From positions 23,436 to 87,435 of the forward strand of contig MESW01000009.1 in NCBI GenBank assembly GCA_001771135.1: DNA of 64,000 nt, in the 5' to 3' direction. The translations under genes and the position numbers were made by a program. The notes under the pieces are model-generated. The model had not been told where the DNA came from, made no database searches, and saw only the letters and a list, made by a program, of their open reading frames with translations. Below are positions 1 to 64,000 of the stretch, piece by piece. Positions within the stretch are counted from its first letter, which is position 1. Every line of letters starts with the position of its first letter. The DNA comes from a candidate division CPR3 bacterium GWF2_35_18. Its GTDB lineage: Bacteria; Patescibacteriota; CPR3; GWF2-35-18.

Positions 1-19
1 TCATTCTGAGACCAGTCGG

Positions 20-211
20 ATGTTTTATAGTATTTTTGGGTTAGGATTGATGGGATTAATGGCTTTAAATAGCACTGTTATGGAAAAGAAGAAAATCCCC
101 CTACAGGGAACCAATACCTTAACTCATGCAGTAATGTTAGGAATCTCCGTTATGGGAGTAATCTGGGGAAATCTCGGCCTGATTACAAGTGGTCTCAGTA
201 ACATTAGATAA
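20..211 (+). CDS. Small hydrophobic ORF (63 aa); possibly a real small membrane protein or the tail of an upstream gene
   Basis: ORF track; hydrophobic Gly/Leu-rich sequence; no recognisable motif. Confidence 0.25.
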   Translation: MFYSIFGLGLMGLMALNSTVMEKKKIPLQGTNTLTHAVMLGISVMGVIWGNLGLITSGLSNIR

Positions 212-243
212 CTTTTCTACAAATTAAAAAATAATTTTAAAAC

Positions 244-1005
244 ATGAAAAATAAAACCTCTATTATTTCATCAATTCTTTGGGCAGTGTTTTTTATCGGC
301 ATTCTTGAAGTTATGTTTATTTTAATAGAGAATAAGGACATAAATAACTTTTTCATTCTTTCTGGGTTGCTTTGTCTCACAGTTATCATAACTAGTATCA
401 GAACTTACCAACCCCGAATCGGATATTATCATGAAATTGCACCGTACCTAATTCATCCACTTTTCCTCCTTATTGGACTTATTAGCTTTATTATTTTTAA
501 TGATAATCCCTATTTAAGACAGATCGCTATTTTCTCAAGTTTAGTAGGATATTTAATCCTTTTTTCTGAAAACTATTCTGATCTTACTCATAAAGCTCAT
601 GATGGCGTGAAGTTTTTAATTGTCTTTTTTCTATATGATACGGTTTTTGAATCCGTCCATTATTTCAATACTGATCTTCTTATGATACCTCTTTTTATCG
701 GACTAATCTCTTTATTTTTATTCATGCATATGTTTTGGAGGCTAAAAGTTTTGGAGGATAAATATTTAGTTTTAGGTTTACTTTTTTCAACATTGATAGG
801 GACAATTTCATTTCTTGTTATTCAATATTATTTATTAAGTTCCTACCTCATTGTAAGTATTATCTTACTTACAATTTACTATGTATTCTGGGGAATATTA
901 CATCACTATATTCAAAAAAATCTAACCTTACATACCTTTTTTGAATATTTTCTGATTGCCGGAATTATTATCTCCATGTTTTTAGGACTCATTACCGGTT
1001 GGTAA
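244..1005 (+). CDS. Polytopic integral membrane protein of unknown function
   Basis: 253 aa with 7 or more hydrophobic helices; no catalytic motif recognised. Confidence 0.5.
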   Translation: MKNKTSIISSILWAVFFIGILEVMFILIENKDINNFFILSGLLCLTVIITSIRTYQPRIGYYHEIAPYLIHPLFLLIGLISFIIFNDNPYLRQIAIFSSLVGYLILFSENYSDLTHKAHDGVKFLIVFFLYDTVFESVHYFNTDLLMIPLFIGLISLFLFMHMFWRLKVLEDKYLVLGLLFSTLIGTISFLVIQYYLLSSYLIVSIILLTIYYVFWGILHHYIQKNLTLHTFFEYFLIAGIIISMFLGLITGW

Positions 1006-1059
1006 AACTTGCAAAGACACATTCCATCGTTTACTATACTACCCTTAAAATATAATCTT

Positions 1060-2343
1060 ATGACAAATTTTTTTTTACTAACCTTTGGGTGTCCAAAAAA
1101 CGAAGTTGTTTCCGAAAATATTGCCCTAAAACTTTTAGAATTCAATATCCAACAAACCCTTAAAATCAGTGAAGCAGATATCGTCATCACAAATACCTGT
1201 GGGTTCATTACTTCTGCGTTAGAAGAAAATCTGCAAACGATTGAATCTTTAATAAAAAATAAAGGCAAAAATCAAAAAATAGCTGTTTTTGGATGTATTC
1301 CGCAACGCTTTTCTCTTGAAAACCTAATCTTGAAGTATCCTTATCTTAAAAAAATTGACCTTTGGGCGAAGAATTTTATAGATCTTCAAGATTTTATCAA
1401 AAAAAGTCAATCAAAAATTGAGGGTTCGAAATTGCTAACTCGACTTAATACCTTTTCTCCTTTTGCCTACGTCGAAATTGCTGAAGGTTGTTCGAATACC
1501 TGTACCTATTGCACGATTCCTTTTTTTAAAGGTCCTTATAAAAGTAAACCAATCGAACAAATTATTAAAGAGATAGCAAGTTTAATTGAATATAGCGTTC
1601 AGGAAATAATCTTGATCGCTCAAGAAACCACTTTTTACGGATTGGATCTTAACCCAAAGACTTCCCTTACTAATCTTATTAAAAAAATATGTGAGCAATT
1701 TCCCCAACTTCTTCGAATCAGAATCATGTATGCTCACCCCAACGGAATAACTGACGAACTTATTGAGACGATCAAGAATAACCCTCAGGTTTGCCCTTAT
1801 ATTGATATTCCTCTACAACACATTGATACGAAAATATTAAAAAGCATGAATCGATTCTACTCGGAGGAAAAAGTAAAACAGCTCATTACGAAATTAAGGA
1901 AAGCTATTCCGAATATTGCTATTCGTTCAACTTTTATCGTTGGCTATCCTGGGGAATCAGAAGCACAATTTGGAAAGCTGAAGAAATTCTTGAAAGAATA
2001 TCAAATCGATCATGCCGGATTTTTTGCTTTTGAAAAGGAGTCGGGAACAAAAGCTGCAAGATTAAAACACCAAAATTCTCAACAAATAAAACAGAAGCGA
2101 TTAAAAGAAATTTATGCTTTACAAGAAAATATTTCCAAGCAGAAAAATGATGGATTAGTAGGGAAAACCCTTAGCATTTTAACTGACTTTAATGACAATG
2201 ACTTTACCTACGGCAGAACCTATTTCCAAACTCCGGAAATTGACGGATATATTAAAATAAAAGGTCAATTAGAAATTGGAAAATATATAAAGATAACTAT
2301 CACTGGAAACGAATATCCCAATCTTCTTGGAAAAAGAGTTTAA
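1060..2343 (+). CDS. rimO: Radical-SAM methylthiotransferase of the MiaB/RimO family (RimO-like) with C-terminal TRAM domain
   Basis: N-terminal MTTase motif LTFGCPKNEVVSE; radical SAM CSNTCTYCTIP (CxxxCxxC); C-terminal TRAM-like segment. Start taken as ATG 1060 (MTNFF) rather than ORF-track Met 1009. Confidence 0.8.
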   Translation: MTNFFLLTFGCPKNEVVSENIALKLLEFNIQQTLKISEADIVITNTCGFITSALEENLQTIESLIKNKGKNQKIAVFGCIPQRFSLENLILKYPYLKKIDLWAKNFIDLQDFIKKSQSKIEGSKLLTRLNTFSPFAYVEIAEGCSNTCTYCTIPFFKGPYKSKPIEQIIKEIASLIEYSVQEIILIAQETTFYGLDLNPKTSLTNLIKKICEQFPQLLRIRIMYAHPNGITDELIETIKNNPQVCPYIDIPLQHIDTKILKSMNRFYSEEKVKQLITKLRKAIPNIAIRSTFIVGYPGESEAQFGKLKKFLKEYQIDHAGFFAFEKESGTKAARLKHQNSQQIKQKRLKEIYALQENISKQKNDGLVGKTLSILTDFNDNDFTYGRTYFQTPEIDGYIKIKGQLEIGKYIKITITGNEYPNLLGKRV

Positions 2344-3023
2344 TTTTCGATAATTTCGATTCTGTTTATCAAAACATTTTCAGTTGGAAATGACATTTCA
2401 CCGGTAGAACTGGCTTTCACTGGAGTACTCGCGATCATATCAAGCACATATTCTCCAGTAATCAGTTCTCCAAAAATCACATAATCTTTTGATAAAGGAT
2501 AATCTACTGTCATAATAAAAAACTGACTCCCGTTAGTGTTTGGACCCGAATTGGCCATAGCTAAAGTTCCTTTTTTGTAATCACGCGTAATTGATTCGTC
2601 AGCGAATTTGTATCCGGGACCACCTGTTCCAGTACCTTTTGGATCTCCGCCTTGAATCATAAAATTTTTCATAATTCGATGGAATTTAGTTTCGTTATAG
2701 AAATCTTCTTTGGCTAAAAAAACAAAGTTGTTCACAGTAATTGGAGTTTCGGAAGGAAAAAGTTTAAACTCCATATTCCCTTTTGAGGTTTTCATTATCG
2801 CAGTATAATTTTTATTCACATCAATCTGCATTGCAGGAGCTGATGTATAAGTTTTTGCACCACTCACGGTTGATTCCTTTCTTTCAGCAGAATTACTTGT
2901 CTGCTCATTATTATTAAGCTTAACATCATCTGATGTTTCGATATCTTTTACCAACATCACGATCCCAAAAATTAAGATCCCTAGAGTTAAAATAATTACT
3001 ATGGTAATTACCTTATTGTTCAT
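2340..3023 (-). CDS. ppiB: Cyclophilin-type peptidyl-prolyl cis-trans isomerase, membrane-anchored
   Basis: Cyclophilin signature FHRIMKNFMIQGGDP...GTGGPGYKFADE; N-terminal TM helix. Confidence 0.85.
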   Translation of the reverse strand: MNNKVITIVIILTLGILIFGIVMLVKDIETSDDVKLNNNEQTSNSAERKESTVSGAKTYTSAPAMQIDVNKNYTAIMKTSKGNMEFKLFPSETPITVNNFVFLAKEDFYNETKFHRIMKNFMIQGGDPKGTGTGGPGYKFADESITRDYKKGTLAMANSGPNTNGSQFFIMTVDYPLSKDYVIFGELITGEYVLDMIASTPVKASSTGEMSFPTENVLINRIEIIEN

Positions 3024-3034
3024 GATTCCTCCTT

Positions 3035-3532
3035 TTAATTTTTCTCAAGGGTAAATTCTACCATATGATTTCCATGATCATAAATGGCTTTATAGGAAAT
3101 CACGTTTTTCTTGTCTCCAAATATATGATCCAAAATTTCCGAACTAAATTCGGCTAGCAGATTTGGAAGTTTTTTAATTTCGTCTACTGTGAGCCATCTT
3201 AACTCTCCGTCAGGAGAATCAATAACTTCGCCATTCTTAAAATCTGCAACTATCATGTGGAAAAATACTTCTGTACCGATATCCTGCAACCAACCCACTC
3301 CCGTAGCTCTAATTTTCAAATTTTTAATTTTCAGTCCGGTTTCTTCCATCACTTCTCGATGCGCGGCTTCAAAAAGACCCTCTCCTTGTTCTCTTTTCCC
3401 ACCTGGAGCCATCCAGACATTCGGCATAATTTTTTTATCAGAATTACGATGAAGCATCAGATATTTATCATCTTTTTTCACAAAACATTCGAATGTCGCG
3501 TGAATTTTACGATCGGACATATTTCCCTTCAA
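3035..3532 (-). CDS. NUDIX hydrolase
   Basis: Nudix box GGKREQGEGLFEAAHREVMEETGL (GX5EX7REUXEEXGU). Confidence 0.8.
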   Translation of the reverse strand: MKGNMSDRKIHATFECFVKKDDKYLMLHRNSDKKIMPNVWMAPGGKREQGEGLFEAAHREVMEETGLKIKNLKIRATGVGWLQDIGTEVFFHMIVADFKNGEVIDSPDGELRWLTVDEIKKLPNLLAEFSSEILDHIFGDKKNVISYKAIYDHGNHMVEFTLEKN

Positions 3533-3540
3533 TAATAAAA

Positions 3541-5058
3541 TTAATGTTTATCTTTTCTCAAAATAAGTACAACAGCATTATCGGCATCAACTTCAATATT
3601 ATCACCATCTTTAATTATTTGAGTCGCGACTTTTGTTCCGACAATACAAGGCACACCAAATTCTCGAGCTAAAATTGCTGCATGACAAGTAATCCCTCCT
3701 TCATCCGTCACAAAAGCACTTGCTTTCTCCATTGCCATTATATAATCAGGAGTTGTCATGGATGCAATAAGAATTTCCCCTTTATTGAGTTTGAATACAT
3801 CTTTATAGGTATTTAAAACCTTCGCAATTCCTCTTACTTTTCCTCTCGAAGCAGATCTCCCAATAATTTTATTATCCAATTTATCTGTATCTTTTGTTAA
3901 TATTCTCTTTATCTTCCGGATTAATAATAATGATTCATCCCCAAATAACGTTTCTACTTTTCCATTAATCCAAATAATTATAAATCCTTTTTCTCTTTTT
4001 TCAATTATTTCATTAACAGAATCATCTCTACATTTAAGATTTTTAACAATCTCAATCGATGATAACATTGTAATATCGTTAAGATTTAAATCAAGTCGAT
4101 TACTAATCTCTTTAAATAAAATACTTCTTCCGATAAAGAACAAATAATCAGAAACTTCTGTAGTATGGGTTCTTAAAAAAATAAAGGATCTTACTGCTTC
4201 AATCAGACTCAATGTTTCGCTATTAAAATGATGTCGTCTAATGATCGCTTCATAATCTTTTTGCTTTTGTTTCCTTATCGAATTAATTCTAGAGATTTCT
4301 TTCTCAGAATCTTTTTGAATCATCAATCTTAATCTATCAAGATAATCTTTTTTAGTAAACGTTAAGAAATTATAAAATAAAGAACCTTTTAACCAAGAAT
4401 ATTTTTTAATATGATTTTGAATTCTATCATTTATATCTTCTGGTAATTTTGATAAATTTATTTTCTTATCTTTTATTTCAGTCGCAATTTCTAATAGATG
4501 TAAAGGTTCATCAACGTATGATAATTCTCCCAATTCTGGATATGTAGCAATTTCCGAGAAGATAGCTTCTATTTCACTGTCTTCAAAATGATATTTATTT
4601 CTTAGATCTGCTTTTAATTGAATTTCTAAATAATTATCCGGCCTCGTCCAAGCAGGAATGAAAGATTCAATATAGTGATTCACAAAATCTTCAAAAATTG
4701 AAATTAATTCGTTATTGTTCAGATTATCTAATTTTGTTCTTTTCAATTCTTCTGTATATTTTATAGTTCGTGATGTAATATCAAAAAGTTTTTGAGAAAA
4801 TTTATTAAAAAAGTCATTATCATCATTAAATTTTGAATCCCAAAAAGAGTACCAATTTTCAAATTCATTTTGAGAATAATACTCTTCCCCATTAAGAATC
4901 AGATAATTTTTATATGGATTTGCAAATCCTAAATATTTTTGCTGCTCGTTTCTTGAATTTGCGAGAATCTGAATATTTTCCACAAACCAATTAAATTTTC
5001 GGCAGACATCAAATACCCATTGAATCTCTTTAACTTGAGAAATTAAGTTAGAATTCAT
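3541..5058 (-). CDS. Protein with C-terminal PEP-utilizing-enzyme mobile (phosphohistidine swivel) domain and an uncharacterised ~400-aa N-terminal region
   Basis: C-terminus GEILIASMTTPDYIMAMEKASAFVTDEGGITCHAAILAREFGVPCIVG matches the PpsA/PPDK/rifampin-phosphotransferase swivel domain with catalytic His; no ATP-grasp (PPDK_N) or TIM-barrel motifs seen. Confidence 0.6.
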   Translation of the reverse strand: MNSNLISQVKEIQWVFDVCRKFNWFVENIQILANSRNEQQKYLGFANPYKNYLILNGEEYYSQNEFENWYSFWDSKFNDDNDFFNKFSQKLFDITSRTIKYTEELKRTKLDNLNNNELISIFEDFVNHYIESFIPAWTRPDNYLEIQLKADLRNKYHFEDSEIEAIFSEIATYPELGELSYVDEPLHLLEIATEIKDKKINLSKLPEDINDRIQNHIKKYSWLKGSLFYNFLTFTKKDYLDRLRLMIQKDSEKEISRINSIRKQKQKDYEAIIRRHHFNSETLSLIEAVRSFIFLRTHTTEVSDYLFFIGRSILFKEISNRLDLNLNDITMLSSIEIVKNLKCRDDSVNEIIEKREKGFIIIWINGKVETLFGDESLLLIRKIKRILTKDTDKLDNKIIGRSASRGKVRGIAKVLNTYKDVFKLNKGEILIASMTTPDYIMAMEKASAFVTDEGGITCHAAILAREFGVPCIVGTKVATQIIKDGDNIEVDADNAVVLILRKDKH

Positions 5059-5125
5059 ATGATCCTATTCTACTCAAAAATATATAATTGTCGAGTTTAT
5101 AATAATGGGAGATTATTTTGGAAAA

Positions 5126-8100
5126 TTAAAAACAAGCCGTAGCCGGACTATGTAACTGAACATCATTTGTCCCATCACAATAACACATGTAATTACCAGT
5201 ATCGTTATAAAAAATCGTTCCTTCAGGGTAACCAGATCCACAAGGATCCGCAGTCACAGAAATTGGTTTTATCCCACCGTTTACTTCTAACTTCGTTTCA
5301 GGATTTGTCGTTCCGATACCGACGTTACCATTTGCTGAGATCATAAAATAATCATTTGTCCCAAACCCCGAAGACATTGAAATTTTGAAACTTCTATCTG
5401 TTATATCTCCTCCCATTACCCAATTAGTACCTGTTGATGGAGTATAATAAATAGTAATTCTTACGTGATCTATATATGCAGTTCTGTTTCCACCTCCGTC
5501 ATCTCTGGCTCTAATGGCTACACCAAAGGTTGAGTTATTAACTTGAGTGGCGGTAAGTCCTACCACACCCCATAAGTTACTACTGCCACCATATCCTGTA
5601 TAATCGTTGGGATCAGTAATTCCCCACTCCAAATCGGTTTGTAGATCGTTTCCAGAATAAACGTCATCAACTACAAGCATCACGGACTGATCAGTCACAC
5701 CACTACCTGAAGCATACCTTTCAAATTCTACGTATACTCCGTTTATAGTAGCATCAGCGGGAATAGTAAATCCAAAATCAGTTATTTTTAAATATTCAGT
5801 CGTATAACCGGTAGGCATTGTAGAAGATGTATATACATTATTACTTGAATATACATTTTGAGGATTAGACCAATCAGTCTGATTAGAAGCAGGAATTGAT
5901 TGTGCTAATGCTGGAGAATTGGCATCAGATGGCGAGACGGACGCCGGAGCATCTAGGAATACGATAGGATCGTATCCTGCTGCCACTATATGTAGAGGTT
6001 GGGATGGAGATGATGTCCCTAATCCTACATAACCACCATCTTCAATAAAAAGACCTAAATTCCCTCCATCATCAAATATTTGTAAACCAGATGCTGAGGA
6101 TGCTCTTAAAGTAGAAACATCAACATCATCTTCTAATGAAAATTCAGCAACATTAAGATCGAGATCATCACCGGCTGTATAACTGCTTCCTCCATCTAAC
6201 GCCGTCCACTCTTCGGCTGAATTTTTATACTCAATAGTTCCAGCATTGTCTCTAATACCATAACCAGATTCACCATCTGTAGAGCCAAAATTAAGATACC
6301 CACCTGCACTTACACCAACATTTCCAACAACGTCTAATTTATGATTTGGACTTGTAGTACCGATCCCAACGGCGCCAGTACTAGTAACAACAAAGTTATT
6401 ATTGACATCAAACAATTGTGAAGGATTGATATTGCCTACACCAAGTTTACCTGTATAGTCTAGTATCATTCTCTTTGTTATTGCACTGGATTGTGTTGTA
6501 TAAAAAACCATATTTGTTTCCGCCGGTCCCATGAGATTGCTCTCTATTCTTGATGTGACAGTTGTTCCCCATCCAAAATCTATTTGGGTTTTGTCAGCTC
6601 CTGCGTATCGAGAGCCCGTAAGCGCTAATTTTGATGTTTCTGATGATCCCGTAAAGGAGGCTAATGTATTTACTGATGAAATTACTGTGAGGGGATAACT
6701 AGGTGCTGTTGCTCCTATTCCAACATTTCCTTGTACAATAAGACTATCCGCTGGGGCTGTTAATACATCATAATTTGACCCAATTGCAACATTTCCATCC
6801 ACTGATAATAATGAGCCAGGATTATTTGATCCAATACCTATATAACCCGCGGCGCTGATATATATGTCGTCACCCGTAGCGTTTCGTGCAAAGGCTTGTG
6901 CTGCTCCACTTTTATAAATATAGAATTGACTACCGACTACTGTTTCTTCAAGTATTAAATAAGGATTGTTAGAAACAATACCTCCTCTAAAATTACTAAT
7001 GTTTTGAGCTGTTGTTAATACATTTTGATTTACTTGTAAACCACTAGGACTAGTAGTACCAATCCCCACGTCCCCATTAAAACTAACTAAATCGTTTGCA
7101 AAGTCACCCCAAATAAGTGGCGATACCGAGTTTGAGTTTTCAATGTAGAGTTTATCTGAACCGGTTTCTGCACTTCCGGCACTTGTTCCAATAAAAACAC
7201 TTCCACTACCTAGATTGCTGTATCCCGCACCCACACCTATTGCGACATTACTCCCCCCTGAAATGTTTTGGTAAAGTGCACTGCTTCCCAGTGCGATATT
7301 ATTACTTCCTGTTTGTAATGTATACAGTGGTCTATACCCAATGCCAATGTTATCGTCGCCGCTAGTAACTGCAGATAGGGGATAACTACCTATTGCGACA
7401 TTACTCTCGCCATTTGTTACTACATTTAGAGCTTTGTGCCCAATACCAATAAGCCCGGTTCCGGTAGTAGTTGTATTTCCGGCAAGAGATCCAATGAACT
7501 GATTAGTTATATCTGTTCCTAGGTTTAGAAATAATCGCCCTGTGTTATTAACATATCCCAAAGGAGTACCGCTACTGTTCTGCCACTCTAGAATATTGGC
7601 TGTTTGAGTACCATTAGCCGTCACGATTAGTTGTTGTGTGTCTGTCGTACCTAATATATGTAGTTTTGCGGTAGGATTTGTTGTTCCTATACCCACATTA
7701 CCACTACTTGTAATTGTAAAATTGTTATTTGACAAGCCACTGTTTAATCCAAAAAATGCACTGTTATCTTTAACACCCCAATATCCTGTTGTATCATTAT
7801 CACTTATCAAAATTTGCGCCAGATCATCCGTATTATAAAAACGTGCCACACTATCAGTTGTTTCACCGTTTACATCCAATCTATAAGATGGAGGAGAACT
7901 GTAAATACCTACATTTTTGCCAACGATATTAATCGAACTATACGAATTTGTTCCAATTACAAATCTATCGTTAGCATCTACAAATAATCTCCCCACTGAT
8001 ATGGGGGTACCTGCTCTCAAGACGCTAATTCCTCTATCGTTACCTGGCGTTCCTCCGGTAATTCCTTGATCTACATATAGTTGCGAAAGTGGAGAGGTTG

Positions 8101-10231
8101 TTCCAATACCCACATTCCCATCTTTATCTAAAACCATTTTCGTAGACACCGCAGCAGTACCGCTCGCTGTCCCAAATTCTAATCTTCCATAAGGATGTAC
8201 GGCATCAAAATCACTCTGTGCTATAACTCTTGCATATCCAGCCACATTCGAACCTGTTAATGATGTATCGTTAGAATAAAAATCTAATTCTCCTATCATT
8301 TGACCAATTCCGACGCCAGTATCAGTACGTTGAAGAGTCAAAATTGGAGATGAGCTACCTACATGCAGAATTGAAACAGCATTTTCAATACCAATACCAA
8401 AATTTCCACCACTTTCTATAATTGCTTTCTGTGCACTTCCAATAGTTGTCCCAGTACCAAAAACTAGATTACCATTTGAAGCATAATAACTTAAATAATA
8501 ATTTTGAGCTTCTCCATCAAAAATTATTCCAGTATCCTCTGCCCCATTGTCACCCAAAGTCAGGAATGGAGTCGTTCCTCCTATTTGAAGCTCTGTAGAA
8601 GGATTTGTTGTTCCGATCCCCACATTACCAGCAAAATATGAATTTGATGTTGCTGCAGAATAAATTGCATAACGATTCGTTCCAATATCAATAGAAGAAT
8701 GTAAATATATACCATACGAATTATCTACTGTTCCCCCATTTGAATAACCGTTAAGCAGTACTCCATACGCATTATTTATCGTTCCGCTAGAGTTTCCAAT
8801 CGATCCACGTAATAACGCTGCTTCTGCAATTGTTCCTCCACCAGAATTATTCATTTGCGCCCTATAATTATATGCTGAAGCTACATAACCAGATCCATAA
8901 TTGCTAAACATAGAGCTATTACCATATCCAACCGTTGCAATATTTCCATAATTAAACACCCCTGATGATAATCCATACATCCAATTTACGGTTCCATCAT
9001 TGGTATTTATTGATCTACTTGATATTCCAGTCATTCCATGTTGCGTATCTGTACCTGTAAATTCATTCACAAGTTGCAAACCTGTAACATAAGGAAAGCC
9101 AACCGTATCTCCCTCTGTTACGTTAGTATGTAAATAACTGGAATAACTTGATATATTACCATTTGTTATTCTCTCTAAATGAAACAATGATGTAGGGTTC
9201 GTCGTTCCAATCCCCACATTGTAACTTGTATCATCAGGATAAAGATTTGATCCCGAAAGTGTCCAAGGTCCTCCAGTCGAAGAGACATCTGTCCAGGAAG
9301 CCACTCCAGATCCATCGGTAGTTAAAACATATCCACTAGAAGCTCCTGACGCCATAGTAAGTGCTGTGATATCTACACTCCCTCCAGAAAGAGATCCTGT
9401 AACATTCCCGGTTAAGTTCCCGGAAAAAGAGGTCGCGGTAATACTTCCCCCATTGGTAAGATCATTGGTTCCGAGATTAATATCTCCACTCATCGTTCCT
9501 CCAGAAAGAGGTAGATAGTTGGAAGCAGTAATTGTGTTAGGAATCATATTATCCGTTAAAGAGTTATTAGGAAATTTGATAGTCCCAAATACTGTCAGAT
9601 TTGTGGTAGAGAGTGTTCGAATATTGGTAATATTATGATCGTTAAGTTTCACATTACCATTAATTGTCCCTCCAATTACAGGAAAGTATTTTGAAGCCGT
9701 AATGCTATTGGGAATCATGGCGTCGGTAATAGAGTTATTAGGTAAAGTCACTATTCCTAAAGTAGTCAGGTTGTTCACAGTAAGAGAAGGGTTGCCAGAT
9801 AATCCGGTAGCATTTCCAATCAGAGACCCTGTTACGGTTCCTTCTACATCTCCAGTAAGGTTACCTTCAAACTCTCCCTGAAAAAGATCGGCGATTAAAC
9901 TTCCCCAGACCTCTAGGTCTGTGGTTACAAATACCCTTTCTCTTGATTCCAGGAAGAGGTAATCATCTGTTACAATATGCATGTGCACATCATCATAGAT
10001 CTTTGACCCCCCTTGATTCAGATTGAAAGACATATACTTACCTTGATTGAAGGTCTCTGATCCCAGAGTAACCTCTGTTCCGGAGATATTAAGGTCTCCA
10101 ATAATGGATAGCTCTTCCGTAATTGTATAAGCATTTGTGATAAGTGGATTAATTAATACAAAGAAGGTGAAAAAGAATACCAAACTTATAATTGATAGAA
10201 ATAATAGTTGCTTTTGAGACAGTGTAAACAT
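5126..10231 (-). CDS. Giant (1701 aa) secreted repeat protein with phage tail-fibre-like repeats; putative adhesin
   Basis: N-terminal signal peptide (..LINPLITNA|YT); at least 11 dispersed copies of the motif GNVGIGTT(N/S)Pxx(K)L(H/E/D)V; N-terminal tandem repeats containing PLSGGTMSG and LTGNVTGSLSGG, typical of tail-fibre/beta-helix proteins. Confidence 0.7.
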   Translation of the reverse strand: MFTLSQKQLLFLSIISLVFFFTFFVLINPLITNAYTITEELSIIGDLNISGTEVTLGSETFNQGKYMSFNLNQGGSKIYDDVHMHIVTDDYLFLESRERVFVTTDLEVWGSLIADLFQGEFEGNLTGDVEGTVTGSLIGNATGLSGNPSLTVNNLTTLGIVTLPNNSITDAMIPNSITASKYFPVIGGTINGNVKLNDHNITNIRTLSTTNLTVFGTIKFPNNSLTDNMIPNTITASNYLPLSGGTMSGDINLGTNDLTNGGSITATSFSGNLTGNVTGSLSGGSVDITALTMASGASSGYVLTTDGSGVASWTDVSSTGGPWTLSGSNLYPDDTSYNVGIGTTNPTSLFHLERITNGNISSYSSYLHTNVTEGDTVGFPYVTGLQLVNEFTGTDTQHGMTGISSRSINTNDGTVNWMYGLSSGVFNYGNIATVGYGNSSMFSNYGSGYVASAYNYRAQMNNSGGGTIAEAALLRGSIGNSSGTINNAYGVLLNGYSNGGTVDNSYGIYLHSSIDIGTNRYAIYSAATSNSYFAGNVGIGTTNPSTELQIGGTTPFLTLGDNGAEDTGIIFDGEAQNYYLSYYASNGNLVFGTGTTIGSAQKAIIESGGNFGIGIENAVSILHVGSSSPILTLQRTDTGVGIGQMIGELDFYSNDTSLTGSNVAGYARVIAQSDFDAVHPYGRLEFGTASGTAAVSTKMVLDKDGNVGIGTTSPLSQLYVDQGITGGTPGNDRGISVLRAGTPISVGRLFVDANDRFVIGTNSYSSINIVGKNVGIYSSPPSYRLDVNGETTDSVARFYNTDDLAQILISDNDTTGYWGVKDNSAFFGLNSGLSNNNFTITSSGNVGIGTTNPTAKLHILGTTDTQQLIVTANGTQTANILEWQNSSGTPLGYVNNTGRLFLNLGTDITNQFIGSLAGNTTTTGTGLIGIGHKALNVVTNGESNVAIGSYPLSAVTSGDDNIGIGYRPLYTLQTGSNNIALGSSALYQNISGGSNVAIGVGAGYSNLGSGSVFIGTSAGSAETGSDKLYIENSNSVSPLIWGDFANDLVSFNGDVGIGTTSPSGLQVNQNVLTTAQNISNFRGGIVSNNPYLILEETVVGSQFYIYKSGAAQAFARNATGDDIYISAAGYIGIGSNNPGSLLSVDGNVAIGSNYDVLTAPADSLIVQGNVGIGATAPSYPLTVISSVNTLASFTGSSETSKLALTGSRYAGADKTQIDFGWGTTVTSRIESNLMGPAETNMVFYTTQSSAITKRMILDYTGKLGVGNINPSQLFDVNNNFVVTSTGAVGIGTTSPNHKLDVVGNVGVSAGGYLNFGSTDGESGYGIRDNAGTIEYKNSAEEWTALDGGSSYTAGDDLDLNVAEFSLEDDVDVSTLRASSASGLQIFDDGGNLGLFIEDGGYVGLGTSSPSQPLHIVAAGYDPIVFLDAPASVSPSDANSPALAQSIPASNQTDWSNPQNVYSSNNVYTSSTMPTGYTTEYLKITDFGFTIPADATINGVYVEFERYASGSGVTDQSVMLVVDDVYSGNDLQTDLEWGITDPNDYTGYGGSSNLWGVVGLTATQVNNSTFGVAIRARDDGGGNRTAYIDHVRITIYYTPSTGTNWVMGGDITDRSFKISMSSGFGTNDYFMISANGNVGIGTTNPETKLEVNGGIKPISVTADPCGSGYPEGTIFYNDTGNYMCYCDGTNDVQLHSPATACF

Positions 10232-10295
10232 AAAAATCTCTTAATAAAAAGATTAAGAAAATGATAACAGAAAAAAACCCAAAAGAAAAGTCAAT

Positions 10296-11405
10296 TTATT
10301 CGCGTTCGAAGCGGAAAAGTCTTAGGGCTAAAGTGATGGAAATTATCAACCATCCACCCATAAAAAGAAGTTCTGTTTGAAGCTCAAAAAGATTCGCATC
10401 CTGCAAGGCGATTTTTCGCAAGGCTTCAATAAAAGGAGTAAGAGGTAAATAAGAAACGACATTTTTTATCACATCTGGTAAAGCCTCTTTCGAAAAGAAA
10501 ACGCCCGAAAGAAACATCATCGGCATCGAAACAACTTGAATCATTCCTTGAGCGGCATCCACGGTTTTGGCGACACCAGCCACCGCAAACCCTAAGCTTA
10601 AAAATATTAACTGCCCCAACAAACCGATAAAATAAAGATAAAAAATATTTCCAAAGATATGAACTTTGAAGATAAAAAGAGAGATCAAAATTATCAGAGT
10701 CATTTGGATCAAACTGATAAGAAGATTGGATAAAACAAAAGCCAACAGAAATGACCTTGTCCGAAGAGGTGTAGACATGAGCTTTCGTAAAGTATGTTTT
10801 TCACGAAAAGAAACAATACTCATAGCGATTCCAAACAATCCACCTTGCATCAGAGACATTCCTATTATTCCAGGAACTAGAACATCTAGATAATTAATAT
10901 TCTTGGATTCGATCTCCTGTTTTTCATAGGAAAAAACTTGAGGGGTTTGGAAAATCTGAATATTCATTCCAGACATAAATTGTTCAAGTAATCCAAAAAC
11001 AATCCCGTTTAACTGCACATTACTTTTGTCGTAAAATACCTGAATCGGCTCCACGGCAACACGAGAAGGTCCAGATTCGGTCATTTGTAAATTAAAATTC
11101 TGTGGAATTATGAAGACAAAGTCAAGATCTCCATCTAAAACAGCATTTTTCGCTTCTTCCTCATTTTGATAGTTATCGTCTATTTTCAAAACTTCAACTT
11201 TTTTTAAATTATCGACAAAATCTTTTGAGAATTCTGAATCAGCATTATCTATCAAAGCCACATTTGAGACACCCATCTTATCAAAATTAAAAAGTCCAAA
11301 AATCAGAATAAACATTATCGGAAAAAAGATCATCCAAAAAAGGGTATCCTTTTGCCTTAAAAACATTTTGATTCTGGCAATAAATAATTTCCAAAAAGAC
11401 TTCAT
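10296..11405 (-). CDS. ABC-2 type transporter permease
   Basis: N-terminal TM, ~190-aa extracytoplasmic domain, then 5 C-terminal TMs; directly downstream of an ABC ATPase with a 2-nt gap. Confidence 0.7.
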   Translation of the reverse strand: MKSFWKLFIARIKMFLRQKDTLFWMIFFPIMFILIFGLFNFDKMGVSNVALIDNADSEFSKDFVDNLKKVEVLKIDDNYQNEEEAKNAVLDGDLDFVFIIPQNFNLQMTESGPSRVAVEPIQVFYDKSNVQLNGIVFGLLEQFMSGMNIQIFQTPQVFSYEKQEIESKNINYLDVLVPGIIGMSLMQGGLFGIAMSIVSFREKHTLRKLMSTPLRTRSFLLAFVLSNLLISLIQMTLIILISLFIFKVHIFGNIFYLYFIGLLGQLIFLSLGFAVAGVAKTVDAAQGMIQVVSMPMMFLSGVFFSKEALPDVIKNVVSYLPLTPFIEALRKIALQDANLFELQTELLFMGGWLIISITLALRLFRFERE

Positions 11406-11407
11406 TG

Positions 11408-12205
11408 TTACTCCCTTAAACTTTTCCCAGTAAGATTTAAAAAAACATCCTCAAGATCAGCAAGCTGCCGGACTCTTTCTTTTTTAAATCCAGACTTCAA
11501 TAAATTTTCAATTAATTTTTGTGGGGTATCCAAAGTGATAATTTTACCCTCATCCATAATGGCCACTCGGTCACACAGAACCTCTGCTTCTTCCATATAG
11601 TGTGTAGTTAATATCACAGTTTTTCCTCTTTGTTTTAGCTTTTTGATTATTTCCCAGGTATGACGACGGGCTTGCGGATCAAGTCCAGTTGTAGGTTCGT
11701 CAAGAAAAATCACCTCTGGATCATTTACCATAGCTACTCCAATTGATAATCTCTGTCGTTGTCCACCTGAAAGCTTCTTAACCAAAGTATTTTTCTTCTC
11801 CTGTAAATCAAAATCATCTATTATTTCTGCTAAATCTTTCTGATACTTGTAAAATGAAGCAAAAAGATCCAGAGTCTCACAAACTGTCAGCTCTTCAAAA
11901 AATGCCGATGACTGTAATTGCACTCCAATTCTTTCTTTTAACTCTTTGATATTTGTACGAACATCAAATCCTAAAATCGAAATTTCTCCATTACTGATAC
12001 TCCTTAAGCTTTCCATCATTTCCACCGTTGTAGTTTTCCCTGCTCCATTTGGACCCAGTAGACCAAAAACTTCGTTTTTGTAGACCTCAAAGGAAATCCC
12101 TTTTACGGCTTCGAGCTCACCGTTATATTTTTTATGCAGATCTTTTACTTTGATAACAACTTCTTTTTTCATATTAACTATTACTAAATAAAGATAAGAA
12201 AACAA
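11408..12205 (-). CDS. ABC transporter ATP-binding protein
   Basis: Walker A GPNGAGKTT; signature LSGGQRQRLSIG; Walker B IFLDEPTTGLD; true start probably MKKEVV at 12172. Confidence 0.9.
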   Translation of the reverse strand: MFSYLYLVIVNMKKEVVIKVKDLHKKYNGELEAVKGISFEVYKNEVFGLLGPNGAGKTTTVEMMESLRSISNGEISILGFDVRTNIKELKERIGVQLQSSAFFEELTVCETLDLFASFYKYQKDLAEIIDDFDLQEKKNTLVKKLSGGQRQRLSIGVAMVNDPEVIFLDEPTTGLDPQARRHTWEIIKKLKQRGKTVILTTHYMEEAEVLCDRVAIMDEGKIITLDTPQKLIENLLKSGFKKERVRQLADLEDVFLNLTGKSLRE

Positions 12206-12249
12206 TAAACCAGTCTAGCAAAATGATAATTAAAGTCAAGAGGAGAATG

Positions 12250-13293
12250 TTATACTTTCAAAATATCCATCGCCACTTTATTCACAAAACGGTAGTGAAT
12301 TACTTCCATAAATGCGTCGGCAAAAAAATCCGCAGCATTTCCCATTCCTTGAGCTAATCGTAATACCCTTTTCTGAATATTTTGGTATTTCAATATATTT
12401 TGAATCTTTGGAGTATCGTATTCTGGAGCAATAATTTTTCGAGCAACCTCTTCACCTGTAACAATAGCATTATAAATCCCCTCTCCTGTTAACGGAGCTG
12501 TAAAACCACCAGCATCTCCAATTAAAAACATATTTCCAAACTCAAATCCTTGATAATCATAGTTTATAGGAGCACTTTCATACTGACATTTTGAAAGATC
12601 TATTTTCTTACTTTTAATGAAATCTTCTAATTTAGGCTTAATATCGCTAATCTTTGATCTTTGCGTAACATCTATTCCAGTTCCAATTGATGTAAAATTC
12701 TGGTGAGGAAATATCCACAGATACGTAAACCCATATTTTTCAACATTAACAAATAATTCCATATCTTGCATCTGTTTAGGCACTACATAGTGAAAAGCTA
12801 CTAAAAGATTCTTAGATTCCAAATTAAGAGATCGGCGTACTACCGAACTTGCGCCATCTGCACCTATCAAATAATCAAAACTAACTTCTTGTCCGCTATT
12901 TAGATAAACTTTTTCTTGATCTACTTTTATCACCGTACTAGTAACTAAAGGAACTCCCAACTTCTTAACTATTGAGTATTGCCATTTACCTAAAACTTCT
13001 CGATCAATTGTATAGGCAAGAGGAATTTCAATCCTAACTCTACTTATTTTGTGATGACTATGGAGAAGAACTGAGGAAAATTCTCGAGAAATAATATCTT
13101 TTGGAATACCTGATTCTAAATCTTTATGAGTTAATCCACCGGCACAAACTTTCTTCCCAATCACTTTATTCTTTTCTAAAATAACGACTTCTTTTCCTGC
13201 CTCTTTTAGAATTCTAGCTGCAGCTAATCCTGCTGGTCCTGCTCCAATGACGATAACTTCATAATGAGATTTAAGCTTATTTTTGGGAGTCAT
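12250..13293 (-). CDS. Geranylgeranyl reductase family FAD-dependent oxidoreductase
   Basis: FAD-binding VIVIGAGPAGLAAARIL; GGR-type motif FLIGDAGGFTAPLTGEGI. Confidence 0.7.
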   Translation of the reverse strand: MTPKNKLKSHYEVIVIGAGPAGLAAARILKEAGKEVVILEKNKVIGKKVCAGGLTHKDLESGIPKDIISREFSSVLLHSHHKISRVRIEIPLAYTIDREVLGKWQYSIVKKLGVPLVTSTVIKVDQEKVYLNSGQEVSFDYLIGADGASSVVRRSLNLESKNLLVAFHYVVPKQMQDMELFVNVEKYGFTYLWIFPHQNFTSIGTGIDVTQRSKISDIKPKLEDFIKSKKIDLSKCQYESAPINYDYQGFEFGNMFLIGDAGGFTAPLTGEGIYNAIVTGEEVARKIIAPEYDTPKIQNILKYQNIQKRVLRLAQGMGNAADFFADAFMEVIHYRFVNKVAMDILKV

Positions 13294-13684
13294 TTTTTAT
13301 TTCTGTCTTGATACTTTTTTTCTCTAATAATAACCCAAGCAATATACTGTTTATCGGAATTGATAAATACCGAAAACCAATTTCTTTCATATAGGTTACA
13401 AAAGTCATATCTTTATTGAAAGACAACACGCCCACAATATCGAGCAAAATTCCCAAAACGAAACCAAAAACACCAATCAAGATACCATCAATTAAAAAAT
13501 GGCTCTTTTTATCCATATAATAATAATAGGATAATCCACACCAAGTAAGCATTCCAATCACAATCATAATGGTTTTGAAATAATGGATATCTGTCTGCAT
13601 CAAAGGGAAAAAAAGTAGACTAAAAGCATAAGGAATTGCCCACATTAAAAAAGTAATCAGCAAAATTGTAAGGTATTTTTTCAT
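13277..13684 (-). CDS. Small integral membrane protein, 4 TM
   Basis: 135 aa hydrophobic; 17-nt overlap with the downstream reductase gene suggests coupling. Confidence 0.5.
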   Translation of the reverse strand: MKKYLTILLITFLMWAIPYAFSLLFFPLMQTDIHYFKTIMIVIGMLTWCGLSYYYYMDKKSHFLIDGILIGVFGFVLGILLDIVGVLSFNKDMTFVTYMKEIGFRYLSIPINSILLGLLLEKKSIKTEIKNDSQK

Positions 13685-13694
13685 ATTTAATCCT

Positions 13695-14525
13695 TTAATT
13701 TTCTTTCAAAGATTTTAGCTCAGCAATAATATCTTGAATAATATCTTTAGCTTCCTGAACTTCCTGTTTTGCCTTCTGTAAATCTTGCTTTCCCGCCTCT
13801 AAATAAGCCTCAGATTCAGTAGTATCTTCAGCAGGTTCCATAGCTCGAAAATTACTTTTGGCAGAATCAAGATAACCTTGAATTTCTTGGAATTTTGCCT
13901 GTAAATTATCAACTAGACCCTCAACAACAGTAGTATCTTTTCCTGCGTTTTTATATTCTTCAATAGCTATTTCTATTCTCGTAATTACTTTTGCCTCATT
14001 CTCGGATAAAACGTATTCTGCCCATCCAACGGCGCGCAGCCCTCGATCTTTGGGGAGCTCAACAATATAAACACGGTAATCATAAAAAATATTCCTTATT
14101 AGATCTTTTAAAGAAGCTAAATCAGTAGCGCTTTCTATAGAAGCTTTAAGTGCAACTAAACCGTCATAACTTGTCTGCATATTCGTCACAATTTCATCGC
14201 GATTTTCTTCTGACAATCGCAAAGTATTCCCGAGAATTTCCTGGGCTTTGGTCAGATCTTGCAGTCGAACATCAATCAGCTTAATTGCATATTCCTTTAA
14301 CATTTGAAGCCTATCTTCAGCTAAAGAATTTCGGAAATTTTCCAGTGTTTGCTGTAGTTCTGCTTGATTCTCTTGAAGCTGTGTCCTAATTTCACTCACG
14401 TATTGATTTTTATTTGAAGAAGAAGTGCTTTGAAGGAAATCTCCAAAAGCTAAAGATGATTGAGGAGTAAATAATATTAAAGCAAAAATAATGCTTAATA
14501 TGGTTTGAGTTTTGTTTTTCTTCAT
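13695..14525 (-). CDS. Secreted coiled-coil protein
   Basis: Signal peptide (..SSLAFG); heptad-like Q/E/L-rich sequence. Confidence 0.5.
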   Translation of the reverse strand: MKKNKTQTILSIIFALILFTPQSSLAFGDFLQSTSSSNKNQYVSEIRTQLQENQAELQQTLENFRNSLAEDRLQMLKEYAIKLIDVRLQDLTKAQEILGNTLRLSEENRDEIVTNMQTSYDGLVALKASIESATDLASLKDLIRNIFYDYRVYIVELPKDRGLRAVGWAEYVLSENEAKVITRIEIAIEEYKNAGKDTTVVEGLVDNLQAKFQEIQGYLDSAKSNFRAMEPAEDTTESEAYLEAGKQDLQKAKQEVQEAKDIIQDIIAELKSLKEN

Positions 14526-14573
14526 ATCTTTAGTCCTTTTTAATCTTTATGTTTTAATTCTAAAAATCTTTTA

Positions 14574-14981
14574 CTAGATAGTAGGCATGGTATCATCTTG
14601 TGTTTGATAGTCCTCAATATCAACTAGAGAATTTTCTAAATCTACTAGAGCATCATCTAACTCATCATTAAGATTATTCAACTCTATGATTCCCTCACTT
14701 TGATTATCTTGTTCTGTTTTTGTTGTCGCCTCCGAGGTTGCTTGTTCAATATCAAAAGATCGCTGTGCTGACTGGGAAGAGGTATTATTATCTTCGGAAG
14801 TTGAAGGTTTACTATTTACCAAAAAAAATATTACTACTATAACCAAAAAGATAAAAATTAAAAGAAAGAGAATAATTAGAACAGAAAAACCTTTTTTTGT
14901 TTCTGGAACATAGTTTTGACTAGAAGCAGCTTCCTGCCACTTTGATTGATTTTGAACATTGTTTATATTATTTTCTTTCAT
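14574..14981 (-). CDS. Single-pass membrane protein with acidic C-terminal tail
   Basis: Central TM (LIILFLLIFIFLVIVVIFFLV); D/E-rich C-terminus. Confidence 0.45.
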   Translation of the reverse strand: MKENNINNVQNQSKWQEAASSQNYVPETKKGFSVLIILFLLIFIFLVIVVIFFLVNSKPSTSEDNNTSSQSAQRSFDIEQATSEATTKTEQDNQSEGIIELNNLNDELDDALVDLENSLVDIEDYQTQDDTMPTI

Positions 14982-15209
14982 AATCTTCCTCCTATACTAC
15001 TTTTTACTTGCACATATAATGCTAAAGGAAATAATTAAGAAATGCAACATGAGGTATTTTATAATTCGAGAGTAGGAATTAATATGAGTTAATTCTAAAA
15101 AATTTCCATGAACGTAAGTTCGTAGATATGCCAAATCCTAATATGATTTAGAGCCATAATCTTCGCAAAGCGAGAATTAGAGATACCACAGATGTAAGTC
15201 CGTGATAGT

Positions 15210-15977
15210 TCATTTGAAATTCCTAGTCTCAAATATGCTATAAAGAATAATCGAACCTGCAATCGTCGCGTTTAGAGAATCAACTTTCCCTTTCATTGGA
15301 ATTGAGATAAGACCATCACAGTTCTTTTTCACTAAATCTCTCAACCCTTCTCCCTCACTTCCAACGACAACTCCAACTGGACCAGATAGATCTTGTTCGT
15401 TATATTTCACTCCTTCATTTACACCACCAAGTCCATAAACCCAGACATTCTTCTCTTTCAAGACCTGAATTGCCTGAGAGATATTTGCAACCTGAGAAAT
15501 CAAAAGATGTTCAGCAGCTCCAGAGGAAGAGTTTACAACAGACGGAGTTATCCCCACAGCACGTCGTTCTTGAATAATCACACCATGCACACCGGTTGCT
15601 TCCGCAGTTCTCAGTAATGACCCCACGTTTTGAGGATCTTGTAAAAGATCAAGGATTAAAACTAAAGAATCTTCATTTTGATTCCGACTAAAAGTGAAAA
15701 TCTCATCAAGAGTTACATAAGGATACGTACTTCCTTCCAAAACCACACCTTGATGCTGTCGATGTTTAACTATCGCTTCGAGTTTGTGTTGAGTAATCGG
15801 CGTGATCGGAATCTTCTTTGAACTACAAAGGGATTTTATCTCGGTAATAACATCGGATTTTAAATCAACTCCTTGAGAAAGATAGAGATTTTTAAATTTC
15901 CGACGGCTTGCTCTTAATGATTCTAGAACTGGATTTCTTCCGTATAAATATTCCATATTGATTAATTTAAATATCAA
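15210..15977 (-). CDS. rlmB: SpoU/TrmH family 23S rRNA (guanosine-2'-O)-methyltransferase
   Basis: Motifs LDLLQDPQNVGSLLRTAEATG, GSEGEGL, IPMKGKVDSLNATIAGSIILY; start may be MEYLYG at 15956. Confidence 0.8.
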   Translation of the reverse strand: MIFKLINMEYLYGRNPVLESLRASRRKFKNLYLSQGVDLKSDVITEIKSLCSSKKIPITPITQHKLEAIVKHRQHQGVVLEGSTYPYVTLDEIFTFSRNQNEDSLVLILDLLQDPQNVGSLLRTAEATGVHGVIIQERRAVGITPSVVNSSSGAAEHLLISQVANISQAIQVLKEKNVWVYGLGGVNEGVKYNEQDLSGPVGVVVGSEGEGLRDLVKKNCDGLISIPMKGKVDSLNATIAGSIILYSIFETRNFK

Positions 15978-16043
15978 AGCTCAAAGTAAATACTAATTAA
16001 CTAATGCGTTTGTGTCAATGTGAAAAGTGATAGGTGTCAGAAA

Positions 16044-16562
16044 CTACTTTACGACATCAATTCTTACTTTCAATACTCCACGCGAAAGAGGAGATAGTTC
16101 TGCAAAAGCTGCTTTTGATAAATCCAAAGATACTCCACGTGAATAAAAAGCTCCACGATCATTTACTTTTACCTCTATCGAATTACCATTTTCAATATTG
16201 GTAACTTTTAAGATTGTTCCAAAAGCATACTCTGGAGATGCTGCAGTTGTATAAGCATTCATATCAAAGACTTCTCCACTACTTGTTCTGCGACCATGTA
16301 AAGCATCACCATAATAGGTAACCACACCTATGCCTTTATCTATATACGTCTTTTTTTTAGCCCCAATTTTTACCTCTTCATTAAGGCTAACTTGTTTCTT
16401 GGTGCCGATTAAAATCTTATCCCTATTTTCAATTTTTGTTTCTAAACGTACTACCGCTCTAGCATGTTTTGGAAAAACGACCTTATCTAAAGGGTAAGTT
16501 GTCGAAACAAGATTAAAAACAAAAAAACTGCTAAAAAGCGCAGTCCTTTTAAACACATCCAT
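16044..16562 (-). CDS. rlpA: RlpA-like double-psi beta-barrel lipoprotein (septal ring lytic transglycosylase family)
   Basis: DPBB motif YYGDALHGRRTSSGEVFDMNAYTAASPEYAFGTILKVTNIENGNSIEVKVNDRGAF; N-terminal signal/anchor. Confidence 0.8.
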   Translation of the reverse strand: MDVFKRTALFSSFFVFNLVSTTYPLDKVVFPKHARAVVRLETKIENRDKILIGTKKQVSLNEEVKIGAKKKTYIDKGIGVVTYYGDALHGRRTSSGEVFDMNAYTTAASPEYAFGTILKVTNIENGNSIEVKVNDRGAFYSRGVSLDLSKAAFAELSPLSRGVLKVRIDVVK

Positions 16563-16628
16563 CTAATAATATTCTGTGGGGCAGAATACAGACTTCAATA
16601 ATTAATCTTTACTGACTTCAGCCAGCTG

Positions 16629-16714
16629 CTAATCTTTAAATCCTAAACAATAATTAAATATAGAAATAATTAATTACAATAAAGTTGGGGGATTGTTTAG
16701 GATTTAAAGATTAG
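16629..16714. repeat. Perfect 22-bp inverted repeat pair (CTAATCTTTAAATCCTAAACAA / TTGTTTAGGATTTAAAGATTAG) with a 42-nt AT-rich spacer in a divergent promoter region
   Basis: Arms at 16629-16650 and 16693-16714 are exact reverse complements. Confidence 0.8.
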
Positions 16715-16850
16715 AATTCAAAAAATTTGATAGTACGGGTTGGAAGGATAACAAAAAGATAAAAATATGTCAAATTTAAGCATTTTTGGTGATAACGATA
16801 TCTTTTTCTGCTACAATTGAAACCTAATATAAAATTACTAATTTTTACCT

Positions 16851-17651
16851 ATGTCCTTGAAATTAAATTGGATTGAAAAAAATAGATCTGCCGAAATCGT
16901 CATCGTCTTTGTGATTTTCATTTCTATAACCGCTGTACTTTTTATTTACTTGAATCCTCAAGAAATTATCAAACAGGTTCGTGACGCCAAAAGACTGGAC
17001 GACATGAACAAAATAAGAAGCGCTTTGGACCATTACAAAGCTGAACACAACTGGACCTATCCAAATAATATATTCCTACTGACAGACTATATCTCTCCTA
17101 TACCCACCGATCCTTTAACTCACAAATATTATGGTTATGTTGTAAACAGTTTGAACACCCTATACGAACTGAACTGCAATTTGGAAAGTATCAAAAAATT
17201 ACCTCTAGAAAAAACCGACAACGGAGACAACGATAATCTTTATGAAATTGGAACAGACCTCACTCTGATGAAACAAGGACTCTATAACAATCTTGGAGTC
17301 AATCCTCCTCCAAATGTTTTCGAACTAATTTCTCCAAAAGAAACAGACACAATTAGTATTAAAGAAACCGATAAAGGCTGTTTATTCAATACCACCCTGT
17401 CTTGGCAAGAAGCGATAGATCCAGGAGATACAAATAGCTATTTCTATTACATTGATAATAACCCTGATTTTAGCAGCCCCGAAATTGTCGGAAAGACTTC
17501 AAATACCACAATCGCTTTGACTGAATATTTCAAAAACGTTAATTGTGCGGAAGTGGAAGACAAAATGTATCTAATTCTGGTAGCTCAAGACAGTGGAGGA
17601 AATTTAACAGACACAAATCCGATAATCATCAAAACTACACTTTCTCAATGA
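16851..17651 (+). CDS. Type IV pilin / pseudopilin-like secreted protein with non-canonical leader
   Basis: N-terminal hydrophobic helix AEIVIVFVIFISITAVLFIYL followed by the pilin-like segment QVRDAKRLDDMNKIRSALDHYKAEHNWTYP; lacks the canonical G|FTLIE cleavage motif. Confidence 0.5.
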   Translation: MSLKLNWIEKNRSAEIVIVFVIFISITAVLFIYLNPQEIIKQVRDAKRLDDMNKIRSALDHYKAEHNWTYPNNIFLLTDYISPIPTDPLTHKYYGYVVNSLNTLYELNCNLESIKKLPLEKTDNGDNDNLYEIGTDLTLMKQGLYNNLGVNPPPNVFELISPKETDTISIKETDKGCLFNTTLSWQEAIDPGDTNSYFYYIDNNPDFSSPEIVGKTSNTTIALTEYFKNVNCAEVEDKMYLILVAQDSGGNLTDTNPIIIKTTLSQ

Positions 17652-18201
17652 TCCTTTGGAGGTTCGGAATTCTAAACTCTTTTTTAAAATTATATAAACG
17701 AGTCAAAGGACCTTTTCCAAATTTTTGATACTGTTGCTCTCTTTTTTCAAAAGTTACGAACCCTTTATCTTTACTGTGAAATTTATCTGCGTAACAAAGG
17801 ATTTTTTCCTCAAGGGTCTCGGGAATAAAATCTAAATGAGGTAAAGGATAATTATGATCTTCAATTTCTTTTTTAGAAATTCCTAAGCCAATATGACGTT
17901 CTACCATTCTAATAATAGCTTCAGAAAATCCTTCGGCTCGTAGGATCATCGCGCCTAGAAAAGCATGTTGAATATATGGCTTAACAACACGTGGACCGTA
18001 AACCTTTTCACATTCAAAAACTCCAATATCATGAAGTAATATTCCTTTTTCCGCAATATCCCAGTTTAGAGACAGCTTGTTTTCAGACACAATCTGTTTG
18101 GCAATTTGTAAAGTAATTGTTGTATGAAGAAAAACATCTTCTGCTCCTTTTTGAGTCGGAGAATATTTTTGAAACAGCTTAAAAAATTCCTTCATCACCA
18201 A
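17635..18201 (-). CDS. HD-domain phosphohydrolase
   Basis: HD motif ILLHDIGVFE with upstream His (FLHTTITLQ) and downstream RHIGLG, CYADKFHSKD. Confidence 0.7.
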   Translation of the reverse strand: MVMKEFFKLFQKYSPTQKGAEDVFLHTTITLQIAKQIVSENKLSLNWDIAEKGILLHDIGVFECEKVYGPRVVKPYIQHAFLGAMILRAEGFSEAIIRMVERHIGLGISKKEIEDHNYPLPHLDFIPETLEEKILCYADKFHSKDKGFVTFEKREQQYQKFGKGPLTRLYNFKKEFRIPNLQRIIEKV

Positions 18202-18961
18202 AAATTCCTTTCATTAAAGATATCGAAATATAACCTTTATTCAAAGCTCCGGTATCCAGTTTTTCATCTAGCTCTCGTTCTATTTTAGAAGCATAAACTT
18301 CTTTATTATAAATAAAGGTGTGCGTTTTATGATCAATTATGACTGGATAATGCCAGTATTTGGTGCTATTACCACTCACTTTTGTAAACTTTACCTGAGT
18401 CGTTGCTTCATGGGGAAAATTTACATTTATTAATTTCGCTTCGTATAAATTCTTGGCAATACAATCATCAATAACTTTAGAGGCCATTTCTCCTGGATAT
18501 TTTAGAAATTCTTGAAAACCATCTTCCAAACTGTGATTTCGAAGCCAATCATTACTATTATTTCTTTTATAGCTCAAACAGATAGCCTTCTCTGATAACT
18601 GAACACTAAGACCCCGGATTGCCGCCGCAACTGTTCCCGAAGAGATATTGGCATAAGCAATATTTTCCCCCCAATTAATTCCCGAGATAATAAGATCAAA
18701 CTTATTCTTGAAATAGCCTTGAGCAAATTCCATCGTGTCTGCGGGAGTTCCGTCTACCCAAAATGCCTTTACCCCTTCAACGACTTCCTCTCCCCAAGAA
18801 TGAGAGGCAAGAAAAGTTAATTTTCCTCCTACTCCAGATTGTTGGGTTTTGGTAGCGGCAATAATCAAGTTGTATTTATCTTTAAGTAAACGAGCTAAAA
18901 CTCTCGTACCCAGAGAGTTATACCCATCATCGCCGGTAAGCAAAATATTCTTAACTTCCAT
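18179..18961 (-). CDS. surE: 5'/3'-nucleotidase SurE
   Basis: N-terminal ILLTGDDGYNSLG; SurE core ISGINWGENIAYANISSGTVAAAIRG; 23-nt overlap with the downstream HD gene. Confidence 0.8.
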   Translation of the reverse strand: MEVKNILLTGDDGYNSLGTRVLARLLKDKYNLIIAATKTQQSGVGGKLTFLASHSWGEEVVEGVKAFWVDGTPADTMEFAQGYFKNKFDLIISGINWGENIAYANISSGTVAAAIRGLSVQLSEKAICLSYKRNNSNDWLRNHSLEDGFQEFLKYPGEMASKVIDDCIAKNLYEAKLINVNFPHEATTQVKFTKVSGNSTKYWHYPVIIDHKTHTFIYNKEVYASKIERELDEKLDTGALNKGYISISLMKGIFGDEGIF

Positions 18962-18964
18962 AGT

Positions 18965-19405
18965 TTATCTTTCTAAAACCTTTATATCTGTAACGGTTTT
19001 AATTTTGCCTAAATATATTGGTAAAACTTTTTGATGTCCCACAAAAAAAGGTTCTGGCAATTCATCTTTAGAAAACCAATTCCAACCTTCACAACAATCT
19101 GGTTCAGCATTTGCAATTTCACCTTTCCAACTTTTTATAATGTAAACAAAACGGACATAATGCTCCTCCTGATGATTCGGAGTATCGTTAACGACTGCAA
19201 ACAAATCGATCTCATTTGCTTTAACACCAGTTTCTTCGAACAGCTCCCGTTTTGCACAGTCTAGAGTAGATTCTCCAACTTCAAGGTGTCCTCCGGGAAA
19301 AGCCCATTGCCCAGCCCCAAAAATATTCTTACGCTTTCCCAGTAGTACTTTTCCTCCTTTTTCCAGGATCATTTCACAAGAAACTTTGACTATTTTTTCT
19401 TTCAT
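18965..19405 (-). CDS. NUDIX hydrolase
   Basis: Nudix box GGHLEVGESTLDCAKRELFEETGV; 4-nt ATGA overlap with the upstream gene. Confidence 0.8.
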   Translation of the reverse strand: MKEKIVKVSCEMILEKGGKVLLGKRKNIFGAGQWAFPGGHLEVGESTLDCAKRELFEETGVKANEIDLFAVVNDTPNHQEEHYVRFVYIIKSWKGEIANAEPDCCEGWNWFSKDELPEPFFVGHQKVLPIYLGKIKTVTDIKVLER

Positions 19406-19902
19406 TTTTCTCCTAGGTAATGACCAATATATGGTAATGAAAACTTCCGTTTCAGATATTTTTTGTAGAGATTAATTGCATTTGCATGATCAAAACCAAT
19501 TTGGGAATTTTCCGGTAGATTATTAAAATCAAACCAAAGGACTTCCGAAATCTCTCGATCATGATCCCCAGTTTTTTCTTCTACATCTACCACATAAAAA
19601 AAGCTGATATTTTGATTATCTTCGACGTTTGTTCTTTTTGGATCATCATTGATTTGAAGTAAAAACTTAATTTTTCCAAGATAACCTGTTTCTTCTTTTA
19701 ATTCTCGTAATACCGCCTCACTGACAACTTCATCTCGATCAATATAACCACCCGGTAACGCGTATTTTCCTGGTTCAAAAAAAGCAGTATTTGATCGTTT
19801 TACCATCAAAATTTTATTGTCTTTAATTACAATAGCATCACAGGTTACATGACGCAATTTGGCTGGATTTCCATTGGGAAATTTACAAGTAATCATATTC
19901 AA
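19402..19902 (-). CDS. NUDIX hydrolase
   Basis: Nudix box GGYIDRDEVVSEAVLRELKEETGY. Confidence 0.8.
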   Translation of the reverse strand: MNMITCKFPNGNPAKLRHVTCDAIVIKDNKILMVKRSNTAFFEPGKYALPGGYIDRDEVVSEAVLRELKEETGYLGKIKFLLQINDDPKRTNVEDNQNISFFYVVDVEEKTGDHDREISEVLWFDFNNLPENSQIGFDHANAINLYKKYLKRKFSLPYIGHYLGEK

Positions 19903-21161
19903 ACTCTTAAATCTTTAATAACGTTAACTAAAACTTTTATTCCTTTATCCAAAACTTCTTTCTCAATTGTGAGTGGTGGCATAAGCTGAATCACACTTTC
20001 ATGATCACAGACCAAGTGCAAACCTTTTTTCCAAGCATGCAAAACAATCTTTTCGGTTAACTCCGGATATTTTTGCTTAGTTTTTTTATCTTTCACAAAA
20101 TCGAGACCCAAAATCATTCCCATTCCCCGAATATCCCCAACATTTGGATGATCTTGTAAATGTTTTTTCAACTCACCCATCATGTAGTGACCTGTTTTCT
20201 GTACTCTTTCCCAAATTTTTTCCTTCTCATGGATTTTCAAAGTTTCGAGAGCCGCGGCGCAAGAAATTGGTAACCAACCAAAAGTAGATTGTAAGTTAGC
20301 GGGATCAGCTACTTCCGCGATTTTTTCCTTGGTCACCATTGCTCCAATTGGAGCGACTCCGTTACTCATTCCTTTAGCAAAAGTTACGATATCGGGAACG
20401 ATATTTTCGTGCTTCATACCAAACAATTTTCCCGTCCGGCTGAAACCAGTTCCGACTTCATCGAGGATAAGAAGTGTTCCATATTTTTCCGTCAATCTCC
20501 GAACAACGGTTAAAAATCCAGTAGGAGCCACATAGGCTGAACCCCAACCGGAAATTATCCCGGATTCCGCGAAAACCGCCGCCACATCTTCATTTTCTAA
20601 AACTGCTTCTAATCTTTTTTCAAAATCGTGAAGAACTTCAGTTTCGTTCAAATCGGTTCTATAAATATTGGGATATTCCAAATGGATGTAATCTGAATTG
20701 TCTGAAGATATGCTTGTTAACCACTCTTTCCTATAACCTACCTCTAACATGGATAAATTGTTTCCATGATAAGTTTCATAGAATCCTAAGATTTTTTTTC
20801 GCCCAGTGTAAGCTCGGGCCAGTTTCATGGCATGTTCATTTGCTTCAACCCCACCAGTTACTCTACTACAAGAATCTAACTCTTTTGGTAAAACGTGATG
20901 TAAGGCTGAAGCATATTTTTCTTGGAGATCATCACAAAACCACATTGAGGCGTAAGTATTTTTCATCACCTGACTAGAAACTGCTTCCGCAATTTCGGGA
21001 CGATTCCAACCCAAATTTGTCACATTCCAACCTGAAGTAAAATCAATATATTGCTTCCCTTTATCGTCCCAGAGATAACTACCACAAGCGTCTTTTATTT
21101 TAAATCGCCATGCTGAAAATTTTGTGTAAATAATATGTCGATGTACCATAATTACCTCCAT
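19899..21161 (-). CDS. Class III PLP-dependent aminotransferase
   Basis: LILDEVGTGFSRTGKLFG motif and TFAKGMSNG (PLP lysine); 420 aa. Confidence 0.85.
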   Translation of the reverse strand: MEVIMVHRHIIYTKFSAWRFKIKDACGSYLWDDKGKQYIDFTSGWNVTNLGWNRPEIAEAVSSQVMKNTYASMWFCDDLQEKYASALHHVLPKELDSCSRVTGGVEANEHAMKLARAYTGRKKILGFYETYHGNNLSMLEVGYRKEWLTSISSDNSDYIHLEYPNIYRTDLNETEVLHDFEKRLEAVLENEDVAAVFAESGIISGWGSAYVAPTGFLTVVRRLTEKYGTLLILDEVGTGFSRTGKLFGMKHENIVPDIVTFAKGMSNGVAPIGAMVTKEKIAEVADPANLQSTFGWLPISCAAALETLKIHEKEKIWERVQKTGHYMMGELKKHLQDHPNVGDIRGMGMILGLDFVKDKKTKQKYPELTEKIVLHAWKKGLHLVCDHESVIQLMPPLTIEKEVLDKGIKVLVNVIKDLRV

Positions 21162-21815
21162 TTAATTGTAGATAGATTGAGTTTCAAACGGTAAAAAGTA
21201 TACCTTAAATAGTTGCCAGAGTCTAACAAAACGACAAACAGAAAAGCTACTTCCAGTTCTATCACCAAAAATGGAAAAAAACACTGTTTGCAATCCACCG
21301 AAAGGATATTCCGAAAAAGCAGCTAAATTGGCTTGAAATTCTTGATTTCCTTCTTCCATATTTCCTTCCTGCATCATATGTTCGAATTCATGACGTTTAA
21401 CAAAAAGCTTTGCAGAAACAGGTAAATCCTCTCGGACATATCCAAAATCTCCACAAGAAATTCCATTTAAACCTGGCATCTCCTCTTTCGAAACTTCAAT
21501 CATAAAATAATCTGAGGCTTGACGATACTCTTCTTTGGAAATTTTGAGACCTTCTTTTCTCTTTTGTCTCAACGATTCTAACCAATTTCGATCCTCCTCA
21601 TTAAAAAAAGAATCAAAGGTATAGCCTCCCTCCCAATCTCCGTTTTCTAAAAGAGTAAACGTATAACAATCAGGATGTTTGGGAAAAGCAATTTTAGGAC
21701 ACTGATAATATCGACTAAGAAACTCGAAACTAATTATGCTTATTATAATAAAAACAAGAGAAAAAATAACAAAATATTTTAAAAATTTTAGGAACTTTTG
21801 TTTTTTATTGAGCAT
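21162..21815 (-). CDS. Membrane-anchored protein with HExxH motif (putative zinc metallopeptidase)
   Basis: N-terminal TM; RHEFEHMMQE (HExxH); directly abuts the aminotransferase gene (start 21161 / stop 21162). Confidence 0.45.
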   Translation of the reverse strand: MLNKKQKFLKFLKYFVIFSLVFIIISIISFEFLSRYYQCPKIAFPKHPDCYTFTLLENGDWEGGYTFDSFFNEEDRNWLESLRQKRKEGLKISKEEYRQASDYFMIEVSKEEMPGLNGISCGDFGYVREDLPVSAKLFVKRHEFEHMMQEGNMEEGNQEFQANLAAFSEYPFGGLQTVFFSIFGDRTGSSFSVCRFVRLWQLFKVYFLPFETQSIYN

Positions 21816-21844
21816 TTTCTTTTACATTAAATAAAAATATCAAC

Positions 21845-22396
21845 TTAGTATCTAAAACAATTCATTAGATGATCATTCACCATCCCTGCCGCCTGCATAA
21901 AAGCGTAACAAATAGTCGGACCAACAAAACGAAAACCTCTCTTTTTCAGATCTTTGCTCATCGTTAACGCCTCTTTCGATTCTACCGGAATCTCTTTCAA
22001 AGTCTTCCAAGAGTTCTTAATAGTTTTCCCATTAACAAATTGCCAAATGTAAGAATCAAAACTCCCAAACTCTTTTTGTACTTGTAAAAAAGCCTGTGCA
22101 TTAGAAATAGTCGCGCTGATCTTTAAACGATTGCGAATAATTCCAGCATCACATAACAAACTTTCAATTTTTTCTTGCTTATACATAGCAATTTTTTTGG
22201 CGTTAAAGTTGTCAAAAGCACGCCGAAAATTTTCTCTCTTATTAATAATAATTTCCCAAGAAAGTCCGGCCTGAAAAGCATCAAGGATCAAAAACTCAAA
22301 AAGATTGTGATCATCATGAAGAGGAACTCCCCATTCTTTATCGTGATAAGCAATCATTAAAGGATTTTTTGAAACCCAAGGACAACGATTTTTCAT
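21845..22396 (-). CDS. tag: DNA-3-methyladenine glycosylase I
   Basis: RCPWVSKNPLMIAYHDKEWGVPLHDDHNLFEFLILDAFQAGLSWEIIINKRENFR matches the Tag family. Confidence 0.85.
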   Translation of the reverse strand: MKNRCPWVSKNPLMIAYHDKEWGVPLHDDHNLFEFLILDAFQAGLSWEIIINKRENFRRAFDNFNAKKIAMYKQEKIESLLCDAGIIRNRLKISATISNAQAFLQVQKEFGSFDSYIWQFVNGKTIKNSWKTLKEIPVESKEALTMSKDLKKRGFRFVGPTICYAFMQAAGMVNDHLMNCFRY

Positions 22397-22797
22397 AACG
22401 TCTTAATTAACTCCTTTAAGCTTTGGTTTGAAACATAATATTTGTCAGTTAAAAATTCTTTTTGAGAAACCCAACGAAATTCTTGAATCGGCTCTTTGGT
22501 AGGATTAATTGAAAAATCTACTTTATAATTTTGAGTTAAACACAAAAAAGTCGTACAAACAACTTGGTTCTGATCGGTTCTGAAAAACCACCAGATACCA
22601 AGAACTTTACCTATTTTAATTTCTAAACCAGTTTCCTCTTTGACTTCACGCTGCAAACACTCATGTGGCGTTTCTCCATATTCGATTTTTCCACCTGGAA
22701 GATCCCAAAACTCTTTATCTCCAACAACTTGTTTAATCACTAAAAATTTATCTTTGTTATGAATAATCGCTTTAACAGCAGGGAAAACTTGAGACAT
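22393..22797 (-). CDS. NUDIX hydrolase
   Basis: Nudix box GGKIEYGETPHECLQREVKEETGLEI; 4-nt overlap with tag. Confidence 0.8.
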   Translation of the reverse strand: MSQVFPAVKAIIHNKDKFLVIKQVVGDKEFWDLPGGKIEYGETPHECLQREVKEETGLEIKIGKVLGIWWFFRTDQNQVVCTTFLCLTQNYKVDFSINPTKEPIQEFRWVSQKEFLTDKYYVSNQSLKELIKTL

Positions 22798-22808
22798 GTT
22801 ATTTTAAA

Positions 22809-23378
22809 TTATTTTATAAAAAACGTCAGAAATTCTTTGATCGATTTATACTGCGTTCTTAACTCTTTTCGGCAAATATCAAGACTCAAAGCATTCCATT
22901 TTTCATCAGCCTTTTGCAAATAGAGCTTAACCATATTTTCGAGTTCCATCTTCCGACCATTAATTATTCCCCCGAGAACTCCTTCAACCGAAACAAAGCG
23001 GTAACAATCAGAGTTACAACAAATTTCAGATTCCAAAGAAAAAAATTTGGGAACTCCATGATGTTCGGAAACACAAGCTAGAATATTTTCTTTTTCCCTT
23101 CGAGATAGCTCTGAAAATGAATCTAAAAAATTCTTAGTTTTTGTAACCCCAGTATTAATATGCTCTTTCAAATTACCTTTACTAAAAACCTCTCCTAATC
23201 CACAATCCATCAAAGTAGTTCCTAAATAGACTATGCTTTCATTAGCCTTTAATTTTTGCGAAAGAATTTGGCCTTTATTATTTGCAAGTTCTAAGTGGAA
23301 TTTTGAAGGCACTTGATATTTTTCAATTTCAGAAAGAGCAAATTGATTTGCTTGTTGCAAAATTGTTTTTGAAATCAT
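22809..23378 (-). CDS. Hypothetical protein, possibly a degenerate HD-domain-like hydrolase; first gene of the operon
   Basis: 189 aa; segments LMDCGLGE and VSEHHGVPKF loosely resemble HD-domain metal-binding motifs; weak. Confidence 0.4.
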   Translation of the reverse strand: MISKTILQQANQFALSEIEKYQVPSKFHLELANNKGQILSQKLKANESIVYLGTTLMDCGLGEVFSKGNLKEHINTGVTKTKNFLDSFSELSRREKENILACVSEHHGVPKFFSLESEICCNSDCYRFVSVEGVLGGIINGRKMELENMVKLYLQKADEKWNALSLDICRKELRTQYKSIKEFLTFFIK

Positions 23379-23431
23379 GTATACAATTATACCTTAATAT
23401 AAAATCATGGTCTAACACTAAGTAAAAACAA

Positions 23432-23468
23432 TTAGAGGTCTTACCCCATTATGGGGTAAGACCTCTAA
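23432..23468 (-). terminator. Strong intrinsic terminator-like hairpin (15-17 bp perfect stem, 3-nt loop) followed by a T-rich tract on the minus strand
   Basis: AGAGGTCTTACCCCA-TTA-TGGGGTAAGACCTCT; minus-strand 3' flank is AATTGTTTTTACTT. Confidence 0.6.
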
Positions 23469-23503
23469 AATGCTGAAACGAAAAATAATTTACCAAAGAA
23501 ATA

Positions 23504-23545
23504 GTGCGGCCTCGTGGAAAGCTGCCTAAATCCACAAGACCGCAC
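23504..23545 (-). terminator. Intrinsic terminator of sod (15-bp stem, 12-nt loop, T-rich tail on minus strand)
   Basis: GTGCGGCCTCGTGGA...TCCACAAGACCGCAC; perfect on the minus-strand RNA (two G-U wobbles) but two C-A mismatches on the plus strand; followed by CTATTTCTTTGG on the minus strand. Confidence 0.6.
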
Positions 23546-23596
23546 CATTTCTAATCCATAAATACTACATTTATGTGGGAAATATTTCGAATACCT

Positions 23597-24208
23597 CTAT
23601 CTAGTAGCATCCAAATAGTTCTGCTCCACTTGCTCCCAATTGACGACATGCCACCAAGATTTAATATAATCAGCTCGTCGATTCTGATAATGTAGATAAT
23701 ACGCATGTTCCCACAGATCTAGGGCCAAAATCGGTTTTAGACCTTCTAATAAAGGAGAATCCTGATTTGCAGTTGAATGTATTTTTAAGTGTTTATTTTC
23801 ATCAAGAGAAAGCCAAGTCCAACCACTTCCAAATCTGTTTAAAGCTTCGCTGGTAAACTTATCGTGAAAATTTATAAAACCACCCAATTCCTTATCAATA
23901 ATAGGCGAAAGAATCCCATTTGATTCTCCACCACCTTTTGGTTTCATGACTTTCCAAAAAAATGAATGATTATAATGTCCTCCCCCGTTATTCCGGACCG
24001 CGGTTTGAATCTCTTTAGGAATAGATTCCAAAGAGATCAAAAGCTCTTCTACTGTTTTTTTTGAAAGTTCATCATGATCTTTCAAAGCTAAATTTAACTT
24101 ATCAACATAAGTCTGGTGATGTTTTGAATAATGAATCTCCATTGTCCGCGCATCAATATAAGGCTCTAAATCCGCATAAGAATAAAGAAGTTTAGGCAAA
24201 GTAAACAT
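23597..24208 (-). CDS. sodA: Fe/Mn superoxide dismutase
   Basis: Start taken at MFTLPKLLYSYADLEPYIDARTMEIHYSKHHQTYV with an AGGAGA RBS 9 nt upstream; C-terminal DLWEHAYYL; longer ORF-track start 24286 is unlikely. Confidence 0.9.
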   Translation of the reverse strand: MFTLPKLLYSYADLEPYIDARTMEIHYSKHHQTYVDKLNLALKDHDELSKKTVEELLISLESIPKEIQTAVRNNGGGHYNHSFFWKVMKPKGGGESNGILSPIIDKELGGFINFHDKFTSEALNRFGSGWTWLSLDENKHLKIHSTANQDSPLLEGLKPILALDLWEHAYYLHYQNRRADYIKSWWHVVNWEQVEQNYLDATR

Positions 24209-24309
24209 AATATTTTCTCCTGACATACTAACACTAATTAGGTAAGAGTATAATATATTAAACATTTTGTCAAGTTGCTTTTTCAAAGAATCTTACTTAC
24301 AATAAAATC

Positions 24310-25119
24310 ATGATAGTAACTAATCCTCAATTAAGAACAAAGGAAGAACTAGAATTGTTACCAAACGAAGTTTTAACTTCTCCTCTTCCAGAATTAAGAC
24401 CAGTTTCTGGTTTTGAATTACCTCTCCCAGTTACAGGACCAAATCTAAAAAAAACTGTTTTAATCAAAGACGCCGTAAACACATATAAAGAATCTCCGAT
24501 TCAAGAAAAGTTACACAACCTTCAAAGAGAGTTACAAACTGCTCAGCTTTCGCTAAAAAGCCCTTATCGTAATACCTCTATTCAATCTATTGAGGAAACA
24601 ATTAGGCGAATCACTGAAAGAGATATTCCGGAAGCACAAAGAGAGCTAGCCAAACTTACTTTTCCGGTTATTGCTGATGTTAATATTGATCATGACGGTC
24701 GAATAAATATTAATGGCACACCACAAGAAGGTCGACATGTTATCGTGGCTTATGATCCAGAGAAAAAACAAACATACGCCAGATATTTACCAGGACGTCC
24801 CGTATCCACAGCAGTAACCGGTAGCATGGGAGAAAATATCCAGATCCCCATTCAAGAAGATGATGGAAAAATGAGAATGTTATTACCAATTGCTTATCTA
24901 GAATCTACGGAAACAGCACCAAAAAGTGGAATCTGGAATCTGCAGATATCTCAAACAGCTTTTAATAACAAAGAGCCATTTCCCATTGATGTGGAAACTA
25001 TTGATCAAAGCCCTCAAAAAGTAGTAACAAGTAGTGATCAAGAATCATTAATGGCTCAGTTCAAAGACACGCCTTATAAAAAGAAAGAAAAACCGAAAAA
25101 AGGTTGGTCTACATCTTGA
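24310..25119 (+). CDS. Hypothetical soluble protein
   Basis: 269 aa, no TM or signal, no motif recognised. Confidence 0.45.
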   Translation: MIVTNPQLRTKEELELLPNEVLTSPLPELRPVSGFELPLPVTGPNLKKTVLIKDAVNTYKESPIQEKLHNLQRELQTAQLSLKSPYRNTSIQSIEETIRRITERDIPEAQRELAKLTFPVIADVNIDHDGRININGTPQEGRHVIVAYDPEKKQTYARYLPGRPVSTAVTGSMGENIQIPIQEDDGKMRMLLPIAYLESTETAPKSGIWNLQISQTAFNNKEPFPIDVETIDQSPQKVVTSSDQESLMAQFKDTPYKKKEKPKKGWSTS

Positions 25120-25125
25120 GAATAA

Positions 25126-26010
25126 CTAGCTTTTCATCCGTTTTTGCTCCTCGAGATACATGTCATTTTCTCCCCAAGATTTTACAACTTCCTCAGTAAC
25201 CGGCTTTGCAATATCCCAAGTAATTAAAAATATTGACTGCAAACTTTGAGCAAGCAATTTGCTTTTGATTTTCAAACCCCAAATTTCATTATCTTTGGCA
25301 CTAATTATTCGTAACCAATCACCTTGTATTGCAATTCTTTGGTTTAAGATAAACTCCGGTTTATCGATATATCGCATTTCCCATGCTTTAATATACTCTG
25401 GATTATGACTATATTGATACGTCAATACATGCTTTGTCCAATCGTTAAGAGGCATCACTTCTTTAATTGGATGTTTCGCTTTTTCACGAAGAGCAATCTC
25501 TTCCTGTACAAGTTTATTCATGTCTTCTCGACCAAAAATATCCATCGGCATCTGCAAATCAAAGGCATATACTGGCATTTCTAGCTCAGAAATCATCTTA
25601 TCCATATAGACATTTTTGGCGCCTTCAATACCAGGAAAAAATTGGAAATCAGCATTCACTTTATTTTGATGAAAATCAGCTTTAAGGTTTGGTAAAAAAT
25701 TCAGAATATCCAATTCCAGAGAAGTTAATTCTTTTCTCTTCCCCTGAAGTATTGTCCGTAAAATAGAAGGATTTTTAGCTCGAATTTTGGTTTGTTGCTT
25801 TTGAATTCCATCAGATTGTTCTAGCTCAATTAAACCTTTCAAGGATAACTCCATCACCACATCGTAAACTGTAGTTCTGGGAATTCCGGTTGCTTTTGAT
25901 AATTGGAAAGGAGATGTTTCATTGTGTTTCAAAGATTCTAAATAAACTTTCGTCTCATTTTCGCTTAAACCAAATCTCTTTAATGTTTCCAAAATCATAT
26001 TATTTTCCAT
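25126..26010 (-). CDS. TrmB-family transcriptional regulator
   Basis: N-terminal winged HTH LKRFGLSENETKVYLESLKHNETSPFQLSKATGIPRTTVYDVVMELSLKGLIE. Confidence 0.65.
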   Translation of the reverse strand: MENNMILETLKRFGLSENETKVYLESLKHNETSPFQLSKATGIPRTTVYDVVMELSLKGLIELEQSDGIQKQQTKIRAKNPSILRTILQGKRKELTSLELDILNFLPNLKADFHQNKVNADFQFFPGIEGAKNVYMDKMISELEMPVYAFDLQMPMDIFGREDMNKLVQEEIALREKAKHPIKEVMPLNDWTKHVLTYQYSHNPEYIKAWEMRYIDKPEFILNQRIAIQGDWLRIISAKDNEIWGLKIKSKLLAQSLQSIFLITWDIAKPVTEEVVKSWGENDMYLEEQKRMKS

Positions 26011-26228
26011 ATTTAAACGCCAGATGAAAGAAAAAATATAAATTGACAGTAAAATAAGCGTTAAAAACGTGCATGTTTGACGAGCGAAACGAGGAGTTAC
26101 ACGTTTTTTAGCTTATGAACTGATCAATTTCTTTTTCTGTAATATGGCGCCTCCTTTTGATGCTATCTTTTGGATGAACAAAAGATATTTTGAAGCTATT
26201 CTATTATTTCCGACACTGTCCGTCAACT

Positions 26229-26258
26229 TTGACACTACTTTCACAACTATACTATAAT
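26229..26258 (+). promoter_or_regulatory. Sigma70-like promoter (TTGACA-18 nt-TATAAT) upstream of the 26283 transporter gene
   Basis: TTGACA at 26229-26234 and TATAAT at 26253-26258, 24 nt upstream of the ATG. Confidence 0.5.
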
Positions 26259-26282
26259 CTCGTCCAAGTTTAATTATTAACT

Positions 26283-27149
26283 ATGACAAATGTCGTTTTG
26301 TTATCATTTATTGCCCTCGCTTTTTTCGCCACCGAAACCGTCTTACATAAATTAACGGCAAAATATGTGGTCAAAAATCCATTAACTTTTAACTTTTATT
26401 TGACTCTTTTTGAGTTTATATTTGTACTTCCTAGTTTATTTTCAAACCAAATTACATTTCCCTCTCTTATTGACTTCAAATATATATTTTTAACATCCCT
26501 CACAATTACGATCGCCATGATTCTGTATTTTTTCGTCCTATATCATATTGATGCTTCAGTAATTGGACCGTTGTATAATTTTCGGATAATTTTCTCAATT
26601 CTGCTCTCTACAATTTTTTTACATGAAATTCTGAATCCAACTTACTATCTTTGGATTGGTATTTTAACAATTGGCGGTTTCTTTGTTACCTTTAATGAAA
26701 AGACAAAACTCAAATCATTTTTCCAAAAACCGGTTTTTATTTTTCTCATTTATGTCTTTGGACTTGCGCTTATGTCTATTTTTATTAATAAAGGTGTGAA
26801 TATAAGCGGATATTGGAATTTTACATTTTGGTACAAAGTAATATCTTTTATCTTAGTATTATTCACAATCCCTTTTTTCAAAAAAGATTTTAAAGTTTCT
26901 AGGAAGCAATTTAGCACGATTTCAATAATTTCTTTAATCGGATTTTTAGGAACTCTTTTTGCCAATCAGGCTTTTTCCATCAATGTCACAATCCCCACCG
27001 CTATATTTTCTATTCCCGGATCGATGATCATTATTTTTATTCTCTCGAGATTAAAACCAGATCTTTTAGAAAAACATAGCTTAAAAGTGTATACGATACG
27101 TTTTTTTGCGGCTTCAATTATGATTTTTGCCGCATTTCAGCTAAAATGA
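26283..27149 (+). CDS. DMT/EamA-like polytopic membrane transporter
   Basis: 288 aa with ~10 TM helices in two halves. Confidence 0.55.
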   Translation: MTNVVLLSFIALAFFATETVLHKLTAKYVVKNPLTFNFYLTLFEFIFVLPSLFSNQITFPSLIDFKYIFLTSLTITIAMILYFFVLYHIDASVIGPLYNFRIIFSILLSTIFLHEILNPTYYLWIGILTIGGFFVTFNEKTKLKSFFQKPVFIFLIYVFGLALMSIFINKGVNISGYWNFTFWYKVISFILVLFTIPFFKKDFKVSRKQFSTISIISLIGFLGTLFANQAFSINVTIPTAIFSIPGSMIIIFILSRLKPDLLEKHSLKVYTIRFFAASIMIFAAFQLK

Positions 27150-27168
27150 AAACAAGGAGAAATTCAAG

Positions 27169-28353
27169 ATGACAAACTATAATTTCACTCATAGAGTCCA
27201 AGATGTCCCTAATTCCGGGATCGGTTTTATGATGCGTTATGCTTCAAAATACGACGATGTCGTTTCCCTGGGACAAGGAACTCCGTTATTCCCAACGCCG
27301 AGTTTTATCTATGACGAACTTTATAAAAAATCAAAATCAGATCCAACGATTGGACAGTACTCCAGCGCCAAAATTGAAAAAGAGCTCAAGAATTTAATCG
27401 TGAAAAACATCGAAAAAAAATATAATTTCACACCTGACCTTAGTGAAATATATCTTACAGTCGGTGGAATTGGTGGTTTATTTGCCGCATTAATGGCTTT
27501 TGTAGAAAAAGATGACGAAGTGATTTATTTCGATCCCAGCTATCCTCTACATCTTTCTCAAATATATCTTACTCAGGGAAAACCAGTCTTTGTTTCTTTA
27601 ATAGAAAAAAAAGGGTGGCAGATTGATTTGGAAAAATTAGAAAAATCGATTACTCCCAAAACAAAAGTAATAATTCTAACAAATCCAAACAACCCAACCG
27701 GTACCGTTTTATCCGAGCAGGAAGTCAAAAAAATTGCCGAAATTGTTTTGAAGCATAATCTAATTCTGATTCTCGATGAAGCATATGAATTTCTGACTTA
27801 CGAAAAAAAGCTTTTTTCACCACTAAAACTTCCAGAACTCCGCAATAACATTGTGCTCTGTAAAAGCTTTTCCAAAGAATTTGCAATGACTGGTTGGCGT
27901 ATCGGTTATGTCTACAGCCATAAAGAAATCGTGTCTAAAATTAGTAATGTTCATACCTATTTCGCCATTTCACCGGCAACGACTTCAATGATTGCCGTTA
28001 TAACCGCACTCTCAGATCCTCGTGGAGATAAAGCGATGCAAGAGTTTAAAGAAAAATTCACTGAAAGTAGAAAAGCAATTTGTGAAAGACTTGATAAACT
28101 GCCAAAATTATTTTCTTACCACAAGCCTGATGGCGCGTATTATATCTTTGCCAAATATTTAAATTTCAAAATGGATTCTTTTGAGTTTGCAAAAAAGCTT
28201 ATTGATGAAGCAAAAGTAATCACAATTCCAGGATCAACTGGAGGACCTTCGGGAGAAGGACATATCCGCATGTCTTTTGCCGCGGATACAAAATTAATCC
28301 ATCAAGCCTTTGATCGAATTGATAGATTCGCACAGAAATACGGGCAAAAGTAG
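27169..28353 (+). CDS. Class I PLP-dependent aminotransferase (aspartate/aromatic aminotransferase family)
   Basis: SFSKEFAMTGWRIGY (PLP-lysine motif), NPNNPTGTV; AGGAG RBS. Confidence 0.85.
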   Translation: MTNYNFTHRVQDVPNSGIGFMMRYASKYDDVVSLGQGTPLFPTPSFIYDELYKKSKSDPTIGQYSSAKIEKELKNLIVKNIEKKYNFTPDLSEIYLTVGGIGGLFAALMAFVEKDDEVIYFDPSYPLHLSQIYLTQGKPVFVSLIEKKGWQIDLEKLEKSITPKTKVIILTNPNNPTGTVLSEQEVKKIAEIVLKHNLILILDEAYEFLTYEKKLFSPLKLPELRNNIVLCKSFSKEFAMTGWRIGYVYSHKEIVSKISNVHTYFAISPATTSMIAVITALSDPRGDKAMQEFKEKFTESRKAICERLDKLPKLFSYHKPDGAYYIFAKYLNFKMDSFEFAKKLIDEAKVITIPGSTGGPSGEGHIRMSFAADTKLIHQAFDRIDRFAQKYGQK

Positions 28354-28354
28354 G

Positions 28355-29263
28355 CTAAAATTTACAGGGATCTTGTTTTACCTCTTTCAAGGAATAGAAG
28401 TTAATAATCACAATCGATAATAATATAAGAAAACCCCCAATTATTTCTGTAGTGTTTGGAAATTCTTTTAAAAAGATTGCGTTTAAAAAAAGCAAGATCA
28501 CTAATTCCACTGAGGTTACGATATTACCAAGATTCAAATCAAAGTTTTGAAAACCATAAAGATACAATCCACCGATTAAAACCATACCAACGCCGAGCGC
28601 AATCACGGCTAGTATTGAAGGCATCGATACTGAAGCAGATATACTTTCTTGAAAAAGCAAAAACAGCAATCCACCTACAACAACTTTGGAAATATTCTGA
28701 AAAATCAGCATTGTAGCTTTGTCAAATTTACCCAAATATTTAGCCATCGCATTATCAAGACTGTCTAAAACTCCCGGGATAAACCCAAAGATTACTCCTA
28801 ACAAACTCGTCCCCTCCAAAGGATAAGCCATCAAAAAAATTCCCACAAGGGAAATAATAAGAACCATAATTTTCATCTTCGTGATCTTTTCGTGATACCA
28901 AATCCAACCAAAAAACAGAGAACTAATTAAAACTCCAGCATAGATGTAAAAGAGCGTATTGGCCGCTTTGACCAGATTAATCGAGATCACGGTCGAAATA
29001 ATAGAGAACGGCGGCAAGATAGAATAAATGAACAATTTTCTTTTATCGATTTTTTTGTCTACTTTGATTTTTTTACGGGTAACAATCATCCATCCCAAAA
29101 TAAATAAAACACTCACTAAACCTCGCAAAAAACTCTGAGCAAACGGCCCAAATGATTGACTGGAAAGACGAATAAATATTCCAAAAAATGCATAGATAAA
29201 AGCCGAGGAAAAAAGTGCTAAAAAACCGTATTTTTTATTCATAAAATTAACTTCTAACTTCAA
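28355..29263 (-). CDS. DMT/EamA-family membrane transporter
   Basis: 302 aa, 10 TM, two EamA-like halves. Confidence 0.6.
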   Translation of the reverse strand: MKLEVNFMNKKYGFLALFSSAFIYAFFGIFIRLSSQSFGPFAQSFLRGLVSVLFILGWMIVTRKKIKVDKKIDKRKLFIYSILPPFSIISTVISINLVKAANTLFYIYAGVLISSLFFGWIWYHEKITKMKIMVLIISLVGIFLMAYPLEGTSLLGVIFGFIPGVLDSLDNAMAKYLGKFDKATMLIFQNISKVVVGGLLFLLFQESISASVSMPSILAVIALGVGMVLIGGLYLYGFQNFDLNLGNIVTSVELVILLFLNAIFLKEFPNTTEIIGGFLILLSIVIINFYSLKEVKQDPCKF

Positions 29264-29948
29264 AATCTAAAAGATTCTCAAACAATTTAATCACTCTTTT
29301 TTCAGCAAAAATCCACCGTCCTTTTTGTTTATCCGAAGCTTGAATCGTACACCAACTTACTAAATAAGGGTTACTCACTGAAACAATTTCAAAACCGGCA
29401 TAGTTTTTATTACTTGTAAGAGGTAAACTATCTCCCATTTTTCTTTTGAGAATTTTTTCCGAGATAATTTTTTCTTCTCCTCTTTCCCATAACTTTTTTT
29501 CACCATAAGTTTTCCACCAATTAACAACAAGAACTACAACAATACGATCGAGGTCTTTTTTATTAATTAACCAATCTCTTTTCCCTGTCATATTTTTACC
29601 CATTGTTTCACAAATAGATTTAAAATTTGGTTGAGATGAATTCCAAACCGCATTACAAACCTTGTCCAAAAAATCAACATATCCATTTACTTTTGTTAAA
29701 TCTCGAGAATATTTTGTCCCAAAGTACAAATCATAACCATCAATTGTTTTAAAAAAAGCTTCAATACTGACCATTTTGGTGTTTTTTTGCCCTACGAATG
29801 CTTCAATCTCAGCGATACTTGGTCTCTCTTTTCGAGGGTTCGGTTTCCAAGATTCTTCATAAATCCCGTTTCGAGCCATATGAATGTAAAACGGCCGACC
29901 CGATTTAACAATAGTATTCACTTTATCTATCATTTTTGACTCTCCCAA
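29247..29948 (-). CDS. Hypothetical protein
   Basis: 233 aa; overlaps the upstream Ldh_2 gene by 19 nt and the downstream transporter by 17 nt. Confidence 0.45.
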   Translation of the reverse strand: MGESKMIDKVNTIVKSGRPFYIHMARNGIYEESWKPNPRKERPSIAEIEAFVGQKNTKMVSIEAFFKTIDGYDLYFGTKYSRDLTKVNGYVDFLDKVCNAVWNSSQPNFKSICETMGKNMTGKRDWLINKKDLDRIVVVLVVNWWKTYGEKKLWERGEEKIISEKILKRKMGDSLPLTSNKNYAGFEIVSVSNPYLVSWCTIQASDKQKGRWIFAEKRVIKLFENLLDFEVRS

Positions 29949-30958
29949 TTTTTCAGTTTTTCATAAATTCCTAAATCTAACTCTAAAACTCCTTCAGCGC
30001 GCAATTTTTTGGCACGAAAGTGCGCATGATCCCCCGGAACAATAACCTGTGTAACATGATCTCCATGTTTTTGACTACGAATATCTTTACACATTTTAGA
30101 CACGGAAGATTTGAATTTATCTAAATCCGTTAAACCTGATATATCAATCGCAATTAATAAACCACCATATTCATGTTTCGTATACTTGGCGCTTTTTTCT
30201 AATCCCATAAAACTGCGTACTAAAGCTCCTGTCAAAATCTCTATCAAAAGAACAATATTATAACCTTTATATCCTCCACCCATAGGAAGAATTCTAGCGT
30301 TTTCTTTATCTTTAGATATCGCAATAACAGGATCGCAGGTTAAATTTCCATTTTGATCGACTAAAACACCCTCTCTCATTCTATGTTTATCCTTCAAAGC
30401 TCGACTATACTTATAAAAAGCTGATTCCGAAGTTGCCATATCAACGAGAATAGGATCATCCTCTGTTGGAATAGCATAAGATAATGGATTAGTTCCAAAA
30501 ATTGGCTCACTCCCACCATAAGGAACAGTCCCTAAACCACCATTAAATACGTACATTGCGATTAAATTACGTTTCGCCAAACCATAAGTCCAAAGTTTTA
30601 ACCAATCAGTCACATTAGAATTATTGAGTCCAAACATCGCAATACCATTCAATTTAGCTTTTTCCTCAATTTTGTCATGCACCCACTTTAATTTAAGTGA
30701 AGGTCCCAAACGATTAAAATCGACTAGAAAAGTTCCTGATTTATCAACTTGTATCTCGATCTTTGAAGCTTTTAACTTTTCCCAAGACTCCAGATCTTCA
30801 ACCGCAGAATTAATTGGATTGACGTCCGGATACATAAAAAGGGTACATTCTATTTGAGCTTTTGCAAAGTACTGTGCTTCTTCTAAAGATACAAATTTAG
30901 CAGCAGCTTTACTAAGTAATTTCTCAATTTCAATTAAACTAACTTTTTGACTAGACAT
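29930..30958 (-). CDS. Ldh_2 family (malate/L-lactate/sulfolactate dehydrogenase type 2) NAD(P)H-dependent oxidoreductase
   Basis: Family-typical segments VPYGGSEPIFGTNPLSYAIP and MGGGYKGYNIVLLIEILTGAL. Confidence 0.65.
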   Translation of the reverse strand: MSSQKVSLIEIEKLLSKAAAKFVSLEEAQYFAKAQIECTLFMYPDVNPINSAVEDLESWEKLKASKIEIQVDKSGTFLVDFNRLGPSLKLKWVHDKIEEKAKLNGIAMFGLNNSNVTDWLKLWTYGLAKRNLIAMYVFNGGLGTVPYGGSEPIFGTNPLSYAIPTEDDPILVDMATSESAFYKYSRALKDKHRMREGVLVDQNGNLTCDPVIAISKDKENARILPMGGGYKGYNIVLLIEILTGALVRSFMGLEKSAKYTKHEYGGLLIAIDISGLTDLDKFKSSVSKMCKDIRSQKHGDHVTQVIVPGDHAHFRAKKLRAEGVLELDLGIYEKLKNWESQK

Positions 30959-30974
30959 GATAAAACTCCTTTAA

Positions 30975-31676
30975 CTAACTGTACTTAAGATAAATTATAT
31001 AATATTGTGCTGTTTTTATCTCCTGCAGATTTTCACCGCCTAAAAGTTCTTGCAATTTTTTTATTTCTTCATCTGTCCACCACTTCGAGGTATAACCGGT
31101 TTTACTTTCAAACCAGCCTTTGTCAAAATTACACTTGCTTAAATCCGGCTCGCCATTCATCGTTGATCCGTGATAATAGGTCATTAAACCCCAATCTCTT
31201 AGAGCTTGTTGTCTATATAAAGATAAAATAATCTCCCCTTGATACTTTTTTCCTACTTTTTTCATTCCTTGTAAAACCTTTTGCCAGTCTCCTTCAATTG
31301 TTCCTAAAGTATTTTGAAGGCATAACAAAAGTGGTTTATGTACTACAATATTTCGTGCCTTTAACAATTTTGACAAATATGTCACATCTTCTTTTAAGAC
31401 TGTAACATTAGGATAGACATTCGCTCTTTTCTCTAATTCTTTAAACATTTCAGGATTAACATCAATTCCTACTATCTGCTTAACTAAAGGAGAAACCGTT
31501 TTTAAGATTCTTCCATAACCTGCTCCTAAATCAATAATTGTTTTCTTTTCCAAATTTTTAATTTCACGAATAAGCTTAAACTCATCTTTCTCGTGAGATT
31601 TAATAACCGGATCATCCCAATCTTCAAATAATTTATAATATTGTTTTGCGTTAAAGTTTCTCATTATATTGTTCAT
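30975..31676 (-). CDS. Class I SAM-dependent methyltransferase
   Basis: Motif I IIDLGAGYGRIL, motif II-like VGIDVNPEM; start taken at MNNIMRNF (31676); the longer ORF to 31799 would overlap the divergent regulator gene. Confidence 0.65.
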   Translation of the reverse strand: MNNIMRNFNAKQYYKLFEDWDDPVIKSHEKDEFKLIREIKNLEKKTIIDLGAGYGRILKTVSPLVKQIVGIDVNPEMFKELEKRANVYPNVTVLKEDVTYLSKLLKARNIVVHKPLLLCLQNTLGTIEGDWQKVLQGMKKVGKKYQGEIILSLYRQQALRDWGLMTYYHGSTMNGEPDLSKCNFDKGWFESKTGYTSKWWTDEEIKKLQELLGGENLQEIKTAQYYIIYLKYS

Positions 31677-31731
31677 ATTTAACAACAACCTAATTTCGCG
31701 TACTTTACAATAAAACATTATTCCTGTAAAA

Positions 31732-32517
31732 TTGTTGTTCATAATGATGAACAACAATACAATCATTGAACTGCTTAAAAATTTCGACTTAAATTCCAAA
31801 GAGGGAGAAATTTATTTGACTCTTCTTCAAAAGGGAATTCTTTCACCGCTACAACTCTCGCGGGCAACCCTGTTGAATCGAACTACCATCTATCGAATCT
31901 TAGAAAAACTCAAAAAAATCGGTCTTGTAGAGGAAGTTCTGGACGAAAAAAGAACCAAAGCCAAAGCAATCTCTCCCGATAATTTTGAGATGATTGTTAA
32001 ACAAAAAGAATCCGAAATTGATAAACTCAAACAAACACTTCCCGAATTAAAAGCACAACTAACAGCTATTCAAGGTTTGGCTTCTCCGGAAACTAAAGTG
32101 CTTTATTACCGCGGTCAAGATGGACTCAAACAACTGCTTTGGAACACCTTAAATGCTGAAAATGAAATTATCGGATATGGTTATATGAACTGGAATGACG
32201 TAGTTGGAAAAGAATTTGCGGAAAAGCTACGTCAAGAAGTAGTTTTAAGAAAAAGATATTCTCGAGAGATTCAAAACAGTAATTCGATAGACCCATTAAA
32301 AACATATACCTCTGTTCCCAGTTATGACAAATACTATTCCGGAAAAAAGATTCCAAAAGAAAAAATAGCAATTAAACATGACACCTATATTTACAATAAT
32401 GTATTTGCTTTTTCACATTTTATCAAGGAAGAATTTTTTGGAATTGAAATCTATAATGCAGAAATAGTTCTAACCCAACGTCAGATTTTTGAAATACTTT
32501 GGGCAATCGCTGTTTAG
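31732..32517 (+). CDS. TrmB-family transcriptional regulator (second paralog)
   Basis: N-terminal HTH LKNFDLNSKEGEIYLTLLQKGILSPLQLSRATLLNRTTIYRILEKLKKIGLVEE. Confidence 0.6.
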   Translation: MLFIMMNNNTIIELLKNFDLNSKEGEIYLTLLQKGILSPLQLSRATLLNRTTIYRILEKLKKIGLVEEVLDEKRTKAKAISPDNFEMIVKQKESEIDKLKQTLPELKAQLTAIQGLASPETKVLYYRGQDGLKQLLWNTLNAENEIIGYGYMNWNDVVGKEFAEKLRQEVVLRKRYSREIQNSNSIDPLKTYTSVPSYDKYYSGKKIPKEKIAIKHDTYIYNNVFAFSHFIKEEFFGIEIYNAEIVLTQRQIFEILWAIAV

Positions 32518-32558
32518 AAGTATCAATAAAACATTGCTTTGTCACTACAAATTTAATG

Positions 32559-33410
32559 TTAAATAAGAAGTATTGCTCCAATAATTACGACGACCGCTCC
32601 CAAACCTTTTTGCCACAAATAATCTTTCTCTTTAAGAAAAATGTATCCCAAAATAACAGTTAGAATAATTGATAATTGCGATATCGGAGAGATTTGAATT
32701 ACCGTTCCTCCGGATTGATAAGCCCAAAATACAGTTAACGCGGCAATTGCCCAAAATAAACTAGTAACAAACATTTTGATAAAGCGTTTTTTATCTAAAA
32801 ACAGTCTCAAGTTTTTGAATGCTTTAGGTTGAAGTAACAGAAGAAAAACAGATGGCAGCGCAAAAGATATAGCTAAATAAGAAGGCACATTAGCAAAGTG
32901 GTTAATTAAAAAAGCATCATTGGTAAAAGCTGTGCCAAAGAAAAAAGAAGCTAAAATCGCAAATAAATGACCTTTACTTAGTTTCCATGATTTTGAACGC
33001 CAAGAAACAATAATAACTCCCAATACTATAAAAATTATTCCTACAATTTTTTGAAAATTCAAGGCTTCTTGGAGAAAGATAGCCGCAGCCACAACTGACC
33101 ATAATGTCCGGGAAGCAAATAAAACGCTCACTTCCGAAGCTTCCGCAGTCTGATAAGCTCTAAATAGACAAAAGTTAAATAAAGCGTAAAAAACCGTCAT
33201 CAAAATCAGATTTGGGATTAACGGAATCAAATTCGGGATAGAAAATCCAACAAATAAAGAATAAATGAAAATAATTAAGGCCGTAAGCATTTGGAAGAAA
33301 AACCCATAGGCAATTGGATCGCTCTGTTCTTCTCTAAGAAGTATTTTCTGGAGAATTCCGGCAATAGAAAAAGTAACCGTACTAATTAAAACAAGTATTA
33401 ACCAAGTCAT
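32559..33410 (-). CDS. DMT/EamA-family membrane transporter
   Basis: 283 aa, 10 TM. Confidence 0.6.
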   Translation of the reverse strand: MTWLILVLISTVTFSIAGILQKILLREEQSDPIAYGFFFQMLTALIIFIYSLFVGFSIPNLIPLIPNLILMTVFYALFNFCLFRAYQTAEASEVSVLFASRTLWSVVAAAIFLQEALNFQKIVGIIFIVLGVIIVSWRSKSWKLSKGHLFAILASFFFGTAFTNDAFLINHFANVPSYLAISFALPSVFLLLLQPKAFKNLRLFLDKKRFIKMFVTSLFWAIAALTVFWAYQSGGTVIQISPISQLSIILTVILGYIFLKEKDYLWQKGLGAVVVIIGAILLI

Positions 33411-33445
33411 GGTAGATAAATATTAAAACAACGCTGTCTGTGAAA

Positions 33446-34552
33446 TCACTCAGTAACAATTTCCATACTACCGGTTCCAATATCAACATCAAATTCAACT
33501 TTATAAGTAGAGCTATCAAACTTATCCGAAATATAGTTACCATCACCTTTGATTTCCGTATCATTTAACTCAATTTTCCCTGTTCCAATTTCGTATTTTA
33601 ACTTCAATTCTGTATTTTTTGGTAAGGTAATTTTGGCCGAACCAGTCCCAATCTTAATTGTGATTTTAGAAGATGGCAAAGCATATTGCCCCAAATTAAA
33701 ACTAATTGAACCAGTACCAACTTCTGCGTTTAAGGTATTTAAATTCATCTTATCAAAATTGACAGTTCCCTTTCCCGTACCAAGATCAATATTAATATCG
33801 GTAGGAATCCCAGTTTGCCCCATACTAAAATCGTATTTTACCTTGTTGCTATCAAATATGCGTCCGAAGAAAAAGACCCCTGATTCCGTGGAAAAATCTA
33901 ATGAAAGAACTCCATCTTTGAATCTTTTCTCCAAACTTGGTTTTCCAAAATCATCATAATAACTAGACGTAATGTCCAAATAATTATAGGTGTCATCGTC
34001 CGTAATACTAAACTCCGAGACTCCTATATCTACGGTTAATTCTCGACTAAGCACTCCTTCGTAAGCATCTTTAGCAACAGTGATTTGATCCTGTTTTAAT
34101 TCCTGTTCGGAAAGGTTAAAAACACTATTTTCCGGCCACCAAGAAAATCGATTATGCATGTAATTTTCTAACTGACTATTTACCGATGATAAAGATAAAC
34201 AAACAATAATCGTAATTGTTGCCAAACCTAAAATCGCTACAAGCCATTTTGCAATAAAAGATTTTCCCAAGACTATCTGTAATCCGCCTAAAATCAGAAA
34301 TACCGGCCAGAATCTCCACAATGTTCCCCAAACAGACCAAGGTAATATATTAAAGTTATTCAAAAGAAAAATTACGCCCAAACCGATTAAGATAAAAGCC
34401 CCAAAAGGATTGCTTCCATGATCTTCTTTAATATAATGGATCTCTTTCACAAACTGTTTGTCTTCTTTTTGTTTATCATTTTGTTTACTTTCTTTAACTT
34501 CTTCTTTTTCTTCAGGTTGAATTTTTTCCTCTGTTTGTTTTTTATTTACCAT
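33446..34552 (-). CDS. LiaF-like / DUF4097-like membrane protein (Lys/Glu-rich N-terminus, 4 TM, C-terminal beta-rich GTG-repeat domain)
   Basis: C-terminal repeats IGTGSISFN, IGTGSAKITLPKN, IGTGKIELN, IGTGSMEIV; start taken at MVNKKQ (TAATG overlap with the PspC stop). Confidence 0.5.
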   Translation of the reverse strand: MVNKKQTEEKIQPEEKEEVKESKQNDKQKEDKQFVKEIHYIKEDHGSNPFGAFILIGLGVIFLLNNFNILPWSVWGTLWRFWPVFLILGGLQIVLGKSFIAKWLVAILGLATITIIVCLSLSSVNSQLENYMHNRFSWWPENSVFNLSEQELKQDQITVAKDAYEGVLSRELTVDIGVSEFSITDDDTYNYLDITSSYYDDFGKPSLEKRFKDGVLSLDFSTESGVFFFGRIFDSNKVKYDFSMGQTGIPTDINIDLGTGKGTVNFDKMNLNTLNAEVGTGSISFNLGQYALPSSKITIKIGTGSAKITLPKNTELKLKYEIGTGKIELNDTEIKGDGNYISDKFDSSTYKVEFDVDIGTGSMEIVTE

Positions 34553-35055
34553 TAGTTTCTCCTCCCTAGAATTAAAAATCCTAGAATTATTAAACCTAGA
34601 GGCCATAAATGCCAAACATTAATATGGAGAACTCGGAAAAAACCAAAATTATCAAATAGAAAAAGTAGTCCTATTACGATTACGATAATTCCCCACCAAA
34701 TGCGTGATTCATCTTTTTTGGCTGACTTTTCAACGTTTTTGGCGAATTTTTCTGCTTCTCCAGCTATTTCTTCTACGTTTTTTTCAATTATTTTTTCAAC
34801 ATCGCTATTACTTGCTGTCTCGGAGGGTAAAATCACCCAAAGGATTATATAGACTAGAACCCCCGCTCCACCCGCTAGGACAATCAGAGCAAATATTAAT
34901 CTCACAATACTAGAATCAATATTGAAGTATTCAGCAATTCCACCACAAACACCCCCAATCATCTTATCTTTTTCTGACCGGCAAAGCCTTTTTGAGCTTA
35001 CAGTCTCTTTATTATTATTCACATTTTCTTGTGACTCTTTTGTATTTTCCTTCAT
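34552..35055 (-). CDS. PspC-domain membrane protein (phage-shock/envelope stress)
   Basis: PspC motif MIGGVCGGIAEYFNIDSSIVRLIFALIVLAGGAGVLVYIILWVILP. Confidence 0.75.
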   Translation of the reverse strand: MKENTKESQENVNNNKETVSSKRLCRSEKDKMIGGVCGGIAEYFNIDSSIVRLIFALIVLAGGAGVLVYIILWVILPSETASNSDVEKIIEKNVEEIAGEAEKFAKNVEKSAKKDESRIWWGIIVIVIGLLFLFDNFGFFRVLHINVWHLWPLGLIILGFLILGRRN

Positions 35056-35104
35056 AGTATTTATCCTCCTAAAAAGTTATTATATATATTTATAATCAAA
35101 TTAT

Positions 35105-36325
35105 CTACTCGTATCTCAAAGCATCAAGAGGTTTCAGCTTATGTGCTCTAATAGCTGGATAAAAACCGGTAATTAATCCAATGAATAAACCGATCAAGAT
35201 AATATAAAAAACAATGTATGGAGGAGTGTAATAAAAAGAAACAGGAGAAACTCCTCTTCCCAAAGCAATTATTTGAAAAGATTTTTCTAAAATAAATCCC
35301 AAAACGAAACTCAAAATAATTCCTAAAATTGAACCTAATAAACTTATTGTAATAGATTCAATGAAAAATAAAATAAAAACTGAACTATTTCTTGTTCCCA
35401 AAGCTTTCATGATCCCAATTTCTCTCATCCGGTCTAAAAGAGATATTGTCAACGTATTAAACATACCTAATATGGCAATTGTAACTCCCACAAAACCGAT
35501 AACCATTAAAATAATTCTAAAGGTCGTAAAAACGGTCTGAATCTGTTCTAAAGTATCAAAAGCAGAAGAAGTTGTATACCCCATAGCTTCAATCTTGGCG
35601 CGCACTTCAGTTAATCTTTCCTGATCACTAAGAAGAACTTTAACCTTTGAATAACTGGGATTATTAAGTTCGGGTAAGGAATCAAAAAAAAGATATGCTG
35701 TTGGACTCTCTTTCTGATTTTTTCGATCTGTCACAACGCTTTCAATTGTTAAATCTTTCTTCCTCGTTTGTATTGCCAGACCATCTTCACTTTTTATAAT
35801 ATTTGTAGGAAATATTATTTCAAGTTCAGCTTTCTGACCTATAAAATTATTAACATCCTCATTCTTGGTTCCTAGGATATTTGGAATAATCTCATTTACA
35901 ATTAAATTAGGAGAACTAAGCTCTGCAAAGGATTTCCCGGCAACTAAGCTCTTGTAACTGTATTTTAGATAATTGTTATCCATAACTAATACTGTAATAT
36001 CAAGCACTGAACCACCTAACTTTAATTTACCCACACAATTGATTTGAGGAATGATCGTTTCTACTCCTTCAAGTTGTTTAATTTTATTTACTGAATCACT
36101 ATTAAGAAGTAAAACTGCTGATTGTTCACTGTCTACATCTATACTTCTTAATGCATCTAATCCAACTGTCTGTTCTTGAACCAATCTTTCTAAACCATAA
36201 CCTATTGAAAGAAGAATAATTACAAAAGCCATTCCGATAGCAATAGCAAATATAGTAAAAAAACTACGGCTTTTCCGATTTAAAAGGTTTAAAATAGCAA
36301 TTCGTACTAATTCAAAAAACTTCAT
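35105..36325 (-). CDS. MacB/FtsX-type ABC transporter permease
   Basis: TM1, large extracytoplasmic domain, then 3 C-terminal TMs (FtsX fold); 406 aa. Confidence 0.8.
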   Translation of the reverse strand: MKFFELVRIAILNLLNRKSRSFFTIFAIAIGMAFVIILLSIGYGLERLVQEQTVGLDALRSIDVDSEQSAVLLLNSDSVNKIKQLEGVETIIPQINCVGKLKLGGSVLDITVLVMDNNYLKYSYKSLVAGKSFAELSSPNLIVNEIIPNILGTKNEDVNNFIGQKAELEIIFPTNIIKSEDGLAIQTRKKDLTIESVVTDRKNQKESPTAYLFFDSLPELNNPSYSKVKVLLSDQERLTEVRAKIEAMGYTTSSAFDTLEQIQTVFTTFRIILMVIGFVGVTIAILGMFNTLTISLLDRMREIGIMKALGTRNSSVFILFFIESITISLLGSILGIILSFVLGFILEKSFQIIALGRGVSPVSFYYTPPYIVFYIILIGLFIGLITGFYPAIRAHKLKPLDALRYE

Positions 36326-36332
36326 GGTAGAT

Positions 36333-37157
36333 TTAGACTTCTGGCATTAATTGATTTCTCAAAAACTGTTGGATTTCATGAATACTTTCGTGAATTCCTT
36401 TTACTTCACCATCAAGTAGATGTAAAACTCTATTCGCTCGTAATAGAAATGAATAATTATGTGTCACCATCACAATTGTTCTTTTACCTTTTCGATTAAT
36501 CTCGGTAAGCATTTTAATTATCTCTTCTTCAGATTTACTGTCAAGGTTACCGGTAGGCTCATCTAGAAATAGAGTCCAAGGATTTTTTACCAAAGCTCGA
36601 GCCAAACTGACTTTCTGTTGTTGTCCTCCTGAGAGTTCAGTAGGAGCATAATTCCTAAATTTACTCAAACCCATTTCTTCTAAACGACGTAATGCTTGAT
36701 TGATGGCATTCCTTCGGCTCTCTCCTGTCAATATTAAAGGATACGCCACATTATCTAAAACTGATAAACTTCTTATCCAAGTTGGCTGTTGATACACAAC
36801 ACCCAATCTTTTTGCTCGTATATCAGCTCTTTCACTTTCATTTAAAGAATATGTTTTGGTATCACGCAAAATGACTTCTCCAGAATCTGGTTCTTCCAAT
36901 CCCAAAATCACATTAAGTAAAGTTGATTTTCCACAGCCTGAAGGACCAAAAATAATTAAAAAATCCTTACTATAAACTTTGAAAGATATATCTTTTAATA
37001 TTGGTATTTTATTGTTACTAACCTGAAAGGATTTTTCTAAATGATTAACTTTAATAACCACGGTAGAATGATGCTTTTTCTTCACCTTTATTGAATGAAG
37101 TTCTCGTTTCTTTTTCAAGTCCAAATTAGAAGTTAAACTTTTAGTAGTTTTCATCAT
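36333..37157 (-). CDS. MacB/LolD-type ABC transporter ATP-binding protein
   Basis: Walker A GPSGCGKSTLLNV, signature LSGGQQQKVSLARAL, Walker B LFLDEPTGNLD. Confidence 0.9.
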   Translation of the reverse strand: MMKTTKSLTSNLDLKKKRELHSIKVKKKHHSTVVIKVNHLEKSFQVSNNKIPILKDISFKVYSKDFLIIFGPSGCGKSTLLNVILGLEEPDSGEVILRDTKTYSLNESERADIRAKRLGVVYQQPTWIRSLSVLDNVAYPLILTGESRRNAINQALRRLEEMGLSKFRNYAPTELSGGQQQKVSLARALVKNPWTLFLDEPTGNLDSKSEEEIIKMLTEINRKGKRTIVMVTHNYSFLLRANRVLHLLDGEVKGIHESIHEIQQFLRNQLMPEV

Positions 37158-37174
37158 TTTTAATTTTTATCTCA

Positions 37175-40100
37175 TTATTCTCCAAATAACCATCCAAAAG
37201 AACGACGCAAAGATTCAAGGACTAACTCTAATATATTCTCTGCTGGTTCATCCGTAACTACGATATTATTATCAGAAATCGTTAGATTTCCGGCACCATC
37301 TTCGGAAAGAATCCGAAAATGATAACCCTGAGATGGATTCAAATCCGGAATTATTATAAGGTGAGTTGTAACTAGATTTGAATCTTCTTTAGTCTTTTGA
37401 GAATAAACAGTCTTTGAACCAATACCTTCTCCAATACCTAAATCATATTCTATTTGACTGCTTGCAAGCTCATCTGTTTCCCAACCAATAATAAGTTGCG
37501 CTGTTGCTTTTGATCCTTGTCCGATAATTCTAGTATCTATCGTAATATTTGAAATCATTGGAGGACGACTATCAATCGCAGTTGTAAAAGTAAATAGATT
37601 CGATTCTGTCTGAGATCCAAGAGAATCCCGACCATATACAATAATTTCATATGTAGTATTATCAAAAAGAGAACTGATTATTAGCTCATGATTAGTTTCC
37701 AACTTTGCCGTCGAAACTTCTTCTATTCTAGAATCGTTTCGTTTATTATAACGAATAATTCCAGTAGTAGGCACATTTGTTTGCCAAGTTACTTTAACTG
37801 TTCCCGTAGCTTTATCTTTCTGTTGTTCAAGTTCTACATTAAAAACTTTAGGATAAACCGCGGTTGTAAATAAGTGCTCTTCTCCAATCAAAGTATTTCC
37901 CTCTTCATCAATTCCTGATACTCTTAATTCATAATTACTTGCAGGAATTAATTCATCCAACCTCACTGTGTGAACAGTAATTCCGCCAACAGACATATCT
38001 TCAATAATTCTCTCCTGTCCCCCTTCAGATTTTAAATAAATCAGTGAAGTCGACGGGACCTCAGTTATCCAAGAAACGATGCAAGAACTATATTTAATAT
38101 CTGTTACTTCTAAATCGCGAATCCGAGGTAACTCACCGGTAGTAAAGGTATTATCCTCACTAAAAGAATTTTCCGTTTCATAATCAATTAAGTCAGGATC
38201 ATCTAGACTTTGAATACGATAATGATAGGTAGTTGAAGGCATTAATCCCCTAACTACAATCTCATGTTTTATAACTGGATCCCACTGTCCTTGGGTACGA
38301 GTATAAATTTCATTGGTCCCAATTTGCACAAAACTATTTGAGAGCCGATCAGTTTCCCATGTAATCGTAGCCGTCGTCGAACCAGTATTAACATGAGGAG
38401 CAATAACAATTGTCGGTGGAGTGCTATATTTACCTGTTGGTCTTCGACTCACTATTGTAGAATAAGCACTCTCTTTACCCGCATTATCTTCGGCGGTTAT
38501 CTTATATGAATAAGTAATTTCATTATCTAATCCTGAATCAAGATATCCCAAAGAAATGACCTCTGCAATCTGTTGATAATCTTCTCTCTTATTTTTACGA
38601 TAAATATTATAATGATCGATCTCTCCAAGAGCAGGAGCTATAAAACGAACTGTCAGAGCATAATCATCAAGGTCACGATTACTAGAATCTATGATAGTTA
38701 CATTTGTGGGAATTCCTGGAGCGATTGTATTAGCAGTAAAATCAACAGAAGCATAATTGTCATAGTTGAAATTTCCGGCACTATCAATCGCTAACACATA
38801 GAAAGTATTAGTACCTTGCTGTGTTGCATAAGGACCTTCTGGTAGTTCTGTATCTTCTATTTCACTTATATTATTTTCATTTGGTTCTTGATTAATAGAA
38901 TAATAATATGAACTAATAACAACGCCAATATCACTCGGAGCATTCCAAGAGAAAGAAAAACTGTTCTGATTATTTGAGCTTGGTGTTACCGTTAGATTTG
39001 TCGGAGCTGAAGGAGCGTCAGAAGTCGTAAAACTATCTTCTTCAGAATAAGCTACATTGTTATCTTCATCCTCACAGCGGATACGATAATAATAAAGGGT
39101 GTCACGTTTTAAACCCACAACTGTTACTTCATGAGCAACAGCCTCTTCTCCTTTACCTTGTTCCCAATAAGCATCATTTTGATTCTCACGATATTGCACA
39201 TATCCTTGACATTCGCGTTCCATAGTCCAACTTATAGTAGCAGATAGAATATGTGTTTCAACCGATGGCGAAATAAGTATCTCAGGTGGGGTTGTGTACC
39301 GACCGGTTGGAATATCGGATACGACAGAAGAATATGCACTTTCGGCTTGAGCATTATCTTCAGAGGTAATTCGATAATAATAAGTAACCGTATTACTTAA
39401 AGTGGTATCTAAATAACCAGTGCTTTGAGTAGTTGCTATATTAGAAAAATTAATTCCATCCGTCGAGCGATAAATATTATAATGCTCTATTCCCGACCCT
39501 ATATTAATAGGAGCTTCCCAAGTCAAAGTAAGTTGATATTTTTGAGTCTCACGATTAGAAGAATCTGTAATCTGAACATTCGTTGGGATTCCCGGAGCGC
39601 TAGTTTGAGCTTCAAAAGTTTGAGATCCGTAAGCATCAAAGTTCACATTTCCAATATTATCTTCGGCTACTATATAAAAAGTATTAATGCCTTGCTTTGT
39701 AGCAAGAGGTAAAGGTCCAATTGTTCTCGTTGCCGTTTCACTTATGGTTGTTTCGGTAGAGTTATACGCGTCTGGTTCTTCGTTAACACTGTAGTAATAT
39801 TTTGCGATTGTACCCAAATATGTTGCTGGCTCATTGAAACTCACCGTAAAACAGTTATCCAAAGAACTACAATTAGTATCTTCTATTGTATCAGCTGGAG
39901 TAATAACAATATCCAAAGGAGCAGAGGGAGCAGAAGCATTGTAATAATAGTTCACCTGGGCATAACTAGAATTTAAATTTCCGGCATTGTCTTTTGCTCG
40001 AATGTAAAAAACATTTTCTCCATTTTGATAAGAAGGAATATTGGCAATTGAAGTTACTTCCAAACATTGATCATTATAATATTGACTCTCTGAATCGGCA

Positions 40101-43100
40101 GTACCGAGTTTATAACAATATCCCCAGACCCCTGAATCTAAATCTGATCCTGACGGCCAATAAAAGTCAAAAGAATTTACAGAAGAGTAACCTACCGGAT
40201 TAACAGAAACTACAACCGGATTTATCGGTTCTGATTGATCAAAATGATAAGTCCATAAAGTTTCCGCCAGGCTTACTGAACCAGCATTATCTTTAGTTTT
40301 TATTCGTAAATAATAAATTCCGTCTTGATCTAAAGCAGTCTCTGGAGGAAGCTGAAATGAAACTTCTCCCGAAACTGGATCTTCGACAAAAGTACCAGCA
40401 ATTTCTGGATCAGCAGTTTCGTTCTCTCCAAAATATACATAATAACCATCAACACCTGATGGACCTTCCCCACTATCACTAGCTCCACCTACTTCTCCAG
40501 ATCTTGGCCAGGTAAAATAAGGACGACTACTATTAGCCCAATAATCATTTACAAAAACACGTTCTTTTGTATCATCATAAAAAGCAGAAATATCCGTAGG
40601 ATTTGTAGGAGCCAAATTATCGGGAGTGTAATTAAACCTTACTCCAGTTAAAGAAGGAGATTGGTAATTACCTGAAGAACTAGTATAAACTGCTTTAAGA
40701 AAAATAAAACGATGAGGATCAGATTGAATTTCATTACCAGAAAGAGATAAATAATCTCCCTCACTACAGGTATCGGTAATAAAATTTTTGGTACAAGTGG
40801 AAACAGCTAGACTTCCATCATTCAAAGTCTGAGTTAATGCAATATCATCACCAGTACTCCAATCGGAAACCGCAGTTAGATCAATTTGACCACTGTAATA
40901 TGTTCCCGTATCTTCATATCTACCAATAACATCCGCCTGACTATGTGTCAATAATCCCTGATAATATAAATCTGTAATCTCTGAAGCAGTTAAAGCTGAA
41001 TCAAAAACACGAAGATCGGATAATACAAAATCTCCATTGTTACTTCCATAACCTATGGTTATGCTTTGAGTGTAATCATTTCCAGACACATAGTTTCCAC
41101 TCGTTCCAACTACGTTATTTACATAAACTTTTAACATATTTCCTGTTGCTGACCAAGTTCCCACTACATGAGCCCACCTATCCTGAGTAAAACCACTACT
41201 ATTTAGTAGTGATGATGAATATGTATTATTGCTATCCAACCTTCCATAACAACCATGGACTGTTTCGTAATATAACCCCAAATTCATGTTTGTCCATGTA
41301 GGATCTGTGCCATTAACTCTCAAAATTGTAAATTTTCCTCCGTTACCATGAACCGAACAAGAAACATTCAACTTGATCCAAGCGCTAATAGATCCTTCAT
41401 TTTTATTTATATTAGTATTTGGATAAGACAGAGCAGCCGATGTTCTGGTACTTGTACTATCATGAGTCGTACCCGTCCAAGCATAACCAGTGCCGAAAGA
41501 ACCATCAGCATATGATGTCGTAAATCCTAACTGTTCTAGCTGTACTCCATCCACATAAATAGTTTTTCCTGCCATAACTTGAACTCCATAATAAAGAGAA
41601 GCATCAATGGTAGTTGTTGAGTAGGTTAACCTCCACCAACCTCCTCCCATATCTGTGTAAGTACTAGGAGTAACAATAGTGCTTCCAAAATAAAGATTCG
41701 CCACAGTTGCATCTACTGTCCCTCCGATACTCCCACTAGTTCCGTTATACACATAAGCACTGAGAGTATGAGTAGCAGTAGAATTTGGATCAATTGAGAT
41801 TGCATATTCATCTTGAAAATCTTGACCAATGAGTTTAACTGACTTACTCCCAAATTTGTAGTACGGTATAGTTGTATTTTCGCTAATAGATGAGGTGACA
41901 AAAGAAGAAAAAGTAGCATCAGCCTGTTGACCACCTGTCGAACTTGATCCCCAATATGCGGTATTGGGAACATTTGTAAAATTTGTCGGATCATCTAGCA
42001 CAACACGTTCAACACCATCAACCCATAACGACATGCGAGTTGAAGAATATCTCAATTCCATATGATAAGTTGTTCCCGCTATAATCGATCCGTATGCATT
42101 CCAGGCAACTCCATAATCGGTCCCATCGCTATCAACACTAAATATCTGCAATGAAGAATTATCACTCCAATAAATTCCAAACGAATTACTCGCATCAGCT
42201 TGAAATCGGACAACATAGCACACACCACCAAAGCTATACATTGTTCCCGCACTATGTCTTGGCGTGTATTTAAATTTCACAACCCCATTTGTAGCAGAAA
42301 GTCCTGTAATTGGTTGAGTAAGTGTATCCGCTCCATCCACTCGAAGACCAGTAGTTTCAGTGGAATTTGTTTGATTTGCCGGCGTTACTGTTAACGAGAC
42401 ATCGGTTAATGACACCACGTATGTATCATCCACATAAGCTACAATCGAACCGTTATACCACTTCATGAAGCCAAAATACGTACCCAAATAACTTGATGAG
42501 TTTTTTACTACCCGATGGTACACACTCCAATCTCCAGTTATATAGTGCGAAGGACCTGTTTGATTTACCTCTGATAAATGCTGTAGGGGTTGAGTGTATT
42601 GGTTATACATAAATCCAAAAGTATCCCCTGATTCTCTTTTCCCCCAACCTCCTTGAGCATAAAATTTTCCTCCAGAATATGAATGGTTAAAATACACCCC
42701 ATCACTTGTCTCATCACCTGTGAATTTTGCTGCACTCAAACCAGAATGCACTATCGTAGTTTCTTGCGTTACTTCACCCACTTCAGCTCCAGAATTAGAC
42801 CATCCGGTCGGCAGCCAGGGATCACCTGATCCAGATTCAAGAGAAGGATTACTAACTAGATTTGTATACACCTCTACTTGATGCCAGTAACAAGTGTCTC
42901 CTGTGGATGAATCGTTATACAATTCAATTATTTCCGAAGTATTTCCCGATGGTGCTTCCCATGTAAATAAAAGCACGTCCGGATCTGTTCGAGTTGAGGT
43001 ATTTGTTCCTGCCAAACTGGTTATCAACACTCCATTGTTATTATTCCAAACCTTAATAGTTGGCATACAGGATCCATCTGAGTGAGCAATAGCCCGAATT

Positions 43101-46100
43101 ACATAATCATTTCCTTGTGCAGTAGACAAAGTGTAGCGTAAAGCAGCACTCGTATTCCCTGTCACTTTATAACCTCCAGCGTAAATTTTTTCGGATGTCA
43201 GTAGAGCAGATATATCCGTATAAGCACCATAATTACTCCATCCATCATTAGCATACGTACCATTCATCATAAATCCACCTGTATTGGTTGTAGACGTATA
43301 CAAAAGATTGGACGAATGCGGATGGCTCCAAGCGTTACCAGTACCGGTAGATAGTATGCCAGTCGAAGCATTTGTTGGAAGTGCAAAAACGACATCCCAC
43401 GATCCCGTCACCAAGGTCGGATCTTTACCTGTACCGCTGTTGTAAATCTGAGCTATCTCATCTCCATTTCCGACATCAATACCATAGGTACCATCAAACA
43501 ATGGACGACGATAAATAGTAAAACCTTCGATAATTGAACTACTTGAGTTAGAAGTACCATTAGTTCCAATTCCAATAATATTGATCGCTGGAGCTGTTAT
43601 CGTACTCGTTGATCCAAAATTATGTAAATCATTAACACTCACCGATACATAATTCGTGGCCGAAATCAAATTTTTAGTATCCCATCTAGCTATCACATTA
43701 TAGGTTGTTCCCGCAACCCAATTGGAAATATCTATATTCGAAACACTGCTACCTCCTATCGAAAAACTCAACATCCCTGCTGACGATTTCCACATTCCGA
43801 TTGTTCCTAATTGAAAATCTTGAATTAAAGCTCTTGTAACTCCATCATTTCCATTCCATTCTGGTGTAATCCAAAAAACAATACTTCCCTGATTAGTATC
43901 TATATTTGGATAAAATCTTCCTGAAATAGTTGTTCCTGGAACTATTGACAATGAATCACCACCTGAAGCGTCAATTCTATTTCCTTGCACCATTGGACCA
44001 GCAGCAAACGGACCGGTAGAATTACGCTTCGCCATATTAGGAGTAAATGTGGCTGAAGCTGTCAGATAATTAAAATATGGAGAAAACCAGTTATTATTAT
44101 AAGTAACATGTTCAAAAGAGGGATTTGTAATCAAATTCGTCGTTCCTTCTTCTAATAAAACTCCTTGATGAGAAGCATAGCTTTGTGTTGAAAGGTAACC
44201 GGTATCGTTTATAGAAGAGTTAACCCCAATTAAACCAGAGATATATTTTGCTCCACTAATCGTTCCATGATTCCCATTTCCAGAAGCATCCAGTACTTTA
44301 CCAATATTTCTAGGGTCATCACCATTTTCGTCAAAGTGGTAAAGAAGTTTCGTATTAACATCAGAAATAAGTGATCCTGTTTGTGGAATGAAGTTTGAAG
44401 TATATCGAACAGAATCAGATATTCTAAGCTCATCTACCAACATTCTAGGTCTTGCACTCCATCCAGCCATTGCAATATCGGCATTTATGCTCCACACACC
44501 TGATGCTGGTTCTGTAGCTACAAGAGTACCATTACGATATGTTCTAACTTGACTTCCATCATATACAACCGCATAATGAGCCCACTCATTAGCTAGTAAT
44601 CCAATATTGACAAATTCCGTAATACCCCCTATATCTTGTCGTAAAACCAGAGATCCCCACCAACCACAAATACCAGTTGCCCAACCAGCTCCTATAACAG
44701 ATGCGCTACCTCCTTGTGATCCATTGACACCCAAATTATTAATATTTGCCCATAGTTCGACGGTAGCAGCACTGCTTGTTGAATAACTGAATGAGTTATC
44801 AATATAATCATTCATCCCATCAAAGCTCAAAGCACTTTTACCTCCTGAATAACGAATGGCACCGGTTGCTGAAGTTGGTGTTTCTTCATTCACACAGGTC
44901 GTCGAGCCACTAAACGGACACACCAAAGTAGCATTCTTATCTCCCACCGAATACGCTCTGGTTCCTCCCGTCACCCAAGACGGATCATCAGTACCACTAT
45001 TTGAGTTGACTCCCAGCGTTCCATTAAATCCGTTTCCCGAACTATCAGTTACTGTCTGTCCCGTCCCATCATCTAATTTCCAATTCGCCATTAGATTATT
45101 CCAATACGCATCCGCTGTGGTGACATTTCGATTCATTCTCTCGGTAATCTCACTTGCGGTTAGTGCTCGATTCCATAATCTCACCTCATCAATCTTTCCG
45201 GTCACAAATTGTGATACTCCTCCTCTTGATCCAATCACTTTCATAGTATTTGTTGACACATACTCCACTGCCAATTTACTCGTCAATGTCTGAGACACCC
45301 CATCGATATAAATTGCGTGTTCGTCAGCCGTTCCGTTTTTAGTATAAGCAATGTGATACCACCTTCCCGTAGTGATCAAACCATTACCTGTCACCGCCTG
45401 ATATATCCCTGGAGTAATTACTTCAACTTGACCTGTAACATTGATCTCCAATTGCGGAATCAACCCCGTACTATTCCCCGACAAATCAATAATCGTTTGC
45501 CGCGTCAGACTGCTCACATATACCCAAGCCTCGATAGTTAAATGATTGTAATCAAACCCAAAAGCATTGTTGATATAAGCTAAATCTCCCCCATCAAAAC
45601 TTAAATACTTTTCCCTAGGAAACGACGGGGCTGTTGCTGAACTATTCCCATAGTAGATTTCATAGTTAGCATCTGAGCCGGAAGTCACAATTTGCTCTTG
45701 AAGGGGAAAAGTAATAGTGGAAGCAGTGGTATTACAGTTAGTTACTGACCTGGGAATTTCCACTCTGGTATTAGCTAAGGCTGTAGCAACAAAGACTACT
45801 CTCAAATCATCACAATCATTTTGAATTCTACCCGCATCATAAAGCTCTTTTGTATTTAAAATGAGTTGAACGGTTGAACCAACTAGTAAAGTATTTCCGG
45901 AAATATTCTGCAAAGTTGCTTGCCTTCTGGCTACATAATCTTCATTCCACCAACCTTCAATAGCAGAAAGCCTCACTTCAGTATCTCCCACTACTACGTT
46001 TACAGTGTTAGCATTATCATAACCATCGCTAAAACTTCTTTGAGTAGGCATAATGAATGACGTCTCTTCTAAACCTAAAATCGAAGGATTCAGTTTGTGA

Positions 46101-46297
46101 CTAAAAAATCTATATGCGGTCGTCGTTGAAATAACAAATAGCAATATCGTAAATAACCAGGTTAAGAAGGCAGTTTTTTTACGAATTTTGATAGAATTTA
46201 ATTGTGGGAATTTACCACCTAAAAAAGATGTGCTTTTCCAAGAAAATGGACAAGAAAAATCTATATTATGATATATTTCTGTTATTTTAAATTTCAT
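37175..46297 (-). CDS. Giant (3040 aa) membrane-anchored extracellular protein with LamG/concanavalin-like and fibronectin-III-like domains
   Basis: N-terminal TM (aa ~45-66); LamG-type motifs DEVRLWNRALTASEI (aa ~370), VDELRISDSV (aa ~622), LSDLRVFDSALTASEITDLY (aa ~1760); FN3 / purple-acid-phosphatase-N-like repeats from aa ~1900-3000 (e.g. YYYRITSEDNAQAESAYS, YHYRIQSLDD). Confidence 0.8.
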   Translation of the reverse strand: MKFKITEIYHNIDFSCPFSWKSTSFLGGKFPQLNSIKIRKKTAFLTWLFTILLFVISTTTAYRFFSHKLNPSILGLEETSFIMPTQRSFSDGYDNANTVNVVVGDTEVRLSAIEGWWNEDYVARRQATLQNISGNTLLVGSTVQLILNTKELYDAGRIQNDCDDLRVVFVATALANTRVEIPRSVTNCNTTASTITFPLQEQIVTSGSDANYEIYYGNSSATAPSFPREKYLSFDGGDLAYINNAFGFDYNHLTIEAWVYVSSLTRQTIIDLSGNSTGLIPQLEINVTGQVEVITPGIYQAVTGNGLITTGRWYHIAYTKNGTADEHAIYIDGVSQTLTSKLAVEYVSTNTMKVIGSRGGVSQFVTGKIDEVRLWNRALTASEITERMNRNVTTADAYWNNLMANWKLDDGTGQTVTDSSGNGFNGTLGVNSNSGTDDPSWVTGGTRAYSVGDKNATLVCPFSGSTTCVNEETPTSATGAIRYSGGKSALSFDGMNDYIDNSFSYSTSSAATVELWANINNLGVNGSQGGSASVIGAGWATGICGWWGSLVLRQDIGGITEFVNIGLLANEWAHYAVVYDGSQVRTYRNGTLVATEPASGVWSINADIAMAGWSARPRMLVDELRISDSVRYTSNFIPQTGSLISDVNTKLLYHFDENGDDPRNIGKVLDASGNGNHGTISGAKYISGLIGVNSSINDTGYLSTQSYASHQGVLLEEGTTNLITNPSFEHVTYNNNWFSPYFNYLTASATFTPNMAKRNSTGPFAAGPMVQGNRIDASGGDSLSIVPGTTISGRFYPNIDTNQGSIVFWITPEWNGNDGVTRALIQDFQLGTIGMWKSSAGMLSFSIGGSSVSNIDISNWVAGTTYNVIARWDTKNLISATNYVSVSVNDLHNFGSTSTITAPAINIIGIGTNGTSNSSSSIIEGFTIYRRPLFDGTYGIDVGNGDEIAQIYNSGTGKDPTLVTGSWDVVFALPTNASTGILSTGTGNAWSHPHSSNLLYTSTTNTGGFMMNGTYANDGWSNYGAYTDISALLTSEKIYAGGYKVTGNTSAALRYTLSTAQGNDYVIRAIAHSDGSCMPTIKVWNNNNGVLITSLAGTNTSTRTDPDVLLFTWEAPSGNTSEIIELYNDSSTGDTCYWHQVEVYTNLVSNPSLESGSGDPWLPTGWSNSGAEVGEVTQETTIVHSGLSAAKFTGDETSDGVYFNHSYSGGKFYAQGGWGKRESGDTFGFMYNQYTQPLQHLSEVNQTGPSHYITGDWSVYHRVVKNSSSYLGTYFGFMKWYNGSIVAYVDDTYVVSLTDVSLTVTPANQTNSTETTGLRVDGADTLTQPITGLSATNGVVKFKYTPRHSAGTMYSFGGVCYVVRFQADASNSFGIYWSDNSSLQIFSVDSDGTDYGVAWNAYGSIIAGTTYHMELRYSSTRMSLWVDGVERVVLDDPTNFTNVPNTAYWGSSSTGGQQADATFSSFVTSSISENTTIPYYKFGSKSVKLIGQDFQDEYAISIDPNSTATHTLSAYVYNGTSGSIGGTVDATVANLYFGSTIVTPSTYTDMGGGWWRLTYSTTTIDASLYYGVQVMAGKTIYVDGVQLEQLGFTTSYADGSFGTGYAWTGTTHDSTSTRTSAALSYPNTNINKNEGSISAWIKLNVSCSVHGNGGKFTILRVNGTDPTWTNMNLGLYYETVHGCYGRLDSNNTYSSSLLNSSGFTQDRWAHVVGTWSATGNMLKVYVNNVVGTSGNYVSGNDYTQSITIGYGSNNGDFVLSDLRVFDSALTASEITDLYYQGLLTHSQADVIGRYEDTGTYYSGQIDLTAVSDWSTGDDIALTQTLNDGSLAVSTCTKNFITDTCSEGDYLSLSGNEIQSDPHRFIFLKAVYTSSSGNYQSPSLTGVRFNYTPDNLAPTNPTDISAFYDDTKERVFVNDYWANSSRPYFTWPRSGEVGGASDSGEGPSGVDGYYVYFGENETADPEIAGTFVEDPVSGEVSFQLPPETALDQDGIYYLRIKTKDNAGSVSLAETLWTYHFDQSEPINPVVVSVNPVGYSSVNSFDFYWPSGSDLDSGVWGYCYKLGTADSESQYYNDQCLEVTSIANIPSYQNGENVFYIRAKDNAGNLNSSYAQVNYYYNASAPSAPLDIVITPADTIEDTNCSSLDNCFTVSFNEPATYLGTIAKYYYSVNEEPDAYNSTETTISETATRTIGPLPLATKQGINTFYIVAEDNIGNVNFDAYGSQTFEAQTSAPGIPTNVQITDSSNRETQKYQLTLTWEAPINIGSGIEHYNIYRSTDGINFSNIATTQSTGYLDTTLSNTVTYYYRITSEDNAQAESAYSSVVSDIPTGRYTTPPEILISPSVETHILSATISWTMERECQGYVQYRENQNDAYWEQGKGEEAVAHEVTVVGLKRDTLYYYRIRCEDEDNNVAYSEEDSFTTSDAPSAPTNLTVTPSSNNQNSFSFSWNAPSDIGVVISSYYYSINQEPNENNISEIEDTELPEGPYATQQGTNTFYVLAIDSAGNFNYDNYASVDFTANTIAPGIPTNVTIIDSSNRDLDDYALTVRFIAPALGEIDHYNIYRKNKREDYQQIAEVISLGYLDSGLDNEITYSYKITAEDNAGKESAYSTIVSRRPTGKYSTPPTIVIAPHVNTGSTTATITWETDRLSNSFVQIGTNEIYTRTQGQWDPVIKHEIVVRGLMPSTTYHYRIQSLDDPDLIDYETENSFSEDNTFTTGELPRIRDLEVTDIKYSSCIVSWITEVPSTSLIYLKSEGGQERIIEDMSVGGITVHTVRLDELIPASNYELRVSGIDEEGNTLIGEEHLFTTAVYPKVFNVELEQQKDKATGTVKVTWQTNVPTTGIIRYNKRNDSRIEEVSTAKLETNHELIISSLFDNTTYEIIVYGRDSLGSQTESNLFTFTTAIDSRPPMISNITIDTRIIGQGSKATAQLIIGWETDELASSQIEYDLGIGEGIGSKTVYSQKTKEDSNLVTTHLIIIPDLNPSQGYHFRILSEDGAGNLTISDNNIVVTDEPAENILELVLESLRRSFGWLFGE
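38140..39940 (-). repeat. Tandem duplication of a ~300-aa module (FN3-FN3-PAP_N-like) inside the giant gene
   Basis: Protein aa ~2120-2425 and ~2426-2720 align end to end (APSAPLDIVITP.. / APSAPTNLTVTP..; TSAPGIPTNVQITDSSNRE / TIAPGIPTNVTIIDSSNRD; YTTPPEILISPSVETH / YSTPPTIVIAPHVNTG); nt coordinates derived from aa index. Confidence 0.7.
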
Positions 46298-46307
46298 TTA
46301 TGTCTGT

Positions 46308-46496
46308 TCAATTTTTAAAATTTAATCTTTCCAACCCAGCTAAAGATGTCTTGAAGATTATTAAGAATAAGATCAAAAACGTTATCCGAAGCTTTCCCGG
46401 TAATAACAACGTTACCCGATGATTCGAATTGATTTCCTGCATTATGTTTAGAAACTTTGAAAGGGTGACAATATATTTGCTATGATTAGCAGCCAT
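46308..46496 (-). CDS. Small ORF (62 aa) ending 10 nt upstream of the giant gene start; possible leader peptide or spurious
   Basis: ORF track only; no motif recognised. Confidence 0.2.
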   Translation of the reverse strand: MAANHSKYIVTLSKFLNIMQEINSNHRVTLLLPGKLRITFLILFLIIFKTSLAGLERLNFKN

Positions 46497-46596
46497 AATT
46501 ATAAAGCCTTTAGACCATGAAAATAATACATAACAATACCTAAAAAAGGAGTACTTTTAATATATCATATGTGATAATTAATTGGAATATTTTTTA

Positions 46597-47031
46597 TTAG
46601 AAAAAAGTTGTCTTCCTGTATTTCAAATATCTATCTCCGAATTTTTTCTCTAGATTGTATTCCTCAATAATGCGAGTATAAAAAAGTAACGGTAAAAGTA
46701 CGATAAGAGTCAAGAATAAACCAAAATTAGATTCTAAAAAAAGATTAAAACCAAAACAGATAAAGATTAAACCGATATAGATAGGATGTCTTGTCTTTGA
46801 ATAGATTCCCGTCGTTATCAGATCTTTTGGTTCAAAGAATGGATTAAAATGTCCTTTAAGAGATATTTCTCCTACAATATATAAAAGAAAACCTACAAAC
46901 ATCAAAAAAAATCCGAGAGAGGTGATAAACAAATTTCCCTCAAACTGATATCTTGTCAAAATCGTAACGACAATCGTTAGCAAACTGACTGCGATTCGAA
47001 GTAAAACTAGCGTTTTTTCGGACATCAACAT
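46597..47031 (-). CDS. Isoprenylcysteine carboxyl methyltransferase (ICMT)/phospholipid methyltransferase family membrane protein
   Basis: KTRHPIYIGLIF ... EEYNLEKKFGDRYLKYRK, characteristic of ICMT/PEMT-like methyltransferases. Confidence 0.7.
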   Translation of the reverse strand: MLMSEKTLVLLRIAVSLLTIVVTILTRYQFEGNLFITSLGFFLMFVGFLLYIVGEISLKGHFNPFFEPKDLITTGIYSKTRHPIYIGLIFICFGFNLFLESNFGLFLTLIVLLPLLFYTRIIEEYNLEKKFGDRYLKYRKTTFF

Positions 47032-47243
47032 CCTCCTTGGAAAAAATCATTTAACTTAAATTATCATAACATAAATACTCTTTTTTTTCTTTTGACAACT
47101 CACTTTTTATCTATACCCAAATGAATTTCTCTTTTGAAATATAAAATATGTGATTTGGGTTATACTTATCTACAACTATTTACGATATAAGAATATAACT
47201 ATATTACGATAATAGTCATTGTTAAAAAAGAAAGGAGTCTTTC

Positions 47244-47633
47244 ATGAAAAAATTATACCTTTTTGTCATTCTCATCATCATCGTCATCGTTGGCACGTAC
47301 ATTCTAATGAATCAAGGTAAAGACAAAAATACTTCATCGGAAAATAATACCACTCAAAATGAAAGCACCCAGAGTGCTACAGATAATAAAAAATTCACCT
47401 TAGAAGAAATCGCTACCCACAATTCCGAAGATGATTGTTATCTAATAATTGAAGATAAAGTGTACAATGTAACATCATTTATTTCTTCACATCCGGGAGG
47501 ACAAGCAATTCTTCAAGGCTGTGGAACTGATGCGACCACTCTTTTTGAGACAAAACCAATGGGCAGTAATACTCCCCATTCACAAAGTGCTCGAAATTTA
47601 TTACAATCATATTATATTGGTGATTTAATTTAA
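47244..47633 (+). CDS. Secreted or membrane-anchored cytochrome b5-like heme-binding domain protein
   Basis: N-terminal hydrophobic anchor; FTLEEIATHNSEDDCYLIIEDKVYNVTSFISSHPGG ... TPHSQSARNLL matches cyt b5 (HPGG and second His); GGAG RBS. Confidence 0.75.
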   Translation: MKKLYLFVILIIIVIVGTYILMNQGKDKNTSSENNTTQNESTQSATDNKKFTLEEIATHNSEDDCYLIIEDKVYNVTSFISSHPGGQAILQGCGTDATTLFETKPMGSNTPHSQSARNLLQSYYIGDLI

Positions 47634-47641
47634 GTAACTTC

Positions 47642-47866
47642 ATGGTCATATTTACCCAAATTGCTTATTATCCAATCTTGGGAAAACCTTTAATTTTTTA
47701 TTTGGGGATTCTCGCAATTAGTTCGCTTTTATTTACAGCTTCAATTGTGCCTTTGAACAAAAAAGGATTTTGGAAAATTCCCTTCAAATATCACCCACTA
47801 ATGGCAAAGGTTACTATTACTTTCGCCTTAATTCATGGAATTCTTGCCATACTCACAAATCTTTAA
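47642..47866 (+). CDS. Small 2-TM membrane protein (74 aa)
   Basis: ORF track; hydrophobic. Confidence 0.3.
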   Translation: MVIFTQIAYYPILGKPLIFYLGILAISSLLFTASIVPLNKKGFWKIPFKYHPLMAKVTITFALIHGILAILTNL

Positions 47867-47874
47867 ACTTATTC

Positions 47875-48651
47875 ATGTCCGAAATAATTAATCTTTACAA
47901 GCAAATTGGCGAAACACCATATCAAGCGATTCTAAAATTCAAACAAAAATACCCAGAATATCAAAAAGAAAAAATTAGCTGTGCTGGCAGGCTAGACCCA
48001 CTGGCCCAAGGAGTTCTATTGTTATTAATTGGAGATGAAAACAAAAATCGGCTTTACTATGAAAAGCTAAGAAAAAATTATGAGTTTGAAATATTATTTG
48101 GAGTCTGTACTGACACTTATGATCTTTTGGGTGAAATCAAAAAATCTTCAAGTATTTTCAATACTAACTTATCTGAATTACAAAAACAAATCGCAGAGAT
48201 TATGCCATCTTTTATTGGAAAACAGTCTCAGTTATATCCTCCCTATTCAGCAGTGAGAGTAAAAGGTCATCCCCTATTCTATTGGTCCAGACATAAAAAA
48301 CTAAACTCCATAAATATTCCGCAGCACCAGATTGAAATTTACAATCTCAAAATCTTAGACAATTACCTAATTACGATCAAAAATCTAGAAGAAGTAGTCA
48401 CAAAAAATATAAATAAAGTAGAGGGGAATTTTCGTCAAAAAGAGATTTTGGAAACATGGCAGGTTTTTTATAAAGAGTATCGAGGAAAAGAAATACCCAT
48501 CCTAAAGATGGAGATTTCCTGCACAAGCGGTACTTATGTACGGCAGTTTATTCATGATATTGGGAAAAAATTAAAGATACCAACCGTTACTTTCAGCATC
48601 AAAAGAACTGCTATCGGTTCATATGAAATTAAAGAATCTGTCAAAATCTAG
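47875..48651 (+). CDS. truB: tRNA pseudouridine(55) synthase TruB family
   Basis: SCAGRLDPLAQGVLLLLIG (catalytic Asp motif); start at ATG 47875 (MSEIINLY), not the ORF-track 47770. Confidence 0.8.
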   Translation: MSEIINLYKQIGETPYQAILKFKQKYPEYQKEKISCAGRLDPLAQGVLLLLIGDENKNRLYYEKLRKNYEFEILFGVCTDTYDLLGEIKKSSSIFNTNLSELQKQIAEIMPSFIGKQSQLYPPYSAVRVKGHPLFYWSRHKKLNSINIPQHQIEIYNLKILDNYLITIKNLEEVVTKNINKVEGNFRQKEILETWQVFYKEYRGKEIPILKMEISCTSGTYVRQFIHDIGKKLKIPTVTFSIKRTAIGSYEIKESVKI

Positions 48652-48654
48652 CTT

Positions 48655-49788
48655 CTAATGATGAATACTTTCAGGTAAAGTATTTTCAAGAAGGTCAGGG
48701 TTCTTTTTTATTTGCGGCTCTTCTTGAGGCGGAAGGACTTGCTTGGGGTGATAAATAAAACCTAGGATAAAGAGTATAACCGCTATCACAAAGACCAAAA
48801 CTGAGAAAATTAACAATTGTCCTAAAGTATCGAAATAAACAGTTTTAAGAAGAGCAATAAAATAGCTCTGAAATATAAAAAGATATTCTCCCGGTAACTG
48901 CATTTGAATCACTTCTATTAAATCATAGAATTTTTGTCTCAAGGTCAAACTGCCAACTAAAACTAAAGAACTTGGGAAAAATAAAGTAATTCCTGACATA
49001 ATAAGACCATTTTTAAAACCTGGAGTTATTAGAAGTAATAATAATATCATTATAATAAGTATTCCCAAGCTAATAAGAGGTAGTAATCTTAAATAGTAAA
49101 AGCCGGTTTGAATCTGTCTTGCTAACTGCGGATCTATGCTAATCATATCGGAAGAGATTTTCATTGATTCAATTAGGGTATCCAGTTCTGGTTTATCTTT
49201 GTTGACAGAGATAAATTCAACAATGACGTTTTCATCAAAACCAGCGGGTTTACACTCCATGACAAAAGGATTTAAATCTTCAGGTCTCACAAAGTTAGGA
49301 TCACAATCAGGAAGTACTCGGATTTTTTCTTTAAACATTACGGATATAATACTAATCATAGTCTCTTTATCTTCAGCAATTTTGATCTCAAAGATTGGCT
49401 TTTCTGTTTTTCCCTCCAAAAAATCATAGCTACCATCAATTACTTTATTAACACTCGTTTCTAGGAATTCTGGAGTAACAAGACTATTAATAAGTTGCCC
49501 CAATTCACTATCTTCATCACTAATTTTTTTAGTTAGATCCGTAAAAAAAGCGTTGCTACCCGGATCACTTTCTGGGTCTTCATTCTTTTGCAAAGACATA
49601 ATATCAATTGTAATTTTCAGCGCATTATTATAAAGATTCGATTCCTGTAACCAAGTTTTTACATGATCTCTGTTCGTAGCAATTTGGGAAATGGAATTTA
49701 AAGGAATAACTATTAAAATAATAAAAACAAAAATAAAACTAAGTAGTAAAGAGATGAACCACCGAATGATTTTGATAAAAGTTTCCAT
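48655..49788 (-). CDS. Integral membrane protein of unknown function
   Basis: N-terminal TM, ~200-aa soluble domain, C-terminal multi-TM region. Confidence 0.5.
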   Translation of the reverse strand: METFIKIIRWFISLLLSFIFVFIILIVIPLNSISQIATNRDHVKTWLQESNLYNNALKITIDIMSLQKNEDPESDPGSNAFFTDLTKKISDEDSELGQLINSLVTPEFLETSVNKVIDGSYDFLEGKTEKPIFEIKIAEDKETMISIISVMFKEKIRVLPDCDPNFVRPEDLNPFVMECKPAGFDENVIVEFISVNKDKPELDTLIESMKISSDMISIDPQLARQIQTGFYYLRLLPLISLGILIIMILLLLLITPGFKNGLIMSGITLFFPSSLVLVGSLTLRQKFYDLIEVIQMQLPGEYLFIFQSYFIALLKTVYFDTLGQLLIFSVLVFVIAVILFILGFIYHPKQVLPPQEEPQIKKNPDLLENTLPESIHH

Positions 49789-49899
49789 AAAAAAATTCTA
49801 CACCCAAAATACTTCTTTCCGCAATTTTTAATTAAATACCAAAAAAGGGGTAAAGATTTTTTTAAAATCTTTACCCCCTCTAGATGCTAATTCAGAATC

Positions 49900-50277
49900 C
49901 TAATTTGATTCTGTTTCTGATAATGTAAGTCCGCGACGCATACCTTTTCCCATTCCACCTCGTCCCCAATTTCCGCCATTTTCATCATAAAACTCATGCA
50001 TCTGATCAATCGTTTCCTGATCTTCACCATTCAAGTTAATCTGGATACCATCATCAGTCTTTGTTACAGTTCGTTCAATGTTATCATGTAAATTACGCAT
50101 CGTTTCCCCGTTAGCTCTAATCTGATCCCTTTCTTCCTGGGTCAGATTAGCATACATCGGACAATCAGTTGTTGAGATTTCGGTATCATCCGCTCTTACG
50201 GTTTGAAATACAAAACCACCCAAAGCCACTCCGATTGTTAAAGCTAAAGTGGATATAATTAAATTCTTCTTACTCAT
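49900..50277 (-). CDS. Small secreted protein, possibly Spy/CpxP-like periplasmic stress protein
   Basis: Signal peptide (..GGFVFQTVRA); LTQEERDQIR motif; acidic. Confidence 0.4.
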   Translation of the reverse strand: MSKKNLIISTLALTIGVALGGFVFQTVRADDTEISTTDCPMYANLTQEERDQIRANGETMRNLHDNIERTVTKTDDGIQINLNGEDQETIDQMHEFYDENGGNWGRGGMGKGMRRGLTLSETESN

Positions 50278-50342
50278 TAAAAATCACCTCCTTTTAATAA
50301 TCTATATCTACATTACAAGTTCAAAATCATTTTTCTTACATT

Positions 50343-51122
50343 TTACTGACAACTGCCTCCATAACAAGGTTGAATACTATTAATTCTCAACCTTCTATAA
50401 ATTCTAGTAACCCCAGTAATCCCATACGCTCTAAAAAATTCACCTTCCCAAATTCCGACAATCCGAAGCTCTGTTCCCAAATTAAATCCTAATCCCGAAG
50501 GAAAGATAGCCTCATTATCAACAATAACTTCTACTTCTTCTCCATGTGGAATCTCAATCGTTAAAACATCATTATCGTAATCAATATCTTTCAAAGTCCC
50601 TACAAGCCAAGCTTCTCCTTTATATTTGTGACCGTAAATTACCTGTAAATTCGATTCATTTTCGGCTATCTCATTCAATCCAATTTGATCCAGTAAAAAC
50701 CCTATTCCCACTGTAGAAACCAAAACTATTAAAATTAAAGCCATAAAATTTTTATGATATGAAAAATCGTACTGTTTGAGGAGCTCGATCCCGATAATAA
50801 CGGCAACGATTGCAATCACAATATGCCACCAAGGAAAAGTTTCAACAAAGGGTTGTAATCCAGTTAATCCAAAATCTAAAAACTTGAAGGGAACAAATAT
50901 TCGTAATTTATATAAAAATAGATTAAAAAGATAAATTGTTACAAGTAAAGAACAGATAACTCCTAAGGTTAGAATAGTTGATCCCAAAACAAAATATATC
51001 GGAGACCGCATCTTTACATGTTTCTGTTCAATTTCTTGCATCACCGATTCTGCAATATCGGGATCTAAATTTTCTTTTATGAGTTTATTTCGTTCCATCA
51101 AAACTTTTTTCTTTTTCTGCAT
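50343..51122 (-). CDS. Membrane protein, candidate anti-sigma factor cognate to the upstream ECF sigma
   Basis: Located 93 nt downstream of an ECF sigma gene; 3-4 TM plus a C-terminal soluble domain; no conserved anti-sigma motif verified. Confidence 0.4.
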   Translation of the reverse strand: MQKKKKVLMERNKLIKENLDPDIAESVMQEIEQKHVKMRSPIYFVLGSTILTLGVICSLLVTIYLFNLFLYKLRIFVPFKFLDFGLTGLQPFVETFPWWHIVIAIVAVIIGIELLKQYDFSYHKNFMALILIVLVSTVGIGFLLDQIGLNEIAENESNLQVIYGHKYKGEAWLVGTLKDIDYDNDVLTIEIPHGEEVEVIVDNEAIFPSGLGFNLGTELRIVGIWEGEFFRAYGITGVTRIYRRLRINSIQPCYGGSCQ

Positions 51123-51215
51123 TTTTACCTCCTTTCTAGGGAGTTTTATATGCCCGAATTAACCTAAGTTAAAATAATGGTAATTCGGGTATACCCAACT
51201 TACCTTTTTTTAAAC

Positions 51216-51788
51216 TTAAGGATGTTGAGTATATAATTCAACTAACATTTTTTTAGCTCTGTTAATTCTGGTTCCCACTGCCCCTAAGGAAATCCTTAAA
51301 ACATCGCTAATCTCTTCATAAGACTTCTCTTCAAAATAATACAAAATGATTACCTCTTCATATTTAAAAGGTAATCTATGCACAGCTCTTTTCAAATTTT
51401 CGCGTAACTCTTTTTTTTCAAAAATTTCTTCAATGTTTTTTGTATGATCCAAAAAGACAGCTTCAAAATTTTCATTACCTTCCAGTGAAACTTCCCGATG
51501 ATACTTTTTTATGGCGTTAATTGATTCATTGTGGGCAATACGATACAACCAACTTGAGAATTTAAGATGACTATTAAATCCCTGTAGATTAATATAGCTC
51601 TTAATAAAAACATCCTGTACCACATCCGCCGCTTTGTCGTAATCAGGAATATAATATCCCACGTAACTTAGCAATTTTTTCTGATAACGACGAACCAAAA
51701 ATTCATAGAGATTATGATCTTTGGAAATAACCAATTTCACAATCTCTTCGTCGGACAAATTTTTATATTCTCGACTCTTTGTATTCAT
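51216..51788 (-). CDS. ECF-subfamily RNA polymerase sigma-70 factor
   Basis: Region 2 (DVVQDVFIKSYINL) and region 4 HTH (SYEEISDVLRISLGAVGTRINRAKKML). Confidence 0.8.
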   Translation of the reverse strand: MNTKSREYKNLSDEEIVKLVISKDHNLYEFLVRRYQKKLLSYVGYYIPDYDKAADVVQDVFIKSYINLQGFNSHLKFSSWLYRIAHNESINAIKKYHREVSLEGNENFEAVFLDHTKNIEEIFEKKELRENLKRAVHRLPFKYEEVIILYYFEEKSYEEISDVLRISLGAVGTRINRAKKMLVELYTQHP

Positions 51789-51981
51789 CTTGAGTTATAC
51801 AATTTATTACTAGTTTTTCTTTCTAAAAGACAAGTATCTTATAAAAAGATTAACCCACCTGTTTAGATCAAATTAAAATTCGATAGATATATGAGTGAGT
51901 AACGCCTGACAATGTCATGCGTTATGCACTCTAAATAGTAAAACTATTTTTGCTCTTAATTATTACTTTTAGGAGAAGATT

Positions 51982-52716
51982 TTACGAAGGAAATTGCAAA
52001 AAATATTGGATCTTTGCATTAGTTTGAAGTTCAGTAATCCACTCATTAACCGCAGTACTTTTTTTCTGTTGCAAAACTGTCTCTTTGGTTTGGTTCTGAA
52101 AATCTTCTGCACTAGTTCCTTCCGGCGCTGTTAACTTATTGGTATCAATATAGGTTTTAACCTCTTCATCGCTAACCGTAATACTAGCTAAAACAATTTT
52201 CTCCACAATTTTTTGTAATTTAATCTGTTTTCTAAAATCATTTAAAGTCATATTTTCTTCTTTTAAAGCGGCTTCTAATGTAGTACCGGAAGCGCTGATA
52301 CTCTGTTCTACGCTGGAAACCTGAGCATTAATTTCATCATCAGTCACAACCACCTTTTGCTCCTTAGCTTTTTGTAAAATCAATGTTTCAATAATAAGAT
52401 TATCCAAAGTTTCTTTTCCTGATTTTTTCTCCAGTTCACTGATTAGAGTCCCTCGGAAAATAGGAGTACCGTTTACAATCACGGGAATAAATTGTCCTTT
52501 AAAATAAAAAAGTAATCCCCCTAAAACAATCACTATAAAAAGTGGTAAACCATACTTAACTACTTTTGGATTTAAACTAAATGACTTGATTTTTTCAGAA
52601 TCTGGAGTAAAAGTTTTTTTTGAATCCAAATTTTTGGTAACAGGTAGTTCTTTAGAGACCTTTGTTTTCAAAGTTTTTTCTTTCTTTAATGAATCCTTTT
52701 TTGTTTTAGAAGGCAT
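51982..52716 (-). CDS. SurA-N-terminal-domain-like periplasmic chaperone, membrane-anchored (no PPIase domain)
   Basis: Lys-rich N-terminus, TM, then a SurA_N-like segment (LISELEKKSGKETLDNLIIETLILQKAKEQ). Confidence 0.45.
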   Translation of the reverse strand: MPSKTKKDSLKKEKTLKTKVSKELPVTKNLDSKKTFTPDSEKIKSFSLNPKVVKYGLPLFIVIVLGGLLFYFKGQFIPVIVNGTPIFRGTLISELEKKSGKETLDNLIIETLILQKAKEQKVVVTDDEINAQVSSVEQSISASGTTLEAALKEENMTLNDFRKQIKLQKIVEKIVLASITVSDEEVKTYIDTNKLTAPEGTSAEDFQNQTKETVLQQKKSTAVNEWITELQTNAKIQYFLQFPS

Positions 52717-52900
52717 AATAATCCTTTTTATACCAAATTAACTTAAGATTAAATTGAGAAGTAGTTTTTCGGTATCTTCAACTACATTTTCAAATACTTA
52801 AAAACATACTATATCATATTTACATTACAATATGAAAATTGTGTGAAAATTATAAGTTAAAAGGCTTTCTTTCCACTCTCTGAATCTTTAATTCTAACAG

Positions 52901-54100
52901 CTATTCAGCCGGAAGAAGAAAAACTACAGATGTCGTATTATGAAAACCACTGAACTCTCCTTTGACGTAACAAACCTCTCCGTATGTTTCAAATCCAGAC
53001 AGCGGAATTTTGCCCAAAACTTTTTTGAATTCATCGACAGCCATATAAAAATCATTACCTAAAATGAGTCCCCGACAAACACAATCAAAAATTAAAGCTC
53101 CAGCAATAGCAGTATTTTCTGGAACTTCGGAAAGAGCTAGACTCACAGCCTTATTCGCTGATTCTGTTTGTTTCTCTTTGACGCTTTTCATAATGTTAAA
53201 AGATAATCCTTGCGGAATCGTACAAGCGAAATTAAGAGAACCATCCTTATTTTTACTTAAAGGAACTCTAATTTTATAATCATCATTTCCCATAGGAATT
53301 CCCATTTCGTAACAGATAAGATGATTTCCAATCTCTGTAGTTTCATTTAATTTATGAACATCGATTCCCTTTTTACTAGCATCAACGGCAGTTTTTTCCT
53401 GCCATACTTCCCATGCCGGACGATTATCGATTTCAAAAAGAACGCTACCTTGTGATTTGGTTACTTGTAAGGTTTCGCTCAAAACTATATGTCCATGTTT
53501 TACCCCAGTATAGAAAGGAGTTTTTGAATCAATCACACAAATACTAACGGCATCTGCCAAAACTAAATCATTACAGAAAACGAATGTTTGCTTAAATTTT
53601 AGATCATCTCCTGCAGCGCCACCTACCAATTTGGTCTCAATATCTAAAGCGTTTACGGCAGCAATTGCAATCTCTTCACCTTTACCAGCCAATCCATCCA
53701 TAAAAATAATTGCTGCTCGATGAGGATATTCTGCATTTTTTGGTGATACCTGAGAGACAATCTCTTTCATCACTAGATTTTCGTTTTCTTTAACTCCGGA
53801 GGCTGAAGCCGTAGAGAATTTCATTTTGTCAGATGAAATTAAAGTTACCGCAACACTTCCATTTTCCACCGCTTCTTCATTGAATTCTCCCCCGGTGGAA
53901 CATCCTATTAACGGTGCATTCTGAGTAAATTTTCGAACAGTAGCAACAACATCTTCATAGTTATAATTAGTCGCACTATAAACAATGGTAAGATCTATTC
54001 TTTGTTCTCCCAATTTCTTTTTAGCAATTTCTACCGCTTCTTGCGCCACCTTTATTCCATCCTCACCTTTTGAAAGTCCAGTAGCCATTTTTGTACTCAT
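52901..54100 (-). CDS. FIST-domain (FIST_N/FIST_C) signal-transduction-associated protein
   Basis: 399 aa; LIGCSTGGEF and overall FIST-like pattern; weak motif-only call. Confidence 0.5.
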   Translation of the reverse strand: MSTKMATGLSKGEDGIKVAQEAVEIAKKKLGEQRIDLTIVYSATNYNYEDVVATVRKFTQNAPLIGCSTGGEFNEEAVENGSVAVTLISSDKMKFSTASASGVKENENLVMKEIVSQVSPKNAEYPHRAAIIFMDGLAGKGEEIAIAAVNALDIETKLVGGAAGDDLKFKQTFVFCNDLVLADAVSICVIDSKTPFYTGVKHGHIVLSETLQVTKSQGSVLFEIDNRPAWEVWQEKTAVDASKKGIDVHKLNETTEIGNHLICYEMGIPMGNDDYKIRVPLSKNKDGSLNFACTIPQGLSFNIMKSVKEKQTESANKAVSLALSEVPENTAIAGALIFDCVCRGLILGNDFYMAVDEFKKVLGKIPLSGFETYGEVCYVKGEFSGFHNTTSVVFLLPAE

Positions 54101-54147
54101 GAATAAACTCCTTTTTTACATTGAGAAACTATTTACAAACTAAAGCT

Positions 54148-54390
54148 TTAATCTGATAAACCTTTACAAATTAAATTTATTTTGAGATTACGGGCGACAA
54201 ATGCTACGTATCCACCATAAGAAATTAAAGCTTCCAAAATTTTCATCATCTCCTCAGTGTTATATTCATTTTTATCTTCCAATCCAGATTTTACGATTGC
54301 TCCACTTATCTCCTGATCTATCACTGCTGCATCCTGAAAAAGCTTCAGTTTTTCTCGAATAACATCTTTATTCCAAAGAACTTCTGCCAT
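54148..54390 (-). CDS. Small hypothetical protein (80 aa)
   Basis: ORF track. Confidence 0.35.
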   Translation of the reverse strand: MAEVLWNKDVIREKLKLFQDAAVIDQEISGAIVKSGLEDKNEYNTEEMMKILEALISYGGYVAFVARNLKINLICKGLSD

Positions 54391-54431
54391 TAAGAATCCT
54401 CCTTTATCTCAAATTGAATTTAATCGCTAGA

Positions 54432-54743
54432 TTATACTTTCTTAATCTTCGCCTTATATTTATTCAGTTGTACCTCAATCTTTTCACGCAGATCTGTTAA
54501 ACAGGCGAGTAAATCTTTATTAATTGCTTCTGCAAAGATGTGTTCTTTGATAGGTAAAAGTGCATCAAATTTTACTTTAAACCCCCACCTACTTCTTTTA
54601 TTAATTGTCACGTTCGCGCTTAAACTTTCTACATTACTAATTTTATTTAAAAGTCGATTCAGTTCCTTTCCGATTTTTTCATCAATATATTCTCTAATTT
54701 GATCGTTAAGCTCAATATTTTCAGCATTAATAATAATTTTCAT
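54432..54743 (-). CDS. hpf: Ribosome hibernation promoting factor / RaiA (short HPF, YfiA family)
   Basis: MKIIINAENIELNDQIREYIDEKIGKELNRLL ... LREKIEVQLNKYKAKIKK matches the ~100-aa HPF/YfiA pattern. Confidence 0.75.
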   Translation of the reverse strand: MKIIINAENIELNDQIREYIDEKIGKELNRLLNKISNVESLSANVTINKRSRWGFKVKFDALLPIKEHIFAEAINKDLLACLTDLREKIEVQLNKYKAKIKKV

Positions 54744-54761
54744 CTGCTTTACAAATCCTTT

Positions 54762-55460
54762 CTATTTTTTTCTTAAAATCAAGATGCTTAAAATAATATT
54801 CAGAATAACCGATAATCCTAAACTAACATATATAAAATATATCCAATTCGGAAAACCTTCACAAGATTCTGGATATTCTTGAGTTGTCGTTGTAGCCGTA
54901 GTTTCTTTTACCTCAGCACTTTTAGTCGCGCTTTTGGTACTTTGATCTGTCTTTACCGTTATTGATGGAGAATCAGTTTCAACTTTATAAAGACGTACTG
55001 TTCCGTTTCCGGACGGAATGGAACATTGACGCGGATTGGCAACCACAGCTTCATATAAACCTTTTGGAAACACCTTGTCGATTTTTAGATCTCCATTGCA
55101 CCAAGCAGTCTGATAAGAATCACATTGACTGCGAATTACCTCTCCAGAAAGGAAATCCTGACCATCTTTTTTGACCGTAAAAGCAAGCTCTGTCTCCCCA
55201 CTATTCCATTTGTACCAAACTTGAAAAAGATCAACCTGAAGGTCTTCGGTCAAAGTCCAAGTTGTGCTATCTGTATAGCTGCATGTTCCTAGATAATGAT
55301 TACTGGTATCAAAAATTACAGTCTGAACATCGGCAGCCTTTACCGGAATTGCGAAAACGACTAGAAGAATCAAGGTAAATAGAAAAGGGAAAAAGATAGA
55401 ATATTTTTTCATCGCTGGTCTCCTTAATTTCCATACTAACATCTTTAAAATAATTAGCAA
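54762..55460 (-). CDS. Type I membrane protein with secreted Cys-containing domain, Thr-rich linker and C-terminal TM anchor
   Basis: Signal peptide (likely start MKKYSIFF at ~55409), TTATTTTQ linker, C-terminal TM. Confidence 0.5.
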   Translation of the reverse strand: MLIILKMLVWKLRRPAMKKYSIFFPFLFTLILLVVFAIPVKAADVQTVIFDTSNHYLGTCSYTDSTTWTLTEDLQVDLFQVWYKWNSGETELAFTVKKDGQDFLSGEVIRSQCDSYQTAWCNGDLKIDKVFPKGLYEAVVANPRQCSIPSGNGTVRLYKVETDSPSITVKTDQSTKSATKSAEVKETTATTTTQEYPESCEGFPNWIYFIYVSLGLSVILNIILSILILRKK

Positions 55461-55701
55461 TTATTAGAATTCAAATCTGATATTTAAGATTGGTTGTGAA
55501 TTTCCAAATATATAATTAATTTTTATAGGGAGGTTAAATAAATTCTTATGTTTTATTTACAATATCTAAAAGCAGAGCTTTTTCGCCGTTTTGGAAAAAC
55601 TTTAAGGTATGAATTTTAATGAAATTCACGCTGAAACGATACTATACTGCATTAATTAACTAAAAATGAAATTTCTGTTTAAGAAAAGGATTGAATAAAG
55701 A

Positions 55702-56070
55702 TTATTTTCCTGCTGGACATTCTTTCCGATAATATGCCCATTCTTCACAAATTGTCCCGTCTGCCAAAGTACAATATCCGGTTTGTCCCTCCTCATCTTC
55801 ACGGATATTGAGTATCCCCCCATTTTCTATGCAATAAACCGAAGCCGGATTGGCTCTTCCGGCAGAATTAGATGACTCTGTAGTTTCATTATTTTGCGTC
55901 TCTGTTATTGCACACTCAATCGTCGGTTTTGGAGCAAAAGGATTTCCGTGTTTCACCCACTGCCCATTTTCACAGGTCCAGGTATCTTCATCTCTGCGTA
56001 GAAAAAGAAGTATTCCAAAAAGGACAATTACAATTCCGATAGCCACAATTAAATAATGGCTTTTTTTCAT
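55702..56070 (-). CDS. DUF333-family (putative hemolysin-like) membrane-anchored protein
   Basis: ANPASVYCIENGGILNIREDEEGQTGYCTLADGTICEEWAYYRKECP matches the DUF333 pattern. Confidence 0.6.
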   Translation of the reverse strand: MKKSHYLIVAIGIVIVLFGILLFLRRDEDTWTCENGQWVKHGNPFAPKPTIECAITETQNNETTESSNSAGRANPASVYCIENGGILNIREDEEGQTGYCTLADGTICEEWAYYRKECPAGK

Positions 56071-56117
56071 AATAGAACCTCCATTAAATATGGAGTTTAC
56101 AAAATTATTTTGAGTTT

Positions 56118-56852
56118 TTAATTTAAACTCCTATATTTCTGATATAAAACCGATATATTAAAAGGAAAAATAATCAAGGCATTTATCCCGTTAAACATCA
56201 ACTGTTCAAAGAATAATGGCAATTTCAAAGCTTCGGAGATCATCGCCGTAGTGGCATTCGGAATTATAAAAATCAGAAGCATCATAATTAAGGTTAGAAC
56301 AACGCTAACAAAATGACCTTTGACTTTCAAACGACTATCTTCCAACGCCTGATACCCGGTTTTCCCTTCGATTATATAAGCTAATGGCGCAAAAATAAAC
56401 CAGGTCAGAAAAATTAAACCGGGGATTATAAGCAGAATTGAACCACCAATAAATGAAATTCCTATTAGTATCATAATTATCAAAAAGTGAAACAAGTGTT
56501 TAAAAGCTTTATGGTATATTTCCAAAACTTTCAGTTTTTGATTTTCAGTCTTTTGAAGTAAAAAGAAAGTAATCAGTAAAATAATCATTCCTCCGGCAAA
56601 GACGATAAAACCTAACGGTAAAAGTAATTTACCGATCTGTCCCATTTCCGGAGTCATTAACCCCCACTCATCGGTTTTCATCCCTAAAGTGCCTTCAAAA
56701 TAATAACTACCCGGAACTCCGATCAACATATAGATTAAGGCAAGCTGTAGGATTTTTAGATAATTCATCCGGAAGAACTTAAATGCCTCTGCAAAAACTT
56801 GGAAAAAAGATGTTGGATACGTTTGTGATATTGGCTCTTGTGAACTTTTCAT
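56118..56852 (-). CDS. Polytopic membrane protein
   Basis: 244 aa, ~6 TM. Confidence 0.5.
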   Translation of the reverse strand: MKSSQEPISQTYPTSFFQVFAEAFKFFRMNYLKILQLALIYMLIGVPGSYYFEGTLGMKTDEWGLMTPEMGQIGKLLLPLGFIVFAGGMIILLITFFLLQKTENQKLKVLEIYHKAFKHLFHFLIIMILIGISFIGGSILLIIPGLIFLTWFIFAPLAYIIEGKTGYQALEDSRLKVKGHFVSVVLTLIMMLLIFIIPNATTAMISEALKLPLFFEQLMFNGINALIIFPFNISVLYQKYRSLN

Positions 56853-56898
56853 ATTTAACTCCCGTTAATACTAATGGTAGCATTAAATTACTATTATG

Positions 56899-58188
56899 TT
56901 AAATATTCTTTTTAGTTTTTTTAGAAAAATTGAGTTTCATGGTTACAATTTTGTCAGTCGAAAAGATCTTCGCCGCAATAATCACAAAAATAATAAAGAC
57001 TACTAGCTGATAAATAATACCGTAGATTACAAAAGAGTAGTTGTGAAGATATAGGTTTGGTGCCGCCAAAAAAATATGCGAAAAAGGAATCGCGTAAACC
57101 GCATAACGCATTATCGGGCTCATATTATTAAGATCGATAAACATGGTAAAAAAATAGGGAATCATGACCAAAACCATCACCGGCGTTGTTAAACCTGCGA
57201 CACTTTTTACATCTTCAGCAAATGAACCCAAAATTAAAGAGATTGCCAACGCCACTAAAATACCGATAAATAGAGAAAGGCCCAAGAGCAAATAATTCTG
57301 GGGCGTAAAGGTCAATCCCAATTGACTCATAACCTCGCCTATTTGTGAAGAAGCTTCTTCACTCCCAACTACTCCGTTAATATAGCTTTTGAAACCGATC
57401 ATATATACTCCAGAAGATAGCAAGGCAATGAGTCCTGCTGCGGTCATCTTGGCTACCACAATTGCATGCCGAGAAATGGGAGTAGTCAGCAGTGTTTCCA
57501 AGGTTTTATTCTCTTTTTCATTAGCTATTGCGGTGGCGATCATCTGTGAAGCAAAAACCACCACCATAAAAAGAATGATGGGAATAAATAAAGTCTGCTG
57601 CGAAACAAAACCCATAATTGCCGCGGGGCTGATATTGGCTTTTTTATCTCCTACGACGATAAATTCATCCACCTGAATGGGATTTTTCAGCACTTCCGGA
57701 GAAACTCCGGAAACTTTTTGTGACAGCAGTGAGTTGCTGAATGATTCATTCACAACTACAAGCGCGGTCATGAGATTACTGTAGTTGCGTCCACCCAGAA
57801 GAGTGAGATCGCGAATAATGGTATACGTTCCGATTTTAAGAGGTGTAAGCTCAGTAATGCTTTTTTCAAAACCATTTGGAATTACAAACAAAGCCGCTTT
57901 GTTTTCTGTACTGGTTCTTGTTAGGGCTGTTTCCATATCCACATCTGTAAGTAGCTCTACATTTAAATTCGCAGTTTTGAGGATTTCGATAATCTGATTG
58001 GAAGTAGCGTTATCAGTGTCTTCATTTAAGACAATTACATCGAGAGGCTTTTTCGCTTTTTCCTGTTCCTCGCTCATTACTCTCCCAATGAAACCAAAAA
58101 GAACCGAAGTAATAATAAGGGGTAAAATAATCTGTAGAGTAAGAAGCTCTCTGATTTCTTTTTTCAATAAAATTAAAAACTTTCGCAT
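56899..58188 (-). CDS. ABC-2 family transporter permease with large extracytoplasmic domain
   Basis: N-terminal TM, ~170-aa loop, 5-6 C-terminal TMs; downstream of an ABC ATPase. Confidence 0.65.
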   Translation of the reverse strand: MRKFLILLKKEIRELLTLQIILPLIITSVLFGFIGRVMSEEQEKAKKPLDVIVLNEDTDNATSNQIIEILKTANLNVELLTDVDMETALTRTSTENKAALFVIPNGFEKSITELTPLKIGTYTIIRDLTLLGGRNYSNLMTALVVVNESFSNSLLSQKVSGVSPEVLKNPIQVDEFIVVGDKKANISPAAIMGFVSQQTLFIPIILFMVVVFASQMIATAIANEKENKTLETLLTTPISRHAIVVAKMTAAGLIALLSSGVYMIGFKSYINGVVGSEEASSQIGEVMSQLGLTFTPQNYLLLGLSLFIGILVALAISLILGSFAEDVKSVAGLTTPVMVLVMIPYFFTMFIDLNNMSPIMRYAVYAIPFSHIFLAAPNLYLHNYSFVIYGIIYQLVVFIIFVIIAAKIFSTDKIVTMKLNFSKKTKKNI

Positions 58189-58256
58189 AGTCTCTTAAAT
58201 CCTAAACAAATTAGAATTTGTAATTTTTTTAGAGTTTAGTTTTTATTATTTCGAAT

Positions 58257-58982
58257 TTACTTTTTAGTTGCTTTGACGAAAACTTCTTCCAGATTTTCAG
58301 CTTTATATTTTTCTTTGAGATCTTGCGGCGTCCCAATCTCATGAATCTTCCCTTTATCAATAATCGCCACCCGATCTGAAAGCATTTCAATTTCTAACAT
58401 ATTATGGCTGGAAAGTAAAACCGTGGTTCCATGATTCGTCATTTCTTTTACCTTGTCCCGAATCTCAATCGCATTCACAACATCTAGACCGCTAGTCGGC
58501 TCATCCAGAATCGCGAGTTTCGGACTCACCATTACGGTCCGGCCAATCAATAATTTTCGCGTCATTCCTTTGCTGTAGGTACTGGTTTTATCTTTGAGTC
58601 GCAGATCGAGACCACTGATCTCTTTTCCCAGTTCTACATAATCTTTCATCTTTTTCACATTATCAGAATAGAGTCCGGCCATGAATTGCAGATACTGCAT
58701 TCCGGTCAGATTTTTGTAAGCCCCCGAGTCTTCGGGTAAGTAGCTAATTAGCTCACGGACGCGTGAAGCTTCTTTCACAACATCAAGACCATAGATAAAA
58801 ACTTCACCGGAGGTCGGGGATAAAAGAGTGGCAATAATTTTCAAAGTCGTGGACTTCCCGGCCCCGTTTGGACCGATCAGAGCAAAGATTTCGTGAGGAC
58901 GCACTGTGAAGGAAATATCAGAAACTGCTTCGACATTACCATATTTTTTAGTGAGATTTCTCACCGTTAACGCATTTTCCAT
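58257..58982 (-). CDS. ABC transporter ATP-binding protein
   Basis: Walker A GPNGAGKSTTLKI, signature SKGMTRKLLIG, Walker B AILDEPTSGLD. Confidence 0.9.
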   Translation of the reverse strand: MENALTVRNLTKKYGNVEAVSDISFTVRPHEIFALIGPNGAGKSTTLKIIATLLSPTSGEVFIYGLDVVKEASRVRELISYLPEDSGAYKNLTGMQYLQFMAGLYSDNVKKMKDYVELGKEISGLDLRLKDKTSTYSKGMTRKLLIGRTVMVSPKLAILDEPTSGLDVVNAIEIRDKVKEMTNHGTTVLLSSHNMLEIEMLSDRVAIIDKGKIHEIGTPQDLKEKYKAENLEEVFVKATKK

Positions 58983-59037
58983 ATGGGTTCATTATAGCGG
59001 ATATAGAAGAGTTTGGGAAATTAGTAAAAAAGATTAG

Positions 59038-59553
59038 TCATAAATCACACAGTTTTAATTCTAAATTTTCCATTTCTTTTTGTGAAAGATTTCTTAGACC
59101 ACTTAATTTCAATTTTTTCCCAAGTTTTTGTGCTTCTATAGCTCTTGGTTTAAGTTCTTCTGGTATATCTTGAAATGATATATGATGTGAATCTTTATAA
59201 TATATTCCTTTAGAATATTTATTAAAAAATTCATTTATATCTTTAACGTATTTTCCATAATTACGGTTTGGTAATCTTGTATATAGAATAAATTCTTGAT
59301 CCTTGTTATTAATATCAACGATAAAGTCCTGTTTAAATCTTTCAGGACGAGAAAGATAATCATATGCAAATATACCTATAATTTTATCTTTGGGTACTAG
59401 TTTAGAATATGATATTACTATTGCTAATAAAGCGATAAATCTTTTGGGATAAATAATTTTCAAGGCTGCAAAAAAATCTGGATGCTTCTTTAACCAGTGT
59501 CTAATTCCACTAGAAAATGGCATCATTTGTATGATAATTTCTTCTCTAGTCAT
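59038..59553 (-). CDS. Hypothetical protein
   Basis: 171 aa, no motif. Confidence 0.45.
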   Translation of the reverse strand: MTREEIIIQMMPFSSGIRHWLKKHPDFFAALKIIYPKRFIALLAIVISYSKLVPKDKIIGIFAYDYLSRPERFKQDFIVDINNKDQEFILYTRLPNRNYGKYVKDINEFFNKYSKGIYYKDSHHISFQDIPEELKPRAIEAQKLGKKLKLSGLRNLSQKEMENLELKLCDL

Positions 59554-59640
59554 ATAAATTATAAACAGGTATATTTATAAATAAATATTACTAAAGTATA
59601 GCATTTATACCTTGTAATAACAACGAAAAACGGCATTTTT

Positions 59641-59717
59641 GTCATTCCCGATTCAATCGGGAATCTAGAGAGATAAATAGGAAAATTATATAGATTCCTG
59701 GTCAAGCCCGGAATGAC
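59641..59717. repeat. Nested imperfect inverted repeat / candidate structured RNA or MITE-like element
   Basis: Outer arms GTCATTCC (59641-48) and GGAATGAC (59710-17); inner 10-bp stem 59656-65 / 59693-702 with two G-U wobbles on the plus strand; symmetric 7x7 internal loop; alternative local hairpin TTCCCGA-TTCAA-TCGGGAA (59645-63). Confidence 0.5.
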
Positions 59718-59764
59718 AATAGGATGGGATAACAAGAAAATTGAAAGGAAGAAAACAACTAACA

Positions 59765-59794
59765 GGGGTGATACCCCTTAAGGGGTATCACCCC
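59765..59794 (-). terminator. Perfect 30-nt palindrome GGGGTGATACCCC-TTAA-GGGGTATCACCCC; terminator-like hairpin for the 59813-60217 gene
   Basis: 13-bp GC-rich stem; minus-strand 3' flank CTGTTAGTTGTTTTCTTCC is T-rich. Confidence 0.55.
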
Positions 59795-59812
59795 AAAAGA
59801 ACATTTAAACTG

Positions 59813-60217
59813 TTAACTTTTCACAAACTCTTTTTTCCCACGGATAAGCAGTACCACAATTGCCACATCAATAAGTAGTGCAAGAAGGTCAGTTAACCCA
59901 AATTGATCGGCAAATGCCAAAATAATATTTACGAACATGTAAACGATCGTTCCGTAGTAAATGAGCTGAATCTTCTTTTTAAGAAGGAACGCCAAAACAA
60001 TCATAATAATTCCATTTACAAACATCATTACGGAAATGATGGCAATGAGAAATGTCTGATCTGCATATCTCTCATAAAGAGTAAAAAAGTAGATGACGCT
60101 CAAAATAATCCAGGTAGCAGATTTGATATATAACAAAATCTGCACTACGCTCATAAAGCTCTTTGTAATAATCATTTTCTTAGCCATGAGTTTTACCTTT
60201 TTCTTTAATCTTCTCAC
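59813..60217 (-). CDS. Small polytopic membrane protein (134 aa)
   Basis: 4 TM; overlaps the next gene. Confidence 0.4.
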   Translation of the reverse strand: MRRLKKKVKLMAKKMIITKSFMSVVQILLYIKSATWIILSVIYFFTLYERYADQTFLIAIISVMMFVNGIIMIVLAFLLKKKIQLIYYGTIVYMFVNIILAFADQFGLTDLLALLIDVAIVVLLIRGKKEFVKS

Positions 60218-60524
60218 CTAGTTCATACCAACGCTGCGTCGTGTTTTCTAAATCACGATAGTGAAAGATGTATGGTACAGTCAAACCCATAAAAAGAATG
60301 TCTAGAGGTAGTAACCAAATCTCATCAAGAAGCAGGGTAAAATAGATTGAAAGCAATCCAAACAAACCTACAAAAAGCATCACCAGAAGGTGAACAAGCC
60401 GTTCATGCTGCAGATAAGCAATGAATTTCCGATGGTCTTTTTCCAGATGCTCAAAATCCACCTTTTCCTTTCCGGCTAACGAATCATTTATCTTTTTTTC
60501 CCAATTAATAAATATTTTCAGCAT
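60180..60524 (-). CDS. Small membrane protein (114 aa)
   Basis: 2 TM. Confidence 0.4.
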   Translation of the reverse strand: MLKIFINWEKKINDSLAGKEKVDFEHLEKDHRKFIAYLQHERLVHLLVMLFVGLFGLLSIYFTLLLDEIWLLPLDILFMGLTVPYIFHYRDLENTTQRWYELGEKIKEKGKTHG

Positions 60525-60542
60525 TATAAAAAGTCCTTTCCT

Positions 60543-60884
60543 CTACCATTTTTTGGTCCAAATTGAATTTGGATATTTGGCCTTTACATAAAATGCGATA
60601 CAAATTAATAAATAAAATACGATGCTGTAAATAAGCATTACGAGCATCAATCCAAAAAAAGTTGGCGTTTGCTGCCTCCCGATTAGTCCCATAGTCCACT
60701 GCAGTAATCCAAGTTGTCCCAGCAAAGGATAGAAAGGTACGCACAAAGAAAGGCTAAAAAGCATCATATAAATACCTAAGTATGGAAGTGGATAACAAAT
60801 ATAGTTCAAAACCGGGAGAAAGAAAAAGACAGCCGGAAAAGCCAGCTTCTGATAAGTAGGTTGGAAAAAAGATATTTTGTTCAT
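60543..60884 (-). CDS. Small polytopic membrane protein (113 aa)
   Basis: 3-4 TM. Confidence 0.4.
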   Translation of the reverse strand: MNKISFFQPTYQKLAFPAVFFFLPVLNYICYPLPYLGIYMMLFSLSLCVPFYPLLGQLGLLQWTMGLIGRQQTPTFFGLMLVMLIYSIVFYLLICIAFYVKAKYPNSIWTKKW

Positions 60885-60887
60885 ATA

Positions 60888-61877
60888 TTATTTCCCTTCC
60901 AAAAATTTAAAGCTATCAATTATTTCATTGTCCAAGCTTTCGTATGGATAGCTTGAAAAGAAATTGGCTGATTGCCCAACACCCCAAGAGATGACTTTGT
61001 TTGCCGACGGATAATATTTCAACACATAGATATAGTTCAATTCACAATCGACCACAATCTGTTCGTCAAGTGAATCCGCTTCACCACTACTGACCGTCAC
61101 ATCAAAAACCCCACTCTGTTCCGTCTCGGTTTTTGCTCCCAAGCTACAACCAGATCCATATTGCTCCTTGATAAAAGCAGTCAGTTCCGTATCATTGGCA
61201 ACCTCCGCTCCTACAATTTCCCAAGCATCTATAGCAGAATCTGTACTCTTCAACTCTGCGAGAGAATTTGTCACCTTGTCACACTGCGAAAAATAGGTAT
61301 GACTATCTTCCGTAGTCTTTCCTCCTAATTCGTAAAAATACTCGATTGAAAGATATACCGTATTATTTGTGAGATCTTCAAAAATCTTCAACGGCACAAT
61401 TCCCTCTTTTGGACGATAAGAATGATCTCCATCACTTTCACTCCAGACACAAGAACCAGATGATGTTTCTGAAACTAACGGAATTTTTAGTGAAAAACCC
61501 AAAGTCTCATTGGTATAAGTTTTCCAAGTATCACCTGCTTCAGACTCAGTGTCCTGATTCAGATCTTCGGCCGAACCGGTACTCTCCTCTATGTCTTCCG
61601 CTGACTTTGTACTTTCATCCTGAACCTCTGCCGATATCGAAGTTTCACTTTGATCATTACCCGCTTTGTACTGTAAATCAAAGGTCTTAATTATTTTATT
61701 TGAGAGAAAAATCAGGATGATGAAAATTACAAACAAAACAAAGACCACTATCAAACAACCCACAATACAACCTTTTTGGGCGAATCTTTTTTTACTCTTT
61801 GAAGTCTCAACTTTCTGTTCCTCATTTTGAGTAGGAACAGTTTCCGTTATTTGGGTATCCATAAATAAACCTCCCAC
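60888..61877 (-). CDS. Membrane-anchored secreted protein with acidic low-complexity linker and C-terminal globular domain
   Basis: N-terminal TM; S/E/D/T-rich linker; Cys-containing C-terminal domain. Confidence 0.5.
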   Translation of the reverse strand: MGGLFMDTQITETVPTQNEEQKVETSKSKKRFAQKGCIVGCLIVVFVLFVIFIILIFLSNKIIKTFDLQYKAGNDQSETSISAEVQDESTKSAEDIEESTGSAEDLNQDTESEAGDTWKTYTNETLGFSLKIPLVSETSSGSCVWSESDGDHSYRPKEGIVPLKIFEDLTNNTVYLSIEYFYELGGKTTEDSHTYFSQCDKVTNSLAELKSTDSAIDAWEIVGAEVANDTELTAFIKEQYGSGCSLGAKTETEQSGVFDVTVSSGEADSLDEQIVVDCELNYIYVLKYYPSANKVISWGVGQSANFFSSYPYESLDNEIIDSFKFLEGK

Positions 61878-61971
61878 GTTTTCTGCGATAAAATAATTAA
61901 GATGTTTTTTTAAAGCTCTAAGATATATCCTCGTTGTTTTAACTCTTTACGGATGTTTTATCAGTATTAAA

Positions 61972-62448
61972 CTATTTTTCATTAGCTACTTTTGCGTAAA
62001 TATTTTCTACTTTGGCTTTCAATTTTGAAGTCTCACAGGAGTAACAGATTCCGTCATGACAGGAAATAATTCCGCCGCATTTTTGACACTTCCAACGTTT
62101 TTCCTGTGATTCTAAAAATTTATCCATCCCCTTTTCTTTAATGAAATTCTGATTTTCTCTCATACTCATCTGATATTTTTTGCGATAACTCGTGTCAAGT
62201 CGTATTAGATTTTCACAGGGAAAAGTAGCACATTGATAACAATAATCAATTTTTGAACCTACTCCGTGCGGACAACGTTTTTTGATGAAAGCGCAGTTTT
62301 TGTGGCGAACATTACACGAAGTACAATAGGTAATATTAACCCCTTTATTTTTGACATCATTCTTATAAGCAAGATAATTGCTACAAATCCCACAGTTCAT
62401 CCCACATGGGGCTATAAGACCAGGTGAAAAATGTTTTTCGGCTCTCAT
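61972..62448 (-). CDS. Cys-rich putative metal-binding protein (multiple CxxC pairs; DUF3795-like)
   Basis: CGMNCGICSNY, CTSCNVRHKNC, CYQCATFPC, CQKCGG, CYSCE. Confidence 0.5.
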   Translation of the reverse strand: MRAEKHFSPGLIAPCGMNCGICSNYLAYKNDVKNKGVNITYCTSCNVRHKNCAFIKKRCPHGVGSKIDYCYQCATFPCENLIRLDTSYRKKYQMSMRENQNFIKEKGMDKFLESQEKRWKCQKCGGIISCHDGICYSCETSKLKAKVENIYAKVANEK

Positions 62449-62619
62449 ATACTTTAAGCATAATCCTTTTATTTTAGTTTATCAACACTTCAAGATTTCC
62501 CTTCTCACTCATAAAAACTTGTATATTTCAAAAAATTCTGCGAAGATTAATTTATACCTAGCGATAATTTTTAAATTTAAGATGTTGGGTAAATAGTATA
62601 AACACTAAGGAGGCCAATT

Positions 62620-63282
62620 ATGGCAGAATCAGAAGTTAACTCTCAACCGACAACAGCACCTACAGCTCCAGCTACTCCAGCAGCAGCGCCAACGACCACG
62701 ACAACGACTACGACAACGACATCTCCTAGCAAAAAAGGGATGTCCACCGGAGCAAAAGTTGCTATCGGTCTTTGTGGTGGATGTTTGGGTCTAATTATTA
62801 TCCTGGGAATTGTTTCGGCCGTAGCCGGTACGGCACTTCTAAAGAGCATGCCTAGCTTTATTCAAAATGCTTTTGAAGAAGAAGGTCTTACCTTTGATGA
62901 AAATAATGGAGAATTTACAATCACTGATGATGAAACAGATTCTAGCCTTACAGCGGGAGAATCGATAGATCTTCCCAACAATTTTCCTAGTGATATTCCG
63001 GTATATGAACCAGCTGATGCTACCTTCAAAATGACCGAAGGGAAAAATGGAACAGTCATGTTCACCACCTCAAAAGACGTTGCCACAGTAAAATCTTATT
63101 ATATGTCGGAGATGAAGAAAAAAGGTTGGACCGAAGATAGTAATATGGAATTCAATGAAGCAGTAATCTTAACCTATACCAAGGGAGACTGGACCTCCAG
63201 TATCACCGTCGCTGAAGATTCCGATGATACTACAAAAAATTCAATCACAGTTACCTATTCATACACCGATTCAACTGAATAG
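62620..63282 (+). CDS. Membrane-anchored secreted protein with poly-Thr/Pro/Ala linker
   Basis: AGGAGG RBS 7 nt upstream; PTTAPTAPATPAAAPTTTTTTTTTTSPS; TM; C-terminal globular domain. Confidence 0.6.
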   Translation: MAESEVNSQPTTAPTAPATPAAAPTTTTTTTTTTSPSKKGMSTGAKVAIGLCGGCLGLIIILGIVSAVAGTALLKSMPSFIQNAFEEEGLTFDENNGEFTITDDETDSSLTAGESIDLPNNFPSDIPVYEPADATFKMTEGKNGTVMFTTSKDVATVKSYYMSEMKKKGWTEDSNMEFNEAVILTYTKGDWTSSITVAEDSDDTTKNSITVTYSYTDSTE

Positions 63283-63300
63283 TTTATAGAAAGAATTAAA

Positions 63301-63336
63301 AGAGGGGGAGGCGAGCGAAAGCTGGCCTCCCCCTCT
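63301..63336. terminator. GC-rich hairpin capped by a GAAA tetraloop (12-bp stem + 3 bp + GNRA loop)
   Basis: AGAGGGGGAGGC-G-AGC-GAAA-GCT-G-GCCTCCCCCTCT; 19 nt after the stop of the 62620 gene. Confidence 0.5.
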
Positions 63337-63418
63337 TACGTTAAAAAATTTTAAACCGAAATGTCTCGCTTGTGAAATTGGTAATATCTAAATAGTGAAA
63401 AAGCCAAAGATTTCGTAA

Positions 63419-63461
63419 AGAGGGAGAAGTCGTATTTACTACTTCTCTCTCTTTCTTTTTT
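63419..63461 (+). terminator. Intrinsic terminator (12-bp stem with one G-U wobble on the plus strand, then TTTCTTTTTT)
   Basis: AGAGGGAGAAGT...ACTTCTCTCTCT followed by a T-run. Confidence 0.55.
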
Positions 63462-63936
63462 ATAGATCCGGATCCACAAAAAGAGACATATATGGTAATC
63501 TCACCACATTTTCCACTTCTAGATAATCAATAATTGCCGTCCGTGCATCATCATACGCCGCCTGTGACATCTGCGATGGAATCCCTCCGGTAAAAAAATA
63601 CTCGGCAAGAAACACGATCGCTTTCCCGGGTGACTGGGCTACTTTGTAAGCAAAATCTTCCCCAAAAACAAGTCCATAAAGTTCGGCTTCCACTGACCAG
63701 GTAATCTGAAAAACAAGGGTATGCGGAGAGAAAACCGCGGCAATGGAAATACCGGTATCCAAAGTATCGGAAACAATTTTCTCGGTATAAGCGGTTTTCA
63801 GAATTGGATCATTGGTATTGGCCAATTTGTACGAATCATAAGCAACTTCCACAACTCCGATGGCGACCGCAATTCCAACTCCAGCTTTTTTAGAAGTTAA
63901 CTTTGCCAACTTCCCCGCTTTACCCGCGTAACCCAC
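63460..63936 (-). CDS. Hypothetical protein
   Basis: 158 aa, no motif. Confidence 0.45.
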   Translation of the reverse strand: MGYAGKAGKLAKLTSKKAGVGIAVAIGVVEVAYDSYKLANTNDPILKTAYTEKIVSDTLDTGISIAAVFSPHTLVFQITWSVEAELYGLVFGEDFAYKVAQSPGKAIVFLAEYFFTGGIPSQMSQAAYDDARTAIIDYLEVENVVRLPYMSLFVDPDL

Positions 63937-64000
63937 GGTATTTTCTGAAATCTTTACGAGATTCGCAGTTGTTTGCGTACCAGCAATAACAGTCTTGGCT

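Follow-up and report, generated by a model that had tools for sequence, protein, structure and literature searches.

A CPR3 bacterium encodes the probable substrate-binding and phosphohistidine subunit of a rifampin phosphotransferase-like dikinase

Rifampin phosphotransferase of Listeria monocytogenes (RPH, RPH-Lm; PDB 5FBS/5FBT/5FBU, 5HV1) is a single polypeptide in which an N-terminal ATP-grasp precedes a helical second-substrate domain and a C-terminal swivel domain carrying the phosphorylated histidine. Its Arg666 and His825 are both essential; Arg666 binds the transferred phosphate, and the second half-reaction depends on it (PMC4844700). A split form of this dikinase architecture is already established in HpeH/HpeI, CreH/CreI and PpsA/PpsB, where the RPH-like substrate domain and swivel His lie on one protein and the ATP-grasp on a separate one of ~35–40 kDa; all three systems have been demonstrated biochemically, and stable complexes were not formed (PMC12167813). 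In these characterised two-component systems the genes are adjacent, the HpeH/CreH/PpsA-type subunits measure ~600–650 aa, and the hosts, free-living Proteobacteria and Actinobacteria, use them to catabolise aromatic compounds. The prodigiosin ligases PigC/RedH/HapC, which activate an aldehyde for condensation, follow the same three-module logic within a single polypeptide: an ATP-grasp, then a central substrate domain, then a swivel His at the C-terminus. PEP synthase (PEPS), pyruvate phosphate dikinase (PPDK) and PTS enzyme I have a homologous swivel domain but no RPH-type helical domain, and their second site is a TIM barrel.

We analyzed a 64-kb stretch of DNA (the window) from a bacterium of candidate division CPR3, a tiny groundwater organism with a reduced genome. 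Its minus strand carries an intact open reading frame of 505 codons, running from ATG (5058–5056) to TAA (3543–3541) (Table 1). Only two codons separate this ATG from the upstream stop, leaving no room for a hidden N-terminal extension, and an AGGA (5066–5063), a match to consensus only, lies four nucleotides ahead of it. The protein shares 100% identity with GenBank KKP69329.1, an entry from candidate division CPR3 bacterium GW2011_GWF2_35_18, the same sequence being found across independent assemblies, and is named PEP synthase/pyruvate phosphate dikinase in both UniRef and GenBank. A further database entry (P0001) differs from it by one residue. To our knowledge, no member of its clade has been characterized.

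Table 1 Features of the 505-aa gene and its immediate surroundings (window coordinates).
Feature	Position (nt)	Strand	Remark
Complete gene, substrate-binding/phosphohistidine subunit of RPH-like dikinase	3541..5058	-	505 aa + TAA stop
Mostly helical domain, aa 1–390	3889..5058	-	Homologous to the RPH rifampin-binding (second-substrate) domain
Codon of Arg296 (motif FLRT)	4171..4173	-	Aligns with RPH-Lm Arg666
Phosphohistidine swivel domain, aa 396–500	3559..3873	-	PF00391 envelope aa 425–494 = nt 3577–3786
Codon of predicted catalytic His459 in TDEGGITCHAAILARE	3682..3684	-	Invariant; aligns with RPH His825
67-nt intergenic leader, sigma-70-like TCGACA-16-TAGAAT (5094–5067) + AGGA (5066–5063)	5063..5094	-	Consensus matches only
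NUDIX hydrolase gene (context only)	3035..3532	-	8–20 nt past the stop of the 505-aa gene; likely ATG 3520
1701-aa ORF (context only)	5126..10231	-	PHROG tail-fibre-type segments, without PPDK_N sequence

The C-terminal part is a PEP-utilizer swivel domain with its catalytic histidine, as a sequence-only reading of this DNA had proposed. Pfam PF00391 matches aa 425–494 over profile positions 2–71 of 72 (92 bits, with the threshold at 23.1; E = 1.8e-26), which by its score places the assignment far beyond chance. The motif GGITCHAAILAREFGVPCIVG contains His459, located 46 aa from the C-terminus and invariant in all homologues (44 clade members and 70 more distant paralogues), and the segment T451-DEGGITC-H459-AA fits the swivel motif T/S-x-x-G-G-x-x-x-H-A-A. 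The local motif is of the PEPS kind (GGITCH, against GGLMTH in RPH), with the PEPS-type residue Thr457 at position His-2. PEPS swivels are likewise the nearest sequences to this domain, with PEPS entries 9dae and 8a8e as best matches.

No Pfam model covers aa 1–390, a region of some 400 residues that the earlier reading had regarded as novel. This view did not hold. The AF2 model of the protein (pLDDT 93.1, pTM 0.92) shows a mostly helical domain with small β-hairpins at aa 14–19, 52–62 and 359–372, and a Foldseek search with it returned RPH (5fbu/5fbt/5hv1; E = 5e-15 to 2e-14, TM 0.57–0.60, ~570 columns), RPH-Lm being the only solved structure matched across both domains. Profile alignment to RPH residues 651–866 (E = 1e-25) paired R296 with Arg666 and H459 with His825. 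Because of these two comparisons, and because hundreds of fused and unfused proteins share the domain, the helical region is neither novel nor orphan but an already known RPH-type substrate-binding domain. Within the clade, W14, R20, E59, Y60, R139, P140, Y181, E184, P185, H216, W222, R242, R262, R296, T297, E301, E336 and R355 are invariant in it. RPH Glu667 and Lys670 are not conserved, aligning with T297 and T300; the invariant E301 lies one helical turn off. The same results dispose of a diverged PPDK_N at the N-terminus, which has no Pfam hit, is modelled as mostly helical and matches the central domain of RPH.

Full-length alignment at 42–48% identity collects two kinds of relatives: short forms of ~500 aa and PF01326+PF00391 proteins of ~806 aa, of which there are hundreds, ordered PPDK_N, helical domain, swivel. 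Residue 1 of the window protein lines up with residues ~307–326 of relatives of 800–831 aa, so that it corresponds to the C-terminal two-thirds of three-domain dikinases. The ~806-aa proteins of Firmicutes-type MAGs and archaea (P0019, P0007) are its closest counterparts and have the same helical invariants but, unlike it, an N-terminally fused ATP-grasp; their conserved operon in Firmicutes-type genomes (an HTH/HAD-like gene of 347 aa, then one of 138 aa, then the dikinase) is absent from the window. When modelled, one fused relative matched full-length RPH (Foldseek E = 4.6e-40), its ATP-grasp matching HpeI 9goj and RPH 5hv6. Given the alignment to three-domain proteins, the structural match to RPH alone and the equivalence of Arg296 with Arg666, we identify the protein as the subunit of an RPH-like dikinase that binds the substrate and carries the phosphohistidine. 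It keeps the RPH order of helical domain and swivel His without the ATP-grasp, and would share the division of labour of HpeHI/CreHI/PpsAB.

In several respects the protein also departs from these systems. At 505 aa it is shorter than the HpeH/CreH/PpsA-type subunits, it has no aromatic-catabolic pathway context, and no partner gene lies within 64 kb. The best NCBIfam model of the PpsA/HpeH-type (PRK08296) group, NF006153, gave 98 against 578 bits and covered only the swivel (aa 384–501). Prodigiosin ligase models matched weakly through the swivel (73 against 1300 and 63 against 1350 bits), which excludes membership of that family.

We searched for the missing ATP-grasp. Pfam identified neither a PPDK_N/ATP-grasp nor a PEP-binding TIM barrel in the protein or its neighbours, in agreement with the sequence-only reading, and no PEP-binding barrel was found across the window. 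PPDK_N is absent from all six frames of the 64 kb (tblastn with 91 N-terminal domains, plus HMM), a profile built from 121 stand-alone PPDK_N proteins reached a best E of 0.95 there, and no ATP-grasp occurred among the 28 of 66 window ORFs (>=100 aa) scanned with Pfam. A weak tblastn match at 57952–58053 was rejected, as it sits in an ABC-2 permease. Four other close short forms for which each flank covers 5 kb or more (L001, L005, L017, L018) had no PPDK_N within 10 kb. Un-annotated neighbours of short forms (ORFs of 297/299, 342 and 236 aa) were considered as cryptic ATP-grasps and discarded, the PPDK_N HMM being negative; the 297-aa ORF looks DHH-like.

Elsewhere in the family the pairing is plain. 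ATP-grasps are fused to relatives in either order, N-terminally or as C-terminal permuted fusions (L041–47), and short forms adjoin PPDK_N-only ORFs at L036, L077, L082, L083, L085, L091, L099, L051 and L045, so that gene pairs of the HpeHI/CreHI/PpsAB kind do exist among the relatives. The separate PPDK_N genes next to relatives encode ~250–330 aa. At L103, which belongs to the window protein's own clade (43% identical), a complete 253-aa PPDK_N ORF comes next, with overlapping stop and start. A solo PPDK_N lies within 10 kb in 6 of 16 well-flanked distant short-form loci and is unlinked in the other 10, which makes missing linkage weak evidence against a partner. The PPDK_N profile gave at least 7999 matches at E <= 1e-10 (8000 candidates scored); the best 120 of more than 8000 matches were all PF01326-only and mostly 310–350 aa long, the longest few reaching ~516 aa, and those of the 120 that carry an organism name all come from Patescibacteria, where stand-alone PPDK_N proteins are thus abundant. 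A contig scan with the window protein as single query returned three distant loci only, the scanned set being without the CPR3 genome. In Patescibacteria, we also observed arrays in which as many as 12 paralogues, hypervariable in sequence, lie next to one PPDK_N gene.

Taken together, we consider the protein to be, more likely than not, one subunit of a two-component ATP-dependent RPH-type small-molecule dikinase whose ATP-grasp half is encoded separately. The earlier proposal of a split or novel phosphotransfer enzyme is borne out as to the split, the protein matching the C-terminal two-thirds of dikinases with its partner not in the window, and fails as to novelty, given PpsAB/CreHI/HpeHI. 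In CPR3 the partner would be unlinked and encoded outside the 64-kb window. By analogy with RPH, PpsAB and HpeHI, from which we infer the mechanism, a separate ATP-grasp (PPDK_N) protein would bind ATP, and His459 on the mobile swivel would attack the β-phosphate, releasing AMP, with the γ-phosphate leaving as Pi. The phospho-His domain would then swing back to its own helical domain, where Arg296, as the equivalent of RPH Arg666, would hold the phosphoryl group in position to pass to a small molecule bound there. A partner in the CPR3 genome, this chemistry and a small-molecule acceptor are all expected from the comparison. The acceptor is probably the same throughout the clade, judging from the ~20 helical residues that stay invariant from CPR bacteria to the Firmicutes-type and archaeal fused versions; no gene neighbourhood among the relatives is conserved enough to hint at it.

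A rather unlikely alternative is that no dedicated ATP-grasp subunit exists, His459 receiving its phosphate from some other source (a metabolite that is itself phosphorylated, a swivel protein standing alone, the ATP-grasp of the cell's own PEPS/PPDK, or that of a fused paralogue) or shuttling phosphate from a phospho-compound to an acceptor. HpeH alone moves phosphate from 4-phosphoacetophenone to acetovanillone (PMC12167813), stand-alone swivel ORFs of ~100 aa adjoin relatives at L001 and L012, a 1188-aa PPDK_N-containing paralogue lies 2 kb from a short form at L028, and the empty surroundings of the window gene and of the four close short forms would be explained. Against it, the fused, permuted and adjacent-gene relatives all pair the module with PPDK_N, stand-alone PPDK_N is very common in Patescibacteria, and partners are also unlinked for most of the 16 well-flanked distant short forms. 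Of similarly low probability is the wider proposal that Patescibacteria possess a modular kinase system, in which one free-standing ATP-grasp charges many helical+swivel subunits, or else that the CPR3 subunit is partner-less and charged by another donor; singletons such as the CPR3 gene and the paralogue arrays beside PPDK_N may be parts of such a modular system.

The helical domain could also belong to a kinase subunit that inactivates an antibiotic or xenobiotic, binding a toxic molecule derived from the host or community. This proposal concerns the substrate only and fits alongside a two-component dikinase; RPH is the sole structural homologue of the domain, and rph-like genes have been counted as resistance-like in CPR genomes (PMC8651080). 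We nevertheless regard it as improbable. The structural alignment by Foldseek shows 16% identity to RPH, the RPH models gave 67 bits where 999 are required (NF041857, through the swivel only) and 45 where 1700 are (NF000283), the clade's invariant Arg, Glu and aromatic residues are unlike the largely hydrophobic rifampin contacts of RPH, and no resistance genes surround the 505-aa gene. The substrate almost certainly differs from that of RPH. Neither the window protein nor a fused relative matched a PADLOC model, and a role in anti-phage defence was set aside.

The genomic setting bears on a further possibility, that the gene is what decay or faulty assembly has left of a three-domain gene, or else an accessory gene carried by a phage and tied to a tail fibre. 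It does lie directly downstream of the 1701-aa ORF with PHROG 'tail fiber' hits, both on the minus strand, as the earlier reading had noted; its closest relatives include fused forms, and L035, 50% identical, is broken into two ORFs. The phage-like setting suggested by that position is not upheld: the window also encodes RimO, cyclophilin, an ABC transporter, SpoU, SurE, SOD and four NUDIX proteins, and these housekeeping genes, together with the KKP69329.1 identity, identify it as cellular CPR3 chromosome rather than phage. Among 2.9 million viral contigs no relative of the protein was found, and we rejected a phage origin. A remnant or artefact is hard to reconcile with an intact ORF recurring in independent assemblies, with the 23 or more short forms, diverse and branching deeply, that begin at the same point and keep every invariant residue, and with the lack of any PPDK_N remnant upstream, which makes this possibility very improbable. 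The NUDIX gene that follows is probably co-transcribed with the 505-aa gene; a NUDIX link as a family trait was discarded, the density of NUDIX-box ORFs around relatives being 0.12 per 10 kb, equal within 2 kb and at 2–10 kb. The database identity as PEPS/PPDK, understandable from a swivel most like that of PEP synthases down to the Thr at His-2, is refuted by a domain composition that has neither ATP-grasp nor PEP/pyruvate TIM barrel and includes a helical domain without counterpart there, and scores are far below the family cut-offs (NF005057, 117 against 598 bits; TIGR01418, 111 against 739.75).

These findings correct a misleading database name, PEP synthase/PPDK, along with the reading of a novel domain beside a phage tail fibre. 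They also show a wide distribution across Patescibacteria for the module and for the free-standing ATP-grasp that partners it, at times as large paralogue arrays, which are a more intriguing by-product of the analysis than the CPR3 gene itself. One substrate, once found, would annotate hundreds of proteins from CPR bacteria, gut Firmicutes-type MAGs and archaea. Loss of the partner, if true, would mean a phosphohistidine relay not described for the RPH-like enzyme class. If the modular system is real, these symbionts might trap scavenged host metabolites or neutralise host toxins by phosphorylation; for Patescibacteria, with their minimal genomes and dependence on hosts, a family of ATP-driven small-molecule kinases with diversified binding domains would offer a testable lead on nutrient capture or resistance to host chemistry.

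Only two codons lie between the ATG of the target ORF and the upstream end of its stop-to-stop frame, and between the gene and the stop of the 1701-aa ORF is a 67-nt spacer with a sigma-70-like site and AGGA. Its short length is thus due neither to a wrongly called start nor to a frameshift in a long gene. Pfam analysis placed the PEP-utilizers swivel at residues 425–494 (92 bits against a cut-off of 23.1) and matched no model in the rest of the protein. The swivel motif quoted in the sequence-only reading was found in the protein, with His459, and the absence of an ATP-grasp domain (PPDK_N) or PEP-binding barrel from the protein and its neighbours was confirmed by Pfam, with neither present in any frame of the 64-kb window.

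Against 5.8 billion proteins, the window protein gave 1578 matches, the best 120 of which were 40–48% identical to it over 95–100% of the query (91% in one case). These 120 fell into two length classes: proteins of ~500 aa with PF00391 only, including one from Woesebacteria, and proteins of ~806 aa with PF01326 (PPDK_N) and PF00391. BLASTP set residue ~307–326 of the long forms opposite query residue 1, so the window protein corresponds to a long form minus its ATP-grasp domain. Three "short" database entries were truncated copies of long forms and were left out of the short-form count; the other 23 short forms were diverse and deep-branching, nearest mostly to each other, and the window protein had a long branch of its own in the tree of relatives. 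With the helical domain as sole query, 436 representative clusters were matched among 1.84 billion (129 with E ≤ 1e-10), ~500-aa and ~700–840-aa proteins being mixed among them. Local identity to the window protein peaks at 50%, in L035, a relative divided between two abutting ORFs (262 and 253 aa), which reflects a pseudogene or else a frameshift or an error of sequencing.

AlphaFold2, given a 44-sequence alignment, yielded a confident model of the window protein (pLDDT 93.1, pTM 0.92). Using Foldseek, we found that the sole PDB match to both domains was Listeria rifampin phosphotransferase (RPH; 5fbu, 5fbt, 5hv1; E 5e-15 to 2e-14, TM 0.57–0.60), the remaining matches covering the swivel alone. 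RPH residues 651–866 aligned with the family profile (E 1e-25), pairing Arg666 with the invariant Arg296 (FLRT) and His825 with His459. Both RPH residues are essential, Arg666 binding the phosphate at the second active site (PMC4844700). RPH Glu667 and Lys670 are replaced by T297 and T300 in the window protein. The model of P0019, a fused relative (pLDDT 85.5), matched full-length RPH (E 4.6e-40), and its ATP-grasp domain matched HpeI (9goj) and the RPH ATP domain. Since relatives, Foldseek match, profile alignment and cluster search agree, the helical region is an RPH-type second-substrate domain, recognisable though it has no Pfam model; the initial description of it as novel was not borne out, given its presence in short and long relatives, its RPH-type fold match and its 436 clusters.

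Split RPH homologues are already established: in phenylphosphate synthase PpsAB, CreHI and HpeHI, the rifampin-binding-like and swivel domains lie on one protein and the ATP-grasp domain on another (PMC12167813). We scanned 103 loci with relatives in six frames using two HMMs, one for the family PPDK_N domain and one for helical plus swivel domains. The architectures comprised N-terminal fusions, C-terminal permuted fusions with a domain order opposite to that of RPH and the ~806-aa relatives, giant fusions of 1173–3050 aa, and short forms with a PPDK_N-only ORF. Some of the very large proteins also contain PPDK_N and long unexplained extensions. Among short-form loci flanked by 5 kb or more on each side, a PPDK_N-only ORF lay within 10 kb in 6 of 16 distant ones (~30% identical) and in none of four from the window's own clade; the window has none either. 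At L103, a locus informative on the latter clade, a 43%-identical short form is followed, with overlapping stop and start, by a 253-aa PPDK_N ORF (246 bits, HMM positions 6–306), which is compact but complete and lacks two segments found in the ~315-aa partners. PPDK_N-containing genes also lie near relatives in L030 and L028.

The stand-alone ATP-grasp ORFs were 41–47% identical to each other and to the fused domains, as measured relative to the first sequence, itself a stand-alone ORF. Their profile gave E ≤ 1e-10 for 7999 of 8000 scored candidates; the best 120 of these at least 7999 matches were all PF01326-only, mostly 310–350 aa with a few up to ~516 aa, and the named proteins among them were all patescibacterial (Moran-, Parcu-, Doudna- and Komeilibacteria, Paceibacterota). 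Given that the two modules occur fused in either order and as adjacent genes in relatives, and that free partners are found across the phylum, a trans-acting ATP-grasp protein is, on sequence evidence, the likeliest donor to the CPR3 protein.

We consider it rather unlikely that the protein is instead a partner-independent phosphotransferase, charged by another donor, a stand-alone swivel protein or a fused paralogue; stand-alone swivel proteins of ~100 aa do adjoin relatives in L001 (convergent with the short form) and L012 (overlapping, directly upstream of the fused form), and may be an extra phosphocarrier. An antibiotic-kinase role, whose sole literature support is a survey counting rph-like genes in CPR genomes (PMC8651080), would be a substrate-level variant of the trans-charged model. 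Conservation, independent assemblies and gene context speak against a pseudogene, an artefact or a phage accessory gene. Domain content, together with scores far under cut-offs, refutes the PEP synthase/PPDK label given in databases.

The target gene is surrounded by housekeeping genes (RimO, cyclophilin, NUDIX, ABC-2 transporter), and the window also encodes a SpoU methylase, HD, SurE, further NUDIX proteins, an aminotransferase, a 3-methyladenine glycosylase and an Fe/Mn SOD. Because of these neighbours, an even GC content (~34%) and the lack of relatives of the gene in 2.9 million viral contigs, the locus is cellular chromosome, despite PHROG tail-fibre matches upstream; the 1701-aa and 3040-aa ORFs probably encode large proteins of the CPR cell surface. 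GC skew was negative in all 4-kb bins, the minus strand carried ~85% of ORFs with 100 aa or more, and Rfam at gathering score detected no family in the 64 kb, tRNA and rRNA included. Nucleotide house-cleaning and salvage genes are densely packed, with four NUDIX genes in the window, one beside the target; for the latter, the listed TTG start at 3532 is less plausible than the ATG at 3520, which follows GAAGGG.

Features of the window and of loci encoding relatives
Feature	Locus	Coordinates	Strand	Remarks
Target ORF	window	3541-5058	minus	505 codons; ATG 5058-5056, TAA 3543-3541
Giant ORF, 1701 aa	window	5126-10231	minus	segments match PHROG tail-fibre families, E 1e-20 and 6.5e-17
Giant ORF, 3040 aa	window	37175-46297	minus	
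NUDIX adjoining target	window	3035-3532	minus	
Salvage cluster	window	17635-22797	minus	HD hydrolase, SurE 5'-nucleotidase, two overlapping NUDIX, 3-methyladenine glycosylase, another NUDIX
Divided relative	L035	9980-11517		
Permuted fusions, helical-swivel-PPDK_N	L041-L047	L041 5477-7975		827-838 aa in L041, L042, L044, L046, L047; PPDK_N C-terminal
Very large helical + swivel proteins	L038, L055, L067, L072, L089, L095, L028	L028 4159-7722		1173-3050 aa
Short form beside PPDK_N-only ORF	L036, L077, L082, L083, L085, L091, L099, L051, L045			PPDK_N-only ORF 312-335 aa
Operon-like unit, overlapping stops/starts	L103	4785-7545		RibD_C-domain protein (169 aa), short form (498 aa), 253-aa PPDK_N
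Swivel-only ORF	L001	11515-11826	minus	
Swivel-only ORF	L012	7678-8004	plus	
297/299-aa ORF directly downstream of short form	L005, L018	L005 11570-12463; L018 11559-12458		
Three-gene unit	L013, L015, L019	L013 6539-10424; L015 6546-10403; L019 6542-10424		347-aa HTH_26 protein with weak HAD-phosphatase-like C-terminus, 137/138-aa protein without Pfam match, fused 800-807-aa dikinase
Tandem arrays	L099, L051, L045	L099 2880-20364; L051 1562-21121; L045 3-21886		also L083, L077, L085, L091, L097, L040
~350-aa paralogues (examples)	L099, L051, L085, L045	L099 3862-4929; L051 11389-12423; L085 5626-6672; L045 9389-10444		

Mechanistically, the ATP-grasp partner would bind ATP, and His459 would attack its β-phosphate, yielding AMP and pyrophospho-His with loss of the γ-phosphate as Pi. 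The swivel would then swing back to the helical domain, where Arg296 would hold the phosphoryl group in position to be passed to the acceptor. About 20 helical-domain residues (W14, R20, E59, Y60, R139, P140, Y181, E184, P185, H216, W222, R242, R262, R296, T297, E301, E336 and R355 among them) are invariant in the clade's short and fused members alike, which argues for one conserved acceptor substrate, probably polar or anionic. Among 70 distant paralogues, helical-domain conservation reached 85% only at E336 and R355, with an almost invariant swivel, as would be expected of a specificity-determining helical domain.

Gene neighbourhoods of relatives offered no consistent substrate hint, and PADLOC models gave no match. 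A NUDIX neighbour was rejected as a family trait, the adjacency not recurring among relatives. Their other contexts include a DHH-like ORF (L005/L018), RibD_C (L103), MurT/GatD (L102) and, in Firmicutes-type genomes, an HTH/HAD-like and 138-aa pair. The 297/299-aa ORFs of L005 and L018, 64% identical between genomes with a weak DHH-family match, lie near recA, recX and rny in Woesebacteria-like genomes. The three-gene unit is conserved in Firmicutes-type MAGs, often among NUDIX, Ham1, HD, HAD and NTPase genes.

Both architecture and chemistry are of a known kind, and the protein sequence is already deposited: it is 100% identical to GenBank KKP69329.1/OGB62562.1 from candidate division CPR3 bacterium GW2011_GWF2_35_18, annotated as "hypothetical protein" or "phosphoenolpyruvate synthase/pyruvate phosphate dikinase", and a JGI metagenome contig (L021) carries an identical copy. 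New here are the assignment of the window protein and the identification of an uncharacterised clade, split in CPR bacteria and fused in Firmicutes-type MAGs and archaea. In Patescibacteria, we also observed tandem arrays of 4–12 paralogous ~480–530-aa helical-plus-swivel genes with a single ~315-aa PPDK_N-only gene, their helical domains hypervariable and their swivels near-invariant. The array partner ORFs were 60–100% identical to listed reference proteins, with up to 89% identity to proteins named Moranbacteria, Doudnabacteria or Patescibacteria, the 100% match being to a protein without a name on the same 953-kb contig. Recurrent ~350-aa paralogues within the arrays carry the swivel and the end of the helical domain behind an unidentified ~180-aa N-terminus. 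A full-text literature search found no paper on arrays of substrate modules with a single ATP-grasp gene in Patescibacteria, and these arrays, with up to 12 modules, may merit attention of their own.

Follow-up and report, generated by a model that had tools for sequence, protein, structure and literature searches.

How CPR bacteria find and hold their hosts is, to our knowledge, little understood beyond the type IV pili of Saccharibacteria, and all cultivated Patescibacteria are reported to be epibiotic. The 64,000 nucleotides analyzed here (the window) come from an ultra-small groundwater bacterium, candidate division CPR3 bacterium GWF2_35_18, and they raise the question of what a very long gene resembling those of phage tail fibers is doing among the genes of such a cell. 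An earlier note on this DNA had placed a 1701-aa open reading frame at 5126-10231 and read it as a secreted, non-prophage, tail-fiber-like adhesin. The reading frame is as claimed and lies on the minus strand, running from an ATG at 10231 to a stop codon at 5126-5128. We conclude that it probably encodes a Sec-exported surface fiber of the MAT (mosaic adhesive trimer)/phage tail-fiber type, which is cellular and acts as a host-tethering adhesin. The features of the gene and its product are given in Table 1.

Table 1. Features of the fiber gene and of its product, with nucleotide positions in the window
Feature	Residues (aa)	Nucleotides	Strand	Remarks
CDS of the 1701-aa fiber protein, complete		5126..10231	minus	OGB62563.1, A2X44_04230
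Signal peptide or N-terminal membrane anchor	1-34	10130..10231	minus	Hydropathy, conserved cleavage-like site
N-terminal module common to the paralog	35-334	9230..10129	minus	Identity to P0002, P0079
Two 57-aa repeats	164-277	9401..9742	minus	PNNS[IL]TDxMIPNxITASxYxPxxGGTxxG...
Shaft	335-1439	5915..9229	minus	10 of the 11 capping-loop copies; PHROG, PDB and phage tblastn matches
Motif copy 1	337	9194..9223	minus	YNVGIGTTNP; paralog breakpoint
Motif copy 2	535	8600..8629	minus	GNVGIGTTNP
Motif copy 3	705	8090..8119	minus	GNVGIGTTSP
Motif copy 4	844	7673..7702	minus	GNVGIGTTNPTAKLHI; aligns with capping loops of 8ojn and 8ond
N-x-A-I-G repeat block	930-1045	7097..7444	minus	Ends in KLYIENSNS..PLIWGDF
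D6 direct repeat copy 2, 24 nt		7388..7411	none
D6 direct repeat copy 1, 24 nt		7235..7258	none
Motif copy 5	1053	7046..7075	minus	GDVGIGTTSP
Motif copy 6	1129	6818..6847	minus	GYIGIGSNNP
Motif copy 7	1168	6701..6730	minus	GNVGIGATAP
Motif copy 8	1261	6422..6451	minus	GKLGVGNINP, degenerate
Motif copy 9	1286	6347..6376	minus	GAVGIGTTSP
Motif copy 10	1400	6005..6034	minus	GYVGLGTSSP
Predicted beta-sandwich domain, galactose-binding-like (CBM32-like) jelly roll	1440-1600	5432..5914	minus	Unannotated
Last shaft unit	1601-1654	5270..5431	minus	Motif copy 11 at aa 1635 (nt 5300-5329)
Four-Cys C-terminal module	1655-1701	5129..5269	minus	VTADPCGxGYPEGTIFYNDTxNYxCYCDGTNDVQxHxPxxACF-COOH

Genomic context of the fiber gene

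Both flanks of the gene consist of housekeeping genes and not of a prophage (its neighbors encode an ABC transporter, a PEP-utilizing enzyme, a NUDIX protein, a cyclophilin, and MiaB). No integrase, capsid, terminase, tail, or baseplate gene was found within approximately 10 kb on either side (window and L001). A paralog is located between CysRS/EamA and CvpA/TatD, again housekeeping genes, and both genes lie outside any structural gene module. The prophage reading was rejected on this gene context, the contigs showing both genes outside phage-like clusters. The GC content of the fiber gene is raised (0.39 vs. approximately 0.33), which had led us to suspect horizontal transfer. We dropped this suspicion because the excess sits in codon position 2, as a matter of amino-acid composition, and GC3 is native (0.244, within the range of the neighbors). 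Scans for promoters and terminators gave sites no more numerous than in shuffled sequences.

The same evidence bears on whether the protein is a virion or tailocin fiber, or the cargo of a mobile element, and thus a phage gene. Every module of the protein has phage relatives, and a 714-aa protein of the same architecture (L007) adjoins an integrase on an IMG/VR contig. Yet the neighborhoods of the gene and of its paralog, the native GC3, and the signal peptide, which would be unexpected in a virion fiber assembled in the cytoplasm, make this reading very improbable; the housekeeping flanks, signal peptide, and neighbor-like GC3 bear out the cellular, non-prophage origin that had been proposed.

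A shaft with capping-loop motifs

The fiber protein carries 11 copies of the motif GxVGIGTTxPxxxL, against approximately 0.1 expected by chance. The earlier note had counted at least 11 copies of a motif beginning GNVGIGTT(N/S)P; the number and the dispersed arrangement hold for the relaxed form [GSYN]x[VILF]G[IVL]Gx(2-3)[PV], whose positions are those of Table 1, whereas the exact form occurs 4 times (aa 535, 705, 844, and 1635) and G[NDA]VGIG[TA]T[NSA]P 7 times. Among 2000 shuffles of the protein, the relaxed form had a mean of 0.115 matches and a maximum of 3, and none of the other reading frames of the 64-kb window contained the motif. The copies are 25-235 aa apart and not in tandem, TRF found no tandem array, and at the DNA level they share only 60-84% identity over 25-60 nt.

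We searched a profile of the motif unit against 177,635 PDB sequences, and it matched only five structures, all of them MAT fibers of Bdellovibrio bacteriovorus (E values from 2e-24 to 2e-4). The best match was 8ond (Bd2133; 2.1e-24, in 3 stretches), followed by 8oml, 8ojn, 8ol4, and 8on4, and a single-sequence search of the PDB had already matched 8ojn and 8ond. The T5 and K1F structures were unmatched by the profile at E<=10. The L-shaped fiber pb1 of T5 and the K1F endosialidase belong to the S74-type tail fibers and tailspikes. MATs contain intertwined trimeric beta-helices in which this motif forms the capping loop, NVGIGATAPTAKLE of Bd2133 being among the examples given (Caulton et al. 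2024; PMC10769870), and the motif of the CPR3 fiber agrees with the list in Supplementary Fig. 18 of that paper. Profile matches to solved beta-helix fibers suggest that the CPR3 shaft is also a beta-helix. It could be that of a monomeric adhesin of the passenger type (beta-helical or beta-solenoid), in which the motif would be merely a turn element: beta-solenoids rich in Gly, Ser, Thr, and Asn can be monomeric, and the case for a trimer is one of homology. We regard this as improbable, since the motif belongs to trimeric fibers in 5/5 of the matched solved structures (PMC10769870) and S74, a chaperone specific to trimers, is often the last domain of the relatives.

Likeness to phage fibers and to YadA

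Two PHROG tail-fiber families matched the protein (phrog_9942, 1e-20; phrog_18345, 6.5e-17), the PHROG matches lying on the shaft at aa 773-1034 and 1276-1422. In addition, 55 phage records were matched by tblastn, over aa 454-1265 of the shaft, by genes annotated as tail fiber, virion structural protein, or chaperone of endosialidase; fibers of cyanophages were among them. With the motif profile that found only MATs in the PDB, these make three independent searches that support the proposed tail-fiber likeness. Shaft modules are thus common to the CPR3 fiber, the S74-type phage fibers (T5 pb1, K1F endosialidase), and the fibers of cyanophages and pelagiphages. Some relatives of the N-terminal repeats carry Pfam Phage_fiber_2, and phage structural gene modules contain the CBM-like domain. 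Unlike the phage fibers, the CPR3 protein has no S74, has a signal peptide, lies outside a virion module, and shares 23-36% identity with them. We rejected the reading of an S74 fiber, as a search for a C-terminal Peptidase_S74 gave no PF13884 match at E<=1 and the protein has no SDxRxK motif, in line with the absence of S74 reported before. Approximately 17 of 58 distant homologs (about a third) have PF13884.

The N-x-A-I-G block of the shaft resembles the head repeats of YadA, and the trimeric autotransporters of the YadA family embody the same concept of a repetitive, trimeric, beta-rich surface fiber. The block is 35-42% identical to the long repeat array of P0003, and cyanophage structural proteins match aa 909-1103 of the fiber, which covers it. 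Nevertheless, we rejected the reading of a trimeric autotransporter: the YadA head, stalk, and C-terminal YadA anchor had no Pfam match at E<=1 in the CPR3 fiber. An outer-membrane beta-barrel anchor also makes no sense in a monoderm.

Comparison with the MAT fibers

We take the N-terminal hallmark of MATs to be a domain that is beta-rich, conserved, and homologous among them, ~130 aa long and placed directly after the signal peptide. The CPR3 fiber has a conserved domain at this place, which may or may not be related to that of MATs: a search with aa 30-335 detected no relatives of aa 35-112 outside CPR3. Of the other MAT features, a signal peptide, shaft modules with the capping-loop motif, and a variable non-S74 tip are found. 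The closest likeness is to the non-S74 subgroup (Bd2133 and Bd1334), with which the CPR3 fiber shares the signal peptide, a Gly/Thr/Ser-rich shaft of ~1000 aa or more, the motif NVGIGTTxPxxKLx, and the lack of S74. Both have a beta-sandwich-type domain near the end, paralogs that are alike proximally and unlike distally, and genes that are chromosomal and not borne by prophages. They differ in length (1701 aa vs. ~1000 aa in MATs) and in the order of the distal domains, since the beta-sandwich domain is terminal in MATs, while the CBM-like domain of the CPR3 fiber is followed by a shaft unit and a four-Cys cap. They also differ in the cell that makes them, a presumably monoderm CPR bacterium in one case and a diderm predator in the other. 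MATs have been described as displayed on the cell surface, with an N-terminal domain that is conserved and tips that vary; S74 is absent in 8 of 21, and one of them binds bacterial glycans (PMC10769870). Deleting single MAT genes had little or no effect on predation (PMC12428579). Neither the main text nor the supplement of the MAT paper mentions Patescibacteria (PMC10769870).

The N-terminal region and the paralog

The protein starts with a signal-like segment composed of K7, a stretch of 19 hydrophobic residues (aa 9-27), and NPLITNA/YT, so that the signal peptide claimed earlier is upheld by inspection of the sequence. This segment may be either a cleaved signal peptide or an uncleaved N-terminal membrane anchor. 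Its cleavage-site-like part is kept in variants whose hydrophobic core differs. We found no LPXTG or SLH cell-wall anchor motif in the protein. The N-terminal module that follows contains the N1 domain (aa 35-112), GxxTG spacers, the two 57-aa repeats, and the junction GYVLTTDGSGVASW...PWTLSG. Its identity is 100% to P0002 and 79% to P0079, the homology stopping at motif copy 1. Between the two CPR3 paralogs, 86 of the 88 residues at aa 25-112 are identical, which identifies a conserved post-signal domain. N1 is specific to CPR3: a search with aa 30-335 found no relatives of it elsewhere, and the relatives of the module outside CPR3 match the repeat part only. A search of metagenome and genome contigs for the module gave no related loci.

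The N-terminal tandem repeat described earlier is present, in two copies (aa 164-220 and 221-277), but with a period of 57 aa instead of ~40, and PLSGGTMSG is found only once, the other copy reading PVIGGTING. The copies are identical at 21 of 33 core positions and at 25 of 57 overall. In one relative (P0211), the 57-aa unit is repeated 6-7 times in tandem, and another (P0233) carries Phage_fiber_2 (PF03406, 3.6e-14) and matches aa 237-295 of the fiber.

The paralog has aa 1-334 in common with the fiber and a different shaft, the divergence beginning exactly at motif copy 1; it is without the jelly-roll domain, and its cap is divergent. Changes in length were also seen. Variant P0063 is without 51 aa exactly between the two D6 direct repeats, which are identical at 22 of 24 positions and whose spacing of 153 nt corresponds to this in-frame deletion. 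The recombinational length variation suggested previously is therefore seen in one case, but it proceeds via the N-x-A-I-G repeats and not via the GNVGIGTT copies, whose DNA sequences have diverged too far. Some of the mosaic variants were assembled from short reads or at the protein level and may be chimeric.

The C-terminal end

We modeled the jelly-roll domain and the four-Cys module separately, as monomers. The first, close to the tip, was modeled with confidence as a CBM-like jelly roll that can be superposed on known CBMs, although its structural matches have only 7-17% sequence identity (e.g., AlyQ CBM32, 7d2a, and NanJ CBM32, 2v72) and it has no Pfam or NCBIfam match, including the F5_F8_type_C and CBM profiles. 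It has conserved motifs of its own (W.NP.N, NFGF.IP, YGGSS.LWG, and YIDH.RI.VYY) and recurs at 223 viral loci, some of them within head or tail gene modules. The modeled fold is generic, and carbohydrate binding is only putative.

The four-Cys module has the invariants D-P-C, F.N.T, C.C.GTND, and ACF, and it matches 541 cluster representatives. Of the best 150 of these 541, nearly all are matched right up to their last residue, and 144 of the 153 proteins inspected terminate in AC[FYW]-COOH. Most carriers have N-termini resembling signal peptides (123/140); they are otherwise unrelated and almost without Pfam domains, and the capping-loop motif is present in only 35 of the 153. The AF2 model of the module (pLDDT >90) is a compact mini-domain without a hydrophobic segment, for which structure comparison found no fold relatives. 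In P0094, the module occurs together with YadA-head repeats and a collagen triple helix, each an obligate trimer. Whether the module is a fiber tip is uncertain, because it is conserved and not variable and because so few carriers have the motif.

The last 47 residues might instead be a C-terminal sorting or attachment signal, with a logic like that of the T9SS CTD or PEP-CTERM, and be neither tip nor folding nucleus. The fixed position at the C-terminus and the secreted character of otherwise unrelated carriers fit such a signal, as does P0100, a homolog of the CBM-like domain that has a T9SS CTD at the equivalent position. We hold this to be possible but rather unlikely, since the module is a confidently modeled mini-domain lacking a hydrophobic segment, no conserved partner gene was found in three contexts (only generic ABC transporters were in common), and in fiber-type carriers it comes directly after a capping-loop motif, where relatives have S74 or a tip domain.

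A candidate fiber for host attachment

We infer the export, trimerization, orientation, glycan binding, and host-attachment role of the fiber as follows. The N-terminal hydrophobic segment would carry the chain across the membrane and then be cut after TNA or kept as an anchor, leaving the ~300-residue N-terminal module common to the paralog beside the cell. Three chains would intertwine into a long beta-helical shaft, each motif forming a capping loop at the edge of a module. At the far end would stand the CBM32-like jelly roll, one shaft unit, and the four-Cys knob in place of the S74 chaperone, and this tip region may bind surface glycans of the presumed host cell, tethering both cells. Diversity would arise by exchange between paralogs of the part distal to motif copy 1 and by small repeat-mediated deletions.

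Since its closest solved relatives are the prey-recognition fibers of Bdellovibrio, the fiber most likely sticks to sugars on another cell. A role as an adhesin for a host or partner cell is plausible, given the homology to MATs, the CBM-like fold near the tip, and the epibiotic lifestyle of Patescibacteria. The fiber could also be a more general adhesin of the surface coat or matrix, binding a substrate such as environmental polysaccharide or mineral-associated organics, or sister cells in aggregation. Polysaccharide binding at large is a typical task of CBM-like folds, the four-Cys module is conserved across numerous small secreted proteins that are otherwise unrelated, which points to a ligand or a structural role in common, and our literature search on CPR3 biology returned nothing relevant on its lifestyle or on any host. 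However, the closest characterized relatives are cell-recognition fibers of a predator and of phages, and the cassette pattern of the paralogs, with a conserved base and a swapped distal part, is that of host-range determinants; we therefore consider a general adhesin unlikely.

Significance for CPR bacteria

Fibers of this kind are already known, and the CPR3 protein adds one case to a large, recognized class of tail-fiber-like surface proteins. What is new is the lineage and the architecture of the tip. For CPR genomes, two papers report genes for giant surface proteins with a supposed role in attachment to the host (PMC8080830; PMC10633639), and neither mentions a tail-fiber or MAT architecture for them. 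Like the CPR3 fiber, the giant proteins of epibionts such as Vampirococcus lugosii and Southlakia are large, secreted or membrane-associated, encoded in reduced genomes, and proposed to act in host recognition; unlike it, they have WD40, PKD, integrin, fibronectin, and similar domains.

The fiber gene is a concrete and testable candidate for host attachment in CPR, whose tip region lends itself to expression and to screening with glycans or cells that co-occur, and its paralog looks like a natural cassette swap. Two unannotated modules, the CBM-like one, common in phage structural genes, and the four-Cys one, are defined here and merit family definitions. More tentatively, CPR and DPANN episymbionts may use a repertoire of phage-derived, MAT-like trimeric fibers as determinants of host range, with a constant, lineage-specific base, distal shaft and tip cassettes swapped among paralogs and with phages, and the four-Cys module as a knob for S74-independent folding or registration. 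If this speculation were true, the four-Cys module would be a previously undescribed knob of extracellular fibers, and the host specificity of uncultivated CPR would become readable, and perhaps predictable, from tip domains common to them and to the phages that infect their hosts.

Gene, setting, and export

The earlier note had assigned positions 5126 to 10231 to a 1701-aa product, and we found there a single 1,701-codon open reading frame on the minus strand; the plus-strand reading was rejected, since its translation is riddled with stops. The product (fibre protein; amino acid positions refer to it) is rich in glycine (13%), serine (11%), threonine (11%), and asparagine (9%) and is exactly OGB62563.1 (A2X44_04230) of CPR3 bacterium GWF2_35_18 (assembly GCA_001771155.1). 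Gene GC is 0.39 versus ~0.33, with the excess confined to codon position 2, and GC3 (0.244) lies inside the span of its neighbours (0.19 to 0.335). The composition thus reflects amino acid content, and recent transfer was rejected as the cause of the raised GC. Promoter and terminator scans were uninformative. The flanks are free of phage genes for about 10 kb in both directions, and the neighbours include an ABC transporter, NUDIX, cyclophilin, and MiaB-like genes, in agreement with the cellular, non-prophage setting proposed before.

The N-terminus combines a basic residue with a hydrophobic core of 19 residues and the conserved segment NPLITNA/YT, as expected from the signal peptide claimed earlier; judged from these features, it may serve as a signal peptide or, with lower probability, as a signal anchor. 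The 2015 assembly of this organism splits the gene into two pieces, P0210 (289 aa, annotated as "Cell wall surface anchor family protein") and KKP69330.1 (1,409 aa). P0210 departs from the window's frame after NVTG and runs on in another frame, with no homopolymer tract at the site of the change; the split reflects either an error of assembly or a strain-level indel.

Features of the window and of the fibre protein
Feature	Window position	Strand	Fibre protein (aa)	Remarks
DUF5656 protein	244-1005	+		Near window start; 3.6e-05, barely over gathering score
MiaB-like radical-SAM enzyme		opposite to fibre gene		Beyond the PEP-utilising, NUDIX, and cyclophilin genes
PEP-utilising enzyme, NUDIX, cyclophilin		same as fibre gene		Downstream of fibre gene
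Fibre gene	5126-10231	-	1-1701	
Four-Cys module	5129-5269	-	1655-1701	After motif copy 11; VTADPCGSGYPEGTIFYNDTGNYMCYCDGTNDVQLHSPATACF-COOH
Jelly-roll domain	5432-5914	-	~1440-1600	
24-nt direct repeats	7235-7258, 7388-7411			22/24 identical, 153 nt apart
Relaxed motif copies			337, 535, 705, 844, 1053, 1129, 1168, 1261, 1286, 1400, 1635	
Frame change in P0210	~9340-9400	-	~280-293	NVTG at aa ~280
N-terminal repeats			164-220, 221-277	
ABC ATPase, ABC-2 permease	10296-12205	-		Upstream of fibre gene, same strand
FAD-dependent oxidoreductase		same as fibre gene		Upstream of fibre gene
Three small ORFs	13277-14981	-		135, 276, and 135 aa, in succession
ABC ATPase, MacB/FtsX permease	35105-37157	-		Downstream of 3,040-aa protein gene
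3,040-aa protein gene	37175-46297	-		Second giant in window

A shaft of the MAT type

No Pfam or NCBIfam model matched the fibre protein above threshold, and the Peptidase_S74 intramolecular chaperone (S74; PF13884), already thought to be absent, was not found in it. Two tail-fibre families of PHROGs were matched, phrog_9942 (1e-20, aa 773 to 1034) and phrog_18345 (6.5e-17, aa 1276 to 1422). A tblastn search of 50,697 phage genomes matched 55 records (23 to 36% identity, best E-value 2e-13), mostly cyanophages and pelagiphages, in genes annotated as tail fibre, virion structural protein, or chaperone of endosialidase. Among PDB sequences, the whole protein matched 8ojn and 8ond, and a 40-column profile made from its 11 units of the motif GxVGIGTTxPxxxL matched only five distinct sequences (8ond, 8oml, 8ojn, 8ol4, and 8on4), best of all Bd2133 (8ond; 2.1e-24, three stretches). 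The PHROG, phage, and structure matches uphold the tail-fibre-like nature suggested earlier. An S74 phage fibre was rejected, since the protein has no S74 and lies outside a virion module, as was a trimeric autotransporter, since no head or anchor was matched.

The five structures are tip fragments of mosaic adhesive trimer (MAT) fibres of Bdellovibrio bacteriovorus (PMC10769870). The 21 MATs of Caulton et al. 2024 are displayed on the surface, and every one combines a signal peptide with a conserved N-terminal domain of ~130 aa and a variable tip; 13 end in S74 and 8 do not, and one binds bacterial O-antigen glycans (PMC10769870). Their shaft is an intertwined trimeric beta-helix with "capping loops," including NVGIGATAPTAKLE and AVGIGTTNPSGILH (PMC10769870). 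These and other capping loops are the same motif as that of the fibre protein, which gives the motif a defined structural meaning and identifies the protein as a non-S74 MAT-type fibre, with the signal peptide, capping-loop shaft, and alternative tip of that group; its N-terminal domain may or may not be homologous to theirs. By homology to MATs, its shaft would be trimeric.

The relaxed pattern found 11 motif copies, in line with the minimum counted before; 7 are near-exact, and 4 read exactly GNVGIGTT[NS]P. Shuffled versions of the protein (2000 shuffles) held a mean of 0.115 copies and a maximum of 3, and the motif was not found in other frames of the 64-kb window. The copies are dispersed, with no tandem array, and are only 60 to 84% identical at the DNA level. 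The N-terminal tandem repeat of the earlier note is real (core identity, 21/33), with a period of 57 aa instead of ~40, and PLSGGTMSG, described there as repeated in tandem, is present once.

Two unannotated modules in the C-terminal region

The jelly-roll domain, for which there is no Pfam or NCBIfam annotation, had five homologs in a word-indexed search, one with a T9SS sorting domain and another (P0093) with a second, partial domain copy, whose segments align out of order. Invariant residues are grouped in W.NP.N, NFGF.IP, YGGSS.LWG, and YIDH.RI.VYY. Relatives were present at 223 IMG/VR viral loci (33 to 49% identity), in proteins of 180 to 1,665 aa without signal peptides, often at the extreme N-terminus (loci L016 to L095). 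Of the two viral contexts checked, one lies beside a major head protein (L016) and the other between tail-fibre genes (L039). The domain is therefore a CBM-like module without annotation that is associated with phages, and it can reasonably be expected to bind glycans.

When 1.84 billion representatives were searched exhaustively with HMMER for the four-Cys module, 541 proteins were found at E<=1e-3 (272 at E<=1e-10), and in nearly all of the best 150 of the 541 the match reaches the last residue. The proteins inspected have a median length of 382 aa and almost no Pfam domains; the C-terminus is AC[FYW] in 144/153, the N-terminus is hydrophobic in 123/140, and capping-loop motifs occur in only 35/153. 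Across 28 sequences, D-P-C, F.N.T, C.C.GTND, and A-C-F do not vary. By the module (TADPC...FYNDTSNYxCYCDGTNDV...ACF-COOH), at least 541 clusters of predicted secreted proteins can be grouped into a family that has no annotation. The four cysteines and the universal signal peptides indicate that the domain is extracytoplasmic. Its model (pLDDT >90) has three short strands and no significant structural relatives.

P0094, a small secreted protein (455 aa), joins the module to a collagen-like GXY run and YadA_head repeats (1.7e-13); the collagen triple helix and the YadA head are obligate trimers. Another small carrier, P0098, comes from another genome, where its locus is cellular and includes an adjacent SLH protein. 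The module is also present on nine IMG/VR contigs; the one examined, L007, encodes with it a 714-aa protein that has a signal peptide, six motif copies, and matches to the same PHROG tail-fibre families. An integrase adjoins this protein, and the neighbours scanned included no recognisable capsid or terminase; it may be cargo of a mobile element instead of a virion fibre. Candidate roles for the module are a trimer-registration knob replacing S74, a binder of a conserved ligand, and a sorting tag. Cys-free look-alikes (GMFRYNSTLNQFEGYKNTGW) occur in P0233, which carries Pfam Phage_fiber_2.

Relatives, paralogs, and mosaicism

Giant proteins rich in this motif are common in metagenomes of CPR and DPANN, where the label "tail fiber domain-containing" is often given to them. 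Our search of 5.8 billion proteins gave 58 matches, nearly all of 1000 to 3000 aa, with up to 23 motif copies and PF13884 in about 17; named homologs come from Roizmanbacteria, Patescibacteria, Woesearchaeota, Margulisiibacteriota, and further lineages. One (P0014; 2972 aa, Patescibacteria group bacterium) has a precomputed intein match (PF14890), and by its sequence (...GNVGIGTTAPTQRLHVLGQ/CVTGDTLL...) an intein-like insert appears to follow directly after a capping-loop motif.

The closest non-identical homolog, P0002 (1084 aa), is 100% identical over aa 1 to 334, after which identity falls to about 30%, precisely at motif copy 1. Its 90% cluster includes OGB63811.1 (A2X44_05280), from the same genome as the fibre protein, and P0079, which lies at a separate housekeeping locus (CysRS-EamA / fibre / CvpA-TatD) whose DNA matches the window at 79% from the start codon over about 1030 nt, where the homology ends. 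At least two paralogous fibres are thus present in CPR3; they share a base module and differ in the shaft. The paralog's C-terminus is a divergent version of the four-Cys module, GTCDANTEGGMYYDASMNEPCFCDGVNWVQF.

Two types of base module (79% identical, with near-identical blocks at aa 25 to 112 and 232 to 340) were found in public assemblies, both joined to both bodies. Gene conversion is suggested by these sequences and not proven, since type B is the one carried by the same-genome paralog, and short-read or protein-level assemblies are the source of several mosaics. Length variation by recombination between internal repeats, as had been proposed, has one concrete case: P0063, a variant on a 45-kb contig, has lost 51 aa, and the ends of the deletion coincide with the 24-nt direct repeats.

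Other genes in the window

The 3,040-aa protein has four Laminin_G_3 (ConA-like lectin) stretches, fibronectin-III and purple-acid-phosphatase-N-type Ig domains, a hydrophobic N-terminal segment, and no capping-loop motif; it is probably another surface protein. Its gene has a GC of 0.38, raised at codon position 2 as in the fibre gene. An ABC transporter pair adjoins each giant surface-protein gene of the window, and P0098 adjoins ABC and MacB/FtsX genes (L005, 4762 to 6805) besides the SLH protein. This adjacency may be a coincidence, since no such transporter was found at the fibre paralog locus. The three small ORFs, with nothing above threshold in Pfam, encode a multi-pass membrane protein, a signal-peptide-bearing coiled-coil-like protein, and a single-TM protein with an acidic tail.

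Proposed function

In architecture the fibre protein is like a non-S74 MAT fibre, and it would work like one. It would be exported by Sec, and its base module would lie close to the cell, kept there by an uncleaved anchor or by attachment to an envelope component. The shaft would form a trimeric beta-helix with capping loops, and the distal CBM-like domain and disulfide-stabilised cap could contact glycans on another cell. Diversity would arise through the exchange of cassettes beyond motif copy 1 and through small indels mediated by repeats. Of this picture, the analysis demonstrates homology, fold, gene context, and variants, while export, oligomeric state, orientation, ligand, and biological role are inferred.

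The MAT survey reported related proteins in predators, Omnitrophota, and FCB bacteria, with no mention of Patescibacteria (PMC10769870), and tail-fibre-type proteins are not mentioned in two CPR papers (PMC10633639; PMC8080830). The kind of fibre is thus known, and its novelty lies in lineage, base module, and tip arrangement (internal CBM-like domain plus four-Cys cap). All cultivated Patescibacteria are reported to be epibionts (PMC12206443), and giant surface proteins with a presumed role in attachment to the host are encoded in CPR genomes (PMC8080830; PMC10633639). The fibre protein brings to light two unannotated modules, CBM-like and four-Cys, and is a clean, testable candidate for host attachment in the CPR.

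Follow-up and report, generated by a model that had tools for sequence, protein, structure and literature searches.

Transporters of the MacB family act by mechanotransmission (PMC5985334; PMC7668044) and have been described as mechanotransducers rather than translocators of polypeptides (PMC5985334). The mechanism proposed below for one giant protein encoded beside such a transporter would resemble FtsEX acting on PcsB/EnvC, as well as the extraction of lipoproteins by LolCDE, and the module exchange that we infer for a second giant protein resembles that of phage tail fibres.

The DNA analysed here (the window) is a stretch of 64,000 nucleotides from a tiny candidate division CPR3 bacterium from groundwater of the Rifle aquifer. 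It encodes two giant proteins, giant 1 and giant 2, both adjacent to ABC transporter genes, and a first, sequence-only reading took this as a recurring partnership between giants and ABC transporters. The partnership held in relatives for giant 2 and its MacB-type pair, but the linkage of giant 1 to an ABC-2 transporter was missing. Our favoured reading, to which we assign a probability of approximately 0.7, is that the cluster around giant 1 is an accretion of independent genes, and that giant 2 and the MacB/Lol-type pair constitute a conserved two-part module.

Gene packing in the window

The minus strand carries 55 of the 66 genes in the window. Of the 65 pairs of neighbouring genes, 52 are co-directional, the median gap is 33.5 nt, and in 75% of cases genes on the same strand are no more than 70 nt apart. 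Tight co-directional packing is therefore the default for this genome and is uninformative for any claim of an operon. Counts of promoter and terminator consensus sequences in the window were equal to the shuffle expectation. Three ABC loci are present among the 66 genes, and the naive chance of both giants being adjacent to one was ∼0.8% by our own, post hoc calculation. ORFs of at least 1000 aa occurred at a background of ∼9 per 1.13 Mb, and none of the nine unrelated ORFs of this size had an ABC ATPase within 2.5 kb.

Giant 2 and the MacB-type transporter

The giant at 37–46 kb does adjoin a MacB-type ABC pair, as the sequence-only reading had it; the giant 2 gene is followed by an ABC ATPase gene and then by a permease gene with MacB_PCD and FtsX domains:

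37175..46297, minus strand: giant 2, 3040-aa surface protein with three Pfam LamG domains, FN3/Pur_ac_phosph_N repeats and an N-terminal signal anchor
37178..37291, minus strand: C-terminal tail of giant 2, ...NIVVTDEPAENILELVLESLRRSFGWLFGE, conserved in relatives
36333..37157, minus strand: ABC ATPase, LolD/FtsE/MacB-like (PF00005, 114 bits; TIGR02211 LolD, 195 bits, cutoff 308)
35105..36325, minus strand: MacB/LolCE-type (type VII ABC) permease with a periplasmic core domain (PF12704, 48.7 bits; PF02687, 67.2 bits)

The permease scored 85.9 bits against TIGR02212 LolCE, for which the cutoff is 362. A homologous giant was found beside the MacB-type pair in all six independent, distant relatives (L142, L143, L144/L145, L146, L147 and L148/L149), with a permease identity of 34–51%. 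The flanks of the module vary between these relatives (HrcA-GrpE-DnaK, Thy1, GalT/MarR, RecG and LysM), and the giant is located either upstream or downstream of the pair. Synteny comparison, which had been suggested as a check on the partnership, thus upholds it for giant 2 despite changed flanks and a flipped giant. The giants are homologous over ∼1000 C-terminal and ∼200 N-terminal residues.

In addition to its adjacency to the transporter, giant 2 has a C-terminal SLxxxFGWLF tail in common with the giants of its relatives. The giant is complete at the C-terminus in five of the relatives, and the tail is conserved in each of these. This part of giant 2 is not covered by any Pfam or NCBIfam model. 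A tail HMM searched against 1.9 Mb of fetched sequence matched only ORFs beside the orthologous MacB-type pair, all tail-bearing examples having been ascertained by anchoring on the MacB permease. The tail was at the extreme C-terminus in 30 of the best 150 library matches; its amphipathicity is weak (mean z 1.1) and its structure model is of low confidence (pLDDT 48).

The adjacency could also represent a gene order that was inherited although the two parts are not functionally coupled; the transporter would then be an ordinary pump for antimicrobial-peptide or toxin efflux and envelope stress. Downstream of the permease gene in the window are PspC and LiaF-like genes, JGI labels the long-form relatives as antimicrobial-peptide ABC permeases and every example of the module was ascertained through the permease, all of which is compatible with such a pump. 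However, the PspC and LiaF-like neighbours are not conserved across the relatives, the giant moves from one side of the pair to the other and the permeases are only 34–59% identical. As large ORFs are rare (the background given above), the flanks varied and the sequences divergent, six independent chance retentions are very unlikely, and we regard inherited order as an unlikely explanation.

In the two-part module that we favour, the MacB-type transporter would hold, release or actuate giant 2 through the C-terminal tail, and the driving force would come from ATP-powered movements of the extracytoplasmic domain of the transporter. The N-terminus of the L148 giant, read by eye, resembles a cleavable signal peptide; if this signal were cleaved, retention at the cell would need another element. 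Dedicated export across the membrane, which had been put forward as a role for the adjacent transporters, is unlikely for both giants, because each has its own N-terminal Sec-type hydrophobic signal and because members of the MacB family are described as mechanotransducers (PMC5985334).

Proposed assembly of the giant 1 cluster

The sequence-only reading had described the cluster as a same-strand run from 14981 to 3541. Its ORFs proved to be correctly placed, all on the minus strand and including a 17-nt overlap, and the run is present, but the limits were too narrow; it spans 16562 down to 2340, with DPBB and SpoU genes upstream and NUDIX and cyclophilin genes downstream:

15210..15977, minus strand: SpoU-type RNA methyltransferase (Pfam PF00588 and PF08032), conserved backbone, upstream of the cluster
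14574..14981, minus strand: 135-aa single-pass membrane protein, lineage-specific, block B
13695..14525, minus strand: 276-aa secreted protein with a signal-peptide-like N-terminus, lineage-specific, block B
13277..13684, minus strand: 135-aa multi-TM (4-TM) protein, 17-nt overlap with the reductase gene
12250..13293, minus strand: geranylgeranyl-reductase-family FAD flavoprotein (TIGR02032, 155.6 bits, cutoff 158.8), conserved backbone
11408..12205, minus strand: ABC ATPase, DrrA/NodI-like (PF00005, 108.9 bits; TIGR01188, 259.6 bits, cutoff 312)
10296..11405, minus strand: ABC-2 permease, partner of the ATPase (PF12698, 169.3 bits; PF01061, 109.5 bits)
5126..10231, minus strand: giant 1, 1701 aa, tail-fibre-like (PHROG tail-fibre families), lineage-specific insertion, block A
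3541..5058, minus strand: 505-aa PEP-swivel protein (PF00391, 92 bits, residues 425–494), block A
3035..3532, minus strand: NUDIX hydrolase (PF00293, 62.3 bits), block A
2340..3023, minus strand: cyclophilin-type peptidyl-prolyl isomerase (PF00160, 142.8 bits) with an N-terminal membrane anchor, conserved backbone

The cluster was compared with three diverged loci of the CPR3 clade (L087, L088 and L089). L088 and L089 are collinear with the window in the order DPBB-SpoU-reductase-ABC ATPase-ABC-2 permease-cyclophilin-MiaB-orf244 (51–70% identity), and are devoid of the giant/PEP-swivel/NUDIX block and of the three small upstream genes. Cyclophilin lies directly downstream of the ABC-2 permease in both, with no giant between them (the L088 permease ortholog is 61% identical), and neither the PEP-swivel nor the NUDIX gene was found at the corresponding position. 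SpoU orthologs of 57–61% identity occupy the same relative position in all three loci, and the ABC ATPase of the window has 70% identical orthologs in L087 and L088. L087 has a giant 1 homolog upstream of SpoU, at a distance of no more than ∼4 kb from the orthologous ABC genes and with six genes in between; its contig ends downstream of the ABC genes, where the comparison stops. No giant 1 homolog was found beside the reductase in 80 species-level reductase-anchored loci, nor beside the permease in 50 metagenome loci anchored on the ABC-2 permease, among which the ATPase-permease pairing was invariant. Two other giant 1 homologs, those of L090 and L091, are not flanked by ABC genes.

Synteny therefore largely refutes the proposal that the run 14981–3541 is one functional operon, in which the ABC-2 transporter would serve giant 1 as a dedicated partner for export or quality control or would be co-regulated with it. 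The common strand, the gaps of 64–67 nt on either side of the giant 1 gene, the proximity in L087 and the ABC adjacency of both window giants would fit an operon, but the same spacing is the genome-wide default, giant 1 carries a Sec-type signal of its own, L088 and L089 retain the ABC-2 pair along with the entire backbone but no giant, none of the 50 loci of ABC-2 relatives carries a giant 1 homolog, and the homologs of L090 and L091 have no such partner. We consider this operon very improbable. The proximity in L087 may reflect a looser association of giant 1 with the ABC genes, at the level of neighbourhood within CPR3.

The cluster is not a conserved unit, and the giant 1 gene is a recent insertion in a patchwork run. 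An old backbone of SpoU, reductase, cyclophilin and MiaB would have come first; six other Patescibacteria loci, in which cyclophilin comes immediately after the reductase, supply the outgroup polarity. In the CPR3 clade a DrrAB/NatAB-like ABC-2 efflux pair would have been inserted between reductase and cyclophilin. The lineage of the window would then have gained block A, comprising the tail-fibre-like giant, the PEP-swivel protein and the NUDIX hydrolase, and also the three small membrane or secreted genes upstream of the reductase.

Nature of giant 1

The description of giant 1 as tail-fibre-like is borne out by matches to PHROG tail-fibre families (1e-20 and 6.5e-17) and to cyanophage tail-fibre/virion proteins (28–34% identity), with weak matches to the Bdellovibrio fibre proteins 8ojn/8ond; a Pfam search of giant 1 returned no domain. 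The N-terminus is a Sec-type hydrophobic signal, via which giant 1 would be exported by Sec. The protein contains eight GNVGIGTTxP-type motifs with corresponding DNA repeats. Its homolog P0122 is identical over the N-terminal 334 aa and ∼26–30% identical over the remainder, a pattern in the sequences which indicates that near-identical strains swap the distal modules of this protein; exchange would occur at the repeated GNVGIGTTxP junctions.

The tail-fibre matches, together with a homolog (P0123) on a phage-like contig with Cpn60/Cpn10, would also be expected if giant 1 and its neighbours were a prophage remnant and the fibre a phage tail fibre rather than a cellular protein. Yet block A and its surroundings contain no integrase, tRNA or further phage genes, flanking repeats are absent, the GC3 of giant 1 is native, a Sec-type signal is typical of cell-surface proteins and a Roizmanbacteria homolog is located among other cellular giant surface proteins. 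We consider a prophage origin very improbable. Giant 1 most likely forms a fibre on the cell surface with which the bacterium attaches to a host cell.

Reductase, ABC-2 pump and small genes

The reductase had been thought unexpected in this context; genomes of Patescibacteria and DPANN commonly encode members of its subfamily, and the gene belongs to the conserved backbone and not to the giant gene. Its most likely role is to saturate a polyprenyl or isoprenoid chain, judging by family membership and by neighbours in relatives: in L087 the reductase is followed by lycopene-cyclase-domain genes, which separate it from the ABC genes, and a UbiA prenyltransferase gene lies downstream of the reductase in L041. 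For the ABC-2 pump, judged solely from family resemblance, the most likely substrate is a small compound of hydrophobic or amphipathic character, which it would export.

Reductase, 4-TM protein and ABC-2 pair might together form an isoprenoid-lipid module, in which a polyprenyl or carotenoid-like lipid is saturated by the reductase and then flipped or exported by the pump, the giant being an unrelated insertion. The reductase and ABC-2 genes are kept adjacent in the three CPR3-clade loci, the 4-TM gene has a 17-nt overlap with the reductase gene and is itself conserved in L087, and the lycopene-cyclase-domain genes of that locus are in keeping with such a lipid. Reductase and ABC-2 genes are also near each other in the Berkelbacteria-type loci L015 and L096, but there they are divergent with an RNase P RNA gene between, and L015 is the only one of ∼32 Patescibacteria-labelled loci in which they are neighbours. 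Cyclophilin is more often next after the reductase, L088 and L089 have no 4-TM gene, and the permease falls within the drug/Na+-type PF12698 group and has no specific lipid-flippase signature. A lipid module of this kind appears doubtful.

The closest solved structure to the reductase is 3oz2 (E 3.9e-11), with which the Cys and YxWxFP motifs align, and residues G17/G19/G22, C50 and Y191/W193/F195/P196 are invariant among 23 homologs. The true start of the ABC ATPase is probably near 12172, at an ATG ∼11 codons downstream, as we calculate from a 254-aa public gene call. The C-terminal PEP-utilizers mobile domain is the only domain of the 505-aa protein.

The 4-TM protein gave no match in Pfam, NCBIfam or PHROG searches; a 73% identical homolog lies upstream of the reductase in L087, and none was found in L088, L089 and 80 other loci. 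Comparison with the lycopene-cyclase-domain proteins that L087 encodes showed no relationship. The 135-aa single-pass protein (14574..14981) matched no family above cutoff, and neither it nor the 276-aa protein has a homolog in L087, L088 or L089. The 276-aa protein is probably a coiled-coil, given its helix-favouring composition (E/K/Q/L/A/R account for 52% of residues past residue 30), and is represented by two gene calls, of 197 and 85 aa, in the population variant L001.

Gene content and packing of the window

Much of bacterial diversity belongs to the Patescibacteria (CPR), whose members live attached to other cells. CPR3 contigs from the Rifle aquifer matched the window (e.g. GWF2_35_18, GCA_001772215.1), and in public records all of the proteins discussed here are termed 'hypothetical' or carry generic names. 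The ORFs of the sequence-only reading were all recovered on the minus strand with unchanged coordinates, and their identities were upheld by ORF calls and by Pfam and NCBIfam profiles.

Genes of the run 14981-3541 and of the second giant locus (window positions)
within 14981-3541, minus strand: membrane protein, 135 aa
13695-14525, minus strand: secreted protein, 276 aa, probably coiled-coil
within 14981-3541, minus strand: multi-TM (4-TM) protein, 135 aa, overlapping the next gene (reductase) by 17 nt
12250-13293, minus strand: geranylgeranyl-reductase-family flavoprotein (TIGR02032, 155.6 bits, cutoff 158.8)
11408-12205, minus strand: DrrA-like ABC ATPase (PF00005, 108.9 bits)
within 14981-3541, minus strand: ABC-2 permease (PF12698, 169.3 bits; PF01061)
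5126-10231, minus strand: giant 1, 1701 aa, no Pfam domain
within 14981-3541, minus strand: PEP-utilizers swivel protein, no other domain
37175-46297, minus strand: giant 2, 3040 aa (LamG, FN3, Pur_ac_phosph_N), followed by an ABC ATPase and a MacB_PCD/FtsX permease

Two gene models in the run varied between calls. The longest ORF of the ABC ATPase at 11408-12205 begins at a TTG at 12205, and public calls begin 11 codons downstream (254 aa); if the start is the ATG near 12172, ∼77 nt would separate the ATPase gene from that of the reductase. The 276-aa gene at 13695-14525 was called as two ORFs (197 and 85 aa) in a population variant (L001:8780-9599), suggesting a frameshift, and in L003 it was called at 234 aa, with the upstream 135-aa gene uncalled. 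These variant calls suggest that the 276-aa gene is dispensable or variable.

The minus strand holds 55 of the 66 genes in the window. Adjacent genes share a strand in 52 of 65 pairs, the median gap is 33.5 nt, and 75 % of the gaps between same-strand neighbours do not exceed 70 nt. The run 14981-3541 lies on one strand with gaps of −17 to 67 nt, and because three-quarters of the same-strand gaps in the window are equally short, this spacing does not discriminate; same-strand arrangement alone is no evidence of an operon. Promoter and terminator scans of the window returned site counts equal to the shuffle expectation, and tRNA and Rfam scans of the same stretch detected no RNA element, riboswitch or integration-site tRNA. 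The window contains three ABC loci only, and the naive probability of both giant genes touching one of them is ∼0.8 %; this figure is post hoc, and conservation of the arrangement in relatives was therefore taken as the decisive test.

Gene order around the reductase and the ABC-2 pair

The wider sampling was anchored on the reductase and on the ABC-2 pair in turn. The first set comprised 80 loci, one genome per species, at 36-48 % identity, drawn from Patescibacteria, DPANN archaea, Methanoperedens, Bacteroidales and Zixibacteria and searched with the window proteins. Homologues of giant 1 and of the 4-TM protein were both absent from all 80. The only locus with an orthologous ABC-2 pair close to the reductase was from Berkelbacteria (L015), where the two are divergently oriented and separated by an RNase P RNA gene (L015:9494-9965, 138.5 bits). 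In six Patescibacteria loci of this set the gene directly following the reductase encoded a cyclophilin. In the second set, 50 metagenome loci, the pairing of ATPase and permease was invariant, no locus carried a giant 1 homologue, and a reductase lay near the pair in one (L096, Berkelbacteria-like).

Closer relatives of the run are known from metagenome assemblies only. The related loci L088/L089, in which the reductase is 51 % identical, have the order DPBB, SpoU, reductase, ABC ATPase, ABC-2 permease, cyclophilin, MiaB (on the opposite strand) and orf244, an order collinear with that of the window, at 51-70 % identity. Missing from both are the block of giant, PEP-swivel and NUDIX genes (3035-10231) and the three small genes between reductase and SpoU (13277-14981). 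In a nearer relative, L087 (60 % identical), the reductase is preceded by the 4-TM gene and followed by two small genes with lycopene-cyclase domains; a giant 1 homologue is kept in the same neighbourhood there, but upstream of SpoU. Gene order in the run was therefore not conserved in the diverged relatives, two of the loci being without six of the genes and the third having the giant elsewhere. Two further contexts of giant 1 homologues (L090 and L091) had no ABC neighbour. Nine ORFs of 1000 aa or more occurred in 1.13 Mb of loci chosen without regard to ABC genes, and not one was within 2.5 kb of an ABC ATPase.

With the order reductase-cyclophilin as outgroup, a history of two insertions is the simplest. 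The ABC-2 pair would have been inserted between reductase and cyclophilin in the CPR3 clade, and the giant block would have followed later, in the lineage of the window. No convincing flanking repeats were found around the inserted blocks. On the evidence of three diverged CPR3-clade loci and the wider sampling, the proposal that giant 1, the ABC-2 pair and the reductase form a linked unit is refuted, since relatives without linkage of giant and ABC genes exist (L088/L089 and L087). The run is an ordinary patchwork with an interesting modular fibre gene, and it cautions against reading operons into tightly packed, co-directional genomes.

Giant 1 as a putative modular fibre protein

Giant 1 has a Sec-type hydrophobic signal at its N-terminus and is rich in Gly, Thr, Ser and Asn. 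Eight GNVGIGTTxP-type motifs within it correspond to the only real DNA repeats of the region (intragenic families D1-D4). Its description as tail-fibre-like was borne out by matches to two PHROG tail-fibre families (phrog_9942 at 1e-20 and phrog_18345 at 6.5e-17); identity to cyanophage tail-fibre and virion proteins was 28-34 % (E 8e-14 to 9e-7), and matches to solved Bdellovibrio fibre chains (8ojn and 8ond) were marginal, at E about 1e-3. A foreign origin of the giants on compositional grounds was considered and rejected: G+C is high in codon position 2 (0.47 vs 0.32 for giant 1) and GC3 is native. No phage genes, integrase or flanking repeats were found to accompany giant 1.

The giant 1 homologue P0122 is 100 % identical over residues 1-334 and thereafter about 26-30 % identical. 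The break coincides with the first GIGTT motif (NVGIGTT.P), and a Cys-containing motif at the C-terminus is retained. This pattern looks like module swapping between near-identical strains, and the repeated GIGTT motifs (D1-D4) are candidate recombination junctions. A further protein, P0460, was considered as a length variant of giant 1 and rejected, being the same protein called from Met293.

In Bdellovibrio, chimeric fibres combine a constant base with an exchangeable shaft and tip (PMC10769870). Giant 1 resembles these mosaic adhesive trimer fibres and phage tail fibres in its sequence matches and in its conserved base with swapped distal modules, and the cell that encodes it has a host-dependent lifestyle. 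It differs from them in lacking the PF13884 chaperone domain (giant 1 has no Pfam match), which several of its homologues carry, and in the marginal level of the PDB matches; giant 1 is a candidate for trimer formation and host binding. It is the constant base with exchangeable shaft and tip, as in tail fibres and Bdellovibrio fibres, that leads us to read giant 1 as a putative cell-surface attachment fibre. Such a reading agrees with the attachment role that has been suggested for giant membrane proteins in other CPR bacteria (PMC8080830). Modular and variable between strains, giant 1 would be a plausible determinant of host range.

Two further loci with giant 1 homologues were of note. One homologue (1502 aa) is encoded on a phage-like contig that also carries Cpn60/Cpn10 and numerous genes without annotation (L090:853-17937), a context compatible with phages and cells exchanging fibre modules. 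In the complete Roizmanbacteria genome CP066689 (L091:2207-19642) three giant genes stand in tandem, encoding a 1894-aa LamG/DUF2341 protein, a 1213-aa giant 1 homologue and a 3622-aa protein. A search for anti-phage defence families gave no meaningful match.

A giant protein and a MacB-type pair are retained together

Relatives of the MacB-type permease beside giant 2 were sampled at 51, 50, 38, 38, 37 and 34 % identity. A giant FN3-rich protein adjoined the orthologous ATPase-permease pair in the window and in 6/6 independent relatives, all of these examples having been ascertained through the permease.

Giant genes adjoining the orthologous MacB-type pair in six relatives
L142: 2863 aa, upstream of the pair
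L143: 1003 aa, upstream of the pair
L144/L145: 2804 aa, downstream, behind a response regulator
L146: at least 1675 aa, downstream, ending at the contig edge
L147: 2509 aa, upstream of the pair
L148/L149: about 2300 aa, upstream of the pair

The permeases are mutually 34-59 % identical. Homology of their giants to giant 2 extends over ∼1000 residues at the C-terminus (34-51 % identity) and ∼200 at the N-terminus, and the other flanks differ from locus to locus (PspC/LiaF, HrcA-GrpE-DnaK, Thy1, GalT/MarR, RecG, LysM). The recurring pairing of giant and ABC genes proposed in the sequence-only reading was thus divided by synteny: it failed for giant 1, the ABC-2 pair and the reductase, and it held for giant 2 and its MacB-type neighbour, which were together in every relative sampled via the permease. 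Giant 2 and this neighbour look like a conserved module, a new variant on the theme of a type VII ABC system plus partner. No description of the linkage was found in the literature searched, coverage of which was incomplete.

PspC-domain and LiaF-like envelope-stress proteins follow the permease in the window (33446-35055), a neighbourhood that the six relatives do not conserve. In L148:1-11200 the tailed giant stands between two MacB-type systems; the orthologous pair is downstream, and the second, in permease-ATPase order, is upstream, with FolD between it and the giant.

The C-terminal tail and the class of transporter

The C-terminus of giant 2 reads ...NIVVTDEPAENILELVLESLRRSFGWLFGE. A tail of the form ...SLxxxFGWLF was present in the window and in L142, L143, L144/L145, L147 and L148/L149; in L146 the contig ends within the giant gene. 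When the last 75 residues of giant 2 were searched exhaustively, 3,780 representative clusters were returned at E <=1e-3, a count inflated because half of the query is repeated FN3-like sequence. Among the best 150 matches the motif stood at the protein end in 30, in proteins of 545-6,321 aa, with the consensus ...LTPxxxxSilQiIixnFExTFGWv followed by about five residues of mean net charge +1.5. In all 150 fetched loci (1.9 Mb), a tail HMM matched only ORFs within 900 nt of the orthologous permease, and no tail-bearing ORF was detected beside more distant MacB-type genes in these loci. No Pfam or NCBIfam model, those for known C-terminal sorting signals included, covered the tail, and a scan of viral contigs with the giant 2 C-terminus found no relatives. 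Amphipathicity of the tail was weak (mean z 1.1), and single-sequence AlphaFold of the last 201 residues placed a terminal helix over it at pLDDT 48, too low to rely on.

The permease matched PF12704 (48.7 bits) and PF02687 (67.2 bits) and has an adjacent PF00005 ATPase. Four TM segments, a periplasmic core domain, an FtsX-type C-terminal domain and a cognate ATPase place the pair among type VII ABC systems; scores were far below the equivalog cutoffs for LolCE (85.9/362 bits), MacB (72.7/966) and FtsX (59.6/225). As in FtsEX-PcsB/EnvC/CwlO and LolCDE, a permease with MacB core and FtsX TM domain is served by a separate LolD/FtsE-like ATPase, and the genome keeps an extracytoplasmic protein beside it, as happens with FtsEX and its hydrolase activators. 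Unlike in FtsEX and LolCDE, this putative partner is not a coiled-coil hydrolase activator or a lipoprotein; it is an FN3/LamG protein of 1000-3000 aa that ends in an FGW tail.

Export by type I secretion, as of LapA by LapBCE or of RTX adhesins, would likewise join a giant repetitive adhesin and a conserved C-terminal element to an adjacent ABC gene. The transporter here is, however, MacB-type and not HlyB-type; no ABC_membrane (PF00664), HlyD or RTX match was found, no membrane-fusion adaptor or outer-membrane duct was present among annotated neighbours in the window and six relatives, and the giants of the module bear N-terminal Sec-type signals of their own. Giant genes of Omnitrophota offer a further parallel: these bacteria too are ultrasmall and host-dependent, and genes related to transport are conserved beside those for their giant surface proteins (bioRxiv 10.1101/2023.11.21.568195). 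In Omnitrophota the flanking genes encode type II secretion-like systems and carbohydrate importers that depend on binding proteins, whereas the giants described here stand next to a two-gene MacB-type pair and are a tenth of the size.

Transporters of the MacB superfamily act mechanically on the outside of the membrane instead of moving a substrate across it (PMC5985334; PMC7668044; PMC12646458). This mode of action, together with the giants' own signals, led to the proposal that the transporter acts through the tail: from the adjacency and the tail observed, we infer that it may dock, release or actuate the giant. The signal of the L148 giant looks cleavable when judged by eye, and if it is cleaved another element must hold the giant at the cell. 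The FGW-tailed FN3/LamG giants and the MacB/Lol-like pair would on this proposal constitute an undescribed surface-protein handling system of Patescibacteria, in which the tail is a sorting or docking signal read by a type VII ABC transporter and ATP-driven mechanotransmission anchors, releases or actuates a host-attachment giant. We hold this tentatively, with a probability of roughly 0.3. If true, the system would parallel Lol, sortase or FtsEX-PcsB systems in function, although both its signal and its class of client would be new, and it would widen the known roles of type VII ABC mechanotransducers. The link between the pair and the tailed giants offers a concrete handle, signal and machine, on the deployment of attachment proteins, and the hypothesis is testable.

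The reductase and its neighbours

The geranylgeranyl reductases of archaea are characterized by a GxGxxG motif, an active-site Cys and a YxWxFP motif. The reductase of the window matched TIGR02032 over its full length (11-285 of 347), a marginal miss at 3 bits under the cutoff, and its FAD-binding GxGxxG, conserved Cys and YxWxFP align with the Thermoplasma digeranylgeranylglycerophospholipid reductase 3oz2; G17/G19/G22, C50 and Y191/W193/F195/P196 were invariant among 23 homologues. In motifs and in the full-length match it resembles geranylgeranyl and digeranylgeranylglycerophospholipid reductases. It differs from the archaeal enzymes in that its host is a bacterium without known archaeal-type lipids and its neighbours vary widely.

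Such a gene had been thought unexpected in this setting. Relatives at 38-49 % identity are, however, common across Patescibacteria and DPANN archaea, the latter including Woesearchaeota, Nanoarchaeota, Micrarchaeota, Aenigmatarchaeota and Altiarchaeota (loci L007-L086), so that its presence in a CPR genome is ordinary. Both groups are ultrasmall and host-dependent, and either lateral transfer or a common requirement for modifying scavenged isoprenoids could account for the sharing. The distribution raises the question of which isoprenoid these lipid-scavenging symbionts modify.

Neighbouring genes in relatives give a hint that the substrate is an isoprenoid. Two small lycopene-cyclase-domain membrane proteins without counterpart in the window lie between reductase and ABC ATPase in L087:6013-6658 (PF18916, 31.3 bits for the first, cutoff 27, and 20.8 bits for the second), and a UbiA prenyltransferase (116.6 bits) is immediately downstream of the reductase homologue in a Patescibacteria MAG (L041:2319-3185). 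An unannotated 7-TM family of ∼240 aa with no Pfam match lies beside the reductase in four Patescibacteria loci (L009:1020-1739, L020:10979-11698, L022:10980-11345 and L054:1101-1850). The 4-TM protein of the window was compared with both kinds of neighbour; it showed no similarity to the lycopene-cyclase-domain proteins and was unrelated to the 7-TM family.

The ABC-2 pair resembles DrrAB/NatAB exporters in its PF00005 and PF12698/PF01061 domains and in its invariant pairing in relatives. It differs in falling below the DrrA/DrrB subfamily cutoffs, the ATPase scoring 259.6 bits against TIGR01188 (cutoff 312.45) and the match to TIGR01247 scoring 61.6 bits (cutoff 223). That the reductase works with this pump appears unlikely.

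Other genes in the window

Four NUDIX hydrolase genes lie within ∼20 kb (3035-3532, 18965-19405, 19402-19902 and 22393-22797). A second ABC-2 transporter, without a giant neighbour, comprises an ATPase (58257-58982) and a PF12698 permease (56899-58188). Just upstream of giant 2 is a PEMT/ICMT-like membrane methyltransferase (46597-47031), and beside it, on the opposite strand, a protein with a cytochrome b5-like haem/steroid-binding domain (47244-47633, 80 bits), which seemed unusual for so reduced a bacterium.
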